From an uncultured Mycoplasmatota bacterium (GTDB taxonomy: Bacteria > Bacillota_I > Bacilli_A > RF39 > UBA660), in the NCBI GenBank assembly GCA_946497925.1, contig CAMMMG010000001.1:6192-70191 (forward strand): DNA of 64,000 nt, in the 5' to 3' direction. Positions 1 through 64,000 of this stretch are shown in pieces. The notes beneath the pieces were generated by a model that was not told the DNA's origin, ran no database searches, and saw only the letters and a program-made list of their open reading frames with translations. The translations under genes were made by a program, and so were the position numbers. Positions within the stretch are counted from its first letter, which is position 1, and each line of letters starts with the position of its first letter.

Positions 1-874
1 TATTTTTTAAGGCTTCTTCTACACCTTTTCTTGCTATTTCTGGAAAATCTTCAGGAAAGTCTTTAAAATCTGCCATATCGTGTAACCATAAACTAATAGA
101 TGGGTTTAGATGTTTCATAAGTCCATCTATATGACCTTTACCACCACCTAATTCAAAAACTAGACTAGGTCCCATAATAGCCCATCTTAATCCTGGCCCA
201 TAAGTAACGGCTTTATCAGCATCTTCTATAGTACATACACCATTCATTACTAGGCTACATACTTCTCTATAAACAGCCATTTGAATACGATTACAGATAA
301 ATCCTAAAGCTTCTTTTTGTAATACTACAGGTTCTTTACCAATTAATTGATAGAAGTCTTTAGCAGTGTTTATGACTTCATCAGTTGTATAATCTCCTTT
401 AGTAAGTTCTACTAATGGTATTAAATGTGGTGGATTATAAGGATGTGCTCCTATGAATCTTTCTTTGTGTTTAGCATCTTTTGCTATTTCTGTAATTAGT
501 AGTCCTGATGTAGATGATGAGATGATTGTGTCTTCTTTAGTATATTTTTCCATTTCTTCAACCATTTTCCTTTTAATATCATAACTTTCAGGACCAGATT
601 CAGTAATAAATTCTACATCTTTAACTGCTTCTTCCATTGAAGTAGTGTAATTAATTCTACTTTCAATTTCGTTAATTTCTTCTTCTGTTACAACATTATT
701 TTTCTTTAAGTTAAGTAGACTTTCGTGAATTCTTTCTTTGGCAAGATTTAAAGCTTCATCAGTTTTATCATAAACATTTACTGATAGTTTTTTTAGAGAA
801 TAATATAAAGCCCAACTATAACCAATTACACCTGCACCAACGCAAGCGACTTTCTTAATATCTTTTGCTTCCAT
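1..874 (-). CDS. 3-hydroxyacyl-CoA dehydrogenase family protein (3-hydroxybutyryl-CoA / L-carnitine dehydrogenase-like); C-terminus runs off the window start
   Basis: Reverse-strand translation from the ATG at 874 gives MEAKDIKKVACVGAGVIGYSWALYY. This is an N-terminal Rossmann fold (GxGxxG) followed by HPYNPPHLIPLVEL, typical of the 3HCDH family. The RBS GGAGGTAG lies upstream. Confidence 0.75.
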   Translation of the reverse strand, partial: MEAKDIKKVACVGAGVIGYSWALYYSLKKLSVNVYDKTDEALNLAKERIHESLLNLKKNNVVTEEEINEIESRINYTTSMEEAVKDVEFITESGPESYDIKRKMVEEMEKYTKEDTIISSSTSGLLITEIAKDAKHKERFIGAHPYNPPHLIPLVELTKGDYTTDEVINTAKDFYQLIGKEPVVLQKEALGFICNRIQMAVYREVCSLVMNGVCTIEDADKAVTYGPGLRWAIMGPSLVFELGGGKGHIDGLMKHLNPSISLWLHDMADFKDFPEDFPEIARKGVEEALKN

Positions 875-1060
875 ATTCTACCTCCACCTTAATTGTAGTT
901 TTTTAGATGGAGAAATGCAAGGCAGTTGACATTATTTGATGTTAAATTTTTGTATAACATCAATTATATTATTGTTATGCTAATTTGAAAAAGTGTTTAG
1001 CTTATGATATAATTTTTTCATTGAAAACTGATATATATATATATATATAAAACAAAGAAA

Positions 1061-1726
1061 GTGAGGAAGGAAAAATATATGAATTTAATATCTTTATTAC
1101 AAAATCGACAGGAATTATTATCTTTTGAACCTTTGGTATCATATTTACAAGAAATAGAAAGGCTTAATCCAGAGATTATTTCCCAAAACAAGAGGTTTTG
1201 CTATTTAAAAGGTGATGAGTATTATTATAAGATTGAATATCGTTTATCAGATGGACCTTTGTTAAGTGATATTGTTAAAATAGGTATTACTGATGTAAAT
1301 TTTTTCTCAGTAAGACATACTACTTTTTCTATTACTAACCCTGATAATAAGCTTAATATTCCTAATATGCCTGAAAAATGTATAAATGATGATTTTTTAG
1401 TCCGCGATGATAGTTCTTGTAATGTTATAAAAAGATTTTATTCTTATGAAAATAACAATATAGAGGTATTATCTAGTAAAGTAATGGAATTATCACTTTC
1501 AGAAATGCAGGAGATTTTTGATCTTAATAATTTTTTTGACTGTGATAGTTTATTAATATTAGACAATGCTAAAAAGAATAATGATAAGATAACAGAGCTT
1601 CTGATGATGATTGATGTAGGTGCTAGTGGTAATGTATTTTCTCGTTTAACATTCGGACCATTAAGACATCGTTTTGTTCCTGAAACCTCAGAAGATAAAA
1701 CATTTACATATACATTAAAAAAGTAA
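1061..1726 (+). CDS. hypothetical protein (221 aa)
   Basis: Track ORF with RBS GTGAGGAAGG 8 nt upstream. No recognisable motif. Confidence 0.5.
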   Translation: MRKEKYMNLISLLQNRQELLSFEPLVSYLQEIERLNPEIISQNKRFCYLKGDEYYYKIEYRLSDGPLLSDIVKIGITDVNFFSVRHTTFSITNPDNKLNIPNMPEKCINDDFLVRDDSSCNVIKRFYSYENNNIEVLSSKVMELSLSEMQEIFDLNNFFDCDSLLILDNAKKNNDKITELLMMIDVGASGNVFSRLTFGPLRHRFVPETSEDKTFTYTLKK

Positions 1727-1771
1727 GTTAGAGCTTGCAAAATAAAAAACATCAATTATGTAAAGATGTTT

Positions 1772-2076
1772 TTATTTGCTTTTTTTTACTTCTATTTCTT
1801 CATAAGTTTCTAATGTTTTTAAAAGAAGCATTCTATATATTTCTAATTTTTCTTTTTTACCAATAAGAGAATCGTGATATTTATTTAAGATAAGTAAATC
1901 TTCAATATCTAAATTAAATCCTTCACTTAGCTTATTTAGTATATTATCAGAGGGATTTTTCTTACCTTTTTCTATTTCATTAATGTATGATTTTGATACT
2001 TGTGATTTTTCAGATAAGTCTTTAGTAGTGAAATCATTTGCTATTCTAGTAACCCTTACTACTTCTCCTATTATAA
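1772..2076 (-). CDS. XRE-family helix-turn-helix transcriptional regulator; start codon ambiguous
   Basis: Minus-strand frame reads ...IGEVVRVTRIANDFTTKDLSEKSQVSKSYINEIEKGKKNPSDNILNKLSEGFNLDIEDLL..., the classic XRE HTH signature (SxSYIxxIExG). A strong RBS AAGGGGAG is followed by ATT/ATA codons but no in-frame ATG, GTG or TTG. The gene is absent from the ORF track for that reason. Confidence 0.6.
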
Positions 2077-2106
2077 TAAAATTTCTCCCCTTGCTTAATT
2101 TGAATA

Positions 2107-2658
2107 TTAATAATATTCATCTGTTTCATAATAATATGAAGTTTCTATACCTTTAAAAATTGTAGTTAAGCTTAAATCATCTGTTAGATTATTTTCGATT
2201 AAAGTTTTAATTTCTAAAGTATTAATTGGGCTTCGTTCCATTGCTTGTAAATATAATCTTTTATCAATGTTTTCCCAATTAACAATTTTATTTAGATTTT
2301 TCTTTAATATTAAATCTAACCAAATTCTTGTGCTTCTACCATTTCCTTCTAAGAAAGGATGAGCGATATTCATTTCTACATATTTATCAATTATTTCATC
2401 TAATGTAGATTCTTTCATTGTTTCTATTTTTTTTAATATATCTTCTAAATATAGAGTGTTAGCAAATCTAAAATTTCCTTTAGAAATGTTTTCTTTTCTG
2501 ATGATACCTGCAAAGTCATATAAACCTTCAAATAGATATTTATGAATTTGTTGTAATCCTTTAACAGTACCTATTTCAATATTGTTAATGTCTCCACTTG
2601 AAAATAATTTCTTGGCATTTTCTAAACTTTTTTTATCAGTTTCACTCATTTGTATCAC
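2107..2658 (-). CDS. fic: Fic/DOC family protein (predicted protein adenylyltransferase)
   Basis: Canonical Fic active-site motif [12 protein letters not shown] (HxFx[D/E]GNGRxxR). GTG start at 2658. Confidence 0.85.
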
Positions 2659-2715
2659 CTTCTTATATGATAATATAAAAAAAGACTCTTATGCAAAGAG
2701 TCTTAAGTTTCTTAA

Positions 2716-2789
2716 TGGCAGGGGCGGAGAGAATCGAACTCCCATCAAAAGTTTTGGAGACTCCTATGCTACCATTATACCACGCCCCT
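2716..2789 (-). tRNA. trnW: tRNA-Trp (anticodon CCA)
   Basis: Reverse complement is AGGGGCGTGGTATAATGGTAGCATAGGAGTCTCCAAAACTTTTGATGGGAGTTCGATTCTCTCCGCCCCTGCCA. It has a 7-bp acceptor stem, an anticodon loop CTCCAAA, a T-arm GGGAG/TTCGATT/CTCTC and an encoded CCA end. It is close to Bacillus tRNA-Trp. Confidence 0.85.
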
Positions 2790-2860
2790 ATGGGTTCTTT
2801 TAAGAACACATTTATTATAGCATAGTTTACTATGATTTGACAATATATTTTTGATTGCGT

Positions 2861-3292
2861 TTAATGCAGTGGAGGGCATACATTTGGATCAGGAGCATAG
2901 AAACAATGATTTTTAAATCTTCCTGCTAGGGCTTGATCATACCAGGTACTAATACAATTATTATTTCTTCCTGGTGCATAGAACCATAATGCATTAGTTG
3001 CAGGATAGTAGTATTCACCTTTTAGGGTTCTTTCTGCTAGTTCTCTTTCTTTGATAGTGGAACCTGAAGTGAATTGGGGACTGTTTATACCAGCGAAACC
3101 TCCTGGATTTTGAAATACCATTTTGGTAATTGTATTTATATTTCTAAATGTATAACAGTTAGCAAGGACTCTATTTACACCAACATTGCCTACCATAAGC
3201 ATACCATAATCTCCTTCACCAACTGCTTCTGCTCGCATTAATCTTGCTAGTAAATCTAATTCTTTACTTGTATATTGAATTAATTGAGACAT
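2861..3292 (-). CDS. SleB-like cell wall hydrolase (Hydrolase_2 family)
   Basis: Motif DLLARLMRAEAVGEGDYGMLMVGNVGVNRV matches the spore cortex-lytic enzyme SleB catalytic domain. Confidence 0.75.
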   Translation of the reverse strand: MSQLIQYTSKELDLLARLMRAEAVGEGDYGMLMVGNVGVNRVLANCYTFRNINTITKMVFQNPGGFAGINSPQFTSGSTIKERELAERTLKGEYYYPATNALWFYAPGRNNNCISTWYDQALAGRFKNHCFYAPDPNVCPPLH

Positions 3293-3374
3293 ATAATCAC
3301 CTAGTATACTTTATGTTTTTTATAATAATTTGTTCTATTAAGTAGTATAAATTTGTGATAAAATTAAAGTAGAG

Positions 3375-4427
3375 GTGGTGCTTGTGAAGAAGAAAAGAAA
3401 AAGAAGAATAGCATTTATTATTTTTATAATTTTATTATTGGCTTTGATAGGAGGAGCTTACTATTATTTTGTTTATCTTGGTAATGATGTGCCTTTGGTA
3501 GAAAAAAAGGAAAAGTTAAATGTTTATGATGTTAATAGTAATAAACGTCCTATTGCTATTATGATTGATAATAATGTTGATAATGATGAACAAGTAGGGT
3601 TACAAGATGCTTATTTAACTTATGAGATAATAGTTGAAGGCGGATTAACTAGAATGATGGCTCTTTATAAAGATGTTGATACTAGTGTAATTGGGCCAGT
3701 TAGAAGTAGTAGACATTACTTTTTAGATTATGCTCTTGAGAATGATGCAATATATGCTCATTATGGATGGAGTACTTATGCAGAGAATGATATAAAGGCT
3801 CTTTCTGTTGATAATATTAATGGACTTTATGATGATGCCTTTTATCGTGATAGTAGTATTGCTGCTCCTCATAATGTTTTTACTAGTATTGATAATTTAT
3901 ATTTAAAAGCAGAAGAGTTAGGTTATGATACTACATCTAGTGATTATGAAAATTTAAATTATGTTAGTAAAAAGGTAGATTTGGAGAAAACTGATAATTC
4001 ATTAAACTGTGATGGGGAGAATTGTAGTTTAGAAGGTAGAAGTTTAACTAGTATTGATATTCCTTATTCAAATAGTGAAGTTAGAAGTTATACTTATGAT
4101 AGTGATAATGGTTATTATCTTCGTTATATGAATGGTATTCCTCATACTGATAGAGATAGTGGAGAACAATATCATTATAAAAATATAATTATTATGAAAG
4201 TAGATAATAGTACTCTTGATGATTATGGTAGACAAGATTTAGATACAGTAGGAACAGGAGTTGGTTATTATATTACTAATGGTTATATGATGCCTATTAC
4301 TTGGGAGAAAGATTCAAGAAGTGGTAAGACTTATTATTCTTATAGTAATGGTGATGAGGTTGAAATTAGTGATGGCAATACTTTTGTACAAGTAATGCCT
4401 AGTGATAGAGATATAGTAATAAGTTAA
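3375..4427 (+). CDS. DUF3048 (YerB-like) family lipoprotein, paralog 1
   Basis: N-terminal lysine-rich segment, then a TM/signal segment, then KRPIAIMIDNN...GLQDAYLTYEIIVEGGLTRMMALY, which resembles YerB/DUF3048. The likely true start is the GTG at ~3384, after the RBS GAGGTGG. Confidence 0.6.
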   Translation: MVLVKKKRKRRIAFIIFIILLLALIGGAYYYFVYLGNDVPLVEKKEKLNVYDVNSNKRPIAIMIDNNVDNDEQVGLQDAYLTYEIIVEGGLTRMMALYKDVDTSVIGPVRSSRHYFLDYALENDAIYAHYGWSTYAENDIKALSVDNINGLYDDAFYRDSSIAAPHNVFTSIDNLYLKAEELGYDTTSSDYENLNYVSKKVDLEKTDNSLNCDGENCSLEGRSLTSIDIPYSNSEVRSYTYDSDNGYYLRYMNGIPHTDRDSGEQYHYKNIIIMKVDNSTLDDYGRQDLDTVGTGVGYYITNGYMMPITWEKDSRSGKTYYSYSNGDEVEISDGNTFVQVMPSDRDIVIS

Positions 4428-4616
4428 AATGTAGTAATAAAGGACTGTCTATATGATAGTCCTTTTTTTGGCAGATAATACTACTTTTTAATTATGCTTA
4501 TAATGTATTATATTTTTTGCTTTATAAATTGTTTATTTTTTGTCAAGTATTTAAAACTTTATGGGAAACGTTTAATTATTCTCTATTGTATGATAAAATT
4601 TAGGTGGGTGGTAGTC

Positions 4617-5693
4617 GTGAGAAAGCTAAAGTCTTTAGGAGAAACTAGAATTAAGCCTAAAAGTAATAAAAAGAAAATAATTATAATTAGTGTTATTAGT
4701 GTAGCAGTACTTTTAATATTTGTTCTTCTTTTCTATTTTTTATTATCTATGAATGATAGTGAATCTAAGAAAAAAGATAAGGTAAAAATAGATGAGGCTA
4801 GTACTGTAGAAAAAAAAGATTTAACTGTTTATGATGTTAATAGTAATAAACGACCTATCGCTATTATGATTGATAATAATGTGGGTAATAATGCTCATGT
4901 AGGATTACAAGATGCTTATTTAACTTATGAAATAATAGTAGAAGGTGGCTTAACTAGAATTATGGCTATCTTTAAAGATGTTAATACTAGTGTAATTGGT
5001 CCAGTTCGTAGTAGTAGGCATTACTTTTTAGATTATGCACTTGAAAGTGATGCTATATATGCTCATTATGGATGGAGTACATATGCTGAAAATGATATTA
5101 GGGCTTTAGGTGTTAATAATATAAATGGACTTTATGATAATGGCTATTATCGTAATTATAATATAGCAGCACCTCATAATGTTTTTACTAGTATAGAAGA
5201 TTTATATAATGTTGCAGGAAGTAAAGGTTATAGTACTACTAGTGATAATTATAGTCTTTTGAATTATACTCCTGATGATGTTAATTTTGATGCTACAAGT
5301 GATTTGTTAACTGCTAATACCATTAGTATGACATATTCTTATAGCCAGGTTAGGAGTTATACTTATGATTCTACTAATAGATATTATTTACGTTATATGA
5401 ATAATAATCCGCATACTGATAAAAGTAGTGGGGTACAATATCATTATAAAAATATAATTATTATGAAAGTAAATAACTATACATTAGATAGTTATGGTAG
5501 ACAAGATTTAGATACTGTAGGTAATGGGGAAGGATATTACATTACTAATGGTTATGCTATACCTATTACTTGGAGTAAAGATTCTAGAAGTGGTAAGACT
5601 CATTATTATTATGGTGGTAATGAGTTAGTTGTTAGTGATGGTAATACGATGATACAAGTAGTACCTGTTAATAGTAGTATTACAATTAGTTAG
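4617..5693 (+). CDS. DUF3048 (YerB-like) family lipoprotein, paralog 2 (tandem duplicate)
   Basis: About 65% identical to the upstream gene over the mature domain. The track ORF starts at 4494 but its first ~40 aa are implausible. The GTG at 4617 is preceded by the RBS AGGTGGGTGG, mirroring paralog 1. Confidence 0.6.
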   Translation: MRKLKSLGETRIKPKSNKKKIIIISVISVAVLLIFVLLFYFLLSMNDSESKKKDKVKIDEASTVEKKDLTVYDVNSNKRPIAIMIDNNVGNNAHVGLQDAYLTYEIIVEGGLTRIMAIFKDVNTSVIGPVRSSRHYFLDYALESDAIYAHYGWSTYAENDIRALGVNNINGLYDNGYYRNYNIAAPHNVFTSIEDLYNVAGSKGYSTTSDNYSLLNYTPDDVNFDATSDLLTANTISMTYSYSQVRSYTYDSTNRYYLRYMNNNPHTDKSSGVQYHYKNIIIMKVNNYTLDSYGRQDLDTVGNGEGYYITNGYAIPITWSKDSRSGKTHYYYGGNELVVSDGNTMIQVVPVNSSITIS

Positions 5694-5701
5694 GGGGACT
5701 T

Positions 5702-8224
5702 ATGAAAAAGTTAAGTAAACATAAAAATGACATTATTAGTGTTTTAACTTTAATTATTATTAGTTTAGTTATCGTTTTAATTCTTGTTAATTTTACTAAT
5801 TTTTTTGGGTCTAAGAAGGACTGGCTTAGTCAGCATATTATGTTTCCTGATTATTTAAGAAAATTATTCTATGATACAGGAGACTTTTTTCCTAACTTTG
5901 CTTTTAATCTTGGTGGAGGACAAAATATCTATAATATCTCTTATTATGGACTTTTTAATCCTATTATTTTAATTTCTTATTTATTACCTTTTGTATCTAT
6001 GATGACTTATATACAGTTTAGTATGATTGTATGTTTAATAGTAAGTATTATTTTGATGTATTATTTCTTGAGAAGAAGATTTGATTCAAAGATATGTTTT
6101 GTTAGTACTTTACTATTTTTAACGGCAGGATGTTTTATTTTCCATTTACATCGCCATATTATGTTTGTAGATTATATGCCTTTTCTACTTATGGCTTTAA
6201 TAGGTGTTGATAAGTATTTTGATAAGAAGAAAATATCTTTATTAGTTATATCTATTTTCCTAATGATTTTAACTAGTTATTACTTTAGTGTTGTAGGATT
6301 AGTTTGTATCTTACTTTATGGTATTTTTAGATATATAGAAGATAAGAAAAATGAGAAAATTACAGTTAAAGATTTCTTTAAAGAAGGATTTAAATATCTT
6401 TTTGTAATGTTTATTCCAGTTCTTATGAGTTGTGTTTTATTACTTCCAACGCTTTATTCTTTACTTGATGGTAGGACTGCTACTAATAAGGATATTTCAT
6501 TACTAGGATTACTTATTCCTAACTTTGATATTTCTAATACTTTATATTCTGCTTATTCTCTTGGATTAAGTGCTATCTTTATAATTGCTTTAATATATGG
6601 AATTATTACTAAAAAAAGGGAAGTTAAAGTAATTAGTATAATCTTTAGTATTTTGTTAGTTTTTCCTGTCTTTGACTATATATTTAATGGGGGAATGTAT
6701 CTAAATGGTAAAGCTTTTATACCAATGTTACCTCTTGCTATTCTCTTAATTAGTTATTTCCTTAAGAATGTTTTTAATAATAAAAATAAGTTAAAGATTA
6801 TTATTATTATCTCTTTAATAGTTGCAATTATTAATCTTCTTGTTTTCCTTTATAAGGAAGAGAGTTTATGTTTATTATTTGTTGTTGATATGGTTCTTTT
6901 GGTTATTGTTATTCTTATTAGTTTTAAGCTAGAGAAAAAATATGTACTTTATGTTTATCTTGGTATTATTTCATTAATTATTGCTATTCCTACTAATTTT
7001 TCTGATATCTTTGTAACTAAAGAGTTTTATGATACTTTAGATTATGAAGAGACTAGTTCTAAAGTAAAACAAGTATTAGATAATGATAATAGTTTTTATA
7101 GAATGAGTGATCAAAGTGTTAAATTAGATAAGTCTAATTATATTTATGATGTAGATTACTATACTGGTAGTATTTATTCTTCTTTATCTAATTCTTATTA
7201 TAAAGATTTCTATAATAATTTAATTAATAATGAGTTTATTTATAGGAGTTATGGAATGCTTACAGGTAATAATAATATTTTCTATAATTTTTATATGGGT
7301 AATAAGTATTTACTTAATAGTAGTAATGGAATAATGGGATATGAAAAGATTTCTGATGGTATTTATAGAAATGAAGATGTTCTACCTATTGGATACAGTA
7401 CTAGTAAGATAATGAGTTTAGATGAGTATAAGAGTCTTAATTATTTTGAGAAGTTAGATGCGTATTTGAATTATGCTATTGTTGATGGGGATTATAGTGA
7501 TAGTTATGTTAAGAAAGTTAAAGATTATGTTCCAGATTATAATGTTTTAGAAAGTAAGAATTTAAGTATAGAAGAGGTTAATGGTAAATATTTTATTAAA
7601 GCTTCTAAAGATAATAAGTTAGTTGTTAAGTTAAATAATGTTAGTGATAGTGATATTGTACTTTTAAGATTTAAGATGCTTTATAATAATAAGTGTAGTG
7701 AAGATGATTCTTATATTACTATTAATGGAGTGAGTAATAAGCTTAGTTGTAGAAGATGGAAGTATCATAATAATAATTATATGTTTGAATATTCTTTGAG
7801 TGGAGATACTTTAGAAATTACTTTTAGTGAAGGTAAGTTTAGATTAACTGACTTTAATATGGCTTTATATGATTATAATGATTTAGCATCTATTAATGAT
7901 GAAATATCTCTTTTTGTTATTGATAGAGATAAGACTAAAGGTGATGTTATAGAAGGTAGTATTGATGTAAAAGAAGATGGTTACTTTAAACTATCTATTC
8001 CTTATGATAAAGGTTTTGAAGTTTATGTAGATGGTGAAAAGACTCCTTATGAAGTTGTTAATAAAAGTTTTATTGGTTTTGATATTAGTAAAGGTAGTCA
8101 TAATATTAAAATAGTTTATACTTCTCCTTTATTTAAAGAGGGATTAGTTATATCTTGTATTGGTTTAGTGTTGTTTGTAGGAACTGTTATTTATTATAGA
8201 AATAGAAAAAGAGAGAAAATATAG
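5702..8224 (+). CDS. YfhO-family polytopic membrane protein (putative glycosyltransferase for cell-envelope polymers)
   Basis: 840 aa with >10 predicted TM helices at the N-terminus, a large extracytoplasmic domain and a C-terminal TM helix. The N-terminal motif ...WLSQHIMFPDYLRKLFYDTGDFFPNFAFNLGGGQNIY... is typical of YfhO. Confidence 0.7.
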   Translation: MKKLSKHKNDIISVLTLIIISLVIVLILVNFTNFFGSKKDWLSQHIMFPDYLRKLFYDTGDFFPNFAFNLGGGQNIYNISYYGLFNPIILISYLLPFVSMMTYIQFSMIVCLIVSIILMYYFLRRRFDSKICFVSTLLFLTAGCFIFHLHRHIMFVDYMPFLLMALIGVDKYFDKKKISLLVISIFLMILTSYYFSVVGLVCILLYGIFRYIEDKKNEKITVKDFFKEGFKYLFVMFIPVLMSCVLLLPTLYSLLDGRTATNKDISLLGLLIPNFDISNTLYSAYSLGLSAIFIIALIYGIITKKREVKVISIIFSILLVFPVFDYIFNGGMYLNGKAFIPMLPLAILLISYFLKNVFNNKNKLKIIIIISLIVAIINLLVFLYKEESLCLLFVVDMVLLVIVILISFKLEKKYVLYVYLGIISLIIAIPTNFSDIFVTKEFYDTLDYEETSSKVKQVLDNDNSFYRMSDQSVKLDKSNYIYDVDYYTGSIYSSLSNSYYKDFYNNLINNEFIYRSYGMLTGNNNIFYNFYMGNKYLLNSSNGIMGYEKISDGIYRNEDVLPIGYSTSKIMSLDEYKSLNYFEKLDAYLNYAIVDGDYSDSYVKKVKDYVPDYNVLESKNLSIEEVNGKYFIKASKDNKLVVKLNNVSDSDIVLLRFKMLYNNKCSEDDSYITINGVSNKLSCRRWKYHNNNYMFEYSLSGDTLEITFSEGKFRLTDFNMALYDYNDLASINDEISLFVIDRDKTKGDVIEGSIDVKEDGYFKLSIPYDKGFEVYVDGEKTPYEVVNKSFIGFDISKGSHNIKIVYTSPLFKEGLVISCIGLVLFVGTVIYYRNRKREKI

Positions 8225-8317
8225 GCTCACTGTAAATAGAGCCCTATTTTTTATTAAAATTAAATTGCAAAAAGAGCGTTTGTGATATATAATATGTAGT
8301 CAAATAGAGGAGGAACT

Positions 8318-9307
8318 ATGGAAACAGTAAGATTTTGTGATACACTTAATTTTGATGATGGAAGTATAGAAATTAAATATAAAGGTGTGCCTTTAAGAGA
8401 AGATAGTAATGAAAATGAAGTAAGACGTATGTTGAGAGATTTTGTAGATAATCATAAGCACGATGATATGTTAGAAAATGTAACAATTTTAAGGACGATA
8501 TTTAGAGATTATATGGAAGTATCACTTGATGTTTATTTTTGTGATAAAAATGGTTCAGAATTTGTTCAATATGATAAGAGTCAACCTTTATTTTTATTTA
8601 AAAAGGTTTATAAAAAGTTTGATGGATATAATACTAAAGAAGTCACAGTTGAGTATAATACTAAAGATGGGATAAGTTTAAATTATAGTCACAGTGATAT
8701 GACAATTGTTTTTCCTAATAAACGTTCAACTGTTACTAAAGAAATAGACAATATTATGCAGTATATTGATACATTATTAACTGAGGTTAAAGCAATTACT
8801 TTAAATGATGATGATAAAGCATTAATAGAAATATATAAGTTATTCTATAAAGAAAATCCTGATTTTAGTAGTAAAGATATTAATGTTAAAGTCCAAACTA
8901 TGATGTCTATATTAGCAGGGTTTAATGTGACTTTGGACTGTGATTATTCTTTTTCTTTAATGACAAAATTAAAAATGCCAGTTTCTTTAAAGCTTGTAGA
9001 GATGGTTAAAAAAATGTATCCATTTGGTGTAGTTAGTGAAGTTGAAGATAATGTTAAATTAGCAGAAGAACCTAAGAAGATAATTGAAATTGTTGGTGAT
9101 AGTATAAGAGATGCAATTTCTTTAGAAGGTGATATGAATGAAGCTTTGATAACTATTAGTAAGGTTATTTATGCAAGTAGGTATAATCTTTCATCTAAGG
9201 CTGACATTAGGGAAATAGCAGAATTTACTAATCGTAGTGTTGATGATGTGGAAGCTAGTGTACAGTTAGTAAAACGTATTGAACATAAAATAAATAAAGA
9301 GAATTAA
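8318..9307 (+). CDS. hypothetical acidic cytoplasmic protein (329 aa)
   Basis: Track ORF with RBS AGAGGAGGAAC upstream. No recognisable motif. Confidence 0.5.
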   Translation: METVRFCDTLNFDDGSIEIKYKGVPLREDSNENEVRRMLRDFVDNHKHDDMLENVTILRTIFRDYMEVSLDVYFCDKNGSEFVQYDKSQPLFLFKKVYKKFDGYNTKEVTVEYNTKDGISLNYSHSDMTIVFPNKRSTVTKEIDNIMQYIDTLLTEVKAITLNDDDKALIEIYKLFYKENPDFSSKDINVKVQTMMSILAGFNVTLDCDYSFSLMTKLKMPVSLKLVEMVKKMYPFGVVSEVEDNVKLAEEPKKIIEIVGDSIRDAISLEGDMNEALITISKVIYASRYNLSSKADIREIAEFTNRSVDDVEASVQLVKRIEHKINKEN

Positions 9308-9623
9308 TTTTTTTGTTGACGTATATATATCTTATCTAGTACACTATTATTACAAGTTATTAACTAATTTTATGAAATTAGATGAAACTTGTGATTATAG
9401 CTTTATATAAAACATAATGTACGGTAGCGACTATCGGAATTTAAGCCTATGGAGAATAGGGAATACTCTATCTATGAAGTAGGAATCCTTGAAGGTAACG
9501 ACAAGGAGAAACAATTTATTTTGTTTTATGTTCAGCGAGAAAAAAATGTTAAATCATTTTTGCAAGGGCACTGTCTTTCGATGGAGCCCTATTTTTCTTT
9601 TGTAATAAATTATATTTAATATA

Positions 9624-9652
9624 GACTTAAATCTTTTGCTTTGATAAAATGT
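9624..9652 (+). promoter_or_regulatory. sigma-A type promoter for pta
   Basis: -35 element TAGACT, a 17-nt spacer, then -10 element TAAAAT just upstream of the RBS AATGGAGATG. Confidence 0.4.
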
Positions 9653-9665
9653 TAATGGAGATGAT

Positions 9666-10673
9666 TTGATGGAATTTATTGATAAAATAAAAGAGAGAGT
9701 TAAAGATGATTTTAAGAAAATCGTTTTACCTGAATCTAATGATGTTAGGGTGTTAGAAGCTGCTTCTACTATAAAAAAAGAAGCTTTCGCTAATATCATT
9801 TTAATAGGTAAGGAAAGTGAGATAGGAAGTCTTGCTAAAGATAATAATATTGATATTAATGGGGTTACTATTATTGATCCTTTGACTTTTAGTGATAGTG
9901 AAAAGTTAATTAATGATTATTATGAACTTAGAAAACATAAAGGTATTAGTTTAGAGCAAGCTAGAGATACTATTTTAAATGATTATGTTTATTTCGCTAA
10001 TATGTTGGTTAAAGATGGATATGCTGATGGTGTAGTTTCTGGAGCGTGTCACAGTACTGCTGATACTTTAAGACCTGCTTTACAAATAATTAAGACTAGT
10101 AAAGATACAAAAGTTGCTTCTGCTTTCTTTTTAATGGTTGTTCCTAATTGTGAATATGGTTCTAATGGAGTATTTGTTTATTCTGATTGTGGAATGATAC
10201 AGAATCCTAGTAGTGAAGAGTTAGTTGAGATTGGAATGATGAGTGCTAATACATTTAGATTATTAGTAGAAGAAGAACCTAATGTAGCTTTCCTTTCTCA
10301 CTCTACTTTTGGATCTTCTAAATGTAGTGATGTTGATAAAGTTGTTAAAGCGGTTGAACTTGCTAGAAAAGAATATCCTGATATTAATTTAGATGGAGAG
10401 TTACAATTTGATGCTGCCGTTGTTCCTCTTGTTGCTAAGAGTAAAGCACCTAATAGTAGTGTAGCAGGTAAAGCTAATGTTTTAATCTTTCCAGATTTAG
10501 ATGCTGGGAACATTGGTTATAAGATTACAGAAAGACTTGCTAAAGCGAAAGCTTATGGCCCTGTTACACAAGGACTTGCTAAACCTGTTAATGATTTGTC
10601 ACGTGGATGTAATGCTAATGATATAGTAGGTGTTGTTGCTATAACTGCTTTACAGGCAATGAATAGTAAGTAG
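9666..10673 (+). CDS. pta: phosphate acetyltransferase
   Basis: 335 aa with the Pta signature region ...DGYADGVVSGACHSTADTLRPALQIIKT... and an overall Pta-like organisation. Confidence 0.9.
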   Translation: MMEFIDKIKERVKDDFKKIVLPESNDVRVLEAASTIKKEAFANIILIGKESEIGSLAKDNNIDINGVTIIDPLTFSDSEKLINDYYELRKHKGISLEQARDTILNDYVYFANMLVKDGYADGVVSGACHSTADTLRPALQIIKTSKDTKVASAFFLMVVPNCEYGSNGVFVYSDCGMIQNPSSEELVEIGMMSANTFRLLVEEEPNVAFLSHSTFGSSKCSDVDKVVKAVELARKEYPDINLDGELQFDAAVVPLVAKSKAPNSSVAGKANVLIFPDLDAGNIGYKITERLAKAKAYGPVTQGLAKPVNDLSRGCNANDIVGVVAITALQAMNSK

Positions 10674-10680
10674 GTGAGGT

Positions 10681-11433
10681 ATGGAAATAGTATCTTTTAA
10701 TGTGGCAGGTTTTAGAGCTTGTTTAAAGAAAGGGTTTGAAGATTTCTTTAAAGAAAGTAATGCTGATATTTATTGTCTACAAGAAGTAAAAGCGATAGAG
10801 AGTGAGATACCCTTTAGACCAGATGAGTATAACTTTTATTTAAATACTGCCGATAAGAAAGGTTATTCTGGAGTAGCAGTTTATTCTAAGGTTAAACCTC
10901 TTGATGTGGCATATGGAATAGATGTTGATATGCACGATCACGAGGGTAGAGTTATAACTTTAGAATATGGTAACTTTTTCTTAGTTTGTGTATATGTTCC
11001 TAATGTCAAGAGAGACTTGTCAAGACTTGATTATCGTATGATTTGGGAAAAGGATTTTCTTAAATATTTACAGAGTCTTGATAAGAAGAAACCTGTTATT
11101 GTTTGTGGAGATTTTAATGTTGCTCATAAAGAAATAGATCTTGCTAATCCTAAAGGTAATGTTGGTAATGCTGGTTTTACTATCGAAGAACGTGATGCTT
11201 TTACAAGACTATTAGATGGAGGTTTTACTGATGTTTATCGTTATCTATATAAAGATAAAGCAGATGCTTATACTTGGTGGAGTTATATGGGGAAAGCTAG
11301 AGAGAAGAATATTGGTTGGAGAATTGACTATTTTCTAGTGTCAAATAGATTTATAGATAGTGTAAAGGATATGAAAATAGACAGTGATGTGTTTGGAAGT
11401 GATCACTGTCCTATAGAGTTAGAAGTTAAGTAA
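10681..11433 (+). CDS. exoA: exodeoxyribonuclease III (AP endonuclease, Xth/ExoA family)
   Basis: 250 aa. Starts MEIVSFNVAGFRA and contains ...CLQEVK..., ...GDFNVAHKEIDL... and ...GSDHCPIELEV, the ExoIII family motifs. Confidence 0.9.
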   Translation: MEIVSFNVAGFRACLKKGFEDFFKESNADIYCLQEVKAIESEIPFRPDEYNFYLNTADKKGYSGVAVYSKVKPLDVAYGIDVDMHDHEGRVITLEYGNFFLVCVYVPNVKRDLSRLDYRMIWEKDFLKYLQSLDKKKPVIVCGDFNVAHKEIDLANPKGNVGNAGFTIEERDAFTRLLDGGFTDVYRYLYKDKADAYTWWSYMGKAREKNIGWRIDYFLVSNRFIDSVKDMKIDSDVFGSDHCPIELEVK

Positions 11434-11519
11434 GATAGTTGTTAATCAACTATTTTTTCTATGAAAGAATAACTTTGTATGTGCTATAATATTAATATAA
11501 TGTTGTTTAGAGGAAGAAA

Positions 11520-12239
11520 GTGATACTAATGGATCAAGAGAAAATTGGTAAATTTATAAAGAAACTTAGGAAAGATAATAACTTAACCCAGGATGAACTT
11601 GCTAAAAAGTTAGGGGTTACTTATCAAGCAGTTAGTAAATGGGAAAATGGTAAGAGTATTCCTGATATTGCTATCCTTAAAACTATTAGTGAGTTATTTA
11701 ATGTTAATATAGATGAATTGTTAGATGGAAGTGTTAAGAACAAGAAAAAATTAAATAAGAAAATATTTATTCCTATAACAATTTTAAGTATTTGTGTGGT
11801 TTGTATTTTTGTATTTTTTGTCGTACATAAAGAAACTTATGAGTTTAAAGTATTAGAGACTGATTCTAATGATTTTGATGTTAGTGGTGTTTTAGCTTTT
11901 TCTCCTGATAAGTCTTCTATTTATATATCTAGTATTAATTATAATAATAGTGATGATGATACTGAATATAAAAGTTTAAGTTGTAATCTTTATGATGTTA
12001 ATGGTGATGCTAAGACAAAGATTAGTAGTTGTGAAAGTGAAAATAGTGATGTAGATACTCTTTCTGGATTACTTAATAGTATTGATTTTACAGTAGATGA
12101 TTATGCTAGTAGTTGTAAAATATTTAAAAATAATCAGTTAGTTTTAGAGATTAATGCTACTAGTCTTGATAATAAGACTATTACTTATGAAGTTCCTTTA
12201 AGTTTTGATGATGATTGTTTTGACTCAACTAATAGTTGA
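11520..12239 (+). CDS. membrane-anchored XRE-family HTH regulator with extracytoplasmic C-terminal domain
   Basis: N-terminal HTH (LTQDELAKKLGVTYQAVSKWENGKSIPDI), a single TM segment (IFIPITILSICVVCIFVFFVV), then an acidic C-terminal domain. Confidence 0.7.
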   Translation: MILMDQEKIGKFIKKLRKDNNLTQDELAKKLGVTYQAVSKWENGKSIPDIAILKTISELFNVNIDELLDGSVKNKKKLNKKIFIPITILSICVVCIFVFFVVHKETYEFKVLETDSNDFDVSGVLAFSPDKSSIYISSINYNNSDDDTEYKSLSCNLYDVNGDAKTKISSCESENSDVDTLSGLLNSIDFTVDDYASSCKIFKNNQLVLEINATSLDNKTITYEVPLSFDDDCFDSTNS

Positions 12240-12294
12240 GTTTTTTCAACTAGTGTTTTATTTACTTACTATAGTTTTATAAAGTAAAATTAAG

Positions 12295-14262
12295 GTGAGT
12301 GGAGGAGATACTATGAAGAAAAAGAAAATTGTTATAATAGTTGTAGTTATTATTTTAATACTTGTTGTTGGTTGCTTACTTGTTTTTAATAATTTAAGTA
12401 CTAATAGTAAAGAAGTGAAAGTTGTTAGTAGTTTAATAGAAAAAGAGAGTAAATTAGAGGATGACTTTCCTACAGAATTAAAAGATATTGATTATGCTGA
12501 TGTAATTGTTAATCCTTATGAGATTTCACCTTTAACTGCTTTAATTATCTTTAAGACTGAAGAGGCAGTTAGTCCTAAAGTTACTATAGAAGGTGATGAT
12601 GAACTTAGTACTTATGAATATACTTTTGATGAAGGAACTGAACATTATTTACCTATATATGGTCTTTATCCTGACAGAGATAATACTGTAGTTGTAGAAT
12701 ATGGTGATGTAAAAAAAGAATTTACTATTACTACTGAAGCATTACCAGATGATTTTATTTTACCTACTTCTGTTGATGCTAATAAAGATGAGTTAAGTAA
12801 TGATTTATATTTCTTTACACCATCTAGTGATGGTTATACTTGTGCCTATGATGTAAATGGCGATGTAAGATGGTATTTAACTATTAATTCTATTTGGGAG
12901 GTTAATAGACTTGATAATGGACATTTGATGTTAAGTACTGAAAGATTAGTTAATAGTCCTTATTATATGACTGGTTTATATGAGATGGATATGTTAGGTA
13001 AAATATATAAAGAGTATAGTTTACCTGGTGGTTATCATCACGATTATTATGAGATGCCTAATGGTAATTTATTAGTCGCTAGTGATAACTTTACTAGTGG
13101 AGATGGTACTGTAGAAGACTATATTGTAGAACTTGATAGAGATACTGGTGAAGTTGTTAAGACTTTTGATTTAAAAGATGTTTTAAATATGGAAGATGGA
13201 AAGAGTGAAAACTGGACAGAGTATGATTGGTTTCATAATAATTCTGTTTGGTATGATGAAGAAACTAATTCTATAACTTTATCTGGTAGACATCAAGATG
13301 CTGTTATTAATATAGATTATGATAGTGGTGAGTTAAACTGGATAATTGGAGACTCTACTAACTGGAGTGAAGAATATCAGAAGTATTTCTTTACACCTAT
13401 GGGAGATGACTTTGAGTGGCAATGGAGTCAACACGCAGCGATGATTACTCCAGAAGGTTATGTATTTATCTTTGATAATGGTAATAATAAATCTAAAAAG
13501 GAAGATGAATATGTTTCTGCAGAAGACAGTTATTCTCGTGGGGTTATGTATAAGATAGATACAGATAAAATGACTATTGAACAGGTATTTGAATATGGTA
13601 AAGAACGTGGTAGTGAGTTTTATTCTCCATATATATCTGATGTTGATTATATAGATAGTGACCATTATATAATTCATTCTGGTGGTATTGTTTATGTAGA
13701 CGGAAAGAATTCTAATCAACCGGCTGGAATTAGTGGGGCAGACCGTCTTGTCAGTGATACTGTAGAATATAAAGATGGCGAAGTTATCTTTGAAATAGTT
13801 TTACCTACTAATAATTATCGAGTTGAAAAGATGAGTTTATATCTTGAAAATGATAGTTTTAAGTTAAGTAAAGCAGAAAGAGTTGGTAGTTTAGGTGAGA
13901 CTGAAGTTACTAATAGTGAGTTAGGCTTTATCTTGAATAGTAAAGATTTTAAAGATATAGAAGAAGAACATAATATTAGTATTACTAAAGAAGTTGATAG
14001 ATTAGTATTTACTGGTAAGTTTAAAAGAGGAACTGACGTTAATGTTATCCTTTATAAAAATGGTATTAAGAATATTTATAATGTTTCTATAAGTAAAAGA
14101 CCTTATACTGCTTTATGTGTTGATATATTTACAGAAGAAGAAACTAAAGAAGGTATTAGTGTTACTAAATATATTAATGAAGATGGCCTTAGTGGAAAGT
14201 ACTCTATTTATGTAGAAGTAGATGGTACTATTTATAATACTAATAGATATGTAGAGTTTTAA
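12295..14262 (+). CDS. secreted/membrane-anchored arylsulfotransferase (ASST)-like beta-propeller protein
   Basis: N-terminal TM/signal segment. Motifs PGGYHHDYYEMPNGNLL and WQWSQHAAMITPEGYVFIFDNGNN resemble the ASST family. This is not verified by search. Confidence 0.45.
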   Translation: MSGGDTMKKKKIVIIVVVIILILVVGCLLVFNNLSTNSKEVKVVSSLIEKESKLEDDFPTELKDIDYADVIVNPYEISPLTALIIFKTEEAVSPKVTIEGDDELSTYEYTFDEGTEHYLPIYGLYPDRDNTVVVEYGDVKKEFTITTEALPDDFILPTSVDANKDELSNDLYFFTPSSDGYTCAYDVNGDVRWYLTINSIWEVNRLDNGHLMLSTERLVNSPYYMTGLYEMDMLGKIYKEYSLPGGYHHDYYEMPNGNLLVASDNFTSGDGTVEDYIVELDRDTGEVVKTFDLKDVLNMEDGKSENWTEYDWFHNNSVWYDEETNSITLSGRHQDAVINIDYDSGELNWIIGDSTNWSEEYQKYFFTPMGDDFEWQWSQHAAMITPEGYVFIFDNGNNKSKKEDEYVSAEDSYSRGVMYKIDTDKMTIEQVFEYGKERGSEFYSPYISDVDYIDSDHYIIHSGGIVYVDGKNSNQPAGISGADRLVSDTVEYKDGEVIFEIVLPTNNYRVEKMSLYLENDSFKLSKAERVGSLGETEVTNSELGFILNSKDFKDIEEEHNISITKEVDRLVFTGKFKRGTDVNVILYKNGIKNIYNVSISKRPYTALCVDIFTEEETKEGISVTKYINEDGLSGKYSIYVEVDGTIYNTNRYVEF

Positions 14263-14309
14263 AGTGTACTTTAGATAGTGCACTTTTCTTTTGACTATAT
14301 GTAACTGGC

Positions 14310-15152
14310 GTGTATAATATAACTACGGGTGATTTTATGCTTAATATTAATAATAAAGATGATATTCCTAAAATGATGCAGTATCATAGGGCAAGAGATA
14401 TGATAAATTTAATGAGGTATTTTCCTTCTCTTAGTCCAATTAGGAATTTAACAATAATAGAGTCTATTGAAGATTATTTAGAAAACTATGATTTATGTAA
14501 AAATTTAGTTGGAGAAAGAAATGATACCTTAATTAGTAAACCTTTTATGGAAAGTGTGGAAAGAAGGGGTATTGATACTGATATTATTAGTACATTTGAA
14601 GAAGTTAAGAAACTTGATTCTGATGGTGTTTTAGTATTATTTGATTTATGTCATCATCCTAGTGAAAGGTATGAAAGATATGCTGGTATATCAGTTGCTG
14701 TTAGTATTAGTAATGGCGTTTATATTGAAACGGTGGGTAAGGGCTTTGATGGAAGAGAGGTTTCTAAAGGTTTAGATGTTCATGAGATATTTTTTATTCC
14801 TTGGTTTGATTTATATAAATGTAATATAGAAAATTTTAGAGATTATAGAACTTATTTAATTTCTAAAGAAGATTATAAAATTAGTAGAGAGAAAAGAATT
14901 TCTTTTTTAGAAAGTTTAAATTTGCCAGTTAAAGATGTATCTAAATATATTCCTGTGGAATATACAGAAATTCCTAATTTTATATGGCTTGATGTTATTA
15001 AAAACTTAATTAAAAAACTTCTTAGTATGGAAGAAGAATTATTGTCAGCTTCATTTAGGGAATTTGCAATTAGTGGCCATACTGAAGGAAGAAGGTTTCT
15101 TCCTTGGCAAATGTTTGATAAAAGTAGATATGAGTTAGTAAAAAGATTATAA
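14310..15152 (+). CDS. hypothetical protein (280 aa)
   Basis: Track ORF with no recognisable motif. Confidence 0.45.
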   Translation: MYNITTGDFMLNINNKDDIPKMMQYHRARDMINLMRYFPSLSPIRNLTIIESIEDYLENYDLCKNLVGERNDTLISKPFMESVERRGIDTDIISTFEEVKKLDSDGVLVLFDLCHHPSERYERYAGISVAVSISNGVYIETVGKGFDGREVSKGLDVHEIFFIPWFDLYKCNIENFRDYRTYLISKEDYKISREKRISFLESLNLPVKDVSKYIPVEYTEIPNFIWLDVIKNLIKKLLSMEEELLSASFREFAISGHTEGRRFLPWQMFDKSRYELVKRL

Positions 15153-15272
15153 TAAATATTTGCATAAATGTAATAATTATGATATGATGTATATGTAAGA
15201 AAAATTTTCATACAATAAAAAAGAGGAACAATTCAATTTGTCGAGTGAATGTCGCCTCCAAAGATTGGTTTT

Positions 15273-15306
15273 GACACTCAAACATATTTGTTGAGTGTCG
15301 TTTTTA
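15273..15306. terminator. rho-independent terminator hairpin (bidirectional)
   Basis: Perfect 9-bp stem GACACTCAA / TTGAGTGTC with an 8-nt loop, followed by a T-run on the plus strand and an A-run (U-run on the minus strand) on the other side. Confidence 0.6.
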
Positions 15307-15396
15307 TATTTTAATGGCTATTACCAATATGGCAAGGCTTAAAATAATAAAAGCAAGAGACTTTAAAAGTCTTAATATAAAAGTTTTGATTTTCAC
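15303..15396 (-). CDS. small hydrophobic peptide (30 aa), candidate small membrane protein or type I toxin
   Basis: Perfect RBS AAAGGAGG sits 8 nt before a GTG. The product is VKIKTFILRLLKSLAFIILSLAILVIAIKI. Repeated GAGTGTCG motifs and inverted repeats flank it. It is not in the ORF track because it is shorter than 60 aa. Confidence 0.4.
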
Positions 15397-15546
15397 TTTT
15401 ATCAAGCCTCCTTTCATAAGTTGGAAGGAGACGACACTCATATTAAAATGTTCCTTATAGATATAGTATCAAATTAATTTCTGTATAGCAAGATAAAAAG
15501 TAATAAATTAGTTACGAATTTTCGTAATATTAGATGTGTTAAGGTA

Positions 15547-16446
15547 GTGATATTTATGATTCTTTTTGTAAGTGGTAGATGTGATATAGTAGCTTTCTAT
15601 ACTCCTTGGTTTATGAATAGATTAAAAGAAGGATATGTTGATGTTAGAAATCCTTTTTATAAGAAGCAGGTTAGTAGAATATACTTTAATGATGTAGATT
15701 TAATTTACTTTTGTACTAAGAATCCAAGACCTATTGTTCCTTACTTAAAAGAGATAAATAAGCTTATATTATTTAATGTTACAATTACTCCTTATAAAGG
15801 AGATATTGAACCTAATGTATTTAATAAAGATAAAATAATTGAAAGTGTTATAGAAATATCTAATATTATTGGTAGTGATAATATTTATGTTAGATATGAT
15901 CCTATATTTTTAAGTGATAAATATAATTTAGATTATCATATTAAAGCATTTGATAGACTTTGTAGTTTACTTAATGGATATGTTAAACATATTATAGTAT
16001 CTTTTATAGATGATTATAAAAATGTAAGGAAGAATATGAATGTTTTAAGAGTTAAACCTTTTACTAGTGATGACTTCAAAGTAATAGGAACATCTTTTAG
16101 TTCTATTACAAGTAAATATAATATGACAGTACAAACTTGTTTTGAAAAGATAAATTTAGTAGAGTATGGTTTTATTAAAGGGGATTGTTTAGGAGTAGAA
16201 CTTGCTAAAAGATTAACTGGTAAAGATAGGTTTAAAAAGAGTAAGGTTAGAAAAGGTGGATTATGTAATTGTGTAGAAATGGTTGATATTGGGTATTATA
16301 ACTCTTGTAAACATTTTTGTAAGTATTGTTATGCTAATTATAGTGAGAGTGAAGTTATTAGTAATACTATGGAACATAATGTAAATTCATCTTTACTTAT
16401 TGGAGAGTTAGAAAAAGATGATATAATAAAGATAAGAAAAAGTTAA
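15547..16446 (+). CDS. DUF1848-like cysteine-rich protein
   Basis: 299 aa with a C-terminal Cys cluster GGLCNCVEMVDIGYYNSCKHFCKYCYANY. The resemblance to DUF1848 is from memory and is not verified. Confidence 0.4.
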   Translation: MIFMILFVSGRCDIVAFYTPWFMNRLKEGYVDVRNPFYKKQVSRIYFNDVDLIYFCTKNPRPIVPYLKEINKLILFNVTITPYKGDIEPNVFNKDKIIESVIEISNIIGSDNIYVRYDPIFLSDKYNLDYHIKAFDRLCSLLNGYVKHIIVSFIDDYKNVRKNMNVLRVKPFTSDDFKVIGTSFSSITSKYNMTVQTCFEKINLVEYGFIKGDCLGVELAKRLTGKDRFKKSKVRKGGLCNCVEMVDIGYYNSCKHFCKYCYANYSESEVISNTMEHNVNSSLLIGELEKDDIIKIRKS

Positions 16447-16474
16447 TGAGTATGAATAATTAGTATAATTTGAG

Positions 16475-17686
16475 GTGATTTTTTTGGATAAGAAGAAAGT
16501 TATTATAATATCTTCTATTGTTATTGTTGTTATCTTAATTATTTCTTTAATATTTTATTTTAATGTGAGAATTGTTGTTGATAATAGTGGCTTTACTTTA
16601 AAAGATGATTTAACTGTTAATGTATATAGTAATGTAAAAGTTAAAGATTTTATTAAAGATATAGATGGTAAAGTAGTAGATAATAATAAAATTGAAACTA
16701 ATGAGTTAGGTAAAGTAGAAGTGGAGTTTATTTATTTAAATAGTGATAATAGAAAAAGAAAAGGTACTTTTGAAGTTAAAGTTAAAGATTTAGAAGAGCC
16801 TTTGATATGGTTATCTAATAGTTATAGTGTTAGAGTTGGTGATGATGTTAATTTAGAGGATGAGATACTCTGTGCCGATAATTATGATAGTAATCCTAGT
16901 TGTAAAATAACAGGTGATTATGATTTAAATACAGCAGGGAACTATTCTTTAGTTTATGAAGCAGAAGATAGTAGTGGTAATAAAGAAAGTGTTGACTTTA
17001 CTTTATATGTTTATGAACCAAGAGAGGTAACTGGTGGTGGTAGTAATAGTGAAGTTACTTATACTGATTTTAAGGAGATAGTTAATAGTCATAAAACTGA
17101 TGATACCTTAATTGGTATTGATGTTTCTAAATGGCAAGGAGCGATAGATTTTGCTAAAGTAAAAGAAGCAGGGGCTGAGTTTGTTATTATTCGTGTAGGG
17201 CATCAAAATGGTGTAGGGGGAGAATATGTTCTTGATCCTTACTTTAAAAGAAATATTAGTGATGCGATAGAGAATGATTTGGATGTTGGTATATACTTTT
17301 ATTCCTATGCAGATAGCAAGAAGGAGGCTAGGAAACAGGCAGAATGGGTAATTAAACAGATAAAAGACTATGATATTACTTTACCTATTGCCTTTGACTT
17401 TGAGTCATTTACATTATTTAATAGTATGAATCTTAGTTTATATCAGTTAAATGAAGTGGCTGAGTCTTACTTTTCTACTTTAGAAGATGCTGGTTATGAT
17501 ACTATGCTTTATGGTAGTAAGAACTATTTAAATGCTATTTGGAAATATAATACTAATAAAGTATGGCTTGCTCATTATACAGATGAAACTGATTATGATA
17601 AAGATTATATGATGTGGCAGTTATGTCAAGATGGGGTTATTGATGGTATCAATGGTTTTGTTGATATAGATATTTTATATAAATAG
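16475..17686 (+). CDS. GH25-family muramidase (lysozyme) with N-terminal TM anchor and Ig-like domains
   Basis: C-terminal GIDVSKWQGAIDFAKVKEAGAEFVIIRVGHQNG...VGIYFYSYA matches the glycoside hydrolase family 25 signature. The N-terminus has a TM segment followed by repeated beta-rich domains. Confidence 0.8.
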   Translation: MIFLDKKKVIIISSIVIVVILIISLIFYFNVRIVVDNSGFTLKDDLTVNVYSNVKVKDFIKDIDGKVVDNNKIETNELGKVEVEFIYLNSDNRKRKGTFEVKVKDLEEPLIWLSNSYSVRVGDDVNLEDEILCADNYDSNPSCKITGDYDLNTAGNYSLVYEAEDSSGNKESVDFTLYVYEPREVTGGGSNSEVTYTDFKEIVNSHKTDDTLIGIDVSKWQGAIDFAKVKEAGAEFVIIRVGHQNGVGGEYVLDPYFKRNISDAIENDLDVGIYFYSYADSKKEARKQAEWVIKQIKDYDITLPIAFDFESFTLFNSMNLSLYQLNEVAESYFSTLEDAGYDTMLYGSKNYLNAIWKYNTNKVWLAHYTDETDYDKDYMMWQLCQDGVIDGINGFVDIDILYK

Positions 17687-17715
17687 TGATATGAGTAAAA
17701 AAGAGGTGATATGTT

Positions 17716-19260
17716 ATGAAAATTGTTGATAATCCATATAAAAAGGAATTTGTATTTGACTTATATAGTCGAATTTATCCTAAATTTAAAGAATATGATA
17801 AGATAACTAGGAAGAAAATGCTTGAAAAGATTATAGAGTTTTATAGTGACTATAATAATATTATTGATATGTGTACTTATAGAGAGATTAAGTTTTTAAA
17901 AAGAATGGCTAATAGAGAAGAGATTAATTATGATGATGAAAGGTTTAAATTTGAGAAAGCCAGTTTAATTAAAAAAATGTTAGTTGGTTATAATGAAAAA
18001 TATGAGTATGATTTTTATGATGAATTAAAAGAGCCTATTTTACTTGCGTTATCTAAAGTAAAAATGAGTGAAGTTAAGAAGAAAACAGAACTTAATGAAT
18101 TTTTAATTGGCTTTTATAAAGTAATGGGAAACTTTTTGATTTATCCTTTAATAAATATAACATCATCTTTATTAAAATTAGATGATAGAGTAGTATTTGA
18201 TCATGTATTTAATAATAAATTATTTAACTATTATGTAATGATATATGATAAATATATGGAAGTTTATGATAAAAAAGTTCCTATTGGTTTATATATTGGT
18301 TATTTTCATTATGAGGAAGAGCTTGATGAAGCGAGAAAAGAATATGCTATTGGTGGTACACAAACTTTTGATTTAGGGGAGTATATAAATATATTTTATG
18401 ATGATTTTAACTTTGATAATAAAATAGTTAAAAAATTTTATAAAGAATTAATGGACTTACCTTTCTTCGGTTTTACAGTATTAAAACCAATTAGAATATT
18501 TGCATTATTAAATAAAGATAGAGAGTCTTTAAAGGATTCTATTAGGAATGTTCCTGCTTTGAAAAATTATCCTTTAGGTGATTTCTTTAAATTAATGGAT
18601 CAAGCGATGGATGAGATGCCTTCAGGGTCTTTAAATGGAATGTGTCCTAGAGAATATAAAGAGAAACTTAAAGAACAAGAAGAATATGAATTTAAAAGAG
18701 AAATGGAATATACAGGTCAAAAGGATGCTTGTTTAGGTGAGATGAAAGCTAAAGGTTTTTACAACTTATATTTTTCATTGTTAGAGTATGTTAATAATAA
18801 ATATCATATTGATACTAGTCTTAAGAAAATTTATAAGCAAGAATCTTTGGATCCTAATCAATTAATGCCAATTATAGAGTATCTATTTAAAGATAAAGAA
18901 AAGATTATAGATGCTTATTTGAAAGATAATCCTCATAATTTTGATAGTGAAGACTTAGAGAAAGTAAGTAAATTTAAACAAGGTATTAGAGAAATGTTTA
19001 CTATTGCTAAATATGAAGAAGATTATACGGCAGTTCTTTCTAGTGATCGTGTTTATATGATTAAGGGGTTAAATTCTAATATAGATGAAGTTATTCCTTG
19101 CCATGATATACCATGTATTGTTACTACTTCTTTATTTCCGTATGATGGGGTAATTGTTTATGATGGGTTACTTTCTACTTATCCTATTAATATGGGAACA
19201 TCTTTTGCTAAGATGGTAGAAAAAGAATATAATGAAGATATGAAATATTATCATTTATAA
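17716..19260 (+). CDS. hypothetical protein (514 aa)
   Basis: Track ORF with the RBS AAGAGGTGATATG upstream. No recognisable motif. Confidence 0.5.
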   Translation: MKIVDNPYKKEFVFDLYSRIYPKFKEYDKITRKKMLEKIIEFYSDYNNIIDMCTYREIKFLKRMANREEINYDDERFKFEKASLIKKMLVGYNEKYEYDFYDELKEPILLALSKVKMSEVKKKTELNEFLIGFYKVMGNFLIYPLINITSSLLKLDDRVVFDHVFNNKLFNYYVMIYDKYMEVYDKKVPIGLYIGYFHYEEELDEARKEYAIGGTQTFDLGEYINIFYDDFNFDNKIVKKFYKELMDLPFFGFTVLKPIRIFALLNKDRESLKDSIRNVPALKNYPLGDFFKLMDQAMDEMPSGSLNGMCPREYKEKLKEQEEYEFKREMEYTGQKDACLGEMKAKGFYNLYFSLLEYVNNKYHIDTSLKKIYKQESLDPNQLMPIIEYLFKDKEKIIDAYLKDNPHNFDSEDLEKVSKFKQGIREMFTIAKYEEDYTAVLSSDRVYMIKGLNSNIDEVIPCHDIPCIVTTSLFPYDGVIVYDGLLSTYPINMGTSFAKMVEKEYNEDMKYYHL

Positions 19261-19300
19261 ATATAATTGTTTGATTTGTGTTATACTAAAATAGGAAAGG

Positions 19301-20686
19301 ATGATTATGTTGAAAGAGAATATTTGGAAGAAGTATGATGCTGTAGAAGTTTCTAAAGTGTTTGAGATGGGTGAAGATTATAAGAAGTTTTTAACTGTTT
19401 CAAAGACAGAAAGAGAATGTAATAAAGAAATTATTAGACGTGCAGAAGAGAAAGGTTTCCACAATATTGTGGATTATATTAAAGAAGAAAGACCATTAAA
19501 GCCAGGAGATAAGATTTATGCTGATAATAGAGGGAAAGCTGTAGTTTTATTTATAATTGGAAAAGATTCTATTACTAAGGGTATGAATATATTAGGAGCA
19601 CATATTGATTCTCCTAGACTTGATTTAAAAGCTAATCCTTTATATGAAGATACAGATTTTGCTTATTTTGATACTCATTATTATGGGGGTATTAAGAAGT
19701 ATCAATGGACTACTATTCCTTTAGCTTTACACGGTGTTATTGTTAAGAAGGATGGTACTAAGATAGATGTTAATATTGGAGAAAGTGATGAAGATCCTGT
19801 ATTTTGTATAACTGATTTACTTCCTCATTTAGCGGGTGAACAGATGAAAAAAGAGGCTTCTAAATTAATTGAGGGTGAAGCTTTAGATGTTTTGATTGGT
19901 AATATGCCTTTAAAAGGTGAAGATAAAGAAGGGGTTAAAGCTAATGTACTTTCTTTATTAAAAGAGAAATATGATATTTCTGAAGATGACTTTTTATCTA
20001 GTGAAATAGAAGTTGTTCCAGCAGGTTCTGCTCGTGATATGGGATTTGATAAGAGTATGGTTTTATCTTATGGTCAAGATGATAGAAGTTGTGCATATTC
20101 ATCATTAATGGCATTTTTAGAGGCAGAAGTTACTGATAAGACTTTATGTTGTATTCTAGTTGATAAAGAAGAGATAGGTAGTGTTGGTTCTACTGGTATG
20201 GGATCTCGTTTCTATGAAAATACTATAGCAGAGGTTTGTCATTTATTAGGTGAAGATAGTTTTGTTGCTGTTAGAAGAGTTTTTTCTAACTCTAAAATGT
20301 TAAGCAGTGATGTTAACGCAGCATATGACCCTCTTTATGCTAGTGTTATGGATAAGCGTAATTCATCATATTTAGCTCGTGGTTTAGTTTTCTGTAAATA
20401 TACAGGTGCTCGTGGTAAGAGTGGTAGTAATGATGCTGATGCTGAATTTATTGCAGAACTTAGAAATATCTTAGATAGTGATAATGTTAGTTATCAAATA
20501 TCAGAGCTTGGTAAAGTAGATGCCGGTGGTGGTGGTACTATTGCCTATATCCTTGCTAATTATGATGTAAAAGTAATTGATGCTGGGGTTGGAGTTTTAA
20601 ATATGCATGCACCTTATGAAGTTACTAGTAAAGTAGATATTTATGAAGCATATAGAGGCTATTTAACATTTTTAATGAAAGCTTAA
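19301..20686 (+). CDS. M18-family aminopeptidase
   Basis: 461 aa. GAHIDSPRLDLKANP resembles the M18 HTDSPCLKVK motif. Glycine-rich metal-binding segments sit near the C-terminus (DAGGGGTIAYIL). Confidence 0.65.
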   Translation: MIMLKENIWKKYDAVEVSKVFEMGEDYKKFLTVSKTERECNKEIIRRAEEKGFHNIVDYIKEERPLKPGDKIYADNRGKAVVLFIIGKDSITKGMNILGAHIDSPRLDLKANPLYEDTDFAYFDTHYYGGIKKYQWTTIPLALHGVIVKKDGTKIDVNIGESDEDPVFCITDLLPHLAGEQMKKEASKLIEGEALDVLIGNMPLKGEDKEGVKANVLSLLKEKYDISEDDFLSSEIEVVPAGSARDMGFDKSMVLSYGQDDRSCAYSSLMAFLEAEVTDKTLCCILVDKEEIGSVGSTGMGSRFYENTIAEVCHLLGEDSFVAVRRVFSNSKMLSSDVNAAYDPLYASVMDKRNSSYLARGLVFCKYTGARGKSGSNDADAEFIAELRNILDSDNVSYQISELGKVDAGGGGTIAYILANYDVKVIDAGVGVLNMHAPYEVTSKVDIYEAYRGYLTFLMKA

Positions 20687-20750
20687 TTTTTAATTGATAA
20701 GATAACTATAATATGTTATCTTATTTTTAGTAGTAAAGGAGAATTGTTGT

Positions 20751-22349
20751 ATGGATATTATTAAAGAATTTAATAAAAATGATAAGATGTTTCAAAAAGA
20801 AGCAGTGGAATATGCTAAAAAGAATAAAGATGAAGTTAGTGATGTTTTGTTAAGTCATTTAAAAGACTTTGTTTCTAATATGGATAAAAATAAAGAATGT
20901 CCTTTTAGTGTTGTATATGCTGTCTTTTTGTTAGCAGAATTTAAAGATAAGCGACTATTTAAAGTAATAATAGATATTTTTAGTAAAGAAGGGTATGATT
21001 TTTATAATTTGTTAGGTGACTGGGCTTATGATAATTTATCTTCTATTATAGTTAGTGTATTTGATGGAGATTTTGATTCTATAAATAAAGTTATTGAAAA
21101 TAAAAATATAGATGAAAATATAAGAGGTTATTTTTTAAAGACATATGTCTATTTCTGTGAAAATGGATTAATAACAAAAGATGTAGTAGAAAAATATTTA
21201 TTAAAACTTCTTGATCTTTATGATTATATAGATGATGAAGATGATATGGATGATATTTATACAGATATTATGGAAGTTATTGCAAGCCTTCATTTATTTT
21301 CTTTAATGAATGAAGTTAAGAAAATGTATTATTATGGAGTTATAAATACTATGATGATAGGTGATTATGATAGTTTTGTTGATTATATATTTAATTATGA
21401 TTATAAATTAGTTAGAATTAAGCCTATTGATGATACAATTAAGTCAATGAGTTGGTGGGCATGTTTTGATAATAGAGAAGATGTTTTTGATGAAGATAAA
21501 GTTTCAAAAATGTTTGAATCTTTTATAGAAGAAGAGACTAAAGCGAATAATATGAAAGATCCTTCTAAAGTAGGCAGAAATGATCCTTGTCCATGTGGAA
21601 GTGGTAAGAAATATAAAAAATGTTGTATTAATAAAGAAAGTAATTTTTTACCATATCAATCTTATATTACTAAGAGTTTAGATGAATATCCTAAAAAGAA
21701 AACTAGTAGTGATGAATATGATTTATATGATTTTTATAAAGAAGAATATATTGAGATAGATAAACTTTTATATAATGTGTTAAAACATAAGGCAATACCT
21801 ATGTTTATTAATAGAGATTATTTAAAGGAAAATAGAATTAATATAGACTATTTAAAAGAAGCTTTTGATAAGATAAAAGTAGTTGTTAAAAATAATTCGT
21901 TTAAAACTATAAATGATTATGATGAAAAAGTATCTATTCATTATAGTTTATATCAATTTTTTGAAAGATATAGTAAATTACTTATGGAAATGATTAATAA
22001 ACATATACCAAAAGAGAAAGAATATTTAGTGTTTTTAGAAGAATTGGTTGATTTCTTTTATGATAGTTTTGATTTAAATGATTCTAACGAAACACTTTTC
22101 TTAAATGTTAAAGATTTCTTATTTAATGCTAAGGGAAAGATAGATGAAGGAATAGAGTATTTTAAAGAAAAATTAAAAACTTGTGATTATAGTGTTAAGT
22201 TTGATGTTTATCAGATGCTTATAGAGTTATATGAAGAGAAAGATTATGACTTAGCATGTGAAAAATTAGAAGAGTATATAGATAAAGAAACTGACAATGA
22301 TTTAAAAGAGTATTTAGAAGAAATGTTAATGGATTATAGGGAGTATTAA
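20751..22349 (+). CDS. hypothetical protein with SEC-C metal-binding motif
   Basis: 532 aa containing [17 protein letters not shown], the SecA C-terminal zinc-binding (SEC-C) motif. It is the first gene of a tightly packed seven-gene operon. Confidence 0.6.
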
Positions 22350-22350
22350 G

Positions 22351-23304
22351 ATGAGTTTTAAATTAATTGCATATTTAGAAGGATTTGAAAAGGAAATTAT
22401 TAGAGAAATTAATGTTAATAGTAATATAAATTTACAGATGTTTTGTGAGAATATTATTTTATCTATGAATGGAGAATGTAAACATTTATATCAATTAGTT
22501 GTTAATGATTCATATGCATATTTAGGACCTGGTTGTGAGGTTTTTGATCCTGATGTTGAAGAGATGATGAGTGATGATATGACTTTTGGACATTTATTTC
22601 TTTATGTAGGTGATGAACTATTACTAAATTATGATTTTAGATGTGACTATGATATTCGTATTAAAGTTGTAAGAGCATTTGATAATAAGAAGTTTGATAA
22701 AGATTTTTATGTTGTTTCTGGTAAAGGTTTAGGATTAATAGAAGGAGAAGTTTCATTTGTTCTTAGAATGTTAATTAATTCTCGTAAGCCTATACCTTAT
22801 GATATTAATGCTTTTGATAAAGATAAGATTAATAATAAGATAGATAATTATTTATTAGAAAGAGATAGTATTAAACCTAAACATTATATATTAAATATAG
22901 ATTTAGAAGATATGGATAAAGAGTTTAAAAGACAAATATCTATAGACAGTGATATTAGTATTCATACTTTGTGTGATGCAGTTATATTGTCAGTGAATGG
23001 AAAACTTAATGATGATTATAAAGTTAAGATAAGGAGAAATTATTTAGAAGATGAAGATATTAATAAAGATATGAATTATTTGAAATTAAAAGAGAATCAA
23101 AAATTTAAAATCATTTATGAAGATAAATTTATCTTTAATGTAAGAGTTAGTAAGGCTTTAGATAATTATGGACTAAAAAGATGTTATGTTGTAAAGGGTA
23201 AAGGGAAGATAGATGAGTTAAGTAAAGATGATTTTGATTTAGATAAGGTTAATTTTAATATTGATAATATATTGTTTAGTATATTTAATCTAGGTGAGAT
23301 ATGA
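22351..23304 (+). CDS. two-domain protein, PRiA4b ORF-3-like family (paralog of 24556..25551)
   Basis: An internal tandem repeat of an ~150-aa module, each ending in a VVSGKGLGLIEGE / VVKGKGKIDE glycine-rich patch. It is a paralog of the gene at 24556. Confidence 0.5.
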   Translation: MSFKLIAYLEGFEKEIIREINVNSNINLQMFCENIILSMNGECKHLYQLVVNDSYAYLGPGCEVFDPDVEEMMSDDMTFGHLFLYVGDELLLNYDFRCDYDIRIKVVRAFDNKKFDKDFYVVSGKGLGLIEGEVSFVLRMLINSRKPIPYDINAFDKDKINNKIDNYLLERDSIKPKHYILNIDLEDMDKEFKRQISIDSDISIHTLCDAVILSVNGKLNDDYKVKIRRNYLEDEDINKDMNYLKLKENQKFKIIYEDKFIFNVRVSKALDNYGLKRCYVVKGKGKIDELSKDDFDLDKVNFNIDNILFSIFNLGEI

Positions 23305-23798
23305 GTAAAATATTTTTAATTGCAGATACACATTTTAATCATAGTAATATTATCAAATATTGTAATAGACCTTTTAGTGATATAGATGATATGAATAATA
23401 CTATTATTAATAATTGGAATAGGGTAGTAGATAGTGAAGATATTGTTTATCATTTAGGAGATTTTTTGTTAGGTGATAATATAGAATCTTTTCTTAAAAG
23501 ACTTAATGGTAAGATTTATTTAATTAGAGGGAATCATGATGGTAAGTCAATTAACTTTTATAATAAAGTAGGGTTAGAAGTTTTACCAACAAAGACTAAG
23601 TTAGATGAATATAAAATTATATTATCTTATAGACCTTTAGAGGATAGAGGGATATCTAATGGTTATATTAATGTACATGGACATATTCATAATGGCAAGT
23701 TAGATAGTTCTTTTGATCCTAGTAAACATAAATGTGTATCAGTTGAGATGATTGATTATAAACCGGTAGAAATAAATAAGGTTAAGAAAGAGGTATAG
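23301..23798 (+). CDS. small metallophosphoesterase (calcineurin-like)
   Basis: MSKIFLIADTHFNHSN...YHLGDF...RGNHDG...HGHIH gives the complete set of MPE metal-binding motifs. Confidence 0.8.
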   Translation: MSKIFLIADTHFNHSNIIKYCNRPFSDIDDMNNTIINNWNRVVDSEDIVYHLGDFLLGDNIESFLKRLNGKIYLIRGNHDGKSINFYNKVGLEVLPTKTKLDEYKIILSYRPLEDRGISNGYINVHGHIHNGKLDSSFDPSKHKCVSVEMIDYKPVEINKVKKEV

Positions 23799-23800
23799 TT

Positions 23801-24547
23801 ATGAATAAAGAACAATTATTTGCAGATGATATGAGGAATATAATGCTTAATATGAGGAAACATATGTTAAATAGAAAATCTTATATTAAGAAATATAATA
23901 AATATAGGAAGATTCATGCTGATATTTTAGAGAGTATGGCTTCTTATATTCTTGATGGTAAATATGATTTTGGAAAATATATTAGAGAAATAAATAAAGA
24001 TAGGGATACTAGTAAGATTGAGAAATTAAAGGCTTTTGATCTTTCTTCTGATAATCCTGATGATGTTTCTATAATGATTGAACTTTTTGCCTATAAAAAT
24101 TTAAAAGAAGTACCTTCTGTTACAGAGATATACTTAGAAAAAAACAAATTTAAAAATGAAGATAAAGTTAAATTATTAAAGGCAATGAATGAGTCTTATG
24201 TAGGATTATTTAAAGTAGTTGATATAGATTTTGATAATGCTTATGTTACTTATGAAGATGTATTTACTAAAAAGAGATTTAAAGTAATAGATATATCTAT
24301 GAGTACTTTTTCTGAAGTAGATAAAAATAGTCCTATTTATCTTTATAATAGAGTTATTACTGTTGATGGTATATCTTTTGGTACTGGCATTCATTGTAAT
24401 ATTAATTATAAGAATAAAGAATTTAAGAAATTTCTTAAAGAACATGATTATGAGAATGGTACAGATTTTTATAGATGTCTAGTGTTATATGAGATTTCTA
24501 AGAATGAGAAGAATAATAGGGTTAGATATAATATTAATTATAGGTAG
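23801..24547 (+). CDS. hypothetical protein, family D (paralog of 26505..27275)
   Basis: About 45% identical to the 26505 ORF. Shared blocks include KKYNKYRKI...ILDGKYD... and ...PSVTEIYLEKNK..., VTYEDVFTKKRFKVIDI and DGISFGTGIHC. Confidence 0.55.
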   Translation: MNKEQLFADDMRNIMLNMRKHMLNRKSYIKKYNKYRKIHADILESMASYILDGKYDFGKYIREINKDRDTSKIEKLKAFDLSSDNPDDVSIMIELFAYKNLKEVPSVTEIYLEKNKFKNEDKVKLLKAMNESYVGLFKVVDIDFDNAYVTYEDVFTKKRFKVIDISMSTFSEVDKNSPIYLYNRVITVDGISFGTGIHCNINYKNKEFKKFLKEHDYENGTDFYRCLVLYEISKNEKNNRVRYNINYR

Positions 24548-24555
24548 GTTATGTT

Positions 24556-25551
24556 ATGAGAATAGTATTTAATGTTTATGTTGATAATTTAGAAAAAGTT
24601 ATTAATAGAAAGATAGAAGTTAGTTCATCAATAAAATTAGATGATTTTTGTGAATATATTATAGTTTCTTTGAATGGTTATAAAACTTATAGTTATTTTT
24701 TAGATGATGATGATTATGAATATTATAAAACTAAAGAGGATGATGTTATAAGTTTAAAGGATTTAGATATAACTAAAGAAAGTAAATTTGTTTTATTTTA
24801 TGATTTAGATTCAACTTATTATATTAATATTGATGTTATTGATATTGTAGAAGAAGATAATAGTGATATTTTTAAAGTAATAGATGGTAAAGGTTATGGG
24901 ATCCTTGAAGGTTATAGGTATAAACTTGTTGGATATTTTAATTATAGTCTTAAAGATAGAAAAAAATTCTTGGAGCGTTTTTCTAAAAGCTTTTTAGAAT
25001 TTATTAATAAAAAGTTTGATTTAGATGAATGTAATAATAGAGTATTTAGTTATATGGATGAAAAAAAAGAAAGGATAAAGCCTAAGACTTATATATTTAA
25101 TATATCTTTAGAAGGGTTTGCAAGAGAGATTAAAAGAAAGATTGCTGTTAATAATGATATTTCTATTGATGACTTTTGTATGAAAGTTGTTTTGTCTATG
25201 AGAGGGGATTTATTTCATTGTTATGGTTTAAAAGTAGGTAAGGAAATGTTAGATGAGGAGTTAGGTGATATGGAACTTAATTCAGTAGTTTTAAAAGATA
25301 AAGCGAAATTTAAAGTTATTTATGATTTTGGAGATAACTGGATTATTAATGTTTCTTTAAGTAAAATTGTTGATGGTTATAGTGAATCTTGTTTTTCAGT
25401 TTTATCTGGTAAAGGTTATGGACTTGTTGATGATTGTGGTGGACCATATTATTTAAATAGAATATTTAATGGTGAAAATGAGATGTGGGAGAAGGTTGAT
25501 ATTAACGATTTTGATTTAGATGAATGTAATAGAGTTGTTGGTAATAAATAA
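24556..25551 (+). CDS. two-domain protein, PRiA4b ORF-3-like family (paralog of 22351..23304)
   Basis: A tandem repeat of the same module as the 22351 ORF. It contains ...KVIYDFGDNWIINVSLSKI... and ...VLSGKGYGLVDDCGGPYY. Confidence 0.5.
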   Translation: MRIVFNVYVDNLEKVINRKIEVSSSIKLDDFCEYIIVSLNGYKTYSYFLDDDDYEYYKTKEDDVISLKDLDITKESKFVLFYDLDSTYYINIDVIDIVEEDNSDIFKVIDGKGYGILEGYRYKLVGYFNYSLKDRKKFLERFSKSFLEFINKKFDLDECNNRVFSYMDEKKERIKPKTYIFNISLEGFAREIKRKIAVNNDISIDDFCMKVVLSMRGDLFHCYGLKVGKEMLDEELGDMELNSVVLKDKAKFKVIYDFGDNWIINVSLSKIVDGYSESCFSVLSGKGYGLVDDCGGPYYLNRIFNGENEMWEKVDINDFDLDECNRVVGNK

Positions 25552-25562
25552 TAGAGGTTTGT

Positions 25563-26429
25563 ATGAAAAGGGAATTTAAAGTATTTGGATTTAGTATGAT
25601 TATAAATTTATTTATATCTATTATTAAGATAAGTGGAGGAGTTTATTTTAATTTTGCATCTTTAATATCAGATGGAATGCAGACATTGAGTGATTTTATT
25701 ACTGATATTGTTTCTTTTATTGGAATAAAAGTATCTAAAAAACGTCCTACTAAAAGTCATCCTTTTGGTTTTGGTAAGATGGAGTATATTATAAATTTAG
25801 TAATAGGAGTTATATTATTACTATTATCTATTTTTATAGTAGTTAATGGCTTTATTAGTAAATGGCATATTCCATCACTTCTAGTATTATTAATCTTATT
25901 TATAGCTTTAATACTTAAGATAATAACTTTGTTTTTTCTTTATTCAGTTGGGAAAAAGATAAATAGTCAGTTACTAATTACATCTTATCAAGAATCAAAG
26001 ATGGATTTATATTCTTCTATAGGAGTTATTGTGGCGACTATTTTATTACAATTTTCAGATGATATTGTTATATTTAGATATGTTGATGTAGTAGTTGCAC
26101 TTGTAATGGGATTTGTTGTATTTAAAACAGCTTTTAATATTTTAAAAGATAATTCTATGAATTTAATAGGTAAGGTTGAAGATAATTTAGAACTTTATAA
26201 GAAAATAGAAGAGTTTTTATTAGATATAAAAGGAGTAGAGAAAGTTAAATTTTATTTAATACGTTATGGTAAATATTATAAGATTCAATTAATGGTAGAG
26301 ATGGATGCTAATCTTACACTTAGACAAGTTACAAGATTAGAAGAGAAAATTAAAAAAGAATTAGTTTCTCATAGAAGCTTTGGAGTTAAGTATCCTACTA
26401 TATATGTTACATCTAATCTTGATGATTAG
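25563..26429 (+). CDS. cation diffusion facilitator (CDF) family divalent-cation efflux transporter
   Basis: Six TM helices with the CDF signature SLISDGMQTLSDFITDIVSFIG...HPFGFGKMEY and a C-terminal cytoplasmic domain. Confidence 0.8.
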   Translation: MKREFKVFGFSMIINLFISIIKISGGVYFNFASLISDGMQTLSDFITDIVSFIGIKVSKKRPTKSHPFGFGKMEYIINLVIGVILLLLSIFIVVNGFISKWHIPSLLVLLILFIALILKIITLFFLYSVGKKINSQLLITSYQESKMDLYSSIGVIVATILLQFSDDIVIFRYVDVVVALVMGFVVFKTAFNILKDNSMNLIGKVEDNLELYKKIEEFLLDIKGVEKVKFYLIRYGKYYKIQLMVEMDANLTLRQVTRLEEKIKKELVSHRSFGVKYPTIYVTSNLDD

Positions 26430-26504
26430 GAAGATATATTTTATAATCTAGTATAGATAAATTTATTTTTATAGTATAATTTGTTAAAAAAGAGGTAAAA
26501 AATT

Positions 26505-27275
26505 ATGGATGATGTTTTAGAAAGAATACTTGCTAATTTTAGTGAAGAAGATAGAGCTAGACTTTTCTTTAATGCAAGACAGTATCAATTAAATAGAAAG
26601 GCTCATATTAAAAAGTATAATAAATTTAGAAAATTACAGAGTGAAGTTATTGATAGTATGGAAAACTATATTTTAGATGGTAAATATGATATAAATAAAT
26701 ATCTTAAAGATATGACTAGTAAAGTTAATTTTGATAAATTAAAAGATAAGAGATTTTTTAATTTCGATTATGATGATCCTGATGATAGAACAATATTAGA
26801 CGAACTATTTATATATAAAAATATTGAAGGTATACCTTCAGTAACTGAGATATATTTGGAGAAGAATAAACTTAGAAATGAAGATAAAGTTAAGATGTTA
26901 AATGCTATGAATAATTCTTATGTAAGTCTATTTAAAATAGTCGGTGTTGATAGAGAAGATGCTTATGTAATATATGAGGATGTTTTTACTAAAAAGAGAT
27001 ATAAGATTATAGATATTGCTATGAGTGGTTCTGTTGTAATAGATAAGAAAAGACCAATATATTATTATAATAGAATAATTACTATTGATGGTATATCTTA
27101 TGGTACTGGTATTCATTGTATTATGACTGGTGATAATAAAGAGTTAATTAATTTTATTAAGAAACATGATTATAAAAAGAGTCCTGATTTTTATAGATGT
27201 TTAATGTTATATGCTATATCTAAAAAAGAAGAAAATATGGAAGTTAGTTATAATAATAGGTATGGTTATAGATAG
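26505..27275 (+). CDS. hypothetical protein, family D (paralog of 23801..24547)
   Basis: See the 23801 ORF. The last gene of the operon. A terminator hairpin follows at 27278-27307. Confidence 0.55.
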   Translation: MDDVLERILANFSEEDRARLFFNARQYQLNRKAHIKKYNKFRKLQSEVIDSMENYILDGKYDINKYLKDMTSKVNFDKLKDKRFFNFDYDDPDDRTILDELFIYKNIEGIPSVTEIYLEKNKLRNEDKVKMLNAMNNSYVSLFKIVGVDREDAYVIYEDVFTKKRYKIIDIAMSGSVVIDKKRPIYYYNRIITIDGISYGTGIHCIMTGDNKELINFIKKHDYKKSPDFYRCLMLYAISKKEENMEVSYNNRYGYR

Positions 27276-27277
27276 AA

Positions 27278-27307
27278 AGATACATTTTGATAAAGTATCT
27301 TTTTTTA
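27278..27307 (+). terminator. rho-independent terminator
   Basis: Stem AGATAC / GTATCT followed by the run TTTTTTTT. Confidence 0.5.
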
Positions 27308-27522
27308 AAATTTCTAAATAAAAAACTATTGCTTACTGGTGCAACAGTTAAAACCTCTATAAGTCCCAGACTATAAGTAAAGGACTAAGTTGATAAATAT
27401 GATACAAGATAAAATTTAGCTTGTCAAGATATTCATAATTATGATATGTTTTCTTTAATAAAAATATACTATATAATAAAAAATGGGTAATATTAATATA
27501 TTAAAATAATACAAGATAGGAG

Positions 27523-28608
27523 TTGTTATTAATGGCACATTATAATTCTTATGAAAGTTTTAAAACTAAAAAGAGTATGGATAAAAAGAAAAGAGCAAAG
27601 GGAAAAACATTAGGAAAGAAAAATAATAAAACAGATGATTTTGTTATTAAAAGTAGTGATAAATATGGAATAGTAATTGAGGTTAGATATAAAGATGCAT
27701 ATGTTTTATATGATGAAGAAGTAGTTTTAGCAAAGCTTAGAAATGATATAAATATGGTATGTAATCAAGTCATTTTTCCTGGTGATAAGGTTGTATTAAA
27801 TAAAAATGGTAATACTTATTTTATAATTAATATGTTAGAAAGAACATCTTTATTGTCTCGAGTTAAAAAGGATAGTACAAGACTTGATGATGTCGGTTTA
27901 ATAAAAAATATAGCTGCTAATGTTGATATAGCAGTAATTGTTGTTGCAGCTAAGGAACCACCTCTTCATCCAAAATTTATAGATAGGTATTTAATGATTT
28001 TACAAAATAGTAATATTAAAGCTTTAATTTGTTTAAATAAATGTGATTTTAAAACTAATAAAGAAGAAAAAATTCTAAATACTTATAGAGAACTTAATAT
28101 TCCTGTTATTTATACTTCAACATATCAAAATATTGGTATTGATGATTTAAAAAAATATTTATTTGGTAAGCAAGCTATAATGGTTGGTAATAGTGGTGTT
28201 GGGAAATCATCACTTACTAATGCAATTATGAATGATGATGAAATTAAAACTGGTCATATTAGTGGTAAAAGTAAACGTGGTCGTCATACTACTACATCTT
28301 CTAAATATTATATATGGGAGGGAAACTCATCTATTATAGATACTCCAGGTATAAGAAGTCTTGATGTTTCGTCATTTAGTCCAATAGAAATTCAAGATTA
28401 TTTTCCTGAATTTAATAATTTTAAAGAGAAATGTAAGTATCGTGACTGTTTACATTATAATGAACCATATGATTCTTGCATTGTTAAACAAGATGTTACT
28501 AGTGGATTAATTAATATTAATAGGTATGAAAGTTATTTGAGAATTATGAGTGATGTTTTAAATGATAATAATTATGAAGATATTTTAGATGATATTAAAA
28601 GCAGGTAG
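27523..28608 (+). CDS. rsgA: ribosome small-subunit-dependent GTPase A
   Basis: G-motifs in the circularly permuted order typical of RsgA: LNKCD, then GNSGVGKSSL, then DTPG. The C-terminal zinc finger is CKYRDCLHYNEPYDSCIV. The N-terminal ~60-aa lysine-rich extension is atypical. Confidence 0.85.
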   Translation: MLLMAHYNSYESFKTKKSMDKKKRAKGKTLGKKNNKTDDFVIKSSDKYGIVIEVRYKDAYVLYDEEVVLAKLRNDINMVCNQVIFPGDKVVLNKNGNTYFIINMLERTSLLSRVKKDSTRLDDVGLIKNIAANVDIAVIVVAAKEPPLHPKFIDRYLMILQNSNIKALICLNKCDFKTNKEEKILNTYRELNIPVIYTSTYQNIGIDDLKKYLFGKQAIMVGNSGVGKSSLTNAIMNDDEIKTGHISGKSKRGRHTTTSSKYYIWEGNSSIIDTPGIRSLDVSSFSPIEIQDYFPEFNNFKEKCKYRDCLHYNEPYDSCIVKQDVTSGLININRYESYLRIMSDVLNDNNYEDILDDIKSR

Positions 28609-28741
28609 TAGTTCATAATAGACTTTTATTGATGATAGTGTGCTTATTTATAATAGTGATTCTAGTGAATTAGAAATATTTGGTAATGTTTTAACTTTTG
28701 CTCCTAAAGATAAATGATTATGTTTGATATATGGAGGTTAA

Positions 28742-29167
28742 TTGATGGAAAAAAGAGTTAGTGTTAGAGGTATTATTATTGATGGTGATAAAGTATATGC
28801 TATATTTAGAAGAAGAGTTAATGATGATGGAACTTTTAAAGAATATTATGTTATACCTGGTGGAGGATTAGAAAAAGGGGAAACTTTAGAAGAAACATTA
28901 ATACGAGAGTTGAAGGAAGAACTATCGATAGATGTTGATATTATTGGTTATTTAGGATTTGATGAGGATGATACTTCTATTGCTCATTTTTTTAAATGTA
29001 AAATACTTAATGGTATTCCTATTCTTGGAGGAGAAGAATTAGAAAGATGTTCTAGTGATAATTATTATGAAATTAGAAAAGTAAATATTTGTGACTTATA
29101 TAGTATTGATATACTGGCTAAAGATATGATAATGAAAGCTTATAATGATGAGTTTATAGAATTATAA
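28742..29167 (+). CDS. NUDIX hydrolase
   Basis: Nudix box GGGLEKGETLEETLIRELKEELSID (GX5EX7REUXEEXGU). Confidence 0.85.
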   Translation: MMEKRVSVRGIIIDGDKVYAIFRRRVNDDGTFKEYYVIPGGGLEKGETLEETLIRELKEELSIDVDIIGYLGFDEDDTSIAHFFKCKILNGIPILGGEELERCSSDNYYEIRKVNICDLYSIDILAKDMIMKAYNDEFIEL

Positions 29168-29216
29168 TAGTAGCAAAAAAGGGCTTTTTACATATTTTAA
29201 TGTAGAGGTGAATATT

Positions 29217-29263
29217 ATGAATGAGCGAATAGTGACAGGTGTTGTTGTAGATGCCGGTCATGG
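29217..29263 (+). pseudogene. N-terminal fragment (15 codons) of an interrupted N-acetylmuramoyl-L-alanine amidase (Amidase_3) gene
   Basis: RBS AGAGGTG precedes ATG AAT GAG CGA ATA GTG ACA GGT GTT GTT GTA GAT GCC GGT CAT GG, giving MNERIVTGVVVDAGHG. This is the canonical Amidase_3 start (VVIDAGHGG). The frame then runs into element DNA and stops after 8 codons. Confidence 0.85.
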
Positions 29264-29375
29264 AGGAATGGGAGTATCCCAAAAATAGGGAAATGACTAT
29301 GAATACTGATAAATACAAGTAAAAGAGATACTTTAGTGAGAAAAGTGTCTTTTTTAGTGATATAATAGCTTTTAG

Positions 29376-30038
29376 GTGAGAAGTATTGTGAAAGATGAAA
29401 ATAAATATAAAACAAAGAAAGAAATTGTTAAAGAATTTGATAATATATTTAATGCATATAAATATTATCTTTATAATGAGTATAAGATTACAGATACATT
29501 TAATTATAAAAATATTTTAATAACTAGCATTTTGAATAGAAGTTTGGCTTTAATAGAGGCTTATAAAAGACTATTGCCAAGTAATAATATAATGGTTTTA
29601 AATTCTTTGATTAGACTTCAATTAGATAATTGCATTTTTGTGTATGCAATGCATATGCTAGTTGATGCTGGTTATAATATAGATGATTTGGGCGAAAATA
29701 TTATACATAAAAATAGAAAATTAAGTTCTTATAAAATAGGAAAGCAAAAAATGACAGATTTTTATTTGATAAGCAAAATTGATGAAAAATATGGGAATAA
29801 AATAAAAGAAATGTATAATTTTTATTGTAGGTTTGTTCATTTTTCTGATAGTGCTTTGATTTCTTCTTCACAATTAGTTGGTAATAATGGCTTATCAATT
29901 GGCATTACTAAAGACTATACTAGGTTTAAAAAACATATTATTGTGAATGCCAATTCATTTGTTAATTTATGCAAATTTTTGTTGATTTTGATTAGAAAAG
30001 AGTGGAAAGATATACCGAATGGTAAAAATTTAGTTTAA
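29376..30038 (+). CDS. hypothetical protein (220 aa), first gene of element 1
   Basis: GTG start after an extended -10 element TGATATAAT. No recognisable motif. Confidence 0.5.
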   Translation: MRSIVKDENKYKTKKEIVKEFDNIFNAYKYYLYNEYKITDTFNYKNILITSILNRSLALIEAYKRLLPSNNIMVLNSLIRLQLDNCIFVYAMHMLVDAGYNIDDLGENIIHKNRKLSSYKIGKQKMTDFYLISKIDEKYGNKIKEMYNFYCRFVHFSDSALISSSQLVGNNGLSIGITKDYTRFKKHIIVNANSFVNLCKFLLILIRKEWKDIPNGKNLV

Positions 30039-30039
30039 T

Positions 30040-31365
30040 ATGTTTGTTGTGAAAAATGTAAGTATGAAATTAATGATTATTAAAGTGAGGTGGATATTTA
30101 TAAATTTAAATTATGCAATATTTAGAAGTGAACCTATTTTTACATTGAATGATTTAGCACAGATAGGTTCTCATAATAAAAGGGAGAAGAAAGCTTATAA
30201 TTCTAATCCTGATATAAATAAAAATTTAAGTAAAAATAATATAGAATTAGTACCCTTGACAGATAAGTATGTTAAGGGTTTTTATAATTTAACTAAAGAA
30301 TATAAAAAAGAACATGATGAGAGAATGAAAACAGAACGTGAAGATAGAAAGAAAACTTTTAAACAGATGTTAGATAAGTCAAGAAATGTAGTTGCAGATG
30401 AATTATTATTTACTGCTACATCTGAATTTTTTGATAATATGACAATAGATGATATAAAAGAGTGGGCTAATACTTGTATGGAGTTTGTTTATGAAGATTT
30501 GGGTTATAAAAAAGAACAAGTTTTACATAGTGTAATTCATTTAGATGAAAAGACACCACATATTCATTGTGTAGTTGTTCCTTTAGTTAGAAAGTTTGAT
30601 AATAGAACTAAAACAGAGAGATATACTATATCTAAGAAACAATATATTAAAGATAATATTCATTTATCAGAATTACAAGATAAATATCATAAAAGATTAA
30701 TAGATAAAGGTTATGATTTGGAACGTGGTATTAAAGGTAGTGATAGAAAGCACATTAAGATTAAAGAATATAAGAATATTAATAAAAAATTAGAACAGAA
30801 CTTAAATACTAGAAATGAAAGATTAGATAAGGCTATGAATAAGTTAGAAGAACAAATGAAAACTACTAAAACTATTCCTTTTGATAAGAAACATATTGTT
30901 GTTGAAAAAGATACTTTTGATACTATGAATATGGTTATTATGGAAACTAAAAAGGTTAAAGAGTTACAGCCTAAAATAGAGCAAGTATTTAATGATATTG
31001 ATAGTTATGTAAATAGTTATAATTCTTTAGATAAAGAAAACAAAAAATATCAAAGAGAAATAAAGTCTCTTAAAACTAGAAATAGTAACCTTATAATAGA
31101 GAATAATAAGTTAAGAGATTATATTAATGCTATTTTGAAGGCGATAAAGACATTTTTTAGAAAGTTATTACAAATTGGTAATGAAATTACAAAAGAGAAT
31201 GTTACAAGCGAAATAAAAGACTATTATGATAATAATGACTTTAATCAAGATGATGTTTATGATATTGCTAATAATACTAGTAAAGAAGATGAACTATTTG
31301 ATTATGTAGGTATAAATTATAATGACAACTATGATATATCTAACGATGATGAATTAAGTTTATAA
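30040..31365 (+). CDS. mob: MobV-family relaxase (Mob_Pre plasmid recombination/mobilisation enzyme)
   Basis: The N-terminal block NYAIFRSEPIFTLNDLAQIGSHNKRE matches MobV motif I (SYAVxR...HNxR). HLDEKTPHIHCVVVP is the HxDE...PHxH metal-binding motif III. The C-terminus is coiled-coil. The true start is probably downstream of the track ATG. Confidence 0.8.
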   Translation: MFVVKNVSMKLMIIKVRWIFINLNYAIFRSEPIFTLNDLAQIGSHNKREKKAYNSNPDINKNLSKNNIELVPLTDKYVKGFYNLTKEYKKEHDERMKTEREDRKKTFKQMLDKSRNVVADELLFTATSEFFDNMTIDDIKEWANTCMEFVYEDLGYKKEQVLHSVIHLDEKTPHIHCVVVPLVRKFDNRTKTERYTISKKQYIKDNIHLSELQDKYHKRLIDKGYDLERGIKGSDRKHIKIKEYKNINKKLEQNLNTRNERLDKAMNKLEEQMKTTKTIPFDKKHIVVEKDTFDTMNMVIMETKKVKELQPKIEQVFNDIDSYVNSYNSLDKENKKYQREIKSLKTRNSNLIIENNKLRDYINAILKAIKTFFRKLLQIGNEITKENVTSEIKDYYDNNDFNQDDVYDIANNTSKEDELFDYVGINYNDNYDISNDDELSL

Positions 31366-31421
31366 TAAAACTAGCATGCTTTTATAGATGCTAGTTATAG
31401 AAAGTAGGATGTATATTAATT

Positions 31422-31997
31422 TTATCTACTACAATTAATTGTCTGTTTTGGTAAACAGTGATATATAACAGATAGTTTTAGAACTATCCATATGAGTACT
31501 CTTATAATATCATTATCTTTTATATTACTACTAATGCAGTAGGATTTTAAAAATGTAATTTTTATAGGTAATTCTATATTTCTATCATTAACATTAGTTA
31601 CTTTTGAATATAGATTACTTGCGATATTTTCTGCTTCTTCAATAATAGAACAATAGTCTATGTTATCTTTTAAATCGTCTTTATGAAAATTGAAAAAGTC
31701 AATTATATCATTAACTTGTTTTGATATTTCTTTTAAAGAAATTTGAGATTTAAGACTTTTTATTTCTGTTAGATAGTAGTTAATTAGTTCTTCCAAAATT
31801 AACTCTTTATCTTTTTCTTTTAAATTGTTAAATTTAGTAGTAAGTAATTTATCTAAGTAATAATGATATTCAATATCTTTAATTTTTAAGATGGTATTAT
31901 TAAAGTTATTTGTAATAGTCGATATATAGTTATTTAACTCATTATTTTTTTGCATATCTTTCCTTTCTTTTCCTACTTTCTTGGCACTATTCGTCAT
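31422..31997 (-). CDS. hypothetical protein (191 aa)
   Basis: Track ORF with an upstream RBS. No recognisable motif. Confidence 0.45.
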   Translation of the reverse strand: MTNSAKKVGKERKDMQKNNELNNYISTITNNFNNTILKIKDIEYHYYLDKLLTTKFNNLKEKDKELILEELINYYLTEIKSLKSQISLKEISKQVNDIIDFFNFHKDDLKDNIDYCSIIEEAENIASNLYSKVTNVNDRNIELPIKITFLKSYCISSNIKDNDIIRVLIWIVLKLSVIYHCLPKQTINCSR

Positions 31998-32105
31998 TTC
32001 TCTCTTTTCTTTTTTATTAATATGTAATTATAACTTACTACATAGTTAGTATGGTTTAAAGAATATAAACTTATTACAATGTTAGTAAGTTAATAAAGAA
32101 AAGAT

Positions 32106-32378
32106 GTGATGGTTATTAAGAGTAAACATTATGAGAATCAAGCTCGTAAAATATTAGCGAATAATATAGTTTATTTTAGACTTAAAAAGAATTGGTCTCA
32201 AGAAGATTTTGCAGATGAACTTGGGACTACTCCTACTTATGTTTCTAATATAGAAAATGCTAAACGTAATACGAGAATAGATTATATTGGACATATTGCT
32301 GATACTCTTGGAGTATCTTTAGAACAATTATTTGTAGAAAGAACTCCAGTTGTTAATCATCGTATTCCAAGACGATAA
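32106..32378 (+). CDS. XRE-family HTH transcriptional regulator
   Basis: WSQEDFADELGTTPTYVSNIENAKRN is an HTH_3 signature. Confidence 0.7.
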   Translation: MMVIKSKHYENQARKILANNIVYFRLKKNWSQEDFADELGTTPTYVSNIENAKRNTRIDYIGHIADTLGVSLEQLFVERTPVVNHRIPRR

Positions 32379-32513
32379 GAATATGCTATATATTCTTTTT
32401 TTGTGCCACTTTAATTATATCATTAATTATTTACTTTTCAATACATTAATTGCGCGAATATGTGGCTATTTTAAAAACTCTAAAATGTCATAATTAAATG
32501 AGAGGGTGGTAAA

Positions 32514-32822
32514 ATGGCTATTCATAGTTTTCAAGAGTTACAAGATTTATTACAAAATGTAAATAAAGAAGAAATGTATGTTAATATTTGTAGAAATATT
32601 AAGAAGTTTCGTTTAGAAAAATATAATGAATTTAAGAAACAAAACTTAAATACATCTATTAATCCATATTCTACTGAGAATATTTCAGCACTTTTAGATT
32701 ATAATCATAATCATTATAAGAGATTTGAAAGTGAGAATGATAGTACTAAGATGATACCTTTAGAAAAGCTAGTTAAATTATCTATTATTTTAGATAAAAG
32801 ATTAGATGATTTTATTAGGTAA
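32514..32822 (+). CDS. hypothetical protein (102 aa)
   Basis: RBS GAGGGTGG upstream. No recognisable motif. Confidence 0.45.
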   Translation: MAIHSFQELQDLLQNVNKEEMYVNICRNIKKFRLEKYNEFKKQNLNTSINPYSTENISALLDYNHNHYKRFESENDSTKMIPLEKLVKLSIILDKRLDDFIR

Positions 32823-32968
32823 CTATTTGTTAAAAAAAGTTTTAAAAAAAGTTTTGACTTTCAAGGAAAAAAATGGTAAGATATGCCTCGAAAAGAGGAG
32901 TATCATTAACAAATTTAAAATTACTAAAATCTTCTTTTTAATATTTTAAATGAAAAGGAGGCAATAAT

Positions 32969-33613
32969 GTGTTTGAAACGGAGGTTAGATTTTATTTTAA
33001 TAAAAATGAATCTACAAAAATTATATCTTATTTAAAGGATATAGATTCGCTTTCTTTTGATGGTAGATTTTATGAGGTAACTCAGCAATTTGATCATCCA
33101 GAAATTTCTAAGTCTTTTTATTCATTGCAAGTTGACGGCAGATTTAGAATTAGATTGTCAAAATGTGAATCGTTTAGTAAGTTAAAAGTATCATGGAAAC
33201 AGCGTTTAAAAAAAGATAAAATTGATAATAAAATTCATAAGGAAAGGGAAGTTGAAATTAATTTAAATCCAAATGAGTATAATAATTTAATGTATATATT
33301 GAATGAAGTTATTGGTATGAGACTTGTAGAGAGTTATGAAAGATATAGGAGTGTTTTTTCTAATAAAGAAGTAGAAATAGTTGTGGATGAGTATCCATTT
33401 GCTACAGCTATTGAGATTGAAAGCAAAACTGATGACTCTATATCATTAAATTGGTGGATAGACAGGTTGGGTTTAAAATTAGAAGATGCTTATAGTTTAT
33501 CTTGGGATGATAAATATAATGAATTATGTAAAGAACAAGGGAAAACAGCAACTAAGTTCGTTACATTTGAATCTGATATGCCGGAGTTAAAAAATTGTAT
33601 TTTTGGAGAGTAA
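32969..33613 (+). CDS. CYTH-domain protein (triphosphate tunnel metalloenzyme / CyaB-like)
   Basis: The N-terminal MFETEVRFYF (ExExK/R pattern) opens a ~200-aa fold with alternating charged beta-strand residues, typical of CYTH. It is the first gene of a 7-gene operon with overlapping stops and starts. Confidence 0.55.
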   Translation: MFETEVRFYFNKNESTKIISYLKDIDSLSFDGRFYEVTQQFDHPEISKSFYSLQVDGRFRIRLSKCESFSKLKVSWKQRLKKDKIDNKIHKEREVEINLNPNEYNNLMYILNEVIGMRLVESYERYRSVFSNKEVEIVVDEYPFATAIEIESKTDDSISLNWWIDRLGLKLEDAYSLSWDDKYNELCKEQGKTATKFVTFESDMPELKNCIFGE

Positions 33614-34484
33614 AATGGAAAGCATAAAGAAAATTGAAAATGGTAATCTTAATGATGTATATAAATTAGTTATAAATAATAAAAAGTATATTTTAAGAAT
33701 GACAGAATTTAATAATGATTGTGAGATAAATACATTGCTAATTTTAAAAAAATATAATTTGAACGTGCCAAATCTGTTAGCTCATTTTAGTGTTTATAAT
33801 AAAAATGTAATGTTATTAGATTATATTGAGGGAAGTAATCCTTTGGAAATTGATATTAAATTTATTACTGAACTTTTAAAACAGTTAAAAAAACTTCATA
33901 ATATTCCATATGAAGATTTGGAAGAAAAATCAATAAATACAATAGAAAATTTTGAAAGATTGAGTAAATATTATGTTGTAAGTAAAAAATCAAATTTTTT
34001 AAAGCAAAAAATTCATTTAATTAATTCGATTTTGGAAGATGTTAAAGATATACCTTTTGATAAAATGCCAAAATGTATAGTGCATTCTGACATAAAAAAA
34101 GAGAATGTACTAGTAAATAATAATACTGTTTATATAATTGATTTTGGAAATAGTTATATAGGAAATAGGCTAATAGATTTAGTTAGAATAATTATGTGGT
34201 TTTTTTTGAAAAACAATGATTTTAATATTGAAGAAATAGAAAACTGTTTTAAAGTTTATTTTGAAAATAATCATCTTATTGATTTAGAATATAATAGTCT
34301 TGGTAAAATAATAAAATTTTGTGTTATTTATAATTTAATTAAAGATGTTTATTTGTTTGAAAAAGGATTCTTATCTGAAAATTATGTTGTTAAAAATGAT
34401 ACAAAATGGTTAAATGTATTGGAAAACGAACAATTATTAGAGAAAGTAAAGGAGGCTTTAAATAATGCTAGTAGATATTCATAA
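33603..34484 (+). CDS. aminoglycoside phosphotransferase (APH)/choline kinase-like small-molecule kinase
   Basis: Catalytic loop VHSDIKKENVLV (HxDxxxxN) and IIDFGNS (a DFG-equivalent metal-binding motif). The N-terminal lobe is nucleotide-binding. Confidence 0.7.
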   Translation: MESKMESIKKIENGNLNDVYKLVINNKKYILRMTEFNNDCEINTLLILKKYNLNVPNLLAHFSVYNKNVMLLDYIEGSNPLEIDIKFITELLKQLKKLHNIPYEDLEEKSINTIENFERLSKYYVVSKKSNFLKQKIHLINSILEDVKDIPFDKMPKCIVHSDIKKENVLVNNNTVYIIDFGNSYIGNRLIDLVRIIMWFFLKNNDFNIEEIENCFKVYFENNHLIDLEYNSLGKIIKFCVIYNLIKDVYLFEKGFLSENYVVKNDTKWLNVLENEQLLEKVKEALNNASRYS

Positions 34485-35256
34485 AAATAAAGATTTAAGG
34501 AATATAGAGGTTAATAATATAGGAATTTGTGATTATAAATTGCCAATAATATTTAAAAATAAGAACAATATTTTTCCTACTATTGCAACTATTACTTCTA
34601 CAGTAGTTTTAGATAGGAACTTAAAAGGTGCTCACTTGAGTAGAATTTCTGAAGTCATTAATGATTCATTAATAAACAAAAATATTTCATTGGGTGATAT
34701 TAATGATATAACTAAAGAAGTTGCAGAAAGATCAGAAACTAAAGGTGCTAATTTAATATTATCATTCGATTTAATTAACAAAAGATTAACACCTATATCT
34801 AAAAAGGATTCTTATTTATCTTCTAAAATTACAATAATTAGTGATATTATTGATAAAAGTGTTAGTAATAAATTGATTGTAGAAACTGTTGGTACAATGC
34901 TTTGCCCATGTTCAAAAGCAATTTCTAAGTATGGTGCACATAATCAAATATGTAATTTAAAAGTTTCGTTAACAGGTAATATTGAAAGTATAGATGTTGA
35001 AAAAATTATTGATATTATGGAACATCAATTTAGTTCACCTGTTTATAGTACTGTTAAAAGAGAAGATGAGCAATACATTACTGAAAAGGCTTATGAAAAT
35101 CCTAAGTTTTCAGAAGACTTAATTAGAGATACTATAATAGCTATTCATAATTATTATTCTGTTGGAGATATAAGGGTAGAATTAGTAAACAATGAATCAA
35201 TTCATCAACATAATGTTTATTCAATGGGAGAGCTAAATGCAGATCTTAACTCATAA
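34465..35256 (+). CDS. folE2: GTP cyclohydrolase I type 2 (FolE2/MptA family)
   Basis: LKGAHLSRISEV (KGtHMSRF-like) and MLCPCSKAISKYGAHNQICNLKV (CPCS...GAHNQRS-like) are the two FolE2 signature blocks. Confidence 0.65.
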   Translation: MLVDIHKNKDLRNIEVNNIGICDYKLPIIFKNKNNIFPTIATITSTVVLDRNLKGAHLSRISEVINDSLINKNISLGDINDITKEVAERSETKGANLILSFDLINKRLTPISKKDSYLSSKITIISDIIDKSVSNKLIVETVGTMLCPCSKAISKYGAHNQICNLKVSLTGNIESIDVEKIIDIMEHQFSSPVYSTVKREDEQYITEKAYENPKFSEDLIRDTIIAIHNYYSVGDIRVELVNNESIHQHNVYSMGELNADLNS

Positions 35257-36085
35257 AGAATTGTATGACAGATATTTAATCAATGTTGGTGATGACTCTA
35301 AAAAGGAAATTAAATCTATATTAACAGCTATGGAAAAACATGGCTATTCTAGTTTAGTAAAACAAAAAATTAACATGAATGAAGAAAAGTTTTATTATTT
35401 ATATTCTTTGTTAATAAAATTAAAAGAAATATTTGATACAAGATATAACGATAGAAATGATTTAGAAATCTTTTTTGATTATGTATTACAAAGTATTGAT
35501 GGGATTCCAATTAACTTTTATGCTATTTTTTGTCCTGGTTATAATGATGATGGATACAAAGATAGGTTAGGTAAAACTACTACTATTAAAATACAAAAAC
35601 TTTTTCAAATGAAACAATTACTAGATAAGGAGAATATTTTACATAATATTCATTGTTTATATGCAGATATTTTTTTAGAGAATTGTGATGAACTTAAAAA
35701 TCCAAATTGGGAAAAGGAATTAGAGGTTAATAAAAATCTATTTAAGGAATATGCCATTAAATATTTGGAATGTGCAGATATTGATTTTTTATCAAGTTAT
35801 TTTCCTGATAGTAAATATCAGAGAGGATTTGTTGATTCTAGTATTATTAATGGTAATAATTATGAGTCATTTAGAAAATATAATAATAATTTTTATATGA
35901 AAATGGGCTGGGATGATGCTAAAGCAAAAGAACGTAATGATAAGTTATATACAATTTATAATATAATTGCTGAATATATTATCAATACAAAATCAAATGG
36001 TATTTATTTACCAATGGAGAATATGTATGCACGAACTAAAGTGTTTACTAAGAAAAAAGTAGGTTCAATGTATTTTAAATTGTAG
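35237..36085 (+). CDS. hypothetical protein (282 aa) in the cargo operon
   Basis: Translationally coupled to its neighbours by a 20-nt overlap. No recognisable motif. Confidence 0.5.
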   Translation: MQILTHKELYDRYLINVGDDSKKEIKSILTAMEKHGYSSLVKQKINMNEEKFYYLYSLLIKLKEIFDTRYNDRNDLEIFFDYVLQSIDGIPINFYAIFCPGYNDDGYKDRLGKTTTIKIQKLFQMKQLLDKENILHNIHCLYADIFLENCDELKNPNWEKELEVNKNLFKEYAIKYLECADIDFLSSYFPDSKYQRGFVDSSIINGNNYESFRKYNNNFYMKMGWDDAKAKERNDKLYTIYNIIAEYIINTKSNGIYLPMENMYARTKVFTKKKVGSMYFKL

Positions 36086-36097
36086 GGGGTAGTAAAT

Positions 36098-38110
36098 ATG
36101 AATTATAAAGAAAAAGGTAATCTGTTTTGTAAAGAAATAAATCAATTATTAGCAAATAAAAACGAATATTATGCTTTGGTTACTGGTGGTGGATTTGCTT
36201 ATGATTCTGTAAAGTATTCGGATACTATACAAGGTGATTATGATTTTATGATAGTATATAAAGATGTTGAGCAATTAGATTCTTTAATAGAGGAATTAGA
36301 AAAAATTCCATTTGATTTTGAAAAGAAATATTTAGTTTCTGATTTACATTTATTAAAAAGTAAAGTAATAGATATTATAAGATTATGTGGTAAATATCGT
36401 GGCACCAAGAGTACTATTAACTTAGTAAATATAGAGTTAATTAAAAGAATAGCAAATTTGGAAACAAGAATCCCTTTAAAGAAAATTGCCCATAATAGAA
36501 ATACTGGTTTGTTTTTTGCATATGGTTCTGATAATAGCAGAATAATTGTAAACTTTTTATCGCCATCATTTGTTAGTGGTGATGGCGAAGATCACTATAT
36601 TCATTTAGATTTCTCTAATATTATTGTAGATAATAACATTTATTTTGGTATATTAGCAGATGCTATTTTAAAAGGTTTTAATAGTAATTATGATAATATA
36701 GGTTTTAAAGAAGTGCGTCAAAAGATGATAAAAAATATTAATAACTTTTTTAAAAATAATAAAATCGATAATAGTAATTATCTAAACTTGTATGCTAACA
36801 ATATATATTTTCCAGAAAATTTAAAAAGACAATTACTTGATGAATTCAATAAATATGGTAAAAATGTTTTTGAAGAAAAAAATACTACATCTAATACAAA
36901 ATATCCAATTATTTTTGCTGTTGATAATCCAATTAATAGAAAAATGAATCCATTTAATTTTATAAATAATAAAAGTTATAGATGTTCTTTTGATGATTAT
37001 ATTAATGAAATGCAAAAAAATGAATATGATAGACAATATTTGCTAGACGCATTAGCTAAATTGTTTGGATATGTTGCTTTTTCGAATAGTAAAATAGAAG
37101 ATGATAGTTATATAGAAAATATCATATCTAAATTTAGTGTATATGGTAATAACGATTTGTATTTTGAAGGAATTGAAAAATATTCTGTTAATACTATTTT
37201 TGGTTCATTTATTAATGATTTAAAAGTAAATAGATTTAAATATAACCCTATTTTATATAAAAATTATTTGCTAATGTTGTTAAGTTTTTTGTCATTTTAT
37301 AATAATAAAAATATTTTTGATATGTCTTTAAAATATGAAGTTAATGTTCAAGAATTGGTTAAACCTGAATTAGATAATACTAAAATGAATAGTGAAGTAA
37401 TATTAAAGTTGTCTAATTTTGATGATATAGGTATGTATCATAATTATACATCAAAGGTTATGCCTGGATATACACAAACAGAATGTGATTTTTTAGAAAA
37501 AGTATTTATAGAAAAAAAAGAGCCTGTTTTAGATGTTATGTGTGGATATGGAAGAATAGCTAATGAATTAGTTAAAAGAAATTATAAAAATGTGTATGGC
37601 GTTGATTTTTCTGACTATTCTTTTTTGAATGTAGATAAGGATTTTATTTTTTCTAAAGATGATTTCTTTCATTATCGACCAGGTATATTATTTAAATATT
37701 TATATAGCTTATATAATTGTTATGAAAATAAAGAATATTTGAGAAAAGTAATTGCTAAAATGACAGAATTGTCTGCTGATAATGCTTTTGTTATTTTAGA
37801 TGTTTTTAACAAAGAATGGCGAGATAAAATAGATTCTGAATTTTATAAATTGCTTTTTGATAGTTCTCCTGTAAAATTAGAAATTAGTAGACATTATGAT
37901 GATGAAACTGGTATTGAAACAACTAAATATTTAAAAACAATGTCTGATGATGAACAAGAAGAATATAGTTTTTCTCAAAAGTTTTTTACACAGGCTGAGA
38001 TAGAGGAGTCTATAGATTATAAAAAATGGGATATAGATTTTTTAACATCTGATGTGGTTGGATCAAGAAATAATAATCAGAAAAGAATTTTGGTTTTAAA
38101 GAGGCGGTAA
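36098..38110 (+). CDS. fusion protein: N-terminal pol-beta-type nucleotidyltransferase domain plus C-terminal class I SAM-dependent methyltransferase domain
   Basis: The N-terminus VTGGGFAYDSVKYSDTIQGDYDFMIV fits hG[GS]...DhDh. The C-terminus LDVMCGYGRIANELVKRNYKNVYGVDFSD fits MTase motif I (hhDhGxGxG) plus an acidic post-I residue. Confidence 0.6.
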   Translation: MNYKEKGNLFCKEINQLLANKNEYYALVTGGGFAYDSVKYSDTIQGDYDFMIVYKDVEQLDSLIEELEKIPFDFEKKYLVSDLHLLKSKVIDIIRLCGKYRGTKSTINLVNIELIKRIANLETRIPLKKIAHNRNTGLFFAYGSDNSRIIVNFLSPSFVSGDGEDHYIHLDFSNIIVDNNIYFGILADAILKGFNSNYDNIGFKEVRQKMIKNINNFFKNNKIDNSNYLNLYANNIYFPENLKRQLLDEFNKYGKNVFEEKNTTSNTKYPIIFAVDNPINRKMNPFNFINNKSYRCSFDDYINEMQKNEYDRQYLLDALAKLFGYVAFSNSKIEDDSYIENIISKFSVYGNNDLYFEGIEKYSVNTIFGSFINDLKVNRFKYNPILYKNYLLMLLSFLSFYNNKNIFDMSLKYEVNVQELVKPELDNTKMNSEVILKLSNFDDIGMYHNYTSKVMPGYTQTECDFLEKVFIEKKEPVLDVMCGYGRIANELVKRNYKNVYGVDFSDYSFLNVDKDFIFSKDDFFHYRPGILFKYLYSLYNCYENKEYLRKVIAKMTELSADNAFVILDVFNKEWRDKIDSEFYKLLFDSSPVKLEISRHYDDETGIETTKYLKTMSDDEQEEYSFSQKFFTQAEIEESIDYKKWDIDFLTSDVVGSRNNNQKRILVLKRR

Positions 38111-38112
38111 AT

Positions 38113-38649
38113 ATGTCAATTATAGCAATTGAAGGAACTAACTGTAGTGGAAAATCAACATTGATAGATTATTTAGTTAAATATTATAATTTTAAAGCTT
38201 CAAAATCAGTACCTGAGTGGTTTAGACCATATATACCTTTTGCAAGAGAGTTACAACCTCAATTACAACGAAAAATATATGAGATAGGACATATTGCAGC
38301 GTACTATGATGCACTAAAAGAAAAAAGTTGTACTATTTTTGATCGTTGTTATTTTTCAACATATATTCGATTATCATATCAAGAAAGTAAAACTGTAAAT
38401 GAGTGTGTAGATCAAATTGCTTCTTTTCACTATAAACCTGATTTAATAATTATTCTAACTGTTCCTAAAGAAATTATAGAGCAAAGGTTGGTAGAAAGAA
38501 ATGAACAGTTTAATCAGGATTTTTTTGAATATGAAAATTCTGTTTATTTACAATTATCATTCAAATATGATAACATTATATTAGTTGATAATAGTAAAGA
38601 CATAAAATTTTGTACAAATGAAATATTGAGAAAAATAAAAAGGAGATAA
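38113..38649 (+). CDS. P-loop deoxynucleoside/thymidylate kinase-family kinase
   Basis: IAIEGTNCSGKSTL is the Walker A motif of dNK/TMPK. FDRCYFS is DRY/ERS-like. The LID region is also present. Confidence 0.55.
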   Translation: MSIIAIEGTNCSGKSTLIDYLVKYYNFKASKSVPEWFRPYIPFARELQPQLQRKIYEIGHIAAYYDALKEKSCTIFDRCYFSTYIRLSYQESKTVNECVDQIASFHYKPDLIIILTVPKEIIEQRLVERNEQFNQDFFEYENSVYLQLSFKYDNIILVDNSKDIKFCTNEILRKIKRR

Positions 38650-38652
38650 GTT

Positions 38653-39591
38653 ATGAATGATGTAAGAGAACAATTGAAATATGTAGTGGAGAATAGTGAT
38701 TATGTAAAAATTAATTATACTCAATTAGATAGTTTTATAAAGAGTTTAGGGAAGCCAAATTATCAACATTGGTATAATTTTACTTCTTTAAATTTAAACG
38801 AAAAGGAAAAAATTATTTTAGCTTTTATAATAGAAAGTTTAAATTTTTGTTTTTGGCAAAAGCCAAAATTTAAAATTGAATATAAAGGTAATATTATAAA
38901 AGGGTCTGAGGCTTTATTTTATTCAATTATAAGAGAAGTAGAATCTAATAAAGACTTTTTAGATATAGAATTTTTAAATAAATTAACAAAAGATGATTTT
39001 GAAAAAATATTTTATTCGCCTGATAGTAAAATACCTTTATTTGATTTAAGATATGATCTTTTTAAAGATACTGTTAAAACAATGTATAATAAAGGCCAGA
39101 GTTTTTTTGATGAATTGTTTAATAAGAAATCAGATGTTGATTTATTAAAGTATATTGTGTCAGAATTTAAGTATTTTGATGATAGTAGTATCTATAAAGG
39201 TAAAAGAATAGAGTTTAATAAACGTGCTACTTTACTTGTTAATGACTTATATTATATGTCATCTACAATACATAATAATTTAAAAAATGTTGATAATTTA
39301 ACAGGTTGTGCTGATTATGGTATACCAAGGACTTTAAGGACGTATGGGATTTTAGAATATAATGAGGAATTATCTAACATAATTGATAATGAGATAGAGT
39401 TAAAGCATGATAGTAATATGGAAATTGAAATTAGAGCTAATATGCTTTATGTATTAGAATTAATTAGAGAAAAATTAGAAAATGAAGGTATTAAAATTAA
39501 TTCTGTAGAATTAGATAATGTTATTTGGCAGATGGGAACGAAGAAGAAAAATGTAAATCCATATCATCATACAATTACAATATTTTATTAG
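38653..39591 (+). CDS. hypothetical protein (312 aa), last gene of the cargo operon
   Basis: Track ORF in the same operon. A hairpin terminator lies downstream at ~39740-39778. Confidence 0.5.
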   Translation: MNDVREQLKYVVENSDYVKINYTQLDSFIKSLGKPNYQHWYNFTSLNLNEKEKIILAFIIESLNFCFWQKPKFKIEYKGNIIKGSEALFYSIIREVESNKDFLDIEFLNKLTKDDFEKIFYSPDSKIPLFDLRYDLFKDTVKTMYNKGQSFFDELFNKKSDVDLLKYIVSEFKYFDDSSIYKGKRIEFNKRATLLVNDLYYMSSTIHNNLKNVDNLTGCADYGIPRTLRTYGILEYNEELSNIIDNEIELKHDSNMEIEIRANMLYVLELIREKLENEGIKINSVELDNVIWQMGTKKKNVNPYHHTITIFY

Positions 39592-39768
39592 ATTCTATTA
39601 TAAACTAACTTTTAGACAAGTTAGTAACCCACTACGATATTGGCAGAGCCAATAACGAATGTGGGCAAAGATAGTTTCCTTTTGAAACCCCAATTAGCGA
39701 CAAATTGTGAATCGTTACAATATAATATTGTTGCATAAAAATAGCCTTATTGCTAAAAAGCAAAAAGG

Positions 39769-40362
39769 CTATTTTTCTTTATCTGTAAATTTTCCTACAA
39801 GTGTATTTAATTTAGTATTGGTATTAATTTCCATTTTAGGAAATACACCTCTATCAAATTTAGGATATTTTGCTTTATCAAATTTTTCTAAGTTAGGTTT
39901 TATTGTTGTTAATATTTCATTTAGGCTTTCTAATATTTCATCATTAGAAATTCCTTTATTTTCTATTTTTCCTATTAAATCAGTTATTATTCCTTTACAA
40001 GCAAAGTCGTTTTTACGTCTTTGTTCTATATCATCTAAAACATCAAAATAAAACTTTTCATAAGATTTTATTTGTGCTTGGTAGTCAGCAGTAGAACGTC
40101 TATCACTAAAATCTTTTCCCCAATTTATTTCTACATCATTATAACTAGCTAATTTCATTAATTTTACTAAACTTAATCCTAATGTTTCAGAAATTCCTTT
40201 TAAATATAAGATGTTAGGTTTCTTTCTTTTCCCAGATTCAATACGTGATACTTCAGCACAGTCCATATTAGATTTACGAGCAAGTTCTCTTTGAGAAATA
40301 CCAACTTTTTCTCTAGCTTCACTTATATATTTACCTAGTTCAGTAGTGTTTTTCTTCGCCAT
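39769..40362 (-). CDS. XRE-family repressor-like HTH regulator (197 aa), divergent from the element's HTH/replication genes
   Basis: LGKYISEAREKVGISQRELARKSNMDCAEVSRIESGKR is an HTH_3 domain. The C-terminal domain resembles a phage repressor. Confidence 0.7.
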   Translation of the reverse strand: MAKKNTTELGKYISEAREKVGISQRELARKSNMDCAEVSRIESGKRKKPNILYLKGISETLGLSLVKLMKLASYNDVEINWGKDFSDRRSTADYQAQIKSYEKFYFDVLDDIEQRRKNDFACKGIITDLIGKIENKGISNDEILESLNEILTTIKPNLEKFDKAKYPKFDRGVFPKMEINTNTKLNTLVGKFTDKEK

Positions 40363-40440
40363 TAAATTACACCTCTTTTTCTTGATAAGAAAATTATAAC
40401 ATATAATGATGTAAAAATCAACAAAAAAGTAATTATGTTG

Positions 40441-40497
40441 TTGACAAACTCAATACTTAATGTTATAGTATTAGTAAATTGATGTAAAACTCATCAA
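40441..40497 (+). promoter_or_regulatory. sigma-A promoter plus palindromic operator
   Basis: TTGACA, a 17-nt spacer, then TATAGT. The perfect inverted repeat TTGATG-N7-CATCAA follows at 40479-40497, between the promoter and the RBS of the 40518 gene. Confidence 0.5.
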
Positions 40498-40517
40498 AGA
40501 AAGGAGGAAACATATGA

Positions 40518-40775
40518 ATGATTAAGAGTCAGCTTAGAGTAGTACAAGCGATTTGGAAGGATAAATCTATTCCAAAAGAAGCTAAGTACATTTATGCTTA
40601 TATTTATTCTAAAGGGTATAATAGATACTTTACAGATATAAATGTAGGCGAGATACAACAGACTGTTAGAATTACTAATAAGGGTTTGAGAAAAAATCTT
40701 GAAAAACTAGAACAGGGAAAATATCTAGTATATCAAGAGTATGATAACGGTATGTACACCGTAAAACTTAACTAA
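40518..40775 (+). CDS. small HTH-domain protein (85 aa)
   Basis: The pattern ...AKYIYAYIYSKG...INVGEIQQTVRITNKGLRKNLEKLEQGKYL is a winged-helix pattern shared with the 40901 and 43818 ORFs. Confidence 0.5.
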   Translation: MIKSQLRVVQAIWKDKSIPKEAKYIYAYIYSKGYNRYFTDINVGEIQQTVRITNKGLRKNLEKLEQGKYLVYQEYDNGMYTVKLN

Positions 40776-40900
40776 AGGGTCTAAAGACGTTAGTTAAGAG
40801 GTACAGTAAGATTAGAGGCTTATGTTAGTACCTTTTCTATAAGAGATATAGAATAAATAATAATGGTTAAAGAAAGTCCCTATATTAAGAAAGGGAAACT

Positions 40901-41386
40901 ATGCAATTAGATTGTACTTTTAGCATAACTCCAAGAATAGTATTAAGTGATAAGAACTTATCAAGTACAGAAAAATTACTTATGGGGCTTATCGTGTCAC
41001 TTGCCTTAAAAAATAACTATTGTTTTGCTAGTAATAAGTATTTTGCAGATAACCTAAATATATCAGTTAGAACAGTAACTCTTGCTTTATCTAAATTGAA
41101 ATTAGAGGAGTATATATTTGTTAGAACTGATAATGGAAGAAGAAAAATATATCTAAATAAGGAAAAGATACCAACAAAAACTTCTAATAGAGTAGCAGAA
41201 ACTTACGATGTATCTATAGAAAGTAATTGCTATCATAAAATAAATAATAATTATAAGAAAAATAATAATAAATATAAAAATAAAGAAATTATTCCTGTTT
41301 GGTTAGAACAGAAAGAAATGTGTAATAGTCTTAGTGCAACTAAAGAGGAAATAGAAGAAATGAATGAACTATTAAAAGATTTATAG
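40901..41386 (+). CDS. HTH-domain protein (161 aa) of ICE/IME type, paralog family of 43818
   Basis: LSSTEKLLMGLIVSLALKNNYCFASNKYFADNLNISVRTVTLALSKLKLEEYI is the same architecture as the 43818 ORF (LSLKAKGLLSIMLSLPDSWNYSTLGLASICIESRDTIRKILNELKANRYL). Confidence 0.55.
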   Translation: MQLDCTFSITPRIVLSDKNLSSTEKLLMGLIVSLALKNNYCFASNKYFADNLNISVRTVTLALSKLKLEEYIFVRTDNGRRKIYLNKEKIPTKTSNRVAETYDVSIESNCYHKINNNYKKNNNKYKNKEIIPVWLEQKEMCNSLSATKEEIEEMNELLKDL

Positions 41387-41448
41387 AAAGAGAGATGATT
41401 TAATGAGGAGGAATATTTTATAACTAATAATAAAAGGGGGTTAGATAA

Positions 41449-41592
41449 ATGGAGGTAAAATATAATATAAAATATAGGTTTAAATGTGATGCTAAAACGA
41501 ATGAAGAATTAAAAGATATATTTAATAAAAAATGGTTAAATATTATACTTATTTTAGAAAACAATAATACTTCTAGTTTAAATAGAGTTTAA
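41449..41592 (+). CDS. small ORF (47 aa) immediately upstream of the recombinase; candidate excisionase/RDF
   Basis: Strong RBS AAGGGGGT precedes the ATG. The product is MEVKYNIKYRFKCDAKTNEELKDIFNKKWLNIILILENNNTSSLNRV. It is not in the track because it is shorter than 60 aa. Confidence 0.3.
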   Translation: MEVKYNIKYRFKCDAKTNEELKDIFNKKWLNIILILENNNTSSLNRV

Positions 41593-41655
41593 AATGAGTT
41601 ATAATGTGTTTGTATTTAAAAGTGTTTGTAGTCATTCTTTAAAGAAATTGGAGGA

Positions 41656-43251
41656 ATGGCTATGATAGAAAAGGTAGGTGTATATTGTAGATTATCTGAT
41701 GAAGATAGGTTTAAAGCTAATAAGAATGATGATAGTGATAGCATTGTAAATCAAAAGAGTATGTGTATTAAATATGCTCTTAAGCAAGGCTGGGATGTTG
41801 TAGATATTTATTCTGATGATGATTTCTCTGGGGCAGGTACTTATAGACCTGAATTTGAAAGATTAATTAAAGATTGTGAAAGTGGTAGAATTAATTTAGT
41901 TTTATGTAAAACACAATCTAGGTTTTCAAGAGACATGGAGATAATAGAAAAATACTTACATAATAAGTTCATCGAATGGAATGTTAGATTTGTTAGTATT
42001 GTAGATAATGCTGATACTAATATTGAATCTAATAAGAAATCAAGACAAATTAATGGACTAATAAATGAGTGGTATTTGGATGACTTATCACAGAACATTA
42101 AGAAATCATTAAAGAATAAAAGAGAAGATGGCTTATTTATGGGTAGCTTTGCTCCTTATGGTTATATGAGAAGTAGTGAAGATAAACATAAGTTAGTTAT
42201 TGATCCTGTTGCTAGTAAAGTTGTAAAAGATATTTTTAAAATGTATGAGAATGGTTATGGATATTATAAGATAAGCGAATATTTAAATAATGCTAACGTC
42301 TTAACACCAGCTTTATATAAAAAGCAAAATGGTAGTAAGTATGTATCTGGGACTTGTGATTATGATAATGTACGTTGGACTAGTGATACAATTGCAAAAA
42401 TTCTTAGGAATGAAGTTTATATTGGCAATTTAGTACAAGGTAAAAAAACATCTTTAGGGTATAAAGTTCATAAGTTTAAAACTGTACCTAAAAAGGATTG
42501 GTGTCTAATTGAAAATGCTCATGAGGCTATTATTTCTAAAGATACTTGGGAAAAGGTCCAGAAAAGACTTGCTAGTCATGAATGTCCTGTTAAATCAGGA
42601 GAAATACATTTCTTAAGTAAAAAAGTGTATTGTCTTAATTGTAAAAAGGTATTTATGAGAAATGTTTATAATGTAAAGGATGGTAAAAGAGCATATTTAC
42701 AATGTAAGGGTGTTAGAAGATTACATAATTGTTGTAATAATAAAGCGATAAGGTTAGATGAGTTAGAAGAAGTCTTATTAAATGCTATTAATGATTTACT
42801 AGATAACTATTATGATAAAGAAAAGCTAGAAAATGAATATAACATCAGAGAATCTAAAAATACAAATGATGAAGGAATTCAGATACTAGAACAAGAAAAG
42901 GTTTTACTTAATAAGAAAATAGAAGAAGAGAAAATATATTATAGAAAACTTTATGAAGATAAGGCTAATCTTGTAATAACTGAAGATATGTTTAAGATGT
43001 TATCAAGTGATTATACTAAAGAAATAGAAGAAATGAATAGAAGAGTTTCTATAATAGATGAAGAAATAGAATCTTTAAAGAAAATAACTGAAAATAAGAA
43101 ACAAGCAAAAGATATTTTAAAGAAATATAAGCATATAAGTAAGTTAAATAAAGTAATAGTAGATGAATTTATTGATAAAGTTTATATAGGAGTTTATGAT
43201 AAAGAAACGAAATCAAGAGATATTGAAATAGAATGGAACTTTGAATTTTAG
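41656..43251 (+). CDS. large serine recombinase (element 1 integrase)
   Basis: The N-terminal resolvase domain VGVYCRLSDEDR contains the catalytic Ser. A recombinase domain and zinc-ribbon follow (CLNCKKV...LQCKG), then a coiled-coil C-terminus. The stop lies 40 nt before attR. Confidence 0.9.
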   Translation: MAMIEKVGVYCRLSDEDRFKANKNDDSDSIVNQKSMCIKYALKQGWDVVDIYSDDDFSGAGTYRPEFERLIKDCESGRINLVLCKTQSRFSRDMEIIEKYLHNKFIEWNVRFVSIVDNADTNIESNKKSRQINGLINEWYLDDLSQNIKKSLKNKREDGLFMGSFAPYGYMRSSEDKHKLVIDPVASKVVKDIFKMYENGYGYYKISEYLNNANVLTPALYKKQNGSKYVSGTCDYDNVRWTSDTIAKILRNEVYIGNLVQGKKTSLGYKVHKFKTVPKKDWCLIENAHEAIISKDTWEKVQKRLASHECPVKSGEIHFLSKKVYCLNCKKVFMRNVYNVKDGKRAYLQCKGVRRLHNCCNNKAIRLDELEEVLLNAINDLLDNYYDKEKLENEYNIRESKNTNDEGIQILEQEKVLLNKKIEEEKIYYRKLYEDKANLVITEDMFKMLSSDYTKEIEEMNRRVSIIDEEIESLKKITENKKQAKDILKKYKHISKLNKVIVDEFIDKVYIGVYDKETKSRDIEIEWNFEF

Positions 43252-43293
43252 AATAATATTTAATATTTGGGACTTTCTGCTTCCTTCACATGG

Positions 43294-43561
43294 TGGTGCT
43301 GATCCTGGTGCTGTTAGTGGTGGTTTACAAGAGAAAGACTTTACATTAGATGCATCTTTATATATGTATGAAAGGTTACAACAGTTAGGTATACCTGCTG
43401 TTTTAACAAGAGATTCTGATGAAAACTTAAGTAGAACGGAAAGACTTAGACGGGCTAATGAAGCTTTTGGTGGTAGTAGTAATGCTATACTTATATCAAA
43501 TCATATAAATGCTGGAGGACAGGACGCGTATTATGTGGTTAATTCTAGGCATAGTGTATAA
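43294..43561 (+). pseudogene. middle fragment of the interrupted Amidase_3 gene
   Basis: In frame: GGADPGAVSGGLQEKDFTLDASLYMYERLQQLGIPAVLTRDSDENLSRTERLRRANEAFGGSSNAILISNHINAGG, the central Amidase_3 block. The bacterial sequence ends at 43518 and the frame continues into element 2 to a stop at 43561. Confidence 0.85.
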
Positions 43562-43640
43562 CTTTAATAAGCTTCTTATTTTACTGGATATGATGGTATA
43601 ATAGATATATCAAATTACTTTAAAGGTGAGAGGTGAAAAA

Positions 43641-43703
43641 ATGTTATATATAACTGGTGATACTCATGGTGACTTTTACAGATTTTGTCATTTATGGATT
43701 TAA
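43641..43703 (+). pseudogene. remnant of a metallophosphoesterase gene (first 20 codons only)
   Basis: MLYITGDTHGDFYRFCHLWI then a stop. ITGDTHGD is the MPE motif I. No continuation in any frame. Confidence 0.5.
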
Positions 43704-43817
43704 TGATGTTAATTATAAACCTAATTGTCCTAAAGAATTATAAAAAGTTTAGTAGTTGCAGAGAGTCTGTTTTAAAGATAGGCTCTTTTATTATGGAAAA
43801 AGAAAGGATATGAGAAT

Positions 43818-44114
43818 ATGAAAATAAAAACAAATAGAGAAGAAGGATATATAGTTATGGGTAATTATCATTTAAAAGATAGAAAATTAAGCTTAAAAGC
43901 AAAGGGATTATTGTCAATAATGTTATCTTTACCAGATAGTTGGAATTATTCAACATTAGGGTTAGCCAGTATTTGTATTGAAAGCAGAGATACTATACGA
44001 AAAATATTGAATGAATTGAAAGCAAATAGATATTTAAAAATTATTGAAAATAGAGATAAAAATGGTAGATTTAATTGTGACTATATAATTTATGAAAAAC
44101 CATACGAAAATTAA
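43818..44114 (+). CDS. small HTH-domain protein (98 aa), same family as 40901
   Basis: See the 40901 ORF. Confidence 0.55.
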   Translation: MKIKTNREEGYIVMGNYHLKDRKLSLKAKGLLSIMLSLPDSWNYSTLGLASICIESRDTIRKILNELKANRYLKIIENRDKNGRFNCDYIIYEKPYEN

Positions 44115-44341
44115 TCCAGGTGATTATTACGGGTATATGGATTTCCGTATATGGTTTTTAAAACATAATAAATTATTTAAAATAATTATTAAAACAAATA
44201 GATAAAGTCGATAAAGAAAAAACTCAATAAAATTAGGGATTCAATTTATGTCGAATCATAGTAAATAATAAAGATTTATTGTATAATATTTATATAAGAA
44301 ATTTTAAGTATTACTTTATATAATTAGGAGGTGATCATGTA

Positions 44342-45313
44342 ATGTTTAATGAACTAGTTGATATTAAAGAAGAGAATTTATTACAGGCAAACAATGAAAT
44401 TTTATCTACTTTGCTTTTTGATAATACTACAAAAAAAAATATTATATGGGCTTCTGATAATTATGAAGGATATGGAGATGGATTTAGCTTTTCTCAAGAA
44501 ATAACAATTGATAAAATTACAGGTAAATATGATGGTGTAATAAAACCTCGTTCAAGAAAAACATCAAATGAGAAGTTGAAAAGAATTAAGGACAATGGAG
44601 AAGTTTTTACTCCATCATGGATATGTAATGAACAAAACAATCTAGTAGATGATGCGTGGTTTGGTAAAAAAAATGTATTTAATGTATCAGAACAAAAAAA
44701 ATGGATAGCTAACGAGTCAAAAATTGAATTTACAAAAGATAAAACATGGCAAGATTATGTAAAAAGTTTAAGATTAGAAATTTCTTGTGGAGAGGCTCCT
44801 TATCTCGTAAGTAGGTATGATACTGTTACGGGAAAAAGTATTAAAATCAGTGATAGAATTGGTTTATTAGATAGAAAATTGAGAGTGTTATCTGAAAATG
44901 TAGATTTAGAAAATGAATGGATAGATTGGTCAATTGTTGCTGTAAAAAGTATATATGGATATGATTTACAAGGCGATAATATTTTACTTGCAAGAGAAAA
45001 TATTTTATATACTTATATAGATTATTACAAAGATAAATTTAATAAAAAACCATCTCTTGATTTAATTAAGGAAATAGCCAAAATTATTAGTTGGAATATT
45101 TGGCAAATGGATGGTTTAAAATTCGTAATACCTAGAAGTTGTAAAAATGAAATAATTAAAGAATATACATTGTTCGGAGATATTGAAACAAAAACAGAAT
45201 GTACTGGGTGCAAAACGAACAATTATAAAGATCATAATGGCATTTACTGTAAAATAATGAATTGGGAAAAAAATAAAACCGTTAAATTTTATACATTAGT
45301 AAACAAAAAGTGA
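44342..45313 (+). CDS. methyltransferase-like protein carrying only the N-terminal gamma-class MTase motifs (X and a glycine-poor motif I); no catalytic motif IV
   Basis: GEVFTPSWICNEQNNLV fits the FTP motif X of Eco57I/PglX-type N6-MTases. RLEISCGEAPYLV aligns to motif I (LEPSCGxGxFL) with two of its three glycines replaced. No (N/D)PP(Y/F) is present. Confidence 0.5.
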   Translation: MFNELVDIKEENLLQANNEILSTLLFDNTTKKNIIWASDNYEGYGDGFSFSQEITIDKITGKYDGVIKPRSRKTSNEKLKRIKDNGEVFTPSWICNEQNNLVDDAWFGKKNVFNVSEQKKWIANESKIEFTKDKTWQDYVKSLRLEISCGEAPYLVSRYDTVTGKSIKISDRIGLLDRKLRVLSENVDLENEWIDWSIVAVKSIYGYDLQGDNILLARENILYTYIDYYKDKFNKKPSLDLIKEIAKIISWNIWQMDGLKFVIPRSCKNEIIKEYTLFGDIETKTECTGCKTNNYKDHNGIYCKIMNWEKNKTVKFYTLVNKK

Positions 45314-45323
45314 GGTGAGATAG

Positions 45324-48300
45324 ATGGAGAATAAAGAATTATTAGATAAAATAATTGTTGGAAGAGTAGAACCACATATTTATGCTTTTACAACAAATAC
45401 AATACCTAATTATTTGAAAGTAGGAGATACTTATAGACCTGTATCAGTAAGACTTAATGAATGGAAAGAAGTGTATCCTGAATTAAAAAAAGAGTATGAA
45501 AAGAAAGCGATGGTTGACGAAAATATTTTCTTTAGAGATTATGCAGTTCATCATTATTTAGAAAATGATTTAAATAAAGAGCGAATAAATCCTAATGACT
45601 TTTCTAATATATATGTTTCAAATGAATTTTTTAAGGAAACTTCTGTTATAGATGTGGAATCTGCGATAGAAGATATTCAAAAAAGTTATGAAGAAAACTT
45701 GATGAAGTATCAATATTACAATGCAAATAGTAGATTAAGAACAATCGAAAGATATGTTTCAACAGGCTATTGGAAACCAAGACCAAATCAACAAACTGTT
45801 ATTGATAAATTTGTAGAGGCATATAAAAAAGGTAGAAATAATTTGTTAATGTACGCTATTATGCGTTTTGGAAAGAGTTTTACATCAATGTGTTGTGCAT
45901 TAGAGATGGATGCAAATATAGTTGTCATCGTGTCGGCAAAAGCAGATGTTAAAGAAGAATGGAAAAAAACGGTTGAAAGTGCAGAAAATTTTAATGAATA
46001 TGATTTTTTAACAAGTGAAGATTTACTTGATGAAAATATAATTAAAAATAAAAGAAGAGAAAATAGAAGATTAGCAATATTTTTAACTCTTCAGGATTTA
46101 CAGGGGACTGAAATAAAAGAAAAACATAAAGAATTATTCAATAATCAGATAGATTTATTATTAATTGATGAAACTCATTTTGGTGTAAGAGCCGACAAAT
46201 ATGGTGCTGTGCTTAGAGCTGGATTCAAAGATGTTAATGAGACTAGGGAAGATGGATTTGTTGATTTTGAGGATGCTAATAATCAAGTAAAGGCTTTGAA
46301 TTCAAAAATAAGAATTCATTTATCTGGAACACCATATAGAATTCTAATGGGAAGTGAATTTTCACATGATGATATTATAGCATTTTGCCAATTTTCTGAC
46401 ATTGTAAGCGAGCAAGAGAAGTGGGATAATGAACACTTTAAAGATATCGAAAATGGTGTAATAAACGATGAAACGGGTAAACCTTATGAAGAGTGGGATA
46501 ATCCATATTTTGGATTTCCACAAATGATAAGATTTGCTTTTAATCCAAATGAATCTGTAAGGAGAAGGCTAGAAAAATTGAAAAATAATGGAAACTTTTA
46601 TGCATTTTCCGAGTTGCTTAGAACGAATTCAATTAGACAAAATTCAAATGGTGAACATAAAAAATTTATTTATGAAAGTGAAGTGTTAGATTTATTAGAA
46701 GTTATTGATGGTACTAAGGATGATGTAAATGTATTAGGTTTTTTGGATTATGATAAAATTAAAGAAGGGAAAATGTGTCGCCATATCGTAATGGTATTAC
46801 CTTATCGTGCTTCATGTGATGCTTTAGAAGAATTAATAAAAAATAATAGTGATAAATTTAAAAATTTAAATGAATATGAGATTATAAATATATCAGGTGT
46901 TGATAAGCCTAATTTATATAAAAATGTTAAAGATATAAAAAATAAAATTAAAGATTATGAAAAGGAAAATAAGAAAACCTTAACATTAACAGTCAATAGA
47001 ATGCTTACTGGTAGTACTGTGGAAGAATGGGACACGATGATATATTTAAAGGATACATCATCTCCACAAGAATATGATCAAGCAATTTTCAGGTTGCAGA
47101 ATCAATATGTCAAAGATTATTTATCTAGTAATGGGGATTTAATTAAATATAATAAGAAGCCGCAAACATTATTAGTTGATTTTGATCCAAATAGAATGTT
47201 TATAATGCAAGAAACAAAAGCTATGATATATAACGCAAATGTTGATAAATCTGGAAATAGTAAATTAGAAGAAAGAATTAGAAATGAGTTAAATATATCT
47301 CCAATAATTGTATTAAATAAAAACAAGATTCAGAAAATACAAGCCATTGATATTATGAATGCAATAAGTAACTATTCTAAAGACAGGGGAGTTTTTGAAG
47401 AAGCTGGTGATATCCCAGTGGATTTATCTCTTATTGCTGTTCCAGAAATATTTGAAGTTATTTCAAAACAAGGAGAATTTGGAACAAGACAAGGATTTAG
47501 AGTTAATAATACAGATACTGATAGTGATGATAATGATTCTTTTGACTTTGGAGAATTAAGCGAGACTTTATTTGATTATCCACAAGATACCGAGATTGAA
47601 AGTCAAACAGGAACGTCAAGCAATCAAAAAGAGAAGAATGATATAAAAAGTAATTTAACAAAACAATTTAGAACTTATTATGCTAGAATTTTGTTCTTTG
47701 CAATATTAACAAAAGATTCCGTATCGTCATTAGAAGATATAATTAATGTAATTAACCAAGGAGAAAATAAAAGAATTGCAAATCATTTAGGATTGAGCAA
47801 AGAAGTTTTGTTTTTGATTAATAAAGAGATAGATATATTCATTTTAAGACAGCTTGATTATAAGATTCAAAATATAAATAGTTTATCAAATGATGATTCA
47901 CTATCTGAGATTGAAAGAGCTACTATTGCTATTAATAAATTTGATAAACTATCTGACTCTGAAGTTATAACTCCACAAAATGTATGTAGAGATATGCTAG
48001 AAATGATAGGAAAAGATAAGATTGTTGATATTATTAATAATAAAGGTAATATTTTAGATATTGCAAGCAAAGAAGCAGAATTTATGTTATCATTAGTTAA
48101 TATTTTAAAAGAAAATAATGTTTCCAATGAAAGATATAAAAATAATCTATATTCAATTCCAACTTCAGGTGTTGCTTATGAATTTACCAGAAAGATATAC
48201 GAAATATTAGGATTAAATATAAGCAATATTTCCGAAAAATTTGATTCTTATGATTTATTAAATGTTAAAACAGATGATAATATAGATTATGAAAAAATTG

Positions 48301-49415
48301 TTAATTATATAACGCAAACACAAACGTTTTCAGATATAGAATTAGATGATAATTTATTTAGTAATATGAAAGGAGATGAAAGAATGCACTTTGATATTGT
48401 TGTTGGTAATCCTCCATATCAAGAAGCTGATGGTGGTGCAGGAGCGAGTGCTAGACCTATATACAATTATTTTGTAAATCTTTCTAAAAAATTAGATCCT
48501 AAATTTGTTTCACTAATTATACCTTCTCGTTGGTATGTTGGCGGGAAAGGATTAGATGAGTTTAGAAAAGATATGGTCAATGATATACATATAAAGGAAT
48601 TACATGATTGCTTAACACCCGATGATATTTTTCCAAATACTAATAATCGTGGTGGAATTTGCTATTGGTTATGGGACAAAAGTTATAATAATAAAGAAAA
48701 TTCTGTTAAAGTAATAACCCATTCCAATAATAAAGTAGTAGATGAAATGATTAGACCTTTGAAATTGTATGATGAAGATATATTTATTAGAGATAGCAGA
48801 GCAAAGACTATTTTAGATAAAATTGTAACAAAAGATTTTAAATCCTTTAGTGAGATAGTATCGTCAAGAAAACCGTTTGGACTTGATGGAAATTTTGCCA
48901 GAAGTAACAAAATAACAAATGAAAAAACAAAAGAAAATACTGTTATTTGCTATATTAAGGGTAAGAAAAAAGTATTTGTTAATTTAAAATCAATTTTATG
49001 TCATGGTGATTGGGTTGATAGTTGGAAAGTATTTATTCCTAGAGCAAATAATATTGGTACTGAATTAAATGATGATAATATGAATTCTTTTGTTGGTGAA
49101 CCAAATACAATATGTACTGAATCATATTTAGTTGTTGGAGCAGATTTATCATTAAATCAGGAAACATCTAAAAATTTAGCTAAATACTTGCAAACAAAAT
49201 TCTTGAGATATTTACATAGTTTATTAAAAAGTAGTCAAGATGCTACTTCTAAAACTTTTAGTTATGTACCAATAGAAGATTTTGGTGAAAATTCAAGCAT
49301 TGATTGGTCGAAATCAGTTTCTGAAATAGATATGCAATTATATGAAAAATACAGTCTTGAAAAAGAAGAAATAAATCATATTGAAGAAAAAATTAAGCCA
49401 ATGGAGCAATTATGA
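45324..49415 (+). CDS. 1363-aa multidomain protein: N-terminal T5orf172/GIY-YIG-like domain, SF2 (Res/SNF2-like) helicase, and C-terminal N6-adenine DNA methyltransferase-like domain plus a possible target-recognition region
   Basis: The N-terminus GRVEPHIYAFTTNTIPNYLKVGDTYRPVSVRLNEW resembles the T5orf172 module. Helicase motifs are RPNQQTVI (Q), AIMRFGKSFT (I), LLLIDETHFG (II, DExH), LSGTPYR (III), and V/VI-like LTGSTV and QAIFRLQN. The MTase has motif IV FDIVVGNPPYQEADGG preceded by a degenerate motif I, ILDIASKEAEF. Confidence 0.75.
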   Translation: MENKELLDKIIVGRVEPHIYAFTTNTIPNYLKVGDTYRPVSVRLNEWKEVYPELKKEYEKKAMVDENIFFRDYAVHHYLENDLNKERINPNDFSNIYVSNEFFKETSVIDVESAIEDIQKSYEENLMKYQYYNANSRLRTIERYVSTGYWKPRPNQQTVIDKFVEAYKKGRNNLLMYAIMRFGKSFTSMCCALEMDANIVVIVSAKADVKEEWKKTVESAENFNEYDFLTSEDLLDENIIKNKRRENRRLAIFLTLQDLQGTEIKEKHKELFNNQIDLLLIDETHFGVRADKYGAVLRAGFKDVNETREDGFVDFEDANNQVKALNSKIRIHLSGTPYRILMGSEFSHDDIIAFCQFSDIVSEQEKWDNEHFKDIENGVINDETGKPYEEWDNPYFGFPQMIRFAFNPNESVRRRLEKLKNNGNFYAFSELLRTNSIRQNSNGEHKKFIYESEVLDLLEVIDGTKDDVNVLGFLDYDKIKEGKMCRHIVMVLPYRASCDALEELIKNNSDKFKNLNEYEIINISGVDKPNLYKNVKDIKNKIKDYEKENKKTLTLTVNRMLTGSTVEEWDTMIYLKDTSSPQEYDQAIFRLQNQYVKDYLSSNGDLIKYNKKPQTLLVDFDPNRMFIMQETKAMIYNANVDKSGNSKLEERIRNELNISPIIVLNKNKIQKIQAIDIMNAISNYSKDRGVFEEAGDIPVDLSLIAVPEIFEVISKQGEFGTRQGFRVNNTDTDSDDNDSFDFGELSETLFDYPQDTEIESQTGTSSNQKEKNDIKSNLTKQFRTYYARILFFAILTKDSVSSLEDIINVINQGENKRIANHLGLSKEVLFLINKEIDIFILRQLDYKIQNINSLSNDDSLSEIERATIAINKFDKLSDSEVITPQNVCRDMLEMIGKDKIVDIINNKGNILDIASKEAEFMLSLVNILKENNVSNERYKNNLYSIPTSGVAYEFTRKIYEILGLNISNISEKFDSYDLLNVKTDDNIDYEKIVNYITQTQTFSDIELDDNLFSNMKGDERMHFDIVVGNPPYQEADGGAGASARPIYNYFVNLSKKLDPKFVSLIIPSRWYVGGKGLDEFRKDMVNDIHIKELHDCLTPDDIFPNTNNRGGICYWLWDKSYNNKENSVKVITHSNNKVVDEMIRPLKLYDEDIFIRDSRAKTILDKIVTKDFKSFSEIVSSRKPFGLDGNFARSNKITNEKTKENTVICYIKGKKKVFVNLKSILCHGDWVDSWKVFIPRANNIGTELNDDNMNSFVGEPNTICTESYLVVGADLSLNQETSKNLAKYLQTKFLRYLHSLLKSSQDATSKTFSYVPIEDFGENSSIDWSKSVSEIDMQLYEKYSLEKEEINHIEEKIKPMEQL

Positions 49416-50419
49416 ATAATGAAGTAGAATTAATTAATCTATATAAGAAATTGGAATCACTTCCTAAAATTAAAAAGTGTTTGTATCCAGACAAAGAACA
49501 TTGCAAAGGAAAAATCAAAAGAGCTCATACTATACAAAATAATAAAATTTTGATAAGTGTTTCTGATAATGGGAATCTAATTGCATTAAATGGCAAAACA
49601 ACTCTAGGATTTCAAGATTATGAAAAACAAGGAAGAGGAGTAGCAAGTACTTTTTGGGGATTTTGTGATTATCATGATACTGTTGTTTTTGAACCTATTG
49701 AAAATTATGATTATGATAAATCTTTAAAACAAACATTTTTATATACATACAGAACTTTTTCGTGGCATTATTATTTAAAAGAGATGCAATTAAATAAAAA
49801 TAATTATTTACAAGAGAAAATTCCTGTTAATATGGAAAGTAATGAGTATTTTTTAGGTACTTCGCTAGGAATTAGTGATAATAAAAAATTGAAAGAAAAA
49901 TTTGATAAAGCAATTTTGAGTAATAATTATGACATAATAAAATATTATGTTTGGGAAATTCCATTTAAAATAGAGTTTTGCTGTTGTGGTATGGTGCAAT
50001 TATTTAAAGATTTACGAGGAAATGATATTAATAATTACGAGGGTTTAGCAAATATTAATAAACCAATGAAAAATCTTTTTATAAATATATTTCCAGAAAA
50101 AAATAAATCATATTGCATTTTTTCATGGATGGTTGATGATTTTGAATACGAAAATTTTACTCTTCAATTTTCAAAATTGACTTTTAAAAACAAGATAAAT
50201 TATATGAATAATATGCTACCAAAGGAAACTGATAAAATTTTTATTAATCCAAAATTATGGAATAAATGGGGAAATGGTATTCAACAGTCATTTATTGAAT
50301 GGGCAAATGTCAGTATGTTGCTTAATGCAATGCAAGCAGAATCACATAAACGAATAAAATGGAAGTATTCGTTTGTTCCATGGAATTTATTTGATTGTTC
50401 TGAAAAATTAAAGAAGTAA
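49412..50419 (+). CDS. hypothetical protein (335 aa), translationally coupled (ATGA overlap) to the giant helicase-MTase gene
   Basis: Track ORF with a 4-nt overlap with the upstream stop. No recognisable motif. Cys/His-containing, including a CCCG stretch. Confidence 0.5.
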   Translation: MNNEVELINLYKKLESLPKIKKCLYPDKEHCKGKIKRAHTIQNNKILISVSDNGNLIALNGKTTLGFQDYEKQGRGVASTFWGFCDYHDTVVFEPIENYDYDKSLKQTFLYTYRTFSWHYYLKEMQLNKNNYLQEKIPVNMESNEYFLGTSLGISDNKKLKEKFDKAILSNNYDIIKYYVWEIPFKIEFCCCGMVQLFKDLRGNDINNYEGLANINKPMKNLFINIFPEKNKSYCIFSWMVDDFEYENFTLQFSKLTFKNKINYMNNMLPKETDKIFINPKLWNKWGNGIQQSFIEWANVSMLLNAMQAESHKRIKWKYSFVPWNLFDCSEKLKK

Positions 50420-50432
50420 GAGGTGAAGTTTT

Positions 50433-52937
50433 TTGAATCAAAAATGGTTATTATGTGATTTACATATGCATTCACAATATTCAAAAATAAATAAACCAGG
50501 TGATAAAAGTAGAGTAAAAGATATGGTAGCTAGTGAATTTGTTGATATACTTAATCAGTCAGGTGTTGAATTATTTAGTATAACTGATCATAATTATTTT
50601 TCTGATGTTTACTATGATGAAATCGATAAATATATTACCGATAATGATTTAAATATGAAAATTATAAATGGTGTTGAATTAGATGCATATGTTGAATTAA
50701 AAGATGGAACAAAGGATAGTATTCATATTTGTATATATTTTTCAGATAGTACTGATAGAAAAAAGCTTAATAAAGTAATTTATTCATTATACAGAGATAA
50801 CAACGATAATATGTTAGAACCTTTATTTATGGAAATAATAAATAAATTGACTGAACTCAATACAAAGTTTATCATAATTCCTCATGGAGATAAGCATAAG
50901 GGACTATTTAAAATAATTAAAAATTTAAATAGTGAAGATGCCGTTGATTTTTATAAGTATTCAATGTATAAAATATTTAATGCATTTGATGTGAGACCAG
51001 GATTTTATAGTGTAAGCGAATCATTTTGGGCTACAAATTTTTACGAAAAAACTAAGTCATTTGATAAAATTCTGTCAAATTATGATGATGATAAATTAGA
51101 AAATTTGAAGAGTAATATTTCAAATAAAATAAAGGATGATACTTACGAGTTAACGGAAGAAGAACTGGAGATATATAGATATATATTAGATTATGGAAGT
51201 TATTTTGCATATTTCACTTTTTCTGATTGGCATAATAAAGAAGATTACAAACCAGAAATAAATAATTTCGTATTTGGAACACTTGAATATGGCTTTGAAG
51301 CAGTAGAATTAGCAACATTAGATCCTAAATCGCGAATAGAACAATCTCATGATAAATATATTGCAATTCCTTCTACATTATTAAAAAAAGTTGAATTTAA
51401 AATAAAAGATGATAAGAAAGAAATTTATTTTTCCCCTGGATTAAATGCTATTGTTGGTAAAAGAGGCAGTGGTAAGTCACTATTATTATCTGTTATAAAA
51501 AATTTAGTAGAAAAAGACGCAGAAGATGGTGCATTAAATAAGTATAAAAAGTTAGAAATTTCAGATATTATTGGACAAAATCGCGATAATATTAACATTT
51601 CTTTAGGCAGTTTAAGTTCTGTAGCGTTCTTGAATCAAGATCAAATTAAAGAGATATTTGAAAATCCAGAAAACGCACAAGAAAATATATCTAAAAATTT
51701 TAAGGAAATTAAGAATTTAAATTTAAATGATTTGATAAATATATCTGATGTAGCTAGTAAACTTAAGCCATATAATAAAAATTATAAAAATCTAACATCG
51801 AATATTATTTCAATAAAGAAAATTGATGATTATAATTTAAGTGCATATGAAGAACTTGATAATGTTAATTTTAAAAAATATTTTAGTGATAGTATTAACT
51901 CTTTGAGACTTGCCATAAATGAATTAGAAAATTTGGGATTAGATAGTAGTAAATTAGAAATAGAACTTTCTAATTTATATAAATATCAAAAATATTATTT
52001 AAAAATGATTGAATTATACAATACAATTATTAATAAGAATAATGCAGTTATTAATGATATTAATTCAAAGAAATCAGCAAATGAGATAACAATAAAGCAG
52101 AATATAAATACTATAAATAGTACGATTAAAGAATTAAAAAATAATTTTACAATCCAATTAAACTATGAAAAATTAAAATTATTAATTAACAATTTTAGTT
52201 TTGACAATCCTCCTGTTGAAGTGTCGATTAAGGGTAAATATTTATTTGTAACATATTATGATATACCTACAAATATGAGAGATATAATATTAGATAAAAT
52301 TACAGATACAATTATTCGTTCAAAAGAATTCGGAGATATTGAAAATTATCTTTCGGGTGATAAGAATAAGCAATTGAAGTCGGGAAAGAAGAATCTTTCT
52401 GAAGAATTAGATAAATATATAAAGAGTGATACATTCAAATCAAAAAAAGAATTTTATGAAATAATAGATGCATCTATTGATTATAAGAAACAAATAAGTA
52501 GTATGAACGAATTAGAAGATTACTTAAAACAAAATAAAATAAGAAATTTAACGGACGCATCACCTGGTATGAAAAGTGTAGCGTATTTGGATATGTTGTT
52601 TGATTTAGATGAGACAATTCTGATTTTAGATCAACCAGAAGATAATATAGATAATGACTATATAAGTAAATATTTAGTTCCTAATATTAAGGGTAAAAAG
52701 AAGATTAAACAATTAATATTTGTAACTCATAATCCGTCTGTTGCTGTATATGGCGATTCATTTAACTATGTGTATGTAGAAAATAACAATAAAATAAATT
52801 ACACAAATTATTTAATAGAGAGAAAAGAAGATAAGGATAAGTTGATAAATATTTTAGAAGGTGGAAAGAATAGTTTCTCAAATAGAAATAAAAAATTTGG
52901 AAATGTATTAGGAGATGAAGAATATGGAAATTATTAA
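50433..52937 (+). CDS. fusion of an N-terminal PHP-domain metal-dependent phosphoesterase/nuclease with an ABC/AAA_21-type ATPase separated by a long coiled-coil/insert
   Basis: PHP motifs are LCDLHMHSQYS and ITDHNYFS. Walker A is SPGLNAIVGKRGSGKSLL (about residue 340). Walker B/D-loop is ILILDQPEDNIDNDY (about residue 735), then FVTHNP (H-loop-like). Confidence 0.7.
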   Translation: MNQKWLLCDLHMHSQYSKINKPGDKSRVKDMVASEFVDILNQSGVELFSITDHNYFSDVYYDEIDKYITDNDLNMKIINGVELDAYVELKDGTKDSIHICIYFSDSTDRKKLNKVIYSLYRDNNDNMLEPLFMEIINKLTELNTKFIIIPHGDKHKGLFKIIKNLNSEDAVDFYKYSMYKIFNAFDVRPGFYSVSESFWATNFYEKTKSFDKILSNYDDDKLENLKSNISNKIKDDTYELTEEELEIYRYILDYGSYFAYFTFSDWHNKEDYKPEINNFVFGTLEYGFEAVELATLDPKSRIEQSHDKYIAIPSTLLKKVEFKIKDDKKEIYFSPGLNAIVGKRGSGKSLLLSVIKNLVEKDAEDGALNKYKKLEISDIIGQNRDNINISLGSLSSVAFLNQDQIKEIFENPENAQENISKNFKEIKNLNLNDLINISDVASKLKPYNKNYKNLTSNIISIKKIDDYNLSAYEELDNVNFKKYFSDSINSLRLAINELENLGLDSSKLEIELSNLYKYQKYYLKMIELYNTIINKNNAVINDINSKKSANEITIKQNINTINSTIKELKNNFTIQLNYEKLKLLINNFSFDNPPVEVSIKGKYLFVTYYDIPTNMRDIILDKITDTIIRSKEFGDIENYLSGDKNKQLKSGKKNLSEELDKYIKSDTFKSKKEFYEIIDASIDYKKQISSMNELEDYLKQNKIRNLTDASPGMKSVAYLDMLFDLDETILILDQPEDNIDNDYISKYLVPNIKGKKKIKQLIFVTHNPSVAVYGDSFNYVYVENNNKINYTNYLIERKEDKDKLINILEGGKNSFSNRNKKFGNVLGDEEYGNY

Positions 52938-53199
52938 AAAGAATGAGGCTATACAATTAGTTGAAAATCAAAAAATTATTGAGGAATATAAGTTTGATAA
53001 TGAAATTAATTTTTCAAAATTAATGGAATATTTATTATCATTAAACTTATCTAAAAAAATCACATTAGACGATAAAGTCTCTAATAAAAAATTGGAAGAA
53101 GAAAATTTGTTAAAAATAATAACTAATATTATAAATGACTACAATAATAAAACAGAGGAATTAGAGACTTTTAAGAAGGAAATAGAGAATAAAGATTAA
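52915..53199 (+). CDS. small acidic/coiled-coil protein (94 aa), overlaps the end of the PHP-ATPase gene
   Basis: Track ORF with a 23-nt overlap with the upstream gene. Possible operon member. Confidence 0.4.
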   Translation: MKNMEIIKKNEAIQLVENQKIIEEYKFDNEINFSKLMEYLLSLNLSKKITLDDKVSNKKLEEENLLKIITNIINDYNNKTEELETFKKEIENKD

Positions 53200-53454
53200 T
53201 GATATATAATAAATAGCTGATAGATAAAAATGTAGATTGTGTCCGGTGACTGTCCTAATATTTTGTGTTAAAATGATAATATAGGAAAGTTGTAAGGGGA
53301 TAGCAATAATTTGTATTTTTGCAAATTATTTTTTCTTCCACATATCCTTATTTTATAACGAATTGTGAAGCATTTAATGGAAATTGTGCCATTGCAATTC
53401 CTATTATTTTGTGGTATTATGGTAATATAGGGTAATTATAAAAAGGGGCTATTT

Positions 53455-53479
53455 GAGAGATTTTTTATCTCTCTTTTTT
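53455..53479 (+). terminator. rho-independent terminator closing the element-2 operon
   Basis: Stem GAGAGAT / ATCTCTC followed by TTTTTT. Confidence 0.5.
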
Positions 53480-53727
53480 CATGCCCATTTTTATTTTTAT
53501 CAAAAGAAAGAGGGTGAGTTATATTTTTAAAAATTGATAATGAATTTTATAAAATAGTTGAAATATTAAATGAAATTTTGATTTAAAAACTCCTAAACTG
53601 TCGGAGACTATTAGTGGGTTTTAGGGATATTCTCTAACAAGCTAGATAGGTGTGTATACACCATGCTTGATATATTGTATTATACGGATATGTAACCTCA
53701 AAATAGGATTTAATTGTAACCTAAAAT

Positions 53728-54324
53728 GTGGTAGAAAATGAAAGGAGAAATATGGAGTTTAAATCAATGGAAAAGTGGCGCGTTTTACAGAAGTTTAATA
53801 TGAGTGAAAAGCAGTATAAGAGACTAGTGAAAAGATTAGAAAGAAGACATCCTAATGAAAGATGGATTGATGAACATTTTGCTCAGAATGGTGAAAGAGT
53901 AGTATATCTAAAATTGGAACTTGTAGAATGGATAGAAGAAGTTTATTTAAATAACAATCTATTTTATTTAGATGCTGAAATTGTTTTCTTTAAAAAACAA
54001 ATATTAAGATTAGAAGACGAGCTTAATTTTCCTCATAATGAATTTGAATATAAAGATATATCTTTATATGATTTAAGAAGTTATTTTAATAGAAGTAAAA
54101 ATGTTATTGGTGTTGCAGTTAATAGAATGGAAAAAAGAAATAATCAATTATTTAAGTATTTAAAAGATGGTAAAGTAATAATTTCTAAAGAAGGCGTTAA
54201 ATGGTTAAGTGAAAACTATTTCCGTAAAGATTATTTAAAAAAACTAGAATTTTACAAATTAGAACTTCAAAATGTTAAGCGAAAACGAAATAGATTAAAA
54301 GAATATAATATTTTCTATTACTAG
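53728..54324 (+). CDS. hypothetical basic protein (198 aa) of element 2
   Basis: RBS AAAGGAGAAATATG upstream. Lys/Arg-rich. Possibly a DNA-binding or regulatory protein. Confidence 0.45.
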   Translation: MVENERRNMEFKSMEKWRVLQKFNMSEKQYKRLVKRLERRHPNERWIDEHFAQNGERVVYLKLELVEWIEEVYLNNNLFYLDAEIVFFKKQILRLEDELNFPHNEFEYKDISLYDLRSYFNRSKNVIGVAVNRMEKRNNQLFKYLKDGKVIISKEGVKWLSENYFRKDYLKKLEFYKLELQNVKRKRNRLKEYNIFYY

Positions 54325-54574
54325 ATTAGTTTGAAATATAACTAATTTTTTTATGCTCTAATTTTGATAATAAAGTCTTATAGTCGTTCTTATTTCATAA
54401 AATAAAAGGAGAGGTGTAGATTAGTGAACATAACTGAAACTTTCGATAAAGATAAAAACTTGGTTGATTTAATAGAGGAGTACTTAAAATTGATGTTAGA
54501 AAATAGTAAGCAGTAAAAGTTTGTGGTATAATGATATTGCTTATTGAAGTTATGCACATTGGAAGGAGTAGTAA

Positions 54575-56200
54575 GTGTATAACAATATAATACAAGCACC
54601 AAGTTTTTATAGAGTAGGTTTATATATCAGATTATCAGAAAGTGATGAAGATAAAACTTATGAGTCAGAGAGTGAAAGTATAATCAATCAAAGAAATTTA
54701 TTAATGGATTATGTAAAAATGAGTGGATATACTTTGGTTGATGAATATGTAGATGATGGATTTACTGGAACTAACTTTGATAGACCTTCTTTTCAAAGAT
54801 TATTAAAAGATATTGAAAGTGGTCGAATCAATTGTGTAATCACGAAAGACTTATCAAGATTAGGTAGAGATTACATTCAATGTGGTTATTATGTAGAACA
54901 ATATTTTCCACAAAAGAAAATTAGATATATTTCTATACTAGATCAAGTTGATACATTTCTAGAAAGCGCTAATAATGACATTGCTCCATTTAAAGCTTTG
55001 TTTAATGATATGACTAGTAAAGATACTTCTAAGAAGATTCGTTCAATACTAAAAAATAAAAAAGAACAAGGTAAATTTATAGGTAGTAAACCTTGTTATG
55101 GATATATGAGAGATCCACTTGATAAAGGACATTTAATACCCGATCCAGAAGTTGCTCCCGTTGTTAAAAAGATATTTAAAATGGCTCATTCTGGAACTGG
55201 AGTAAGCGACATAGTATCATACTTAAATGATAATAAGATATTAAGTCCTAGTATGTATAAAAATACTAAATCATCTTCAAGACAAAAAGTGAACGTATGG
55301 ACAATATCCTCAGTAAATAAATTATTAAAAAATAGAATGTATACAGGGGATATGGTACAAAATGTTCAAACAAAATTAAGCTATAAATCTCAAAAGAAAG
55401 TTGCTTTAGAAAAAGAGTTTTGGATAATAGTAGAAAACACTCATGAACCTCTAGTTAGTAAGACAGTATTTGAAGCAATACAAAATGCTCCTGCAAGAGT
55501 AAGAACAACTCATTGTAATAGAGAAAAAAGATTATTAGAAAATCTACTTGTATGCAAAGAATGCGGCAATTCTTTAAGTGTTCTTTATAGAAAAAATAAA
55601 AACTATAAGGATGGAAAATATTGGAGTGTTAATTGCAATAAATATGCAAGAGATCCAAGAAGACATTTGTGTTATCCACATTTCTTTCCTTATGATAAAC
55701 TAGAAGAAAAAATAATGAGTGTTATTAAAACTACTTGTCAAAAATATTTAGATAGTTTAAATATCAAAGAGTTATCTGAAAGAGTATTACAAGATAGAAC
55801 AAAGGAAAAGAATGATAGGCAAAAGGAAAAGCAACAATTATTAAATGAGATTGATGAATTAAAAAGAAAATCTGATGCTTTATATGATGACAAATTTAAT
55901 GGGATAATAAGTGTTGGTACTTATACAAGAATCTCTACGCAAACTGAAAAACAAATATCAGCCTTAAATTATAGAATTTATGAAATAGATAATGAAGAAA
56001 ATCAGATTAAAGAAGATACAAAAGAAATAGCTAAACATGAAGAACAAATAAAATCACTTTTAAATTTAGATGAACCCAACAGAGAACTCATAAAAACTTT
56101 AGTAAAAAATATTTATATTGATAAAGATAGAAATATAGAAATTCAATACAGATTTAAGATGCTAGATGATATAAAAACTAATTATGAAGAAATAAATTAA
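54575..56200 (+). CDS. large serine recombinase (element 2 integrase)
   Basis: YRVGLYIRLSESDEDK is the resolvase catalytic domain. A recombinase domain, a zinc ribbon (CKECGNS...CNKYAR) and a coiled coil follow. It is about 40% identical to the element-1 recombinase. Confidence 0.9.
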   Translation: MYNNIIQAPSFYRVGLYIRLSESDEDKTYESESESIINQRNLLMDYVKMSGYTLVDEYVDDGFTGTNFDRPSFQRLLKDIESGRINCVITKDLSRLGRDYIQCGYYVEQYFPQKKIRYISILDQVDTFLESANNDIAPFKALFNDMTSKDTSKKIRSILKNKKEQGKFIGSKPCYGYMRDPLDKGHLIPDPEVAPVVKKIFKMAHSGTGVSDIVSYLNDNKILSPSMYKNTKSSSRQKVNVWTISSVNKLLKNRMYTGDMVQNVQTKLSYKSQKKVALEKEFWIIVENTHEPLVSKTVFEAIQNAPARVRTTHCNREKRLLENLLVCKECGNSLSVLYRKNKNYKDGKYWSVNCNKYARDPRRHLCYPHFFPYDKLEEKIMSVIKTTCQKYLDSLNIKELSERVLQDRTKEKNDRQKEKQQLLNEIDELKRKSDALYDDKFNGIISVGTYTRISTQTEKQISALNYRIYEIDNEENQIKEDTKEIAKHEEQIKSLLNLDEPNRELIKTLVKNIYIDKDRNIEIQYRFKMLDDIKTNYEEIN

Positions 56201-56332
56201 GTAATGAAAATAGGGTGGTAAAATTTGTTAATCACACAATCTCACCATCCCCTATACTATTTTTAGAAAAAATGAAAATGCAGTAAAATCAAGGAAAAAT
56301 GATAGCCTAATCACATAAAATCTTTCCGGAGG

Positions 56333-57692
56333 TGGAGAAGGTGCAGAAGTTATTTATGCTTTACGTAATAATTCTACTTTAGCTCAGTCTATCTTAGAAG
56401 AGATAGGTAGTGAAGGGCAAATTATGCGTAAGTATTATCAAAGAAGACTTCCTGAAGATCCATCTAAAGACTATTATTATATTATTAGAGAGACTGCTCC
56501 TATGCAATCATTACTTGTAGAATATGGATTTATTGATAATGCTAATGATAGGGTTAAGTTGCAAAATGATTTATTAAATTATGTAGAAGCAGTTGTTAGA
56601 GCGATTGCAGGGTATGCTGGTGTTCCTTATACTCCACCTGAAGGAAGTGGTACTAACTTTTATACTGTAGTTAAAGGTGATAGCCTTTGGAGTATAGCTC
56701 GTAAATTTGGTGTTACAGTACAGGCTTTGAGAGATGCTAATAACTTAAAAAGTGATACTCTTACTGTTGGTCAACTTCTTAGAATTCCTACTAGTGGTGG
56801 TACTGATAATGGAACTGGTGGTAATGTTACTTATACTGTGCAAAGAGGAGATAGTCTATGGAGTATTGCAAGTCGTTATGGAATAAGTGTTAATGATTTA
56901 AGACGTGCTAACAATTTAACTAGTGATACTCTTAGTATAGGACAAGTTTTAATTATTCCTGGTGTTGGTAATGGTAATGAGGGTAATGATAATATAACAG
57001 GACCTTCTACTACCTATACAGTACAAAGAGGAGATAGTTTATGGAGTATTGGTAATAGATTTGGTGTAACAGTTCAACAACTTAGGGATGCTAATAATTT
57101 AACAAGTGATGTTTTAAGTGTAGGACAAGTCTTAACTATTCCTGGTGTTAGTGGAGATGAAGATACTGGTGATAATAATGGAACAGTATTCTATTACACA
57201 GTAGAACGAGGAGATAGTCTTTGGAGTATAGCAAGACGTTTTGGTGTTACGGTACAAGAAATAAGAGATGCTAATGATTTAGTTAGTGATACTTTAAGTG
57301 TTGGACAATCTTTAATAATCCCTGGTCTTAGTGCAGATGAAGACTTAGAAGATGATAATAATAATGAAACTACTCCTTCTACTTATACTGTACAATCAGG
57401 TGACAGTCTATGGAGTATTGCTAATAAATTCGGTATTACTGTCAATGACTTAAAGAATGCTAATGGATTAACATCTAATCTTCTTTCTATAGGACAAGTA
57501 CTAATTATTCCTAATTCTAATACTAATAATCCAACTAATCCTAGTTATACAACCTACACAGTACAAAGAGGAGATAGTCTTTGGAGTATAGCTAATAACT
57601 TTGGTGTTACTGTTGATGCTATTAAGACGTTAAACAATTTGACATCTAATTTACTTTCTGTTGGTCAAGTATTACAAATACCTAATAATTGA
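56333..57692 (+). pseudogene. C-terminal part of the interrupted N-acetylmuramoyl-L-alanine amidase: end of the Amidase_3 domain plus six LysM repeats (track ORF 56424..57692 is the portion from an internal ATG)
   Basis: In frame from 56333: GGEGAEVIYALRNNSTLAQSILEEIGSEGQIMRKYYQRRLPEDPSKDYYYIIRETAPMQSLLVEYGFIDNANDRVKLQNDL. This is the Amidase_3 C-terminal block (vLrettmPAvLvElGFisN). Six YTVxxGDSLWSIAxxFGVTVxxLxxxNxL repeats follow, which are LysM. Confidence 0.85.
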
Positions 57693-57789
57693 TGTAAAAA
57701 TCAGTAAAAACCATTGATTTAGAAAGGCTTTCATGCTATCCTTAATATGTAAGCAAGATAAATGCTTAATTATATAGGAGGTTTTATAA

Positions 57790-58065
57790 ATGAAAAAAGT
57801 AGAATTAGTAGAAGCTGTTGCAGAAAAAGCTGGTTTAACTAAAGCTGATGCAACTCGTGCTATTGATGCATTTTGCGAAACTGTAACTGAAACATTAGCT
57901 AAAGGAGATAAAATCCCACTAGTTGGATTTGGTACATTTAGTGTTTCAGAAAGAGCTGCTCGTGAAGGACGTAATCCTAGAACTGGTGCAACTGTTCAAA
58001 TCGCAGCAAGAAAGGCTGTTTCATTTAAAGCAGGATCTGCTCTTAAAGATGCAGTAAACGAATAA
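57790..58065 (+). CDS. hup: DNA-binding protein HU
   Basis: 91 aa with [28 protein letters not shown]...[21 protein letters not shown], canonical HU. Confidence 0.95.
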
Positions 58066-58086
58066 GCCAGCAATGGCTTTTTTTCT
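58064..58086 (+). terminator. rho-independent terminator after hup
   Basis: Stem AAGCCA / TGGCTT followed by a T-run. Confidence 0.6.
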
Positions 58087-58088
58087 TT

Positions 58089-58331
58089 ATGTTAATCTAT
58101 TTAATTATAATTAATACTTTTACCTTTATTATTTATGGAGTAGATAAATTTTTTGCTTGCCATAATTACTACAGAATCAGTAAAAAACTTCTATATTTAT
58201 TTAGTATATTTGGGGGAGCTTTAGGAGCATTACTTGGAATGTTTTTCTTTAGACATAAGACCTTAAAATTAAGTTTTTATCTTGTTAATGTTATATCTTT
58301 AATACTATGGAGCGTGATATTATGGAAATGA
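58089..58331 (+). CDS. DUF1294-family small membrane protein
   Basis: The pattern YGVDKFFA...RISKKLL...FGGALGALLGMFFFRHKT is the DUF1294 pattern. Confidence 0.55.
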   Translation: MLIYLIIINTFTFIIYGVDKFFACHNYYRISKKLLYLFSIFGGALGALLGMFFFRHKTLKLSFYLVNVISLILWSVILWK

Positions 58332-58666
58332 TTATACATTTAGATAGCGATGTATTTGATGTAGTTAAAAATGGAAAGAAAGATGTTGAAGTTAGAGTAA
58401 ATGATTTAAAAAGAAGAAAGTTAAAGATAGGAGATACTTTGATATTTCTTAAAAGGCCTAATGATGATGAAGAGATAAGAGCAGAAGTTATGAAATTAGA
58501 TTATTATGATACCTTTAATTCTTTGGTTAATAATTATGAGATGGAAAGGCTTTATTTAGATAAATTTAGTAAAGATGAATGGTTAAATCTTATGGAAAGA
58601 TTTTATACAAAAGATGAACAAAAACTATGGGGAGTTGTAGCAATTACTTTTAAAAAACTTAATTAA
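58307..58666 (+). CDS. ASCH-domain protein (start uncertain, likely MEMIIHL at ~58322)
   Basis: About 110 aa with a beta-barrel-like pattern ...VKNGKKDVEVRVND...IGDTLIF..., as in YqfB/ASCH proteins. Confidence 0.45.
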   Translation: MERDIMEMIIHLDSDVFDVVKNGKKDVEVRVNDLKRRKLKIGDTLIFLKRPNDDEEIRAEVMKLDYYDTFNSLVNNYEMERLYLDKFSKDEWLNLMERFYTKDEQKLWGVVAITFKKLN

Positions 58667-58695
58667 ATGATAAAATATATATGGTGATATAAATA

Positions 58696-59835
58696 ATGTT
58701 AGAAACTGCTTTAAAAGTCTTAAATATAATAGAAGATAATTCTTATGAAGCATATATTGTAGGGGGATTTGTTCGGGATTATGTAATGGGTATTAAATCT
58801 AATGATGTTGATATTACTACTAATGCTAGGCCTAAAGATTTAATTAAAATATTTCCTAATGCTAATATAGATAATGAAATGTATGGTAGTGTTACTGTTT
58901 ATTTAAATAATATTAGATTTGAAATAACTACTTATAGAGATGATGGTAATTATTTAGATAATAGACATCCTGATACTATTAACTATGTTAATGATTTAAA
59001 GACTGATTTAAAAAGAAGAGATTTTACTATAAATACTATTTGTATGGATAAAGCTCTTAATATTGTTGATTTACTTAGTTGTAGAAGTGATATAGATAAG
59101 AAAATAATTAAGACTGTTATTAATCCATTAACATCTTTTAAAATAGATTCTCTTAGAATATTAAGAGCGATTAGATTTGCAACTACACTTGATTTTGAAC
59201 TTGCTAAAGAGGTAAAAGAAGCGATTATACAGTCTAAATATTTACTTAAGGATTTATCTATTAATAGAAAAAAAGAAGAGTTAGATAAGATATTTAGTAG
59301 TCCTAATATAGAAAAGGGAATTATGTTAATAAAAGAGTTAGGATTAATAGATGTGTTATTTTTAGAAAATATTAATAAAGTAATACCATGTAGTCAGGTA
59401 ATTGGTATATGGATGATGTTAGAAGTAGATGAAATTTATCCTTTTACTAGAAATGAGTTAAATCTAATGAAAGATATAAGAAATGCTATTAAAAATAATC
59501 CTTTAGATTATACTACTCTTTATTACTATGATTTATATCCATGTATAGTAGCAGGAGAGATTATAGGTATTTCTAAAAAAGAGATTATGGATAACTATAA
59601 TTCTATGCCTATTCATAAGAGAGGTGATATAGTAGTTGATAGTTATGATTTAATTGATTATTTAAATATAGAAGATGGTCCTATTATGAGTAAATTATGG
59701 AAGGAGTTAGAACTTAATATATTAAATTTAGAAGTCAGTAATACTAAAGAAGACCTTTTAAATCTTGCTAAAAAGATATATACTAGTATTAATTTAGTTA
59801 AGGAGGAGTGTAATGAAACAGAAACAACTGGTTAG
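58696..59835 (+). CDS. cca: CCA-adding tRNA nucleotidyltransferase (PolyA_pol head-domain family)
   Basis: YIVGGFVRDYVMGIKSNDVDITT plus ...RRDFTINT... are nucleotidyltransferase class II motifs. Confidence 0.85.
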   Translation: MLETALKVLNIIEDNSYEAYIVGGFVRDYVMGIKSNDVDITTNARPKDLIKIFPNANIDNEMYGSVTVYLNNIRFEITTYRDDGNYLDNRHPDTINYVNDLKTDLKRRDFTINTICMDKALNIVDLLSCRSDIDKKIIKTVINPLTSFKIDSLRILRAIRFATTLDFELAKEVKEAIIQSKYLLKDLSINRKKEELDKIFSSPNIEKGIMLIKELGLIDVLFLENINKVIPCSQVIGIWMMLEVDEIYPFTRNELNLMKDIRNAIKNNPLDYTTLYYYDLYPCIVAGEIIGISKKEIMDNYNSMPIHKRGDIVVDSYDLIDYLNIEDGPIMSKLWKELELNILNLEVSNTKEDLLNLAKKIYTSINLVKEECNETETTG

Positions 59836-60475
59836 TTTATTAGAAAATAAAAGTATAGTAGTACCTCTTCTTTTTTTTAAAGAGTATAAGAAATTAAATA
59901 TAAGTTTAGAAGAGTTTATGTTTTTAATGTATTTAAAAGATAAGGGTAATACTTTTACCTTTGATCCTAAGGAAATGAGTGAAGAGTTAGGTCTTAGTGT
60001 TAAAGATATATTAGTGTTAATTTCTTCTCTTACTGATAAGAAATTACTTATGATAGATACATATAAAAACGATAAAGGAATAGGGGAGGAGAAGGTAGAT
60101 ATATCTTTATTCTATGAAAAAATAGCTTCTATTATTAGTGATGAGGTTATTAAAGATAATGAAGATGTGCTTGATACTAGTATCTTTTCTACAATTGAAA
60201 AAGAGTTTGGTAGAACTCTTAATTCTAGTGAGATAGAGTTTATTAAAGCTTGGGCTAGTACATTTGATAATGGTGTTATTATTGAGGCTGTTAAGGAAGC
60301 AGTACTTAATGGAGTATCTAGTATTAGATATATAGATAAGATTTTATATGAATGGGATAAGAAGGGAATAAAGACTAGTGAAGATGTTAGGCATTTTCTT
60401 AATAGTAAAAATAAAGAGAATAAAGAACCTGTAGAGGTTTTCGATTATGATTGGTTTGATGATGAAGATGAGTAA
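59813..60475 (+). CDS. dnaD: DnaD-domain replication initiation/membrane attachment protein
   Basis: C-terminal EFGRTLNSSEIEFIKAWASTFDNGVIIEAVKEAVLNGVSSIRYIDKILYEWDKKGIKT is the DnaD/DnaB_2 domain. Its position upstream of nth matches Bacillus synteny. Confidence 0.8.
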   Translation: MKQKQLVSLLENKSIVVPLLFFKEYKKLNISLEEFMFLMYLKDKGNTFTFDPKEMSEELGLSVKDILVLISSLTDKKLLMIDTYKNDKGIGEEKVDISLFYEKIASIISDEVIKDNEDVLDTSIFSTIEKEFGRTLNSSEIEFIKAWASTFDNGVIIEAVKEAVLNGVSSIRYIDKILYEWDKKGIKTSEDVRHFLNSKNKENKEPVEVFDYDWFDDEDE

Positions 60476-61094
60476 AGTTGAGATTATAGAAGACTATTTA
60501 AATGAATTATTTGAAGAACCTAAATGTGAACTTAATTATAATAATGATTATGAACTTTTAATTGCTATTGTTCTTAGTGCTCAGACTACTGATAAAAGGG
60601 TTAATAGTGTTACACCTATTTTGTTTGGTAAGTATGATAGTATAGAGAAGTTAATGAATGCTGATATTAAAGATATAGAAGATATTTTAAGACCTCTTGG
60701 TTCTTTTAGAAAAAAAGCTCTTTATGTTAAAGAGATTGCAAGAATATTATTCTTAGATTATGATGGTAAAGTTCCTATTAAAAGGAAAGAATTAGAGGCA
60801 ATGCCTGGAGTTGGAAGAAAGACTGTTAATGTGTTTTTAGGAGAGTTTTATAATATTCCTACTATTGCTGTTGATACTCATGTAGAAAGAGTTTCTAAGA
60901 GGTTAGGACTTGCTAAAGATATTGATGATGTAAGAGGAGTAGAGGAGAAGTTAAAAAGGAAATTTAAAAGAGAAGACTGGGCTAAAAGACATTTACAGCT
61001 TGTATTATTTGGTAGGTATCATTGTAAGGCAGTATCTCCAAATTGTGATGCTTGTAAGTTAAATAGTATTTGTAAGTATAAGAAAAGAAGCTAG
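60447..61094 (+). CDS. nth: endonuclease III (DNA glycosylase/AP lyase)
   Basis: The HhH-GPD motif is LPGVGRKTVNVFL. The C-terminal [4Fe-4S] cluster loop is CKAVSPNCDACKLNSICKY. The true start is probably MSKVEII (~60471). Confidence 0.9.
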   Translation: MIGLMMKMSKVEIIEDYLNELFEEPKCELNYNNDYELLIAIVLSAQTTDKRVNSVTPILFGKYDSIEKLMNADIKDIEDILRPLGSFRKKALYVKEIARILFLDYDGKVPIKRKELEAMPGVGRKTVNVFLGEFYNIPTIAVDTHVERVSKRLGLAKDIDDVRGVEEKLKRKFKREDWAKRHLQLVLFGRYHCKAVSPNCDACKLNSICKYKKRS

Positions 61095-61114
61095 GATTTA
61101 GCTTCTTTTTAGGT

Positions 61115-63982
61115 TTATGGAGTAGGTGTAGTTTCGTTACCACTATCTCCTTCATCTCCACCGCCACCTGTATTAGTTCCAGTGACAGTTACTGTAATAC
61201 TTCCTGTTTCTTTTGTTTCTCCATCATAGGTAAATCGATATCGTAAGGTGTAAGTTCCTGCTTCTGTTAGAGTGGAGACCGATGTACTAGTAACTGGTCC
61301 TGATATACTTGATAAGGTCCAATTGCTAGTTTCACTTGTTACATCTGTTGAACCATTATAGACGGTTACATAATTTGTTATATCACTTATATTAAATGTT
61401 GGTACATTAATAGTACTTGCTGTTATTCTTAGATTAGCACTTTGTTTTTCTAATGTGTAAGTAGCAGCTTCACTATTTAATCCATCATATTTTTGGAAGG
61501 TTGCAATTACTCTATAAGTACCATAAGGGTTACTTGGATTATTAATAGTATAACTTGTGTTAGTAGTAAATCCTAGTAGTGTATTATTAAAGTAAACATT
61601 ATATCCAAAGTCACCATAAGATGAATCTGTATTACCTGGATTAACTGCATTCCATGATAGTTTAACATTACCATTAGAATATGTTGCAGTTAAACCTGTA
61701 GGTGTTGCTAAATTACTTGTTTCGGCATTTCCTTTAGGTTCATGGTCTTTTTTGAAATATTCATAAAGAATACTACCTGAGTATCCTGTTCCAGCTACTT
61801 TTGCTGTAGAGCTTCCAGATACTAATGGTACTCTAACAACACTCTCTGGCATTTTAAATTCTTCTTTATTATCTTCAAAAACTTCATTAGCAATGGCTGT
61901 AAATAATCTATCACGTTGTACTGTTCCAGCTAGGTTGTGATAGTAGTAACCTTGAGCAACAGATTCAGCATTGGTATCTTTATATCCATACCACATAGCT
62001 ATTGTTGTTTTTGTTGTATATCCTACAACCCAAGAGTCTCTAATTGCATCATCAGCCATACCTAATTTTTTACGGTAATTTTCATCAAAGTTAGTAGTAC
62101 CAGTTTTCATAGCAACATTATCCATAGCACCACCACCAGTTATACTAGTGTCATCTAATATACTTGTAATCATGTATGCAGTTGAATCTTCCATAGCTTT
62201 AGTTTTTTCACTTTCATGGGTATATTCTTCACCTGTATTAGTAATAATTATTTTATTAACGGAGTAAGGTTCATTGTAATATCCTCCATTAGAGAAAGCA
62301 GAGTATGCAGCAGCCATTTGTAAAGGATTTACACCATCGAATGCTCCTAAAGCATGGGCTTCATGTATTTTTCCGTTATCTATTTCTGGTTCTATACCTA
62401 ATTTTTGAACGAATTCTAATATTTTAGAATTATCTACTTGTTGGAATGCCTTTAATGCTGGAATATTTCTTGATAATGATAATGCTCTTCTTGTTGTCAT
62501 ATTACCCATAAATTTACCATCCCAGTTATTTATTTCTTGACCTGTGCTATATGAGTAAGGTTCATCTACAAACATTTTGTAATTATCATTACCATCATTA
62601 TATCCAAATGTAGAAGCATTATTATATTCAATTAGTGGTCCATAATCAAATAATGGTTTAGCGGTTGAACCAGGTTGTCTTACCATATCTGTAGCATAGT
62701 TGAATTGATTAACTCCAGTTTTATTTCTACCTGCACCAATTGCTAGTATTTTTCCTGTTTCACTATCTAGGACAGCTACTCCGCTTTGAATTACATCATT
62801 AATCCAACTGTAACTTTCTCCATTCATTACTCTATTTAGTCCATCTTGTTTTTCAGTATCTAGATTAGTATATATTTTCATTGGTGTTGTATATGGGTTT
62901 TTTCCTACTTTTTCTTGTACTTCTGCAACAACTGTATCAATATATCCTTGATATTCACTATTTCCACTTGTATCTGCTTCAACATTATAATTAACAAGAC
63001 TTTCAATACTGATTGAACTAGCTAAGTTTCTTTCTTCTTCAGTAATATAACCATGACGTTCCATTAAATATAAAACAGTATCACGTCTTTTAGTAACGGC
63101 TTCCAAATTTTCTTCTTCTACTGGTCGATAGGCATTAGGAGCTTGGAACATTCCTGCTATAATACTAGCTTCTGCTAAGTTTAAATCTTGTACGTCTTTA
63201 TTAAAGTAAACTCTAGCAGCTTGACTAACACCATAGACATTACCACCTAAGTTATGGTTATTAACATAAAACTCTATAATTTGTTCTTTTGTATAATTTT
63301 TTTCTAGTTTAAATATTGATAAATAAATGTCTTGGAACTTTCTAATAACACCATCAAGTCCTGTAGCGATACTAGATGTTAAGCTATTTTTAACAACTTG
63401 CATTGATAGAGTAGAAGCTCCACCGGCATCTGAGTTACCAAATACTTGACCAATTGATGCTCTTAAAAATCTTGGGGCATCAAAACCATTATGTTGGAAG
63501 AATCTTGAATCTTCTGTAGCGATTATAGCATCTACTAGTACTTCTGGTAATTCATCGTATGTAACTTTATCACGCATTTCACTACCTAGTTTAGCAAATT
63601 CTTCACCATTTGCATCATATAAAATAGTTGGTTCACTACTATCTAGTTTTTCAGCATCAAATTTAGGATTAGATGATATTGCAATATAAATCATAAAGAC
63701 AATACCTGCTAGCATTACTAATATACCAAGTGATAGTATAATAATTAAAATTGTATTGACTACCTTTTTCTGTTTTGGTTTATTTTTTACACTATCTACT
63801 AATTTAGCAATTCCTGCTATTATTAGTATTCCAACTCCCATAAAGACTGTGAATAATAATCCTAGGACAAAATATCCTACAATCATTAAAATAATAAATA
63901 AGCCTGCAAAAATCATAAATAAGTTATTATTTTTTTTAGGTCTTCTAGTTTTACTAGATTTACTTTTCTTTGTTTTTGCCAT
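61115..63982 (-). CDS. ponA: class A penicillin-binding protein (PBP1A; transglycosylase-transpeptidase) with C-terminal Fn3/Ig-like domain
   Basis: N-terminal TM. GT51 motifs are EDSRFFQHNGFD and RKFQD. Transpeptidase motifs are STAKP, SxN (FSNGG) and KTGT. A C-terminal Fn3-like segment and a G/T-rich tail follow. Confidence 0.9.
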   Translation of the reverse strand: MAKTKKSKSSKTRRPKKNNNLFMIFAGLFIILMIVGYFVLGLLFTVFMGVGILIIAGIAKLVDSVKNKPKQKKVVNTILIIILSLGILVMLAGIVFMIYIAISSNPKFDAEKLDSSEPTILYDANGEEFAKLGSEMRDKVTYDELPEVLVDAIIATEDSRFFQHNGFDAPRFLRASIGQVFGNSDAGGASTLSMQVVKNSLTSSIATGLDGVIRKFQDIYLSIFKLEKNYTKEQIIEFYVNNHNLGGNVYGVSQAARVYFNKDVQDLNLAEASIIAGMFQAPNAYRPVEEENLEAVTKRRDTVLYLMERHGYITEEERNLASSISIESLVNYNVEADTSGNSEYQGYIDTVVAEVQEKVGKNPYTTPMKIYTNLDTEKQDGLNRVMNGESYSWINDVIQSGVAVLDSETGKILAIGAGRNKTGVNQFNYATDMVRQPGSTAKPLFDYGPLIEYNNASTFGYNDGNDNYKMFVDEPYSYSTGQEINNWDGKFMGNMTTRRALSLSRNIPALKAFQQVDNSKILEFVQKLGIEPEIDNGKIHEAHALGAFDGVNPLQMAAAYSAFSNGGYYNEPYSVNKIIITNTGEEYTHESEKTKAMEDSTAYMITSILDDTSITGGGAMDNVAMKTGTTNFDENYRKKLGMADDAIRDSWVVGYTTKTTIAMWYGYKDTNAESVAQGYYYHNLAGTVQRDRLFTAIANEVFEDNKEEFKMPESVVRVPLVSGSSTAKVAGTGYSGSILYEYFKKDHEPKGNAETSNLATPTGLTATYSNGNVKLSWNAVNPGNTDSSYGDFGYNVYFNNTLLGFTTNTSYTINNPSNPYGTYRVIATFQKYDGLNSEAATYTLEKQSANLRITASTINVPTFNISDITNYVTVYNGSTDVTSETSNWTLSSISGPVTSTSVSTLTEAGTYTLRYRFTYDGETKETGSITVTVTGTNTGGGGDEGDSGNETTPTP

Positions 63983-64000
63983 TATCTTTTACCTCCAAAA

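What the first reader, a model, noticed from the sequence alone, without database searches (positions are those of the whole stretch)
44342..53199. Element-2 cargo: five-gene defence-like operon with a T5orf172-helicase-N6-MTase giant protein, an MTase-like partner and a PHP-ABC ATPase, an architecture I cannot assign to a named system
Five ORFs are translationally coupled or separated by less than 15 nt (44342-45313, 45324-49415, 49412-50419, 50433-52937, 52915-53199). The 1363-aa protein has the single-polypeptide layout of Type ISP restriction-modification enzymes: nuclease, SF2 motor, gamma-class N6-adenine MTase, then a target-recognition-like tail. Its nuclease position, however, is occupied by a T5orf172/GIY-YIG-like module rather than the Mrr/PD-(D/E)xK domain I expect there. 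Its MTase domain keeps a strong motif IV (GNPPYQ) but has a glycine-less motif I. It is followed by an unknown 335-aa protein and by a PHP-phosphoesterase fused to an ABC-type ATPase. The operon sits on a mobile element next to a recombinase, the typical context of anti-phage or anti-plasmid islands. The combination of a Type ISP-like motor-MTase with a swapped nuclease, a split pseudo-MTase and a PHP-ATPase does not match BREX, DISARM, Type I-IV RM, Gabija, Septu or Lamassu as I know them. I cannot exclude overlap with the published single-gene Ppl (PHP-like) system for the last gene.
Basis: partly seen in the sequence, partly recalled or inferred. Interest (0 to 1): 0.85.

Follow-up and report, generated by a model that had tools for sequence, protein, structure and literature searches.

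The report
Three stacked defence modules, not one system
The five tightly packed genes are real, but they are three independent anti-phage modules parked side by side on a mobile element: a widespread but uncharacterised helicase-type restriction-modification pair, an orphan protein with no known fold, and a Ppl-like nuclease-ATPase pair.

Summary
g2 is T5orf172-like + SF2 motor + NPPY N6-adenine MTase + variable tail. g1 is MTase-like. g4 is PHP + ABC-type ATPase.

- g1+g2 are adjacent in 77-79 of 80 species-level genomes, from at least 572 matches. None of the 80 carries g3, g4 or g5, and the gene after g2 varies (GmrSD, KAP NTPase, TIR, PDDEXK and others).
- g4+g5 travel together in 25 of 25 informative metagenome loci, without g1-g3.
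- g3 occurs without g1/g2 or g4 elsewhere.
- Sister copies of the same element replace g4+g5 with a Gabija-like pair, or g3-g5 with a KAP NTPase.

REBASE-derived PADLOC models already match g1 and g2 over their full length (Type II MTase; Type IIG enzyme). I read the pair as a Type ISP-like ATP-dependent restriction-modification enzyme with a GIY-YIG-superfamily nuclease and an obligate half-methyltransferase partner. I found no experimental study of it.

g4 is related to Ppl, TrlF and Spaf_1101 but scores below every family cut-off. g3 gives a confident model with no structural match. Overall: a new variant of known kinds, of moderate interest.

The parts
44342..45313 (+). g1: half-methyltransferase partner of g2. 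It has gamma-class motifs X (EVFTP, aa 87-91), I (LEISCGEAPYL), II (SIYGYD) and III-like (NIWQMDGL), no motif IV, and a Cys/His cluster at the C-terminus (C267, C287, C290, H298).
45324..49415 (+). g2: 1363-aa single-polypeptide restriction-modification-type enzyme.
   Evidence: PADLOC REase_MTase_IIG PDLC03626, 1506 bits, full length. Pfam ResIII + Eco57I. More than 4500 homologues.
45366..45677 (+). g2 N-terminal T5orf172-like (GIY-YIG superfamily) putative nuclease domain, aa ~15-118.
   Evidence: No direct Pfam or PHROGs hit. 25 of 28 aligned family N-termini hit PF10544 and 13 of 28 hit MUG113. The Tyr of hIYaF, KxG, D72, H76 and E101 (EFF/EWF) are conserved.
45774..47300 (+). g2 SF2 helicase-like motor: Walker A MRFGKS (aa 180-185), DETH (282-285), SGTP (334-337). 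The C-terminal lobe extends to about aa 660; that end is approximate.
   Evidence: Pfam ResIII aa 151-338, E 7e-11. Motifs located.
47961..48374 (+). g2's own MTase N-half: motif X (SEVITP, aa 879-884) and motif I variant (ILDIASKEAEF, aa 910-920).
   Evidence: Alignment A5. The family-wide motif I is (D/E)xxxK(S/T)Gx(F/Y). The Pfam Eco57I match starts at aa 940.
48375..49412 (+). g2 C-module: motif IV GNPPYQ (aa 1028-1033) plus a variable tail that presumably recognises the target. It behaves as a swappable cassette.
   Evidence: PADLOC MTase_II PDLC03375 matches aa 1018-1360. It exists as a stand-alone gene right after g1 in L050. It is 31-39% identical in L008, where the rest of g2 is 92-94% identical.
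49412..50419 (+). g3: orphan 335-aa protein with invariant C23, C31, H39, C85, H88, D89 and E97. An independent module.
50433..52937 (+). g4: PHP phosphoesterase (aa ~4-300) fused to an ABC/SMC-type ATPase (aa ~323-825) with a long helical insert.
   Evidence: NCBIfam TrlF 227.6 bits (cut-off 350), Ppl 88.9 (cut-off 1000), Spaf_1101 81 (cut-off 475). PADLOC Ppl E 1.4e-20, partial. PHP residues D9, H11, H13, D52, H53 and H267 are invariant in 18 homologues, as are Walker A, Q-loop, signature, Walker B and H-loop.
52915..53199 (+). g5: 94-aa helical protein, obligate partner of g4. Its start overlaps the end of g4 by 23 nt.
   Evidence: A g5 homologue overlaps the g4 stop in 25 of 25 metagenome loci where the g4 3' end is present, down to 45% g4 identity. 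No family hit.
53455..53473 (+). Terminator-like hairpin followed by a T-run. It is the only strong candidate between g5 and the next gene.
   Evidence: Consensus scan. Weak evidence: 2 sites found against 1.6 expected.
43519..56332 (.). Element-2, a 12.8-kb integrative element that carries the island. Ends: attL ...AATGCTGGAGG|ACAGG and attR ...CCGGAGG|TGGAGAAGG. It also holds an HTH_36 gene (43818-44114), an unknown gene (53728-54324) and a large serine recombinase (54575-56200).
   Evidence: Pfam. Junction sequences. In-frame reconstitution of the amidase gene. The same recombinase and insertion site carry different cargo in L006-L009 and L017.

Best explanation
The region is a small defence island on a serine-recombinase integrative element. 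It holds three self-contained modules that are probably co-transcribed but are not one system.

Module A (g1+g2) is a Type ISP-like, ATP-dependent restriction-modification enzyme. Shown: the domain order and the strict pairing of the two genes. Inferred by analogy with LlaGI/LlaBIII:
- the C-terminal NPPY + tail cassette recognises an asymmetric site and lays down m6A on host DNA;
- on unmodified DNA the SF2 motor translocates;
- the N-terminal T5orf172/GIY-YIG-type domain nicks or cuts.
g1 is a half-methyltransferase (motifs X-I-II-III, no catalytic motif IV). I infer that it binds the MTase part of g2 as an obligate structural or regulatory subunit. This follows from the strict pairing and from variants in which g1 is followed only by the NPPY cassette.

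Module B (g3) is a stand-alone protein of unknown fold with a conserved Cys/His cluster. It is possibly a Zn-dependent nuclease-like effector. This is a guess from the motif pattern.

Module C (g4+g5) is a Ppl/TrlF-like PHP exonuclease fused to an ABC-type NTPase. It works with a small helical partner. By analogy with Ppl, it probably attacks phage DNA ends under nucleotide control.
For: Modularity:
- g2 follows g1 in 77 of 80 genome loci by tblastn, plus 2 more by Pfam. None of the 80 has g3, g4 or g5.
- The gene after g2 in 41 loci is heterogeneous: GmrSD 6, KAP NTPase 3, YhcG 2, TIR 2, and others.
- g4+g5 are paired in 25 of 25 loci without g1-g3, and the upstream neighbours are unrelated to each other.
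- g3 occurs on its own in L011 and L012.
- Sister elements: L008 has g1+g2+g3 followed by OLD-TOPRIM + UvrD-like genes. L017 has g1+g2 followed by a KAP NTPase.

Module A:
- Full-length PADLOC/REBASE-derived matches and Pfam ResIII + Eco57I.
- T5orf172 in 25 of 28 family N-termini.
- T5orf172 belongs to the GIY-YIG superfamily, and nuclease activity was shown for ICP1 Gp88 (PMC8263062).
- T5orf172 is listed among the nuclease domains of N6A restriction-modification systems (PMC4738411).
- The C-module is swapped between near-identical enzymes.
- g1 is homologous to Pfam-recognised half 'N-6 DNA methylase' partners on plasmids.
- A stand-alone NPPY cassette follows g1 in L050.

Module C:
- NCBIfam and PADLOC hits.
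- Invariant catalytic motifs.
- The published Ppl mechanism (PMC12904381).
Against: - No experiment or methylome is available for any of the five genes.
- The tight spacing and overlaps (ATGA, 23-nt overlap) and the single terminator-like site after g5 fit co-transcription, so functional cross-talk between modules cannot be excluded.
- g3 stays with g1+g2 in L006-L009 and sits in the same island in L013.
- The window's own T5orf172-like domain gets no direct HMM hit, and a family profile found only the family itself among 1.84 billion proteins.
- The g1 structure model is poor (pLDDT 65).
- The related B. subtilis dnmA-yeeB-yeeC cluster gave no phage protection (PMC9973331).
- The 80 genome loci are the best 80 by similarity to g1, not a random sample.
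Confidence: 0.75

Rival explanations
1. One reading: all five genes form one new multi-component defence system. The Type ISP-like enzyme, the pseudo-MTase, g3 and the PHP-ATPase act together.
For: The genes are tightly packed or overlapping, with a single terminator-like site after g5. The quintet recurs in L006 and L007.
Against: L006 and L007 are the same element at 87-93% identity, so they are not independent evidence. None of 80 other g1+g2 loci has g3-g5. None of 25 g4+g5 loci has g1-g3. Sister elements swap the downstream genes.
Confidence: 0.05
2. In this lineage g3 is a recruited third subunit of the g1+g2 enzyme, for example an extra effector. That would make a three-gene system followed by a separate g4+g5 module.
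For: The g3 start overlaps the g2 stop (ATGA). g3 is kept at 90% identity after g2 in L008 and L009, where g4+g5 are replaced. A 37%-identical g3 homologue lies in the same island as a g1+g2 pair in L013.
Against: g3 is absent from 80 of 80 other g1+g2 loci. It occurs without g1+g2 next to DUF4238 in L011 and near prophage recombinases in L012. In L013 a SMODS-SLATT pair separates it from g2.
Confidence: 0.12
3. g1+g2 is not a cleaving restriction enzyme. It would be a methylation-only or epigenetic relic, or a BREX-like exclusion system that blocks phage replication without cutting.
For: The B. subtilis MTase-helicase-T5orf172 cluster dnmA-yeeB-yeeC showed no restriction or phage defence, and DnmA behaves as an orphan MTase (PMC9973331). 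The window's motif I lacks glycine. No direct HMM hit supports the nuclease domain in this copy.
Against: The putative catalytic residues of the T5orf172-like domain, the helicase motifs and NPPY are conserved across hundreds of species. Cassette swapping of the C-module suggests ongoing diversifying selection typical of active restriction-modification systems. The pair sits consistently in defence islands. The V. crassostreae homologues of dnmA and yeeB do affect phage sensitivity (cited in PMC9973331).
Confidence: 0.15

Closest known systems
Type ISP restriction-modification enzymes (LlaGI, LlaBIII)
   Same: One polypeptide with the order nuclease, SF2 motor, gamma-class N6-adenine MTase, target-recognition tail. 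LlaBIII is the top structural match of the g1 model. The context is plasmids and mobile elements in Firmicutes.
   Different: The nuclease is T5orf172/GIY-YIG-type rather than Mrr/PD-(D/E)xK. A strictly co-conserved half-MTase partner gene (g1) is present, whereas Type ISP enzymes act as single polypeptides. There is no sequence-level hit to LlaGI or LlaBIII chains in the PDB.
REBASE 'Type IIG' class (Eco57I-like bifunctional R-M enzyme plus a separate M gene), as modelled in PADLOC
   Same: PADLOC REase_MTase_IIG and MTase_II models match g2 and g1 over their full length. The Pfam Eco57I MTase domain is present. The two-gene layout with an accessory 'M' gene is shared.
   Different: Classical Type IIG enzymes have no helicase motor. 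Here g1 lacks motif IV, so it cannot be a conventional second MTase like M.Eco57I.
B. subtilis DnmA(YeeA)-YeeB-YeeC cluster and its V. crassostreae homologues
   Same: The same three activities are associated: N6A MTase, SF2 helicase and a T5orf172/GIY-YIG protein. It sits on a horizontally acquired island next to recombinases (PMC9973331).
   Different: There the activities are three separate proteins, with an MmeI-like MTase. Here they are fused, with an Eco57I-type MTase plus a half-MTase partner. g2 has no MmeI_Mtase Pfam hit.
Ppl (single-gene PHP-NTPase anti-phage exonuclease), TrlF (Photorhabdus temperature-restricting locus) and Spaf_1101 ATPases
   Same: g4 has the same PHP + ABC/AAA-like NTPase architecture, and it hits all three NCBIfam models and PADLOC Ppl.
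   Different: All scores are far below the family cut-offs (89 against 1000, 228 against 350, 81 against 475). g4 always has a small downstream partner (g5), whereas Ppl is described as a single gene. TrlF sits with TrlG and TrlR, which are absent here (bioRxiv 10.1101/2020.06.02.129163).

Membership tests
Type ISP restriction-modification | Single polypeptide with nuclease, SF2 helicase-like motor, N6A MTase and TRD, in that order | tested here: met
   Pfam ResIII at aa 151-338 and Eco57I at 940-1103. A T5orf172-like N-terminus is supported through family members. The C-module is variable.
Type ISP restriction-modification | Mrr-family PD-(D/E)xK nuclease domain | tested here: not met
   The N-terminal domain aligns with T5orf172/MUG113-positive relatives. 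No Mrr or PD-(D/E)xK hit.
Type ISP restriction-modification | Self-sufficient single polypeptide with no accessory subunit | tested here: inconclusive
   g1 is adjacent in 77-79 of 80 genomes, which argues for an obligate partner. Dependence was not tested experimentally.
Type ISP restriction-modification | ATP-driven translocation with collision-dependent cleavage, and one-strand m6A at an asymmetric site | not testable with these tools
   Needs biochemistry and a methylome.
REBASE/PADLOC RM Type IIG | Match to the curated REase-MTase fusion model | tested here: met
   PDLC03626, 1505.9 bits, profile positions 7-1359 of 1359.
REBASE/PADLOC RM Type IIG | [quoted passage not shown] | not testable with these tools
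   An intact SF2 motor (Walker A, DETH, SGTP) argues against this mode of action.
Ppl anti-phage protein | NCBIfam equivalog NF042955 at or above its cut-off | tested here: not met
   88.9 bits against a cut-off of 1000. The PADLOC Ppl match is partial: the best stretch covers aa 701-820.
Ppl anti-phage protein | PHP exonuclease + NTPase in one protein that acts as a single-gene system | tested here: inconclusive
   The architecture is met. A strictly co-conserved partner g5 (25 of 25 loci) departs from the single-gene definition.
TrlF family | NCBIfam NF045780 at or above its cut-off, in a trlG/trlR neighbourhood | tested here: not met
   227.6 bits against a cut-off of 350, covering aa 4-450 only. 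No Alba_2/HATPase_c_4 (TrlG-like) gene is nearby.
BREX / DISARM / Gabija / Septu / Lamassu / Hma / MADS | Signature proteins (PglZ, BrxC; DrmA/B; GajA/B; PtuA/B; LmuA/B; HmaA-C; Mad1-8) | tested here: not met
   The PADLOC scan of all five proteins gives only RM models for g1 and g2. For g4 it gives weak ATPase-level hits to Ppl, mad3 (E 1.6e-13), mad8 and HEC-02B.
DnmA-YeeB-YeeC cluster | MmeI-like MTase lacking a nuclease, with separate helicase and T5orf172 genes | tested here: not met
   The activities are fused in g2. The MTase is Eco57I-type with no MmeI_Mtase hit. Split versions of the g2 family do exist on plasmids.

The most novel reading that the evidence does not exclude
g1+g2 represents a distinct, very widespread class of ATP-dependent restriction-modification enzyme (at least 572 species, from Clostridia to Bacteroidales, Treponema and a methanogen bin, plus Enterococcus, Lactococcus and Bacillus plasmids). 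It has not been characterised experimentally. A GIY-YIG-superfamily (T5orf172) nuclease is driven by an SF2 motor. A catalytically incomplete half-methyltransferase subunit is required to complete, license or regulate the MTase/TRD cassette, and this would be a new way of controlling self-modification against restriction. Separately, g3 could be a new single-gene defence protein with a previously unseen fold.
Probability: 0.4. Interest if true: 0.6.

Novelty: new variant of a known kind. Interest (0 to 1): 0.42.

Why it matters
The result shows why tight packing, and even overlapping start and stop codons, do not define a defence system. On this element family, modules are exchanged as cassettes behind a constant restriction-modification pair.

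The pair itself deserves study. It is abundant in gut and rumen anaerobes and on Enterococcus, Lactococcus and Bacillus plasmids. Tools file it automatically under 'Type IIG', yet it combines a motor, a non-canonical nuclease and a strictly linked half-methyltransferase whose role is unknown.

Knowing its recognition sites and its dependence on the partner would help methylome interpretation and genetic access to hard-to-transform Firmicutes. The g4+g5 pair extends the Ppl-type PHP-NTPase nucleases to a two-gene form. g3 is a candidate for a new fold.

Tried and rejected
- Direct Pfam and PHROGs scans of the g2 N-terminus gave nothing, even at E up to 10 (Pfam) or 1 (PHROGs).
- A 12-sequence profile of that N-terminus against 1.84 billion representatives returned only the family itself (288 hits). 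The T5orf172 link had to be made through the more canonical second subfamily.
- Sequence searches of g1, g2, the g2 N-terminus and the g2 C-part against PDB chains found nothing useful.
- g1 was tested as a paralogue of g2's own MTase N-half. hhalign aligned only the motif-X peptide, at 2% probability. BLASTP found nothing.
- g3 was tested as a DUF4238 relative. Only the SEC-C motif of some homologues matched.
- I looked for a conserved third partner upstream of g4. The neighbours do not cluster.
- I looked for a fixed third gene after g2. It is heterogeneous.
- The Rfam scan of the window found only one tRNA.
- The promoter scan is uninformative in this AT-rich DNA (112 sites found against 105 expected).
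- Literature searches for T5orf172 with helicase, methyltransferase, restriction-modification or defence, and for Type ISP with GIY-YIG, found no paper that describes this architecture.


Full report
**Observation.**
- g1: 44342-45313, 323 aa
- g2: 45324-49415, 1363 aa
- g3: 49412-50419, 335 aa
- g4: 50433-52937, 834 aa, TTG start
- g5: 52915-53199, 94 aa

The gaps are 10 nt, a 4-nt ATGA overlap, 13 nt and a 23-nt overlap. The DNA is about 25% G+C with strong positive GC skew. Stop codons are frequent in such DNA, so ORFs of this length are not chance. The only terminator-like hairpin in the stretch follows g5, at 53455-53473. Co-transcription is plausible.

**Domain content.**
- g2 matches Pfam ResIII at aa 151-338 and Eco57I methylase at aa 940-1103. 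The motifs sit at MRFGKS 180-185, DETH 282-285, SGTP 334-337, SEVITP 879-884, ILDIASKEAEF 910-920 and GNPPYQ 1028-1033.
- PADLOC's REBASE-derived models match g2 end to end as 'REase_MTase_IIG' (1506 bits). They match g1 end to end as 'MTase_II' (E 4e-122). A third model covers g2 aa 1018-1360.
- g4 hits the NCBIfam models TrlF (227.6 bits, cut-off 350), Ppl (88.9, cut-off 1000) and Spaf_1101 (81, cut-off 475). It also hits PADLOC Ppl partially.
- g3 and g5 hit nothing in Pfam, NCBIfam, PADLOC or PHROGs.

**The T5orf172 call.** The window's own N-terminus gives no Pfam or PHROGs hit. A profile of close relatives found only the family itself among 1.84 billion proteins. I then aligned 28 N-termini that include a second, more canonical subfamily. 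Scanning each one showed PF10544 (T5orf172) in 25 of 28 (best E 6e-8) and MUG113 in 13 of 28. The window aligns with these sequences. The hIYaF and KxG elements are conserved, as are D72, H76 and the EFF/EWF glutamate (E101). PGAP annotates the separated version of this part as 'GIY-YIG nuclease family protein' on Variovorax and Mycolicibacterium plasmids. T5orf172 belongs to the GIY-YIG superfamily, and nuclease activity has been shown for ICP1 Gp88 (PMC8263062).

**Are the five genes a unit? No.**
- A scan of one genome per species with the g1 alignment found at least 572 matching species. The best 80 loci were fetched.
- g2 lies directly downstream of g1 in 77 of the 80 by tblastn. In two more it is present as T5orf172/ResIII fragments.
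- g3, g4 and g5 are present in none of the 80.
- The gene after g2 in 41 loci is heterogeneous: GmrSD in 6, KAP NTPase in 3, YhcG/DUF1016 in 2, TIR in 2, DUF2971 in 2, plus SMODS, OLD-TOPRIM, RES and others. In L003 the pair sits alone among housekeeping genes.
- A metagenome scan with g4 returned 29 loci at 45-75% identity. A g5 homologue overlaps the g4 stop in all 25 loci where that end is present. None carries g1, g2 or g3, apart from one identical fragment of this same element. The genes upstream of g4 do not cluster with each other.
- g3 has only 21 homologue clusters. It occurs next to a DUF4238 gene in a Type II restriction-modification island (L011), near prophage recombinases (L012), and after a SMODS-SLATT pair in an island that also holds a g1+g2 pair (L013).
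- The clearest evidence comes from sister copies of this very element, which have the same recombinase and the same insertion site. L006 and L007 keep the quintet and add RnlAB and AbiU2. L008 and L009 keep g1+g2+g3 but carry an OLD-TOPRIM ATPase and a UvrD-like gene (Gabija-like) in place of g4+g5. L017 has g1+g2 followed by a KAP NTPase.

The island is therefore [g1+g2] + [g3] + [g4+g5].

**Module A (g1+g2).**
- g1 is a half-methyltransferase. On plasmids of Lactococcus (pCV56A) and B. cereus, distant g2 homologues are preceded by a 230-253 aa gene annotated 'N-6 DNA methylase'. That gene hits Pfam N6_Mtase only over profile positions 20-105/117 of 311.
- The g1 family aligns to the pCV56A partner with hhalign probability 96%, E 3.5e-9. 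The pairings are EVFTP with EVFTP (motif X), LEISCGEAPYLV with the canonical LEPAAGDGNFLV (motif I), SIYGYD with SIYGIE (motif II) and NIWQMD with NIVRGN (motif III region).
- There is no (D/N/S)PP(Y/F) motif anywhere in g1.
- g2 has its own motif X and a family-wide motif I variant, (D/E)xxxK(S/T)Gx(F/Y). The system therefore carries two SAM-pocket halves but only one catalytic NPPY.
- In L050, g1 is followed by a stand-alone protein that begins 'MKFNAIIGNPPYQ'. This is exactly the C-module of g2, covering Eco57I profile positions 73-171. That points to a direct partnership between g1 and this cassette.
- The cassette is swappable. Between the window and L008, g1 is 96% identical and g2 aa 1-700 is 92-94% identical, but aa 1018-1363 is only 31-39% identical. 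This is the pattern expected of a specificity module under diversifying selection.
- By analogy with Type ISP enzymes, I infer site recognition and m6A protection by the C-terminal part, ATP-driven translocation by the SF2 motor and cleavage by the T5orf172 domain. None of these steps is shown.
- Comparative genomics has already listed T5orf172 among the nuclease domains of N6A restriction-modification systems (PMC4738411; Makarova 2011, as tabulated in PMC7251935).
- The split B. subtilis analogue, dnmA-yeeB-yeeC, gave no defence (PMC9973331).
- I found no paper on the fused form or on the half-MTase partner.

**Module C (g4+g5).** In 18 homologues at 45-60% identity the PHP metal ligands are invariant (D9, H11, H13, D52, H53, H267). 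So are all the ABC motifs: Walker A G342-K348, Q402, signature S710/G712, Walker B D733-D737 and H766. [quoted passage not shown] Its PHP and NTPase domains are inhibited by NTPs, and it senses 3'-OH ends (PMC12904381). TrlF is the PHP-ATPase of the Photorhabdus temperature-restricting locus (bioRxiv 10.1101/2020.06.02.129163). g4 fails every family cut-off and always has the g5 partner. I file it as a relative that probably works like Ppl, not as a member of the family.

**Context.** Element-2 (about 43519-56332) interrupts an Amidase_3-LysM gene. Joining 43241-43518 to 56333-57692 restores the frame and gives the motif HINAGGGEGAEVIY.

**Verdict.** What remains of interest is the uncharacterised T5orf172-motor-MTase enzyme with its half-MTase partner, the two-gene Ppl-like module and the orphan g3.

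Noticed in passing
window 29218-29268, 43293-43518, 56333-57692: One Amidase_3-LysM (cell-wall amidase) gene is interrupted twice. Its start (MNERIVTGVVVDAGHGG) lies at 29218. A ~14-kb element-1 (about 29.27-43.29 kb, serine recombinase 41656-43251) and the 12.8-kb element-2 are inserted in tandem. Both insertions are at GG(A/T)GG-type cores, and the pieces join in frame. This recalls developmentally excised 'skin'-like intervening elements.
   Followed up: partly
window 30040-39591: The cargo of element-1 includes a Mob_Pre relaxase, CYTH, an APH-type kinase, GTP cyclohydrolase FolE2, a 670-aa protein with weak methyltransferase hits and a queuosine-salvage (DUF2419) protein. This could be a 7-deazaguanine or queuosine-related module carried on a mobile element.
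   Followed up: no
L050 9989-12848; L078 10001-12643: Minimal variants exist in which g1 is followed only by a stand-alone NPPY + tail protein that starts right at motif IV, with no helicase or nuclease within 10 kb upstream. They look like a gamma-class MTase split between motifs III and IV.
   Followed up: partly
L008 10001-14071 versus window 45324-49415: The C-terminal 345 aa of g2 is swapped as a cassette (31-39% identity) between enzymes that are otherwise 92-94% identical, while g1 stays 96% identical.
   Followed up: yes
L008 15080-17667: In a sister copy of the element, an OLD-family AAA_15 + TOPRIM ATPase and a UvrD-like gene (Gabija-like pair) occupy the exact slot of g4+g5. The first gene overlaps the g3 stop by 8 nt.
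   Followed up: partly
L001, L004, L010, L015, L016: GmrSD-type (Type IV, modification-dependent) nucleases are the commonest immediate neighbour of the g1+g2 pair (6 of 41 downstream genes, and one upstream). This may be complementary pairing or only island co-location.
   Followed up: partly
window 53200-53727: A 530-nt non-coding gap lies between g5 and the next gene. It has a terminator-like hairpin at 53455-53473 and no Rfam match.
   Followed up: partly
L123 3308-7663 (pCV56A): The Lactococcus plasmid homologue of g2 carries a DUF4145 domain at its N-terminus instead of T5orf172. The N-terminal effector of this enzyme family therefore appears to be exchangeable.
   Followed up: no
L011 8839-11005: A g3 homologue starts 1 nt after a DUF4238 gene. 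Several g3 homologues, and that DUF4238 protein, carry SEC-C motifs.
   Followed up: partly

Follow-up and report, generated by a model that had tools for sequence, protein, structure and literature searches.

Type IIG enzymes such as BpuSI and MmeI have a SAM-competent methyltransferase (MTase) domain and no ATP-dependent motor, and the Type ISP MTase has a normal SAM loop. Glycine-containing SAM loops are also present in CamA, M.BseCI, M.TaqI, BpuSI, DrdV and PglX. In the Mod/Res and HsdMS/HsdR logic, the motor borrows target recognition from the methyltransferase. Type ISP enzymes follow the order nuclease, SF2 motor, coupler, γ-class adenine MTase and target-recognition domain (TRD) (PMC3553950, PMC4666363). 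Active methyltransferases made from two polypeptides encoded by adjacent genes are known in M.AquI and M.EcoHK31I (PMC3404938), and DnmA-YeeB-YeeC brings together an MmeI-like MTase, an SF2 helicase and a T5orf172 protein in one conserved defence-island cluster (PMC9973331). Here we describe two adjacent genes, A and B, from a 64-kb window (the whole stretch of DNA analysed). Judged by sequence, A/B is a large, uncharacterised restriction-modification family in which three modules (N, N' and C) are wired in at least three ways.

The features of gene A and of its junction with gene B are as follows.

44342-45313, + strand: gene A, module N (predicted stand-alone MTase N-half), a 323-aa ORF with a full-length match to the PADLOC MTase_II model PDLC03390
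44597-44623, + strand: motif X of A, GEVFTPSWI (aa 86-94), with E87, V88, F89, T90, S92 and W93 invariant in the family
44771-44809, + strand: motif I of A, RLEISCGEAPYLV (aa 144-156), a putative SAM loop
44954-44980, + strand: motif II-like YGYDLQGDN of A (aa 205-213) with acidic D208, on a β-strand at 204-208 in the A model
45089-45115, + strand: motif III-like SWNIWQMDG of A (aa 250-258), 9/9 residues invariant in the family
45140-45250, + strand: Cys/His cluster of A (C267, C287, C290, H298, C303), inserted after motif III and before the would-be motif IV site
45314-45323, + strand: the 10-nt A-B spacer, with the GAGGTGAG ribosome-binding site lying across the end of A

A carries, in order, the X, I, II and III motifs of a γ-class N6-adenine MTase; motif IV and a TRD are absent from the chain. 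The first-pass annotation had pointed to motif X and to the lack of a catalytic (N/D)PP(Y/F), and both observations hold, with no [NDS]PP[YFWH] anywhere in the 323 aa. It had also described a motif I-like sequence with two of its three loop glycines replaced. That motif is present and is not badly degenerate: E146, C149, G150, E151, P153, Y154 and L155 are invariant in the family and, relative to the canonical FLEPAAGDGNFLV of the N-half at locus L258, the first Gly of GxG is kept and the second is Ala. Used as a search pattern, the motif III-like string retrieved more than 500 loci per contig collection. Within the Cys/His cluster, C267, C287, C290 and H298 are invariant and C303 nearly so among A proteins, and the model contains a β-hairpin (270-276 and 279-285); the cluster is possibly a zinc ribbon, with putative zinc binding. 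It is missing in some N-halves of the three-gene architecture.

Pfam and NCBIfam gave no match to A, and PDB sequence searches with A, B and a fused-MTase profile likewise returned none. By tblastn, aa 80-253 of A match canonical 'N-6 DNA methylase' genes. A aligns co-linearly with residues 1 to ~320 of fused Eco57I-family MTases (650-710 aa). In these proteins ~10 residues separate the A-module from MKFDFVIGNPPYQ and from a C-half that shares homology with B 1018-1363; with these relatives as reference, A ends ~10 residues short of the motif IV position. PADLOC divides the fused MTases into a model N (residues 7-318) and a model C (322-666). The possibility that A belongs to a non-MTase family was checked, and A aligned only to methyltransferase N-halves. 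Together these data strongly support the assignment of A as the N-terminal half of a γ-class N6-adenine MTase, with SAM binding itself predicted.

The linkage of A to the giant protein encoded by B and its relatives is obligate. A lies directly upstream of 79/79 giants retrieved by the helicase alone, with a gap of 9-197 nt (the spacing in 79 metagenome loci being 9-100 nt), and a giant lies downstream of A at nearly all of the 80 genome loci retrieved with A. No terminator-like site was found between A and B, and a promoter scan, of little use in DNA of 26% GC, gave 93 sites against ~87 expected; from their arrangement, A and B are one operon. A 335-aa gene that overlaps the B stop codon does not qualify as a third component, as it recurs in only 4 closely related loci out of 176. 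The A family comprises at least 1,864 clusters at 50% identity, with more than 500 hits in each of three contig collections. Its members are tightly conserved in length (320-350 aa), and ~120 columns are invariant among sequences 65-96% identical to A. Hosts include gut Bacillota, Bacteroidota, Spirochaetota, Elusimicrobiota, Melainabacteria and an archaeal bin. The family also occurs on plasmids, conjugative ones of Enterococcus faecium and one of Bifidobacterium longum, and in a jumbo phage, and the A-B pair is found as a self-contained mobile cassette in unrelated contexts that have no other methyltransferase. By megablast, the locus had no close DNA relative among phage and plasmid records. 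Given that motif IV and the TRD are missing and that fused full-length versions exist, A might be taken for a functionless decaying remnant, a pseudogene fragment of a full-length companion MTase. This is refuted by the conserved length, the invariant columns and the number of clusters, as well as by the presence of A upstream of every giant and its spread across these phyla, and we assign it practically no probability.

Gene B encodes, in order, a nuclease-like N-terminus, an SF2 motor, a linker, N' and C.

45324-49415, + strand: gene B, giant protein, a 1363-aa ORF with a full-length match to the PADLOC REase_MTase_IIG model PDLC03626
45324-45743, + strand: B aa 1-140, putative T5orf172/GIY-YIG-like nuclease, assigned from the N-terminal pattern shared with relatives
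45744-47423, + strand: B aa 141-700, SF2 helicase-like ATPase motor of 560 aa (Pfam ResIII), conserved in giants
47424-47933, + strand: B aa 701-870, linker/coupler from the motor to N', 34-73% conserved in type-1 giants
47934-48374, + strand: module N' (degenerate N-half), B aa 871-1017, with motif X EVITPQNV at aa 880-887 and degenerate motifs I and II
48051-48083, + strand: motif I-like ILDIASKEAEF of B (aa 910-920), with Lys in place of the first GxG Gly
48375-49412, + strand: module C, B aa 1018-1363, motif IV onward and TRD
48399-48422, + strand: motif IV of B, VVGNPPYQ (aa 1026-1033)

Pfam matches in B comprise ResIII at 151-338 and Eco57I at 940-1103 (3e-24). The N-terminal pattern IYA(F/Y)TT...K(V/I)G.T...R is common to B, the R protein of L169 and the giant of L025. 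The latter two N-termini exceed the Pfam T5orf172/MUG113 thresholds; that of the window copy has no Pfam match, whether to T5orf172, Mrr or PD-(D/E)xK.

The glycine-less motif I that the first-pass annotation reported in the giant coincides with β-1 of an AlphaFold2 model (909-915, NILDIAS), which identifies it as the genuine B motif I. No normal glycine loop exists elsewhere in B, where GxG occurs only after NPPY (aa 1038, 1074). Motif II is LYSIPTS (~aa 943), without an acidic residue, and B aa 850-1363 lack both a glycine SAM loop and an acidic motif II residue. SK.G together with an acid-less motif II (IPTS or CKTP) is found in 55/55 aligned giants and in every B homolog that reaches this region, with motif I in the form LDIASK.G or LEINSK.G. 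Across the three N' groups taken together, the motif I Lys alone is nearly invariant. Given that this pattern is kept in all 55 giants and in the B homologs, and that the A motifs are invariant, it lies far beyond chance; on the evidence of these alignments, motif degeneration in the A/B family is not decay. Two further residues survive in N', the acid of motif I and an Asp in motif III, and B may therefore have kept some SAM binding, residual or unconventional. N' also ends shorter R proteins that have no NPPY or catalytic half, which suggests a non-catalytic role; in keeping with this, N' co-diverges with the motor (r 0.80) and has 16% identity between subfamilies. On their own, 6/18 N' segments match Pfam Eco57I. 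Alignment of the A family against N' with hhalign paired only motif X, at a non-significant probability of 2%; the reading of N and N' as both MTase N-halves draws instead on the fused relatives, the Pfam matches and the AlphaFold2 model.

Module C carries the perfect catalytic motif previously noted in the giant. N-P-P-Y is found in 54/55 aligned giants (one has NPPF) and is invariant in A5. The module matches the 348-aa PADLOC model PDLC03375, whose start is motif IV, and is homologous to the C-terminal half of the fused MTases and to free-standing C proteins of 334-364 aa. C behaves as a shuffled cassette. One locus has a spare copy of C. In a crude motif scan, B was the one ORF of the 64-kb window with a complete NPPY-type motif.

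AlphaFold2 modelled B 850-1363 as a complete Rossmann-type MTase with the TRD in cis (pLDDT 87.9, pTM 0.85), so that the predicted structure combines an MTase fold, a TRD and NPPY. N' forms β1-αA-β2-αB in this model, with pLDDT ~95. Foldseek returned CamA, M.BseCI and M.TaqI as top matches with a probability of 1.0, γ-class MTases at E values of 5e-16 to 1e-9 and TM ~0.5, and LlaGI (5ffj) and LlaBIII (4xqk) at E 1e-8 and probability 1.0. The low-confidence A model (pLDDT 61, half a domain only) gave no significant Foldseek match. The earlier claim that neither chain is a complete MTase consequently stands for A, which is only a half, and fails structurally for B, which is complete in the model though its motifs are degenerate. 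With N'-C modelled as a complete domain, the system consists of three modules rather than two complementary halves. A cannot just fill an empty slot, and displacement or a different contact would be needed.

The same model favours a self-sufficient, Type ISP-like B, since N'-C is a complete, confident MTase fold whose closest structures (CamA, M.BseCI, M.TaqI) are active enzymes. N'-C would then bind SAM unconventionally, in a pocket with a Lys-containing motif I and Thr/Ser for the motif II acid, and would methylate one strand. A would be an accessory subunit that docks on N' or the motor and might, for instance, sense SAM, aid assembly or hold restriction in check. The NPPY invariant in all giants but one, the retained motif I acid and motif III Asp, and the N' Lys, conserved like a functional residue, all fit this reading. 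Covariation points the same way. In type-1 systems A covaries with the motor (r 0.74) and with N' (r 0.71) but hardly with C (r 0.18), and A and N' covary beyond the motor, with a partial r(A,N'|motor) of 0.31 (p 0.002, partial Mantel test, type 1). An A-N' contact is thereby hinted at as much as an A-C contact. Between subfamilies, identity is 59% for A and 16-24% for the motor and N'. Co-evolution of A with C had been proposed from these identities and was not supported by the partial Mantel test within type 1; given that A tracks the motor and N' while C is shuffled, the identities show only that constraint on A is much stronger than on the motor.

Self-sufficiency is difficult to reconcile, however, with the N' module also ending R proteins that have no catalytic half, and each N'-C protein found has an N-half gene upstream of it. 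Some N'-C proteins of 510-890 aa seemed to stand alone and were considered as autonomous SK.G enzymes, but proved to be contig-truncated or split giants preceded by A. The SAM-contacting motifs of A are, moreover, as constrained as in the fused, presumably active enzymes, and the canonical-GxG N-half of L258 would serve no evident purpose if the giant already bound SAM. We consider a self-sufficient B unlikely, if well short of negligible.

Relatives wire the modules as N / motor-N'-C (this window), N-C / motor-N', N / C / motor-N', or N / C alone. The last is found at a MAG locus and in jumbo phage PTm1, which encodes C, an HTH and N without a motor. At L044, an N of 327 aa lies next to a C of 334 aa that starts with MKFNAIIGNPPYQ. 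N / C / R is found at ~9 viral loci, with junctions that vary by lineage; L190 was left out of this three-gene class owing to a frameshift within motif III. On the Enterococcus plasmid at L258, a 230-aa N-half with its canonical GxG loop immediately precedes a giant that carries LEINSKTGLY ... NPPY. This N-half exceeds the Pfam N6_Mtase threshold, has no NPPY, and carries a motif X (GEVFTPQWM) and motif II (IYGIEFLADN) equivalent to those of A. In its motif content, L258 is an independent replicate of the N-half and giant pairing. Complementary motif sets thus lie on adjacent genes and have a fused single-chain relative, as expected of a split MTase. Of the three alternatives in the first-pass annotation (a split MTase, unconventional SAM binding or a pseudo-enzyme), the split is strongly supported for A by its co-linearity with an N-half and by the separate N and C genes; only its two-part form gives way to three modules. 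We predict a two-subunit MTase, with the A-C contact and the enzymatic activities putative.

These architectures also bear on whether the system methylates at all. N'-C could be a dead reader and A no MTase subunit, with protection provided by an unlinked MTase or a non-methylation mechanism, in which case A/B would be no true restriction-modification system. In favour of this, the two SAM-related motifs of N' have degenerated, a catalytic motif is missing from A by itself, and DnmA-YeeB-YeeC shows that MTase/helicase/T5orf172 clusters may depart from classical restriction-modification (PMC9973331). NPPY and the A SAM motifs are, however, invariant across thousands of sequences. N-C fusions and motor-less N / C pairs exist, one of them in a phage, where the pair would most obviously serve as a methyltransferase. 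The pair enters contexts without another methyltransferase as a self-contained cassette, and the window holds no other candidate MTase. We regard the dead-reader alternative as very unlikely.

These data allow us to propose, at about an even chance, that A gives SAM binding in trans to the C-half of the giant for host methylation, with N' as a motor-bound pseudo-half. A and B would then constitute a two-gene, ATP-dependent restriction-modification system built from three MTase-derived modules, in which C would provide the specificity and the adenine pocket serving both activities. N and C would form the SAM-competent methyltransferase that marks host DNA; given that C is fused to N' in the window, A would have to work in trans. 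N' and C, without the glycine loop and ribose-binding acid, and with N' putatively deficient in SAM binding, would probably not methylate and could serve as a sequence/modification reader, licensing the motor and nuclease on unmodified DNA. A further proposal, which we consider rather unlikely, is an exchange of N-halves, in which C alternates between free, SAM-competent N for methylation and motor-tethered N' for restriction. N'-bound C would read unmodified adenine and fire the helicase-nuclease, and a single active site would then be in either a modifying or a restricting state, never in both. Such a switch would explain why C is found fused to either N-half or free, and how one C recombination event could re-target both activities together.

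If A and the C-half assemble in trans, this would be, within the literature searched, the first natural N6-adenine MTase split between motifs III and IV, a split that falls inside the Rossmann fold, and the first restriction-modification family whose motor protein bears an MTase pseudo-half. Our literature search turned up no paper that deals with the A/B family or with restriction-modification systems whose adenine MTase is split. Members are annotated inconsistently as 'restriction endonuclease subunit M', 'restriction endonuclease' or 'Type IIG', so methylome-to-gene assignments and defence-system censuses probably mislabel the family. The shuffled C cassette and the spare-C locus suggest a compact route to specificity switching, and the A/B system may provide a natural starting point for the design of programmable split adenine methyltransferases.

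Compared with known systems, B shares with Type ISP enzymes an SF2 motor followed by an MTase and TRD. The 'ISP-like' label of the first-pass annotation was therefore apt for domain order and not for membership. Type ISP enzymes are single polypeptides without a partner, whereas a separate N-half gene accompanies 79/79 giants here; their nuclease is of the Mrr family, whereas that of the relatives of B is T5orf172/GIY-YIG-like; and motifs I and II of B are degenerate. B also has no detectable sequence similarity to the LlaGI and LlaBIII PDB chains. With Type IIG enzymes, the class under which PADLOC and REBASE label it, B shares a nuclease and MTase-TRD in one chain, in line with its full-length PDLC03626 match, but it differs in its 560-aa SF2 ATPase and its degenerate motifs I and II. 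The best structural matches of B 850-1363, namely CamA, M.BseCI, M.TaqI, BpuSI, DrdV (Type IIG/IIL) and the BREX protein PglX, belong with γ-class MTases that have a C-terminal TRD and the motif order X-I-II-III-IV then TRD, as here; they are single-chain MTase domains with no detached N-half partner. The two-polypeptide enzymes M.AquI and M.EcoHK31I are C5-cytosine MTases, split after motif VIII or with only motif IX separate, and have neither a motor nor a second degenerate half-copy, both of which are present here. DnmA-YeeB-YeeC has the same three functional ingredients as A/B, but DnmA is a complete MTase, the helicase and T5orf172 are on separate proteins, and no split or pseudo-half is described. 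As in Type III and Type I systems, the N-C / motor-N' and N / C / motor-N' arrangements keep the TRD in the MTase and have none in the motor-nuclease, which must therefore borrow target recognition from the methyltransferase. In contrast to those systems, the nuclease here is N-terminal and T5orf172-like rather than PD-(D/E)xK, the break in the MTase falls between motifs III and IV, the motor bears a pseudo-N-half, and the catalytic/TRD half can be attached to either partner.

Genes A (the upstream protein) and B (the giant nuclease-helicase protein) are co-directional, with a 10-nt spacer and a GAGGTGAG ribosome-binding site at their junction, and a scan of the window showed no terminator-like site between them. 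Both reading frames, and every motif quoted from them by the first-pass annotation, were found in the sequence; motifs II and III of A and motifs X and II of B are additions of our own:

44342-45313, + strand: A, 323 aa
A, aa 86-94: motif X, GEVFTPSWI
A, aa 144-156: motif I, RLEISCGEAPYLV
A, aa 205-213: motif II, YGYDLQGDN
A, aa 250-258: motif III, SWNIWQMDG
45324-49415, + strand: B, 1363 aa
B, aa 880-887: motif X, EVITPQNV
B, aa 910-920: motif I-like, ILDIASKEAEF
B: motif II, LYSIPTS, without an acidic residue
B, aa 1026-1033: motif IV, VVGNPPYQ

A whole-protein motif search found no (N/D/S)PP(Y/F/W/H) in A, and the only GxG strings of B lie downstream of NPPY. A has no Pfam or NCBIfam match; B likewise lacks an NCBIfam match, and Pfam assigns it ResIII (151-338) and Eco57I (940-1103). 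Over their full lengths the proteins match REBASE-derived PADLOC models, A 'MTase_II' (PDLC03390) and B 'REase_MTase_IIG', while a second, 348-aa 'MTase_II' model that starts at motif IV (PDLC03375) also matches B 1018-1360.

A belongs to a large family: close homologs of 321-324 aa number at least 8,000, and clustering at 50% identity gives at least 1,864 clusters. Some 120 columns are invariant, among them those of the four motifs and of a Cys/His cluster. Many family representatives are 650-710 aa long. These carry MKFDFVIGNPPYQ about 10 residues past the end point of A, followed by a C-terminal half homologous to B 1018-1363, and PADLOC divides them cleanly into an N model (residues 7-318) and a C model (322-666). 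A therefore ends at the linker before strand β4 and is co-linear with motifs X to III of a full γ-class enzyme. The first-pass annotation named an alignment of A to a non-methyltransferase family as a refuting outcome, and this did not occur: A aligns with these fused relatives and, through residues 80-253, directly with genes annotated 'N-6 DNA methylase'. The SAM-contacting motifs of this N-half (N) are under equal constraint in free and fused forms, and a reading of A as a relic is effectively excluded.

To place the altered motif I of B in its family, we aligned the 175 residues ahead of NPPY from 55 giants, which resolved two subfamilies. Type 1, that of the window, has SEVITP, (I/V)LDIA(S/G)K.(G/A)EF and IY(S/T)IPTS, and type 2 has ETVLTPW, ILEINSK(T/S)GLYPLY and VFVICKTPMA. 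Both place a lysine where the first glycine of GxG usually stands, usually retain one glycine (alanine in the window copy), lack the acidic residue of motif II and keep motif IV as NPP(Y/F), with NPPY in 54 of the 55 giants. Every B homolog extending into the motif I region has the SK.G signature, and a canonical glycine loop is seen in none of them; the lysine is the sole nearly invariant residue across all groups of this degenerate N-half (N'; B 871-1017). The odd motif I of B is a family trait. On their own, N' segments match Pfam Eco57I in 6 of 18 cases (best E 1.3e-6). AlphaFold2 modelled B 850-1363 with a pLDDT of 87.9 and a pTM of 0.85, placing β1 at 909-915, β2 at 942-946 and β4 at 1023-1028, and the region is confidently predicted to be a complete Rossmann-type domain plus target recognition domain (TRD). 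Its top structural matches are CamA, M.BseCI, PglX, BpuSI, DrdV and M.TaqI, with LlaGI and LlaBIII further down. Model and matches together indicate that no glycine loop was overlooked and that B is structurally complete. The glycine loss noted in the first-pass annotation thus stands, a hidden normal motif I having been sought in the model and the homologs and found in neither.

A and the giant form an obligate pair. In 80 species-representative genomes retrieved with A, an A-like ORF of 320-350 aa is followed at once by a giant of 1300-1400 aa wherever the contig allows. For the reverse test we retrieved 80 metagenome loci with the giants' helicase region only; A sits 9-197 nt upstream of the giant in all 79 loci with enough upstream sequence, the 80th having just 75 nt. 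The contexts of these cassettes are unrelated to one another, and a small HTH gene often precedes them. Carriers of the pair include Treponema pectinovorum ATCC 33768, Oceanivirga miroungae and the hosts of E. faecium plasmids. Candidate autonomous N'-C proteins (C being the catalytic half with NPPY plus TRD) were rejected, as these were either fragments of split giants preceded by A or belonged to a decayed locus.

Several loci depart from the common form. A very divergent A-like gene (L152, 1950-2462) lies 197 nt upstream of a metagenome giant and shares 25% identity with residues 66-280 of A; it may represent a further N-half subfamily or a copy in decay. The giant occupies two ORFs in L016, L042, L047, L060, L073, L173 and L174. 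The break falls at differing places, within the helicase or shortly behind it, as in Oceanivirga miroungae (484 + 869 aa) and L174 (768 + 563 aa), and may reflect frameshift pseudogenes, phase variation or genuine two-chain motors.

The window (1-64000) has a GC content of 23-32%, and between about 4 kb and 62 kb its GC skew is strongly positive (0.2-0.5). Almost every ORF of 120 aa or more is on the + strand. Such a layout is consistent with a single long block of co-oriented genes, for instance leading-strand genes or a prophage-like element, in a low-GC genome of Bacillota/Mycoplasmatota type. The genes around A and B are:

41656-43561, + strand: large serine recombinase (Resolvase, Recombinase, Zn ribbon, DUF4368), with a 106-aa ORF directly after it
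49412-50419, + strand: 335-aa ORF whose ATG overlaps the B stop codon (ATGA)
50433-52937, + strand: 834-aa protein, N-terminal metallohydrolase-like region plus AAA/ABC-type ATPase
52915-53199, + strand: 94-aa ORF
53455-53473: terminator-like hairpin

The 106-aa ORF looks like part of an N-acetylmuramoyl-L-alanine amidase. In four closely related loci (L004-L007) the cassette lies between an Amidase_3 fragment and a serine recombinase, which suggests an integrative element within an amidase gene. The 335-aa ORF matches no Pfam, NCBIfam or PADLOC family and recurs (84% identity) behind the giants of those four loci only, among 176, and so is not a core component. The 834-aa protein, partially matching the NCBIfam TrlF-family ATPase (4e-67, below cut-off) and Ppl (PADLOC, 1e-20), is probably encoded by a separate defence gene; its position in L004-L007 is taken by an OLD-TOPRIM and UvrD (Gabija-like) pair.

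The same modules also occur in other connections. Directly downstream of fused N-C enzymes lies R, a ResIII protein of 1067-1140 aa without NPPY, which begins with a T5orf172/MUG113 (GIY-YIG superfamily) domain and ends in an orphan N' (NQIFTPKKVV, DLYMKSGLY, VYG.APTE) that breaks off at the expected start of motif IV. Since N' thus occurs without any catalytic half, catalysis itself cannot be its function. We surveyed the wiring in 80 viral or prophage contigs; with the nuclease and SF2 motor written Nuc-Hel, the census gave (i) separate N and Nuc-Hel-N'-C genes at about 50 loci, (ii) N-C with Nuc-Hel-N' at about 12 and (iii) N, C and Nuc-Hel-N' as three genes at about 9. The N proteins of the wiring (iii) lineages, L179 and L247 being examples of such trios, are 48-75% identical and their junctions differ (3-nt or 5-nt gaps, 4-nt or 11-nt overlaps). 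N and C also occur without a motor, for example in L044 and jumbo phage PTm1, and in cluster P0141 N is fused in front of the motor protein. The split reading of the first-pass annotation is supported for A as an N-half, but two complementary halves have to give way to a system of three modules, with connectivity permuted in evolution.

On an Enterococcus faecium plasmid the N-half is 230 aa long and its loop is fully canonical (GEVFTPQWM, FLEPAAGDGNFLV, IYGIEF). It lacks NPPY and clears the Pfam N6_Mtase threshold with a match confined to profile positions 20-104; directly downstream is a giant with ILEINSKTGLYPLY followed by MKFDVVIGNPPYQ. The pair is an independent replicate of the arrangement. 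Enterococcus plasmid giants (L258, NZ_CP071961.1 1055-6137; L257, NZ_CP116515.1) have a different N-terminal region in place of the T5orf172-like one, with a weak DUF4145 match in L258; their partners are the 230-aa canonical-GxG N-half or a 282-aa A-like N-half, and a DUF262 gene follows the L257 cassette. Tenacibaculum phage PTm1 (L259, NC_049340.1 193941-196373) has the order C (344 aa, annotated 'DNA methyltransferase'), small HTH, N (335 aa, 'restriction endonuclease subunit M') and no motor protein, possibly a phage-borne split methyltransferase serving self-protection.

Covariation separates the modules further. The divergence of N' parallels that of the motor (r 0.80), and between subfamilies N' identity is 16%, against 59% for A. 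Within C, catalytic core and TRD covary (r 0.83), and together they are shuffled independently of all other modules (r about 0.2). One of 144 loci (L175) has a spare C, a free-standing 343-aa gene (8001-9032) 276 nt downstream of the giant (3778-7725). Its identity to the C-half of that giant is 71%: the two agree fully over the first ~41 and the last ~25 residues and diverge in between (TRD), as a reserve specificity cassette for switching by recombination would be expected to do.

These data allow us to propose a mechanism. N holds the SAM-contacting motifs and C the parts for catalysis and specificity. On the best-supported reading, which is inferred, the real methyltransferase would be N plus C, with A in the window reaching the C-half of the giant in trans, and N'-C would be a SAM-incompetent reader of unmodified sites, serving the motor. 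We give even odds to N and C forming the real methyltransferase, with A acting in trans on the giant's C-half. Two findings speak against a simple trans model. N'-C is confidently predicted to be complete in cis, and within type 1 the covariation of A is with N' (partial r 0.31, p 0.002), C showing none with A (partial r 0.05), which would fit docking of A on N' equally well. The alternative is a B made self-sufficient by unconventional SAM binding, with A as an accessory, and we consider it unlikely. A system working independently of methylation seems improbable indeed.

In domain order B is similar to Type ISP enzymes, whose methyltransferase has a normal SAM loop, but the window system falls outside that type on three features: the single polypeptide, the Mrr nuclease and the normal loop. 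In Type III and Type I systems the motor's target recognition comes from the methyltransferase side, and wirings (ii) and (iii) share this logic of a motor without a TRD borrowing the methyltransferase's recognition. Published accounts of Type ISP enzymes describe a single chain of Mrr nuclease, SF2 motor, coupler, methyltransferase and TRD (PMC3553950, PMC4666363), and the 2012 Type ISP paper does no more than mention the existence of relatives that use GIY-YIG nucleases. Methyltransferases naturally made of two chains have been documented only in the C5 class (M.AquI, M.EcoHK31I; PMC3404938), and DnmA-YeeB-YeeC has the same ingredients, yet as separate complete proteins (PMC9973331). Our literature search found no description of the A-giant family, and its public annotations are inconsistent. 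The A-B system is a new variant of ATP-dependent restriction-modification, from a large, mis-annotated family that poses a clear structural question.

Follow-up and report, generated by a model that had tools for sequence, protein, structure and literature searches.

A PHP phosphoesterase–SMC-like ATPase with an overlapping small acidic partner: a candidate two-gene nuclease-ATPase module on an integrative element

Ppl-type proteins, in which a PHP domain is joined to an ATPase, have a validated role in defence but have so far received little characterisation. Ppl has been described as a single-gene anti-phage system (PMC11482910; also review PMC12904381), and that review presents the E. coli protein as an ssDNA 3′-5′ exonuclease that is inhibited by NTPs and requires free 3′-OH ends. 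A literature search on TrlF, the other named family of the same superfamily, returned unrelated acronyms only, and no description of a two-gene PHP-ATPase system was found in the literature searched. Here, we analysed a 64,000-nt stretch of DNA from an uncultured Mycoplasmatota bacterium (contig CAMMMG010000001.1; hereafter, the window). We propose, with a probability of about 0.6, that positions 50433-53199 constitute a self-contained two-gene nuclease-ATPase module, which would belong to a short-form PHP-ABC-ATPase branch and be carried by a 12.8-kb element with a serine recombinase.

The first gene of the module (50433..52937, plus strand; 834 aa plus stop) begins with a TTG codon located 7 nt 3′ of a GAGGTG ribosome-binding site (50420..50425, plus strand) that is read directly from the sequence, and its N-terminus agrees with the homolog consensus MxQxWLLxDMHMHS. 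With 159 homologs found, many of them at E = 0, this open reading frame is far beyond chance. Judging from its motifs and its AlphaFold2 (AF2) model, its product joins a PHP phosphoesterase at the N-terminus to an ABC ATPase head of the Rad50/SMC type, both with intact motifs. The putative PHP metal-dependent phosphoesterase domain (50433..51347, plus strand; residues ~1-305) was delimited by invariant columns, AF2 and Foldseek, and contains a helical insertion at 193-257 in the AF2 secondary structure. Its hallmark motifs, H11-M-H13-S and I-T-D52-H53-N, are present as the preliminary description had claimed, but the domain extends well beyond the N-terminal 60 aa in which that description had placed the motifs. 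Across 42 homologs, the ligands H11, H13, D52/H53, E82 and D265-x-H267 do not vary, and H98 and H151 are conserved in 32-33 of these proteins, co-varying to Q/E in one subclade. The closest solved folds are the PHP domains of RNase AM/YciV-type exonucleases (Foldseek E-values of 3.7e-5 for 7ug9 and 1.7e-4 for 9etk), which share the metal-ligand motifs; these, however, are stand-alone RNA-trimming enzymes devoid of an ATPase. Since RNase AM is an RNA exonuclease, the substrate of the present protein could also be RNA. NCBIfam adds weak matches of the PHP part to CehA/McbA and RNase RNM, and the Pfam PHP model does not match the protein itself at E ≤ 0.01, while several of its homologs do match. 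No C-terminal TOPRIM of the OLD or Gabija GajA type was detected in the protein by Pfam, NCBIfam or PADLOC, the nuclease-type domain being the N-terminal PHP.

The ATPase head is predicted to be split into two lobes. The N-terminal lobe (51381..51842, plus strand; residues ~317-470), recognised by Pfam AAA_23/ABC_tran/SMC_N, AF2 and invariant columns, carries the Walker A motif GKRGSGKS (residues 342-349, nt 51456-51479) and a Q-loop glutamine, Q402, that is invariant among the 42 homologs. The motifs of the C-terminal lobe (52560..52730, plus strand), likewise invariant in these homologs, comprise the signature S710-P-G712-M-K (S710-x-G712), the Walker B/D-loop ILILDQPEDNID (residues 729-740) and the H-loop H766. 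Walker A and Walker B/D-loop lie ~390 residues apart, in agreement with the ~400 residues noted previously, and the proposed fusion of a PHP phosphoesterase to an SMC-like split ATPase is borne out by the motifs and by Foldseek, in which the ATPase part retrieves the heads of SMC, Rad50, RecN, AriA and JetC (5xns, 9bi4 and 4aby among the top matches). The ~400-aa Lys/Glu/Asn-rich coiled-coil insert of the preliminary description does not hold up. In the AF2 model of the protein (pLDDT 81.5), long helices account for an arm of only ~110 aa (51864..52190, plus strand), made up, according to DSSP, of three helices (478-500, 506-544 and 549-586; block pLDDT 85-94), and the other sequence between the Walker motifs forms strands and helices of the head. 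The Lys, Glu and Asn contents between the motifs (12.7, 7.4 and 12.7%) are close to those of the whole protein (12.0, 7.2 and 10.7%) and reflect the 25% G+C content of the genome. In its observations, the preliminary description is therefore partly confirmed.

Rad50/SbcC, the partners of Mre11/SbcD, and SMC proteins likewise have an ABC head that is interrupted by an antiparallel helical arm, and the best fold matches are to the heads of Rad50, SMC and RecN; moreover, a TrlF family protein encoded on an L. plantarum plasmid carries the GO term 'double-strand break repair' in NCBI. The protein might hence be thought of as a repair or recombination factor akin to SbcCD/Mre11-Rad50, processing ends or hairpins for the host or for the element. 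This we regard as extremely improbable: the arm is short and devoid of a zinc hook or hinge, with SKKS instead of a CxxC hook at its apex (residues 545-548), the nuclease would be a fused PHP and not a separate Mre11-type phosphoesterase, and the gene is distributed sporadically and is tied to mobile elements, with variable defence genes as neighbours and no conserved housekeeping locus seen. No gene for an SbcD/Mre11-type metallophosphoesterase lies next to the module, either in the window or in five related loci (L001-L005; L numbers denote loci fetched for comparison). By sequence, the closest solved structure is that of PARIS AriA (8v46, E 5e-6 with a profile). PARIS shares the two-gene logic of an ABC ATPase and a second protein, AriA holding the TOPRIM effector AriB, but here the ATPase and the putative nuclease form a single polypeptide, and the downstream 91-aa protein matches neither TOPRIM nor any other family.

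Among curated families, TrlF scores best in NCBIfam (4.3e-67), followed by Ppl (2.1e-25) and Spaf_1101 (6.4e-23). The TrlF score, 227.6 bits, is below the curated cut-off of 350, and true TrlF representatives reach 470-635 bits. The alignment to the 944-position TrlF model falls into two stretches, of which the best (residues 4-450 versus model positions 4-455) is collinear, and the protein is ~110 aa shorter than the model, in the arm and the C-terminal half. Similarly, the Ppl score of 88.9 bits, distributed over two partial stretches, is far from the equivalog cut-off of 1000, and the PADLOC match to Ppl (1.4e-20, 71 bits) is best over a mere stretch of residues 701-820. Hence, the suggestion that an HMM search might identify a Ppl is upheld in so far as a remote homolog is detected by both libraries, and fails at the family cut-off. 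Ppl and the present protein have in common an N-terminal PHP with intact ligands, a C-terminal ABC/SMC-like ATPase with the full motif set, homology detectable in the ATPase half and in a portion of the PHP, and a defence-island lifestyle; Ppl, however, is ~50-60 aa longer and has been described as a single-gene system (NF042955/PDLC02208), whereas the gene studied here and its closest relatives are always accompanied by an overlapping 91-aa partner. Relatives of TrlF (NF045780) are common on plasmids (923 records), and three TrlF plasmid genes that we checked lack an overlapping small ORF at the 3′ end. A superfamily profile search collected 4492 representative clusters at E ≤ 1e-10. In this ranking, the clade of our protein comprises ~22 full-length representatives, after which the score falls sharply from 573 to 205 bits, and the hits in the tier below are TrlF-like. 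By these sequence comparisons, the protein is a remote member of the superfamily holding Ppl and TrlF and falls into a separate short-form clade, the hosts of which are low-GC Bacillota, Tenericutes and Patescibacteria. Because its scores are below both cut-offs, the biochemistry of Ppl may not transfer to it.

The second gene of the module (52924..53199, plus strand; 91 aa plus stop) shares 14 nt with the end of the ATPase gene and has homologs in place downstream in related loci. Its ribosome-binding site, AGGAG (52910..52914, plus strand; direct reading), is embedded in the last ATPase codons, 9 nt 5′ of the ATG at 52924; the ATG at 52915 given by the ORF tool is probably not the start used, and public gene calls also give 91 aa (P0144). 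This gene had been overlooked in the preliminary description, although it is the one invariant neighbour. A homolog lies directly downstream in all 35 fetched loci of the clade (L001-L026, L035-37, L063-68), three viral contigs and [Clostridium] innocuum-type contigs among them, and overlaps the ATPase gene by 11-14 nt in 26 of 26 loci (L001-L026; 45-93% identity). The identity matrices of the ATPase and the small protein are strongly correlated (Mantel r = 0.93, p = 2e-4), pointing to co-divergence. The small protein is a translationally coupled, invariant companion of the ATPase. It is acidic (pI ~4.5, median net charge -9) and is modelled by AF2 with a pLDDT of 95; no family or fold match was returned by Pfam, PADLOC, NCBIfam, PHROG or the fold search, and none of the 94 protein clusters that make up its family is named. 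We also considered that it might be a domain split off longer TrlF/Ppl proteins, which was rejected on sequence, the partner HMM matching 0 of 245 large relatives. A terminator-like hairpin with a T-run (53455..53473, plus strand; consensus scan) 3′ of the partner gene may mark the operon end, in a region where the terminator scan reports 2 sites versus 1.8 expected by chance; the promoter scan (112 sites versus 107 expected) is uninformative in such AT-rich DNA. In a sister clade with ATPases of ~795 aa, 14 of 16 loci have an acidic ORF of 94-123 aa as the next gene downstream. Profile comparison of these ORFs with the partner described above gave little similarity (hhalign E 0.011, probability 3.7%; one weak hmmsearch match, L060, 9e-5), and the two are treated here as positional analogues, homology not being established.

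A large putative nuclease combined with a small acidic, translationally coupled protein, always on mobile DNA (serine recombinases, integrases, IS110 and Transposase_mut adjoin it), is also what would be expected of a toxin-antitoxin-like addiction module, in which the PHP-ATPase would act as a nuclease toxin and the partner as a labile antitoxin, stabilising the element as opposed to sensing phage; the plasmid records of TrlF relatives point the same way. Yet no DNA-binding or known antitoxin fold was found in the partner, and, given that an overlapping ORF is missing from the checked TrlF plasmid genes and that Ppl has been described as a one-gene system, the enzyme does not appear to be inherently antitoxin-dependent. 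We consider this explanation unlikely, and it overlaps with abortive-infection defence, from which it is not cleanly separable.

Immediately upstream of the module lie, on the same strand, genes for a 323-aa MTase (44342-45313; PADLOC MTase_II, 4e-122), a 1363-aa helicase-MTase (45324-49415; PADLOC REase_MTase_IIG, 1506 bits; Pfam ResIII and Eco57I) and a 335-aa protein (49412..50419) that has no match in Pfam, PADLOC, NCBIfam or PHROG. Co-transcription of the five genes is probable, as they share one orientation and are separated by 10, -4, 13 and -14 nt, and their arrangement is retained in every copy of the element. As Pfam identifies no separate nuclease domain in the helicase-MTase, all five might form one integrated system with the PHP-ATPase as its nuclease or abortive arm, in keeping with the killing module coupled to the helicase-MTase that was envisaged in the preliminary description. 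However, the arrangement is limited to loci whose PHP-ATPases are 93-100% identical, i.e. copies of the same element (L006-8, L065-68), and tblastn with every gene of the element as query against L001-L026 gave matches in the near-identical element only, none of the three upstream genes being found in any of the 23 fetched loci from lineages at 45-60% identity. Moreover, the MTase and helicase-MTase occur as a pair without the PHP-ATPase on three plasmids (Bacillus, Paenisporosarcina and Staphylococcus), the helicase-MTase matches a REBASE-derived Type IIG restriction-MTase profile over its full length, and homologs of the 335-aa gene, a modular island gene, adjoin other systems (DUF4238, a Gabija-like pair) or a prophage end. 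The coupling to the helicase-MTase was accordingly rejected by tblastn and, reciprocally, by checks that started from the 335-aa gene and from the helicase-MTase, and a single integrated system is highly improbable. By these comparisons, the MTase and helicase-MTase form an autonomous RM-like pair, of which the PHP-ATPase and its partner are independent.

All these genes reside in an integrative element of ~12.8 kb (43515..56330, plus strand; attL ~43515-43520, attR ~56325-56330) that encodes a large serine recombinase (54575-56200) and is inserted in an Amidase_3-LysM gene. The N-terminal fragment of the disrupted amidase (43241-43561) and its C-terminal end with six LysM repeats (56424-57692) flank the element, and the insertion junction, HINAGG|GEGAEV, was mapped against an intact homolog. 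We rejected a prophage as the source of the split amidase, because the genes upstream in the window are chromosomal (YfhO, arylsulfotransferase and RsgA). The same element is present in other genomic backgrounds. More broadly, many of 149 neighbour ORFs in related loci encode MTases, DpnII, TdeIII, Eco57I, ResIII, Mrr, serine recombinases, integrases or IS110, and in 7 of 10 checked loci the gene immediately 5′ of the module belongs to an RM system or is a defence candidate of PADLOC, with further upstream RM genes in other loci, L063/64 included. Overall, in at least 10 of ~18 lineages, an RM gene of varying type is located directly upstream on the same strand; no upstream RM gene was found in at least four lineages (L001-4, L014, L016). 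This adjacency may just mirror the clustering of defence genes in islands. Homology searches do not assign the protein to a well-characterised housekeeping family lacking defence association; the module is found in mobile-element defence islands. What persists of the earlier interpretation is a PHP/SMC-like ATPase, remotely homologous to Ppl, in defence islands, together with a weaker form of the proposed coupling, in which varied RM genes lie directly upstream.

Remote homology and genomic context suggest a defence role for the clade. According to the mechanism that we propose for the two-gene module, the ATPase heads would dimerise upon ATP and engage DNA, probably at free ends, whereupon the PHP domain would degrade nucleic acid exonucleolytically, by analogy with E. 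coli Ppl. The small acidic subunit might bind and gate the ATPase, either as an inhibitor against self-damage or as a receiver of an infection signal. Given that the module is often directly downstream of many restriction types, restriction-made ends are a plausible substrate, and the module would then be an add-on finishing off cut invader DNA and not a subunit of any one restriction enzyme. A more far-reaching proposal, which we put forward as speculative and somewhat doubtful, is that short-form PHP-SMC-like ATPases with acidic partners of ~90-120 aa could form a previously undescribed two-gene defence family of two deep clades, one from gut Bacillota, Tenericutes and Patescibacteria and the other from environmental metagenomes, in which the partner would be a novel-fold switch, a DNA or SSB-tail mimic gating the nuclease, and which would cooperate generically with upstream restriction by destroying its DNA ends.

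At the level of the locus, our analysis corrects the annotation: a single small integrative element carries three cassettes that can be separated, namely the helicase-MTase, the 335-aa gene and the pair formed by the PHP-ATPase and its partner. The recurrent position of the module directly downstream of type I, II, IIS, IIG, III and IV restriction genes suggests synergy, in which restriction would make ends and the exonuclease would consume them. For the superfamily as a whole, the clade described here would constitute a branch with an obligate, coupled small acidic subunit whose confidently predicted fold is unmatched, and this partner may provide a concrete way of finding out how nuclease-ATPases are prevented from attacking self DNA.

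The 834-codon gene at 50433..52937 (+), here called the PHP-ATPase, begins with a TTG placed 7 nt after a GAGGTG, and its N-terminus agrees with MxQxWLLxDMHMHS, the consensus of 41 homologs. The gene is genuine and under selection, as shown by its 159 homologs, many of which score E = 0. The motifs on which the preliminary description relied are all present: the PHP motifs H11-M-H13-S and I-T-D52-H53-N, the Walker A GKRGSGKS (residues 342-349), and ILILDQPEDNID at residues 729-740. Across an alignment of 42 sequences with identity down to 46%, the PHP ligands H11, H13, D52/H53, E82, D265 and H267 are invariant, as are, on the ABC side, Walker A, Q402, S710-x-G712, D733/E736, D737/D740 and H766; H98 and H151 are jointly swapped to Q and E in nine sequences. 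The PHP active site is intact, and so is the ABC ATPase, which carries a short arm. A coiled-coil insert of ~400 aa, rich in Lys, Glu and Asn, had been proposed. Because the long helices of the AlphaFold2 model (pLDDT 81.5, pTM 0.64) are confined to residues 478-500, 506-544 and 549-586, and the remainder of the ~390-residue gap between Walker A and B consists of ATPase-head strands and helices, the arm measures ~110 aa instead; no hook motif is found at its apex (SKKS). Lys, Glu and Asn are as frequent between the Walker motifs as in the protein overall, and their level reflects a genome of 23-32% G+C.

Pfam returned only borderline AAA_23, ABC_tran and SMC_N matches. The best NCBIfam match is the TrlF family AAA-like ATPase (4.3e-67, 227.6 bits; cut-off 350), alongside Ppl (2.1e-25, 88.9 bits; cut-off 1000), the Spaf_1101 family (6.4e-23) and, over residues 4-88, weak PHP-type matches to CehA/McbA and RNase RNM; PADLOC reported Ppl (1.4e-20). 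The suspected Ppl affiliation is thus detectable but does not extend to membership: the PHP-ATPase is related to Ppl and TrlF, and belongs to neither curated family. In Foldseek searches against the PDB, the C-terminal ~500 residues matched the ATPase heads of SMC, cohesin, condensin, Rad50, RecN, AriA, JetC and retron-IA, and the N-terminus matched the PHP domains of RNase AM (7ug9, 9etk); the nearest solved PHP domains are RNA exonucleases, and the solved chain closest in sequence is AriA of PARIS. Motifs, scores and folds together confirm a fused PHP–SMC-like ATPase remotely related to Ppl and TrlF, which, given its position in a defence island, argues against a housekeeping SbcC paralog. 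Searching 1.84 billion representatives with a profile (E<=1e-10) yielded 4492 clusters, with only ~22 full-length representatives above 550 bits and a drop to ~205 below them, where the next tier is TrlF-like and partly above the TrlF cut-off. This drop, together with scores below the family cut-offs, sets the PHP-ATPase apart in a short-form clade of its own within the PHP-ABC-ATPase superfamily.

The gene set originally described was incomplete, as it overlooked a small acidic partner, a 91-aa ORF (52924-53199, +) overlapping the PHP-ATPase by 14 nt. Translation of the partner almost certainly begins at the ATG at 52924, because AGGAG lies 9 nt upstream, homologs start with MEI, and public gene calls give 91 aa. 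The codons for LGDEEYGNY at the 3′ end of the ATPase gene (52910-52937) are dual-coded, also providing the AGGAG ribosome-binding site and the partner ATG; the tail they encode is conserved yet disordered. Our survey covered L001-L026 (fetched loci with ATPase identity of 45-93%), three IMG/VR contigs, [Clostridium] innocuum-type contigs as well as other copies of the element that the window carries, and in every clade locus fetched a homologous ORF of 87-106 aa begins 11-14 nt ahead of the ATPase stop. Pairwise identities of the ATPases and partners at 16 loci are tightly correlated (Mantel r = 0.93, p = 2e-4). The partner is thus obligate and co-inherited with the PHP-ATPase. Its family (94 clusters, none named; median pI 4.5, net charge -9) has no match in Pfam, NCBIfam, PADLOC or PHROG, and the predicted fold (pLDDT 95), in which three β-strands are followed by a helix, another strand and a C-terminal helix of 34 residues, matches nothing in PDB or BFVD. 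That it is a fragment detached from longer relatives is contradicted by the partner HMM, which finds no match in 245 large proteins. A partner protein with 99% identity to that of the window is listed under Candidatus Faecimonas gallistercoris.

The members of a sister clade (~795 aa, from environmental metagenomes) are followed immediately by an acidic ORF of 94-123 aa at 14 of 16 loci; no such overlapping ORF occurs at the three plasmid TrlF genes checked. Sequence homology between the partner families of the two clades is suggestive, not significant. The sister-clade ORFs (~100 aa; L040-L060) often terminate in D-[DL]-P-F or E-D-F, resembling the SSB C-terminal tail; in the window's clade, -SDF or -ADF termini occur only in 106-aa partner versions.

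In the host, an uncultured low-GC member of the Bacilli, the pair lies on a 12.8-kb insert ending in a large serine recombinase (54575-56200). The insert interrupts a cell-wall hydrolase gene of the Amidase_3-LysM type: the N-terminal part of the Amidase_3 domain is at 43241-43561, while the domain's C-terminal end and the six LysM repeats after it occupy 56424-57692. Comparison with an intact homolog puts the break exactly at a conserved motif, HINAGG|GEGAEV, and, with a common GGAGG, places attL at ~43515-43520 and attR at ~56325-56330. Identical copies recur across many metagenome contigs; their left flanks vary, but the junctions meet an amidase fragment or LysM gene every time, so that this looks like an active integrative element targeting amidase genes. 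Recombinases of 52% identity accompany 45%-identical PHP-ATPase pairs at L021 and L025. A second large serine recombinase (41656-43251, with DUF4368) and an HTH_36 protein (40901-41386) form a block whose end reaches 11 nt into the amidase N-terminal fragment; 40901-43251 may represent another element, integrated in tandem into that gene. Further mobile DNA upstream, at 20751-31365, encodes a DUF1186/SEC-C protein, two PRiA4_ORF3-like proteins and a Mob_Pre relaxase, within an otherwise chromosomal stretch (YfhO, arylsulfotransferase, RsgA). The ~58 kb from 4000 to 62000 (23-32% G+C) show a strongly positive GC skew (0.2-0.5), with nearly all genes on the + strand.

Upstream of the PHP-ATPase, all on the + strand, are a MTase (44342-45313), a helicase-MTase (45324-49415) and a 335-aa gene without family assignment (49412-50419). 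The tight gaps from MTase to partner (10, -4, 13 and -14 nt) make a single five-gene transcript probable in the window. This arrangement is confined to one element: in tblastn of all element genes against L001-L026, the three upstream genes turned up solely at loci whose PHP-ATPase has 93% identity, and loci with a 100% identical PHP-ATPase (L065-68) share the window's gene order. Relatives of the helicase-MTase (33-35% identical) with a small MTase, and no PHP-ATPase, occur on plasmids of B. cereus, Paenisporosarcina and S. equorum. The small MTase and ~1400-aa helicase-MTase form a recurring two-gene unit on Bacillota plasmids (L069-L071), in which Pfam found no nuclease domain; on the Paenisporosarcina plasmid (L070), a different large phosphoesterase, a 1023-aa 'metallophosphoesterase' (10349-13420), lies ~1 kb downstream, in the position held here by the PHP-ATPase. 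Homologs of the 335-aa protein (L030, L032, L033) follow DUF4238, lie 14 nt upstream of a Gabija-like pair (OLD-TOPRIM ATPase and UvrD helicase), or sit at a prophage end, so that the gene behaves as a movable part of islands; the prophage-end homolog carries a SEC-C motif. As both the helicase-MTase pair and the 335-aa homologs occur elsewhere without the PHP-ATPase, the island consists of three adjoining cassettes. The proposal that the PHP-ATPase is the killing module of the helicase-MTase finds no support, the coupling being limited to one element and the pair standing alone on plasmids.

Elsewhere, the 149 neighbouring ORFs include many DNA MTases, DpnII, TdeIII, Eco57I, ResIII, Mrr, serine recombinases, integrases and IS110. 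At least 10 of ~18 lineages carry a restriction or modification gene among the few genes immediately preceding the PHP-ATPase in the same orientation; types I, II (DpnII), IIS (AlwI), IIG, III and IV (Mrr, GmrSD) are represented, and several loci lack any such gene (L001-4, L014, L016). The PHP-ATPase and its partner are an autonomous module carried on mobile DNA in defence islands. In [Clostridium] innocuum-type contigs (L063/L064), an AlwI REase, a double D12 MTase, the PHP-ATPase and the partner stand beside Transposase_mut genes, which in L063 flank both sides, like a composite transposon; downstream in L063 is a type I RM system whose Methylase_S (specificity-subunit) genes have an integrase among them.

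Ppl is described as a single-gene PHP+ATPase defence (PMC11482910), and the E. coli protein is reported to be an NTP-inhibited 3′-5′ ssDNA exonuclease that needs free 3′-OH ends (review PMC12904381). From this behaviour and established knowledge of ABC/SMC-type ATPases, we propose that ATP would drive head dimerisation on DNA, probably at ends, and that dimerisation would license the PHP domain to act as an exonuclease. Scores below the family cut-offs and the RNA-exonuclease nature of the nearest solved PHP domains temper this analogy. The acidic partner would gate the activity, and we favour an inhibitory or switch role; being acidic with a long amphipathic helix, it could fittingly bind the arm or the head N-lobe, which is basic (pI 9.05). 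The frequent presence of restriction systems upstream suggests that restriction-generated ends may be the natural substrates. What is new here is a partner fold without known match and, with it, a conserved two-gene architecture.
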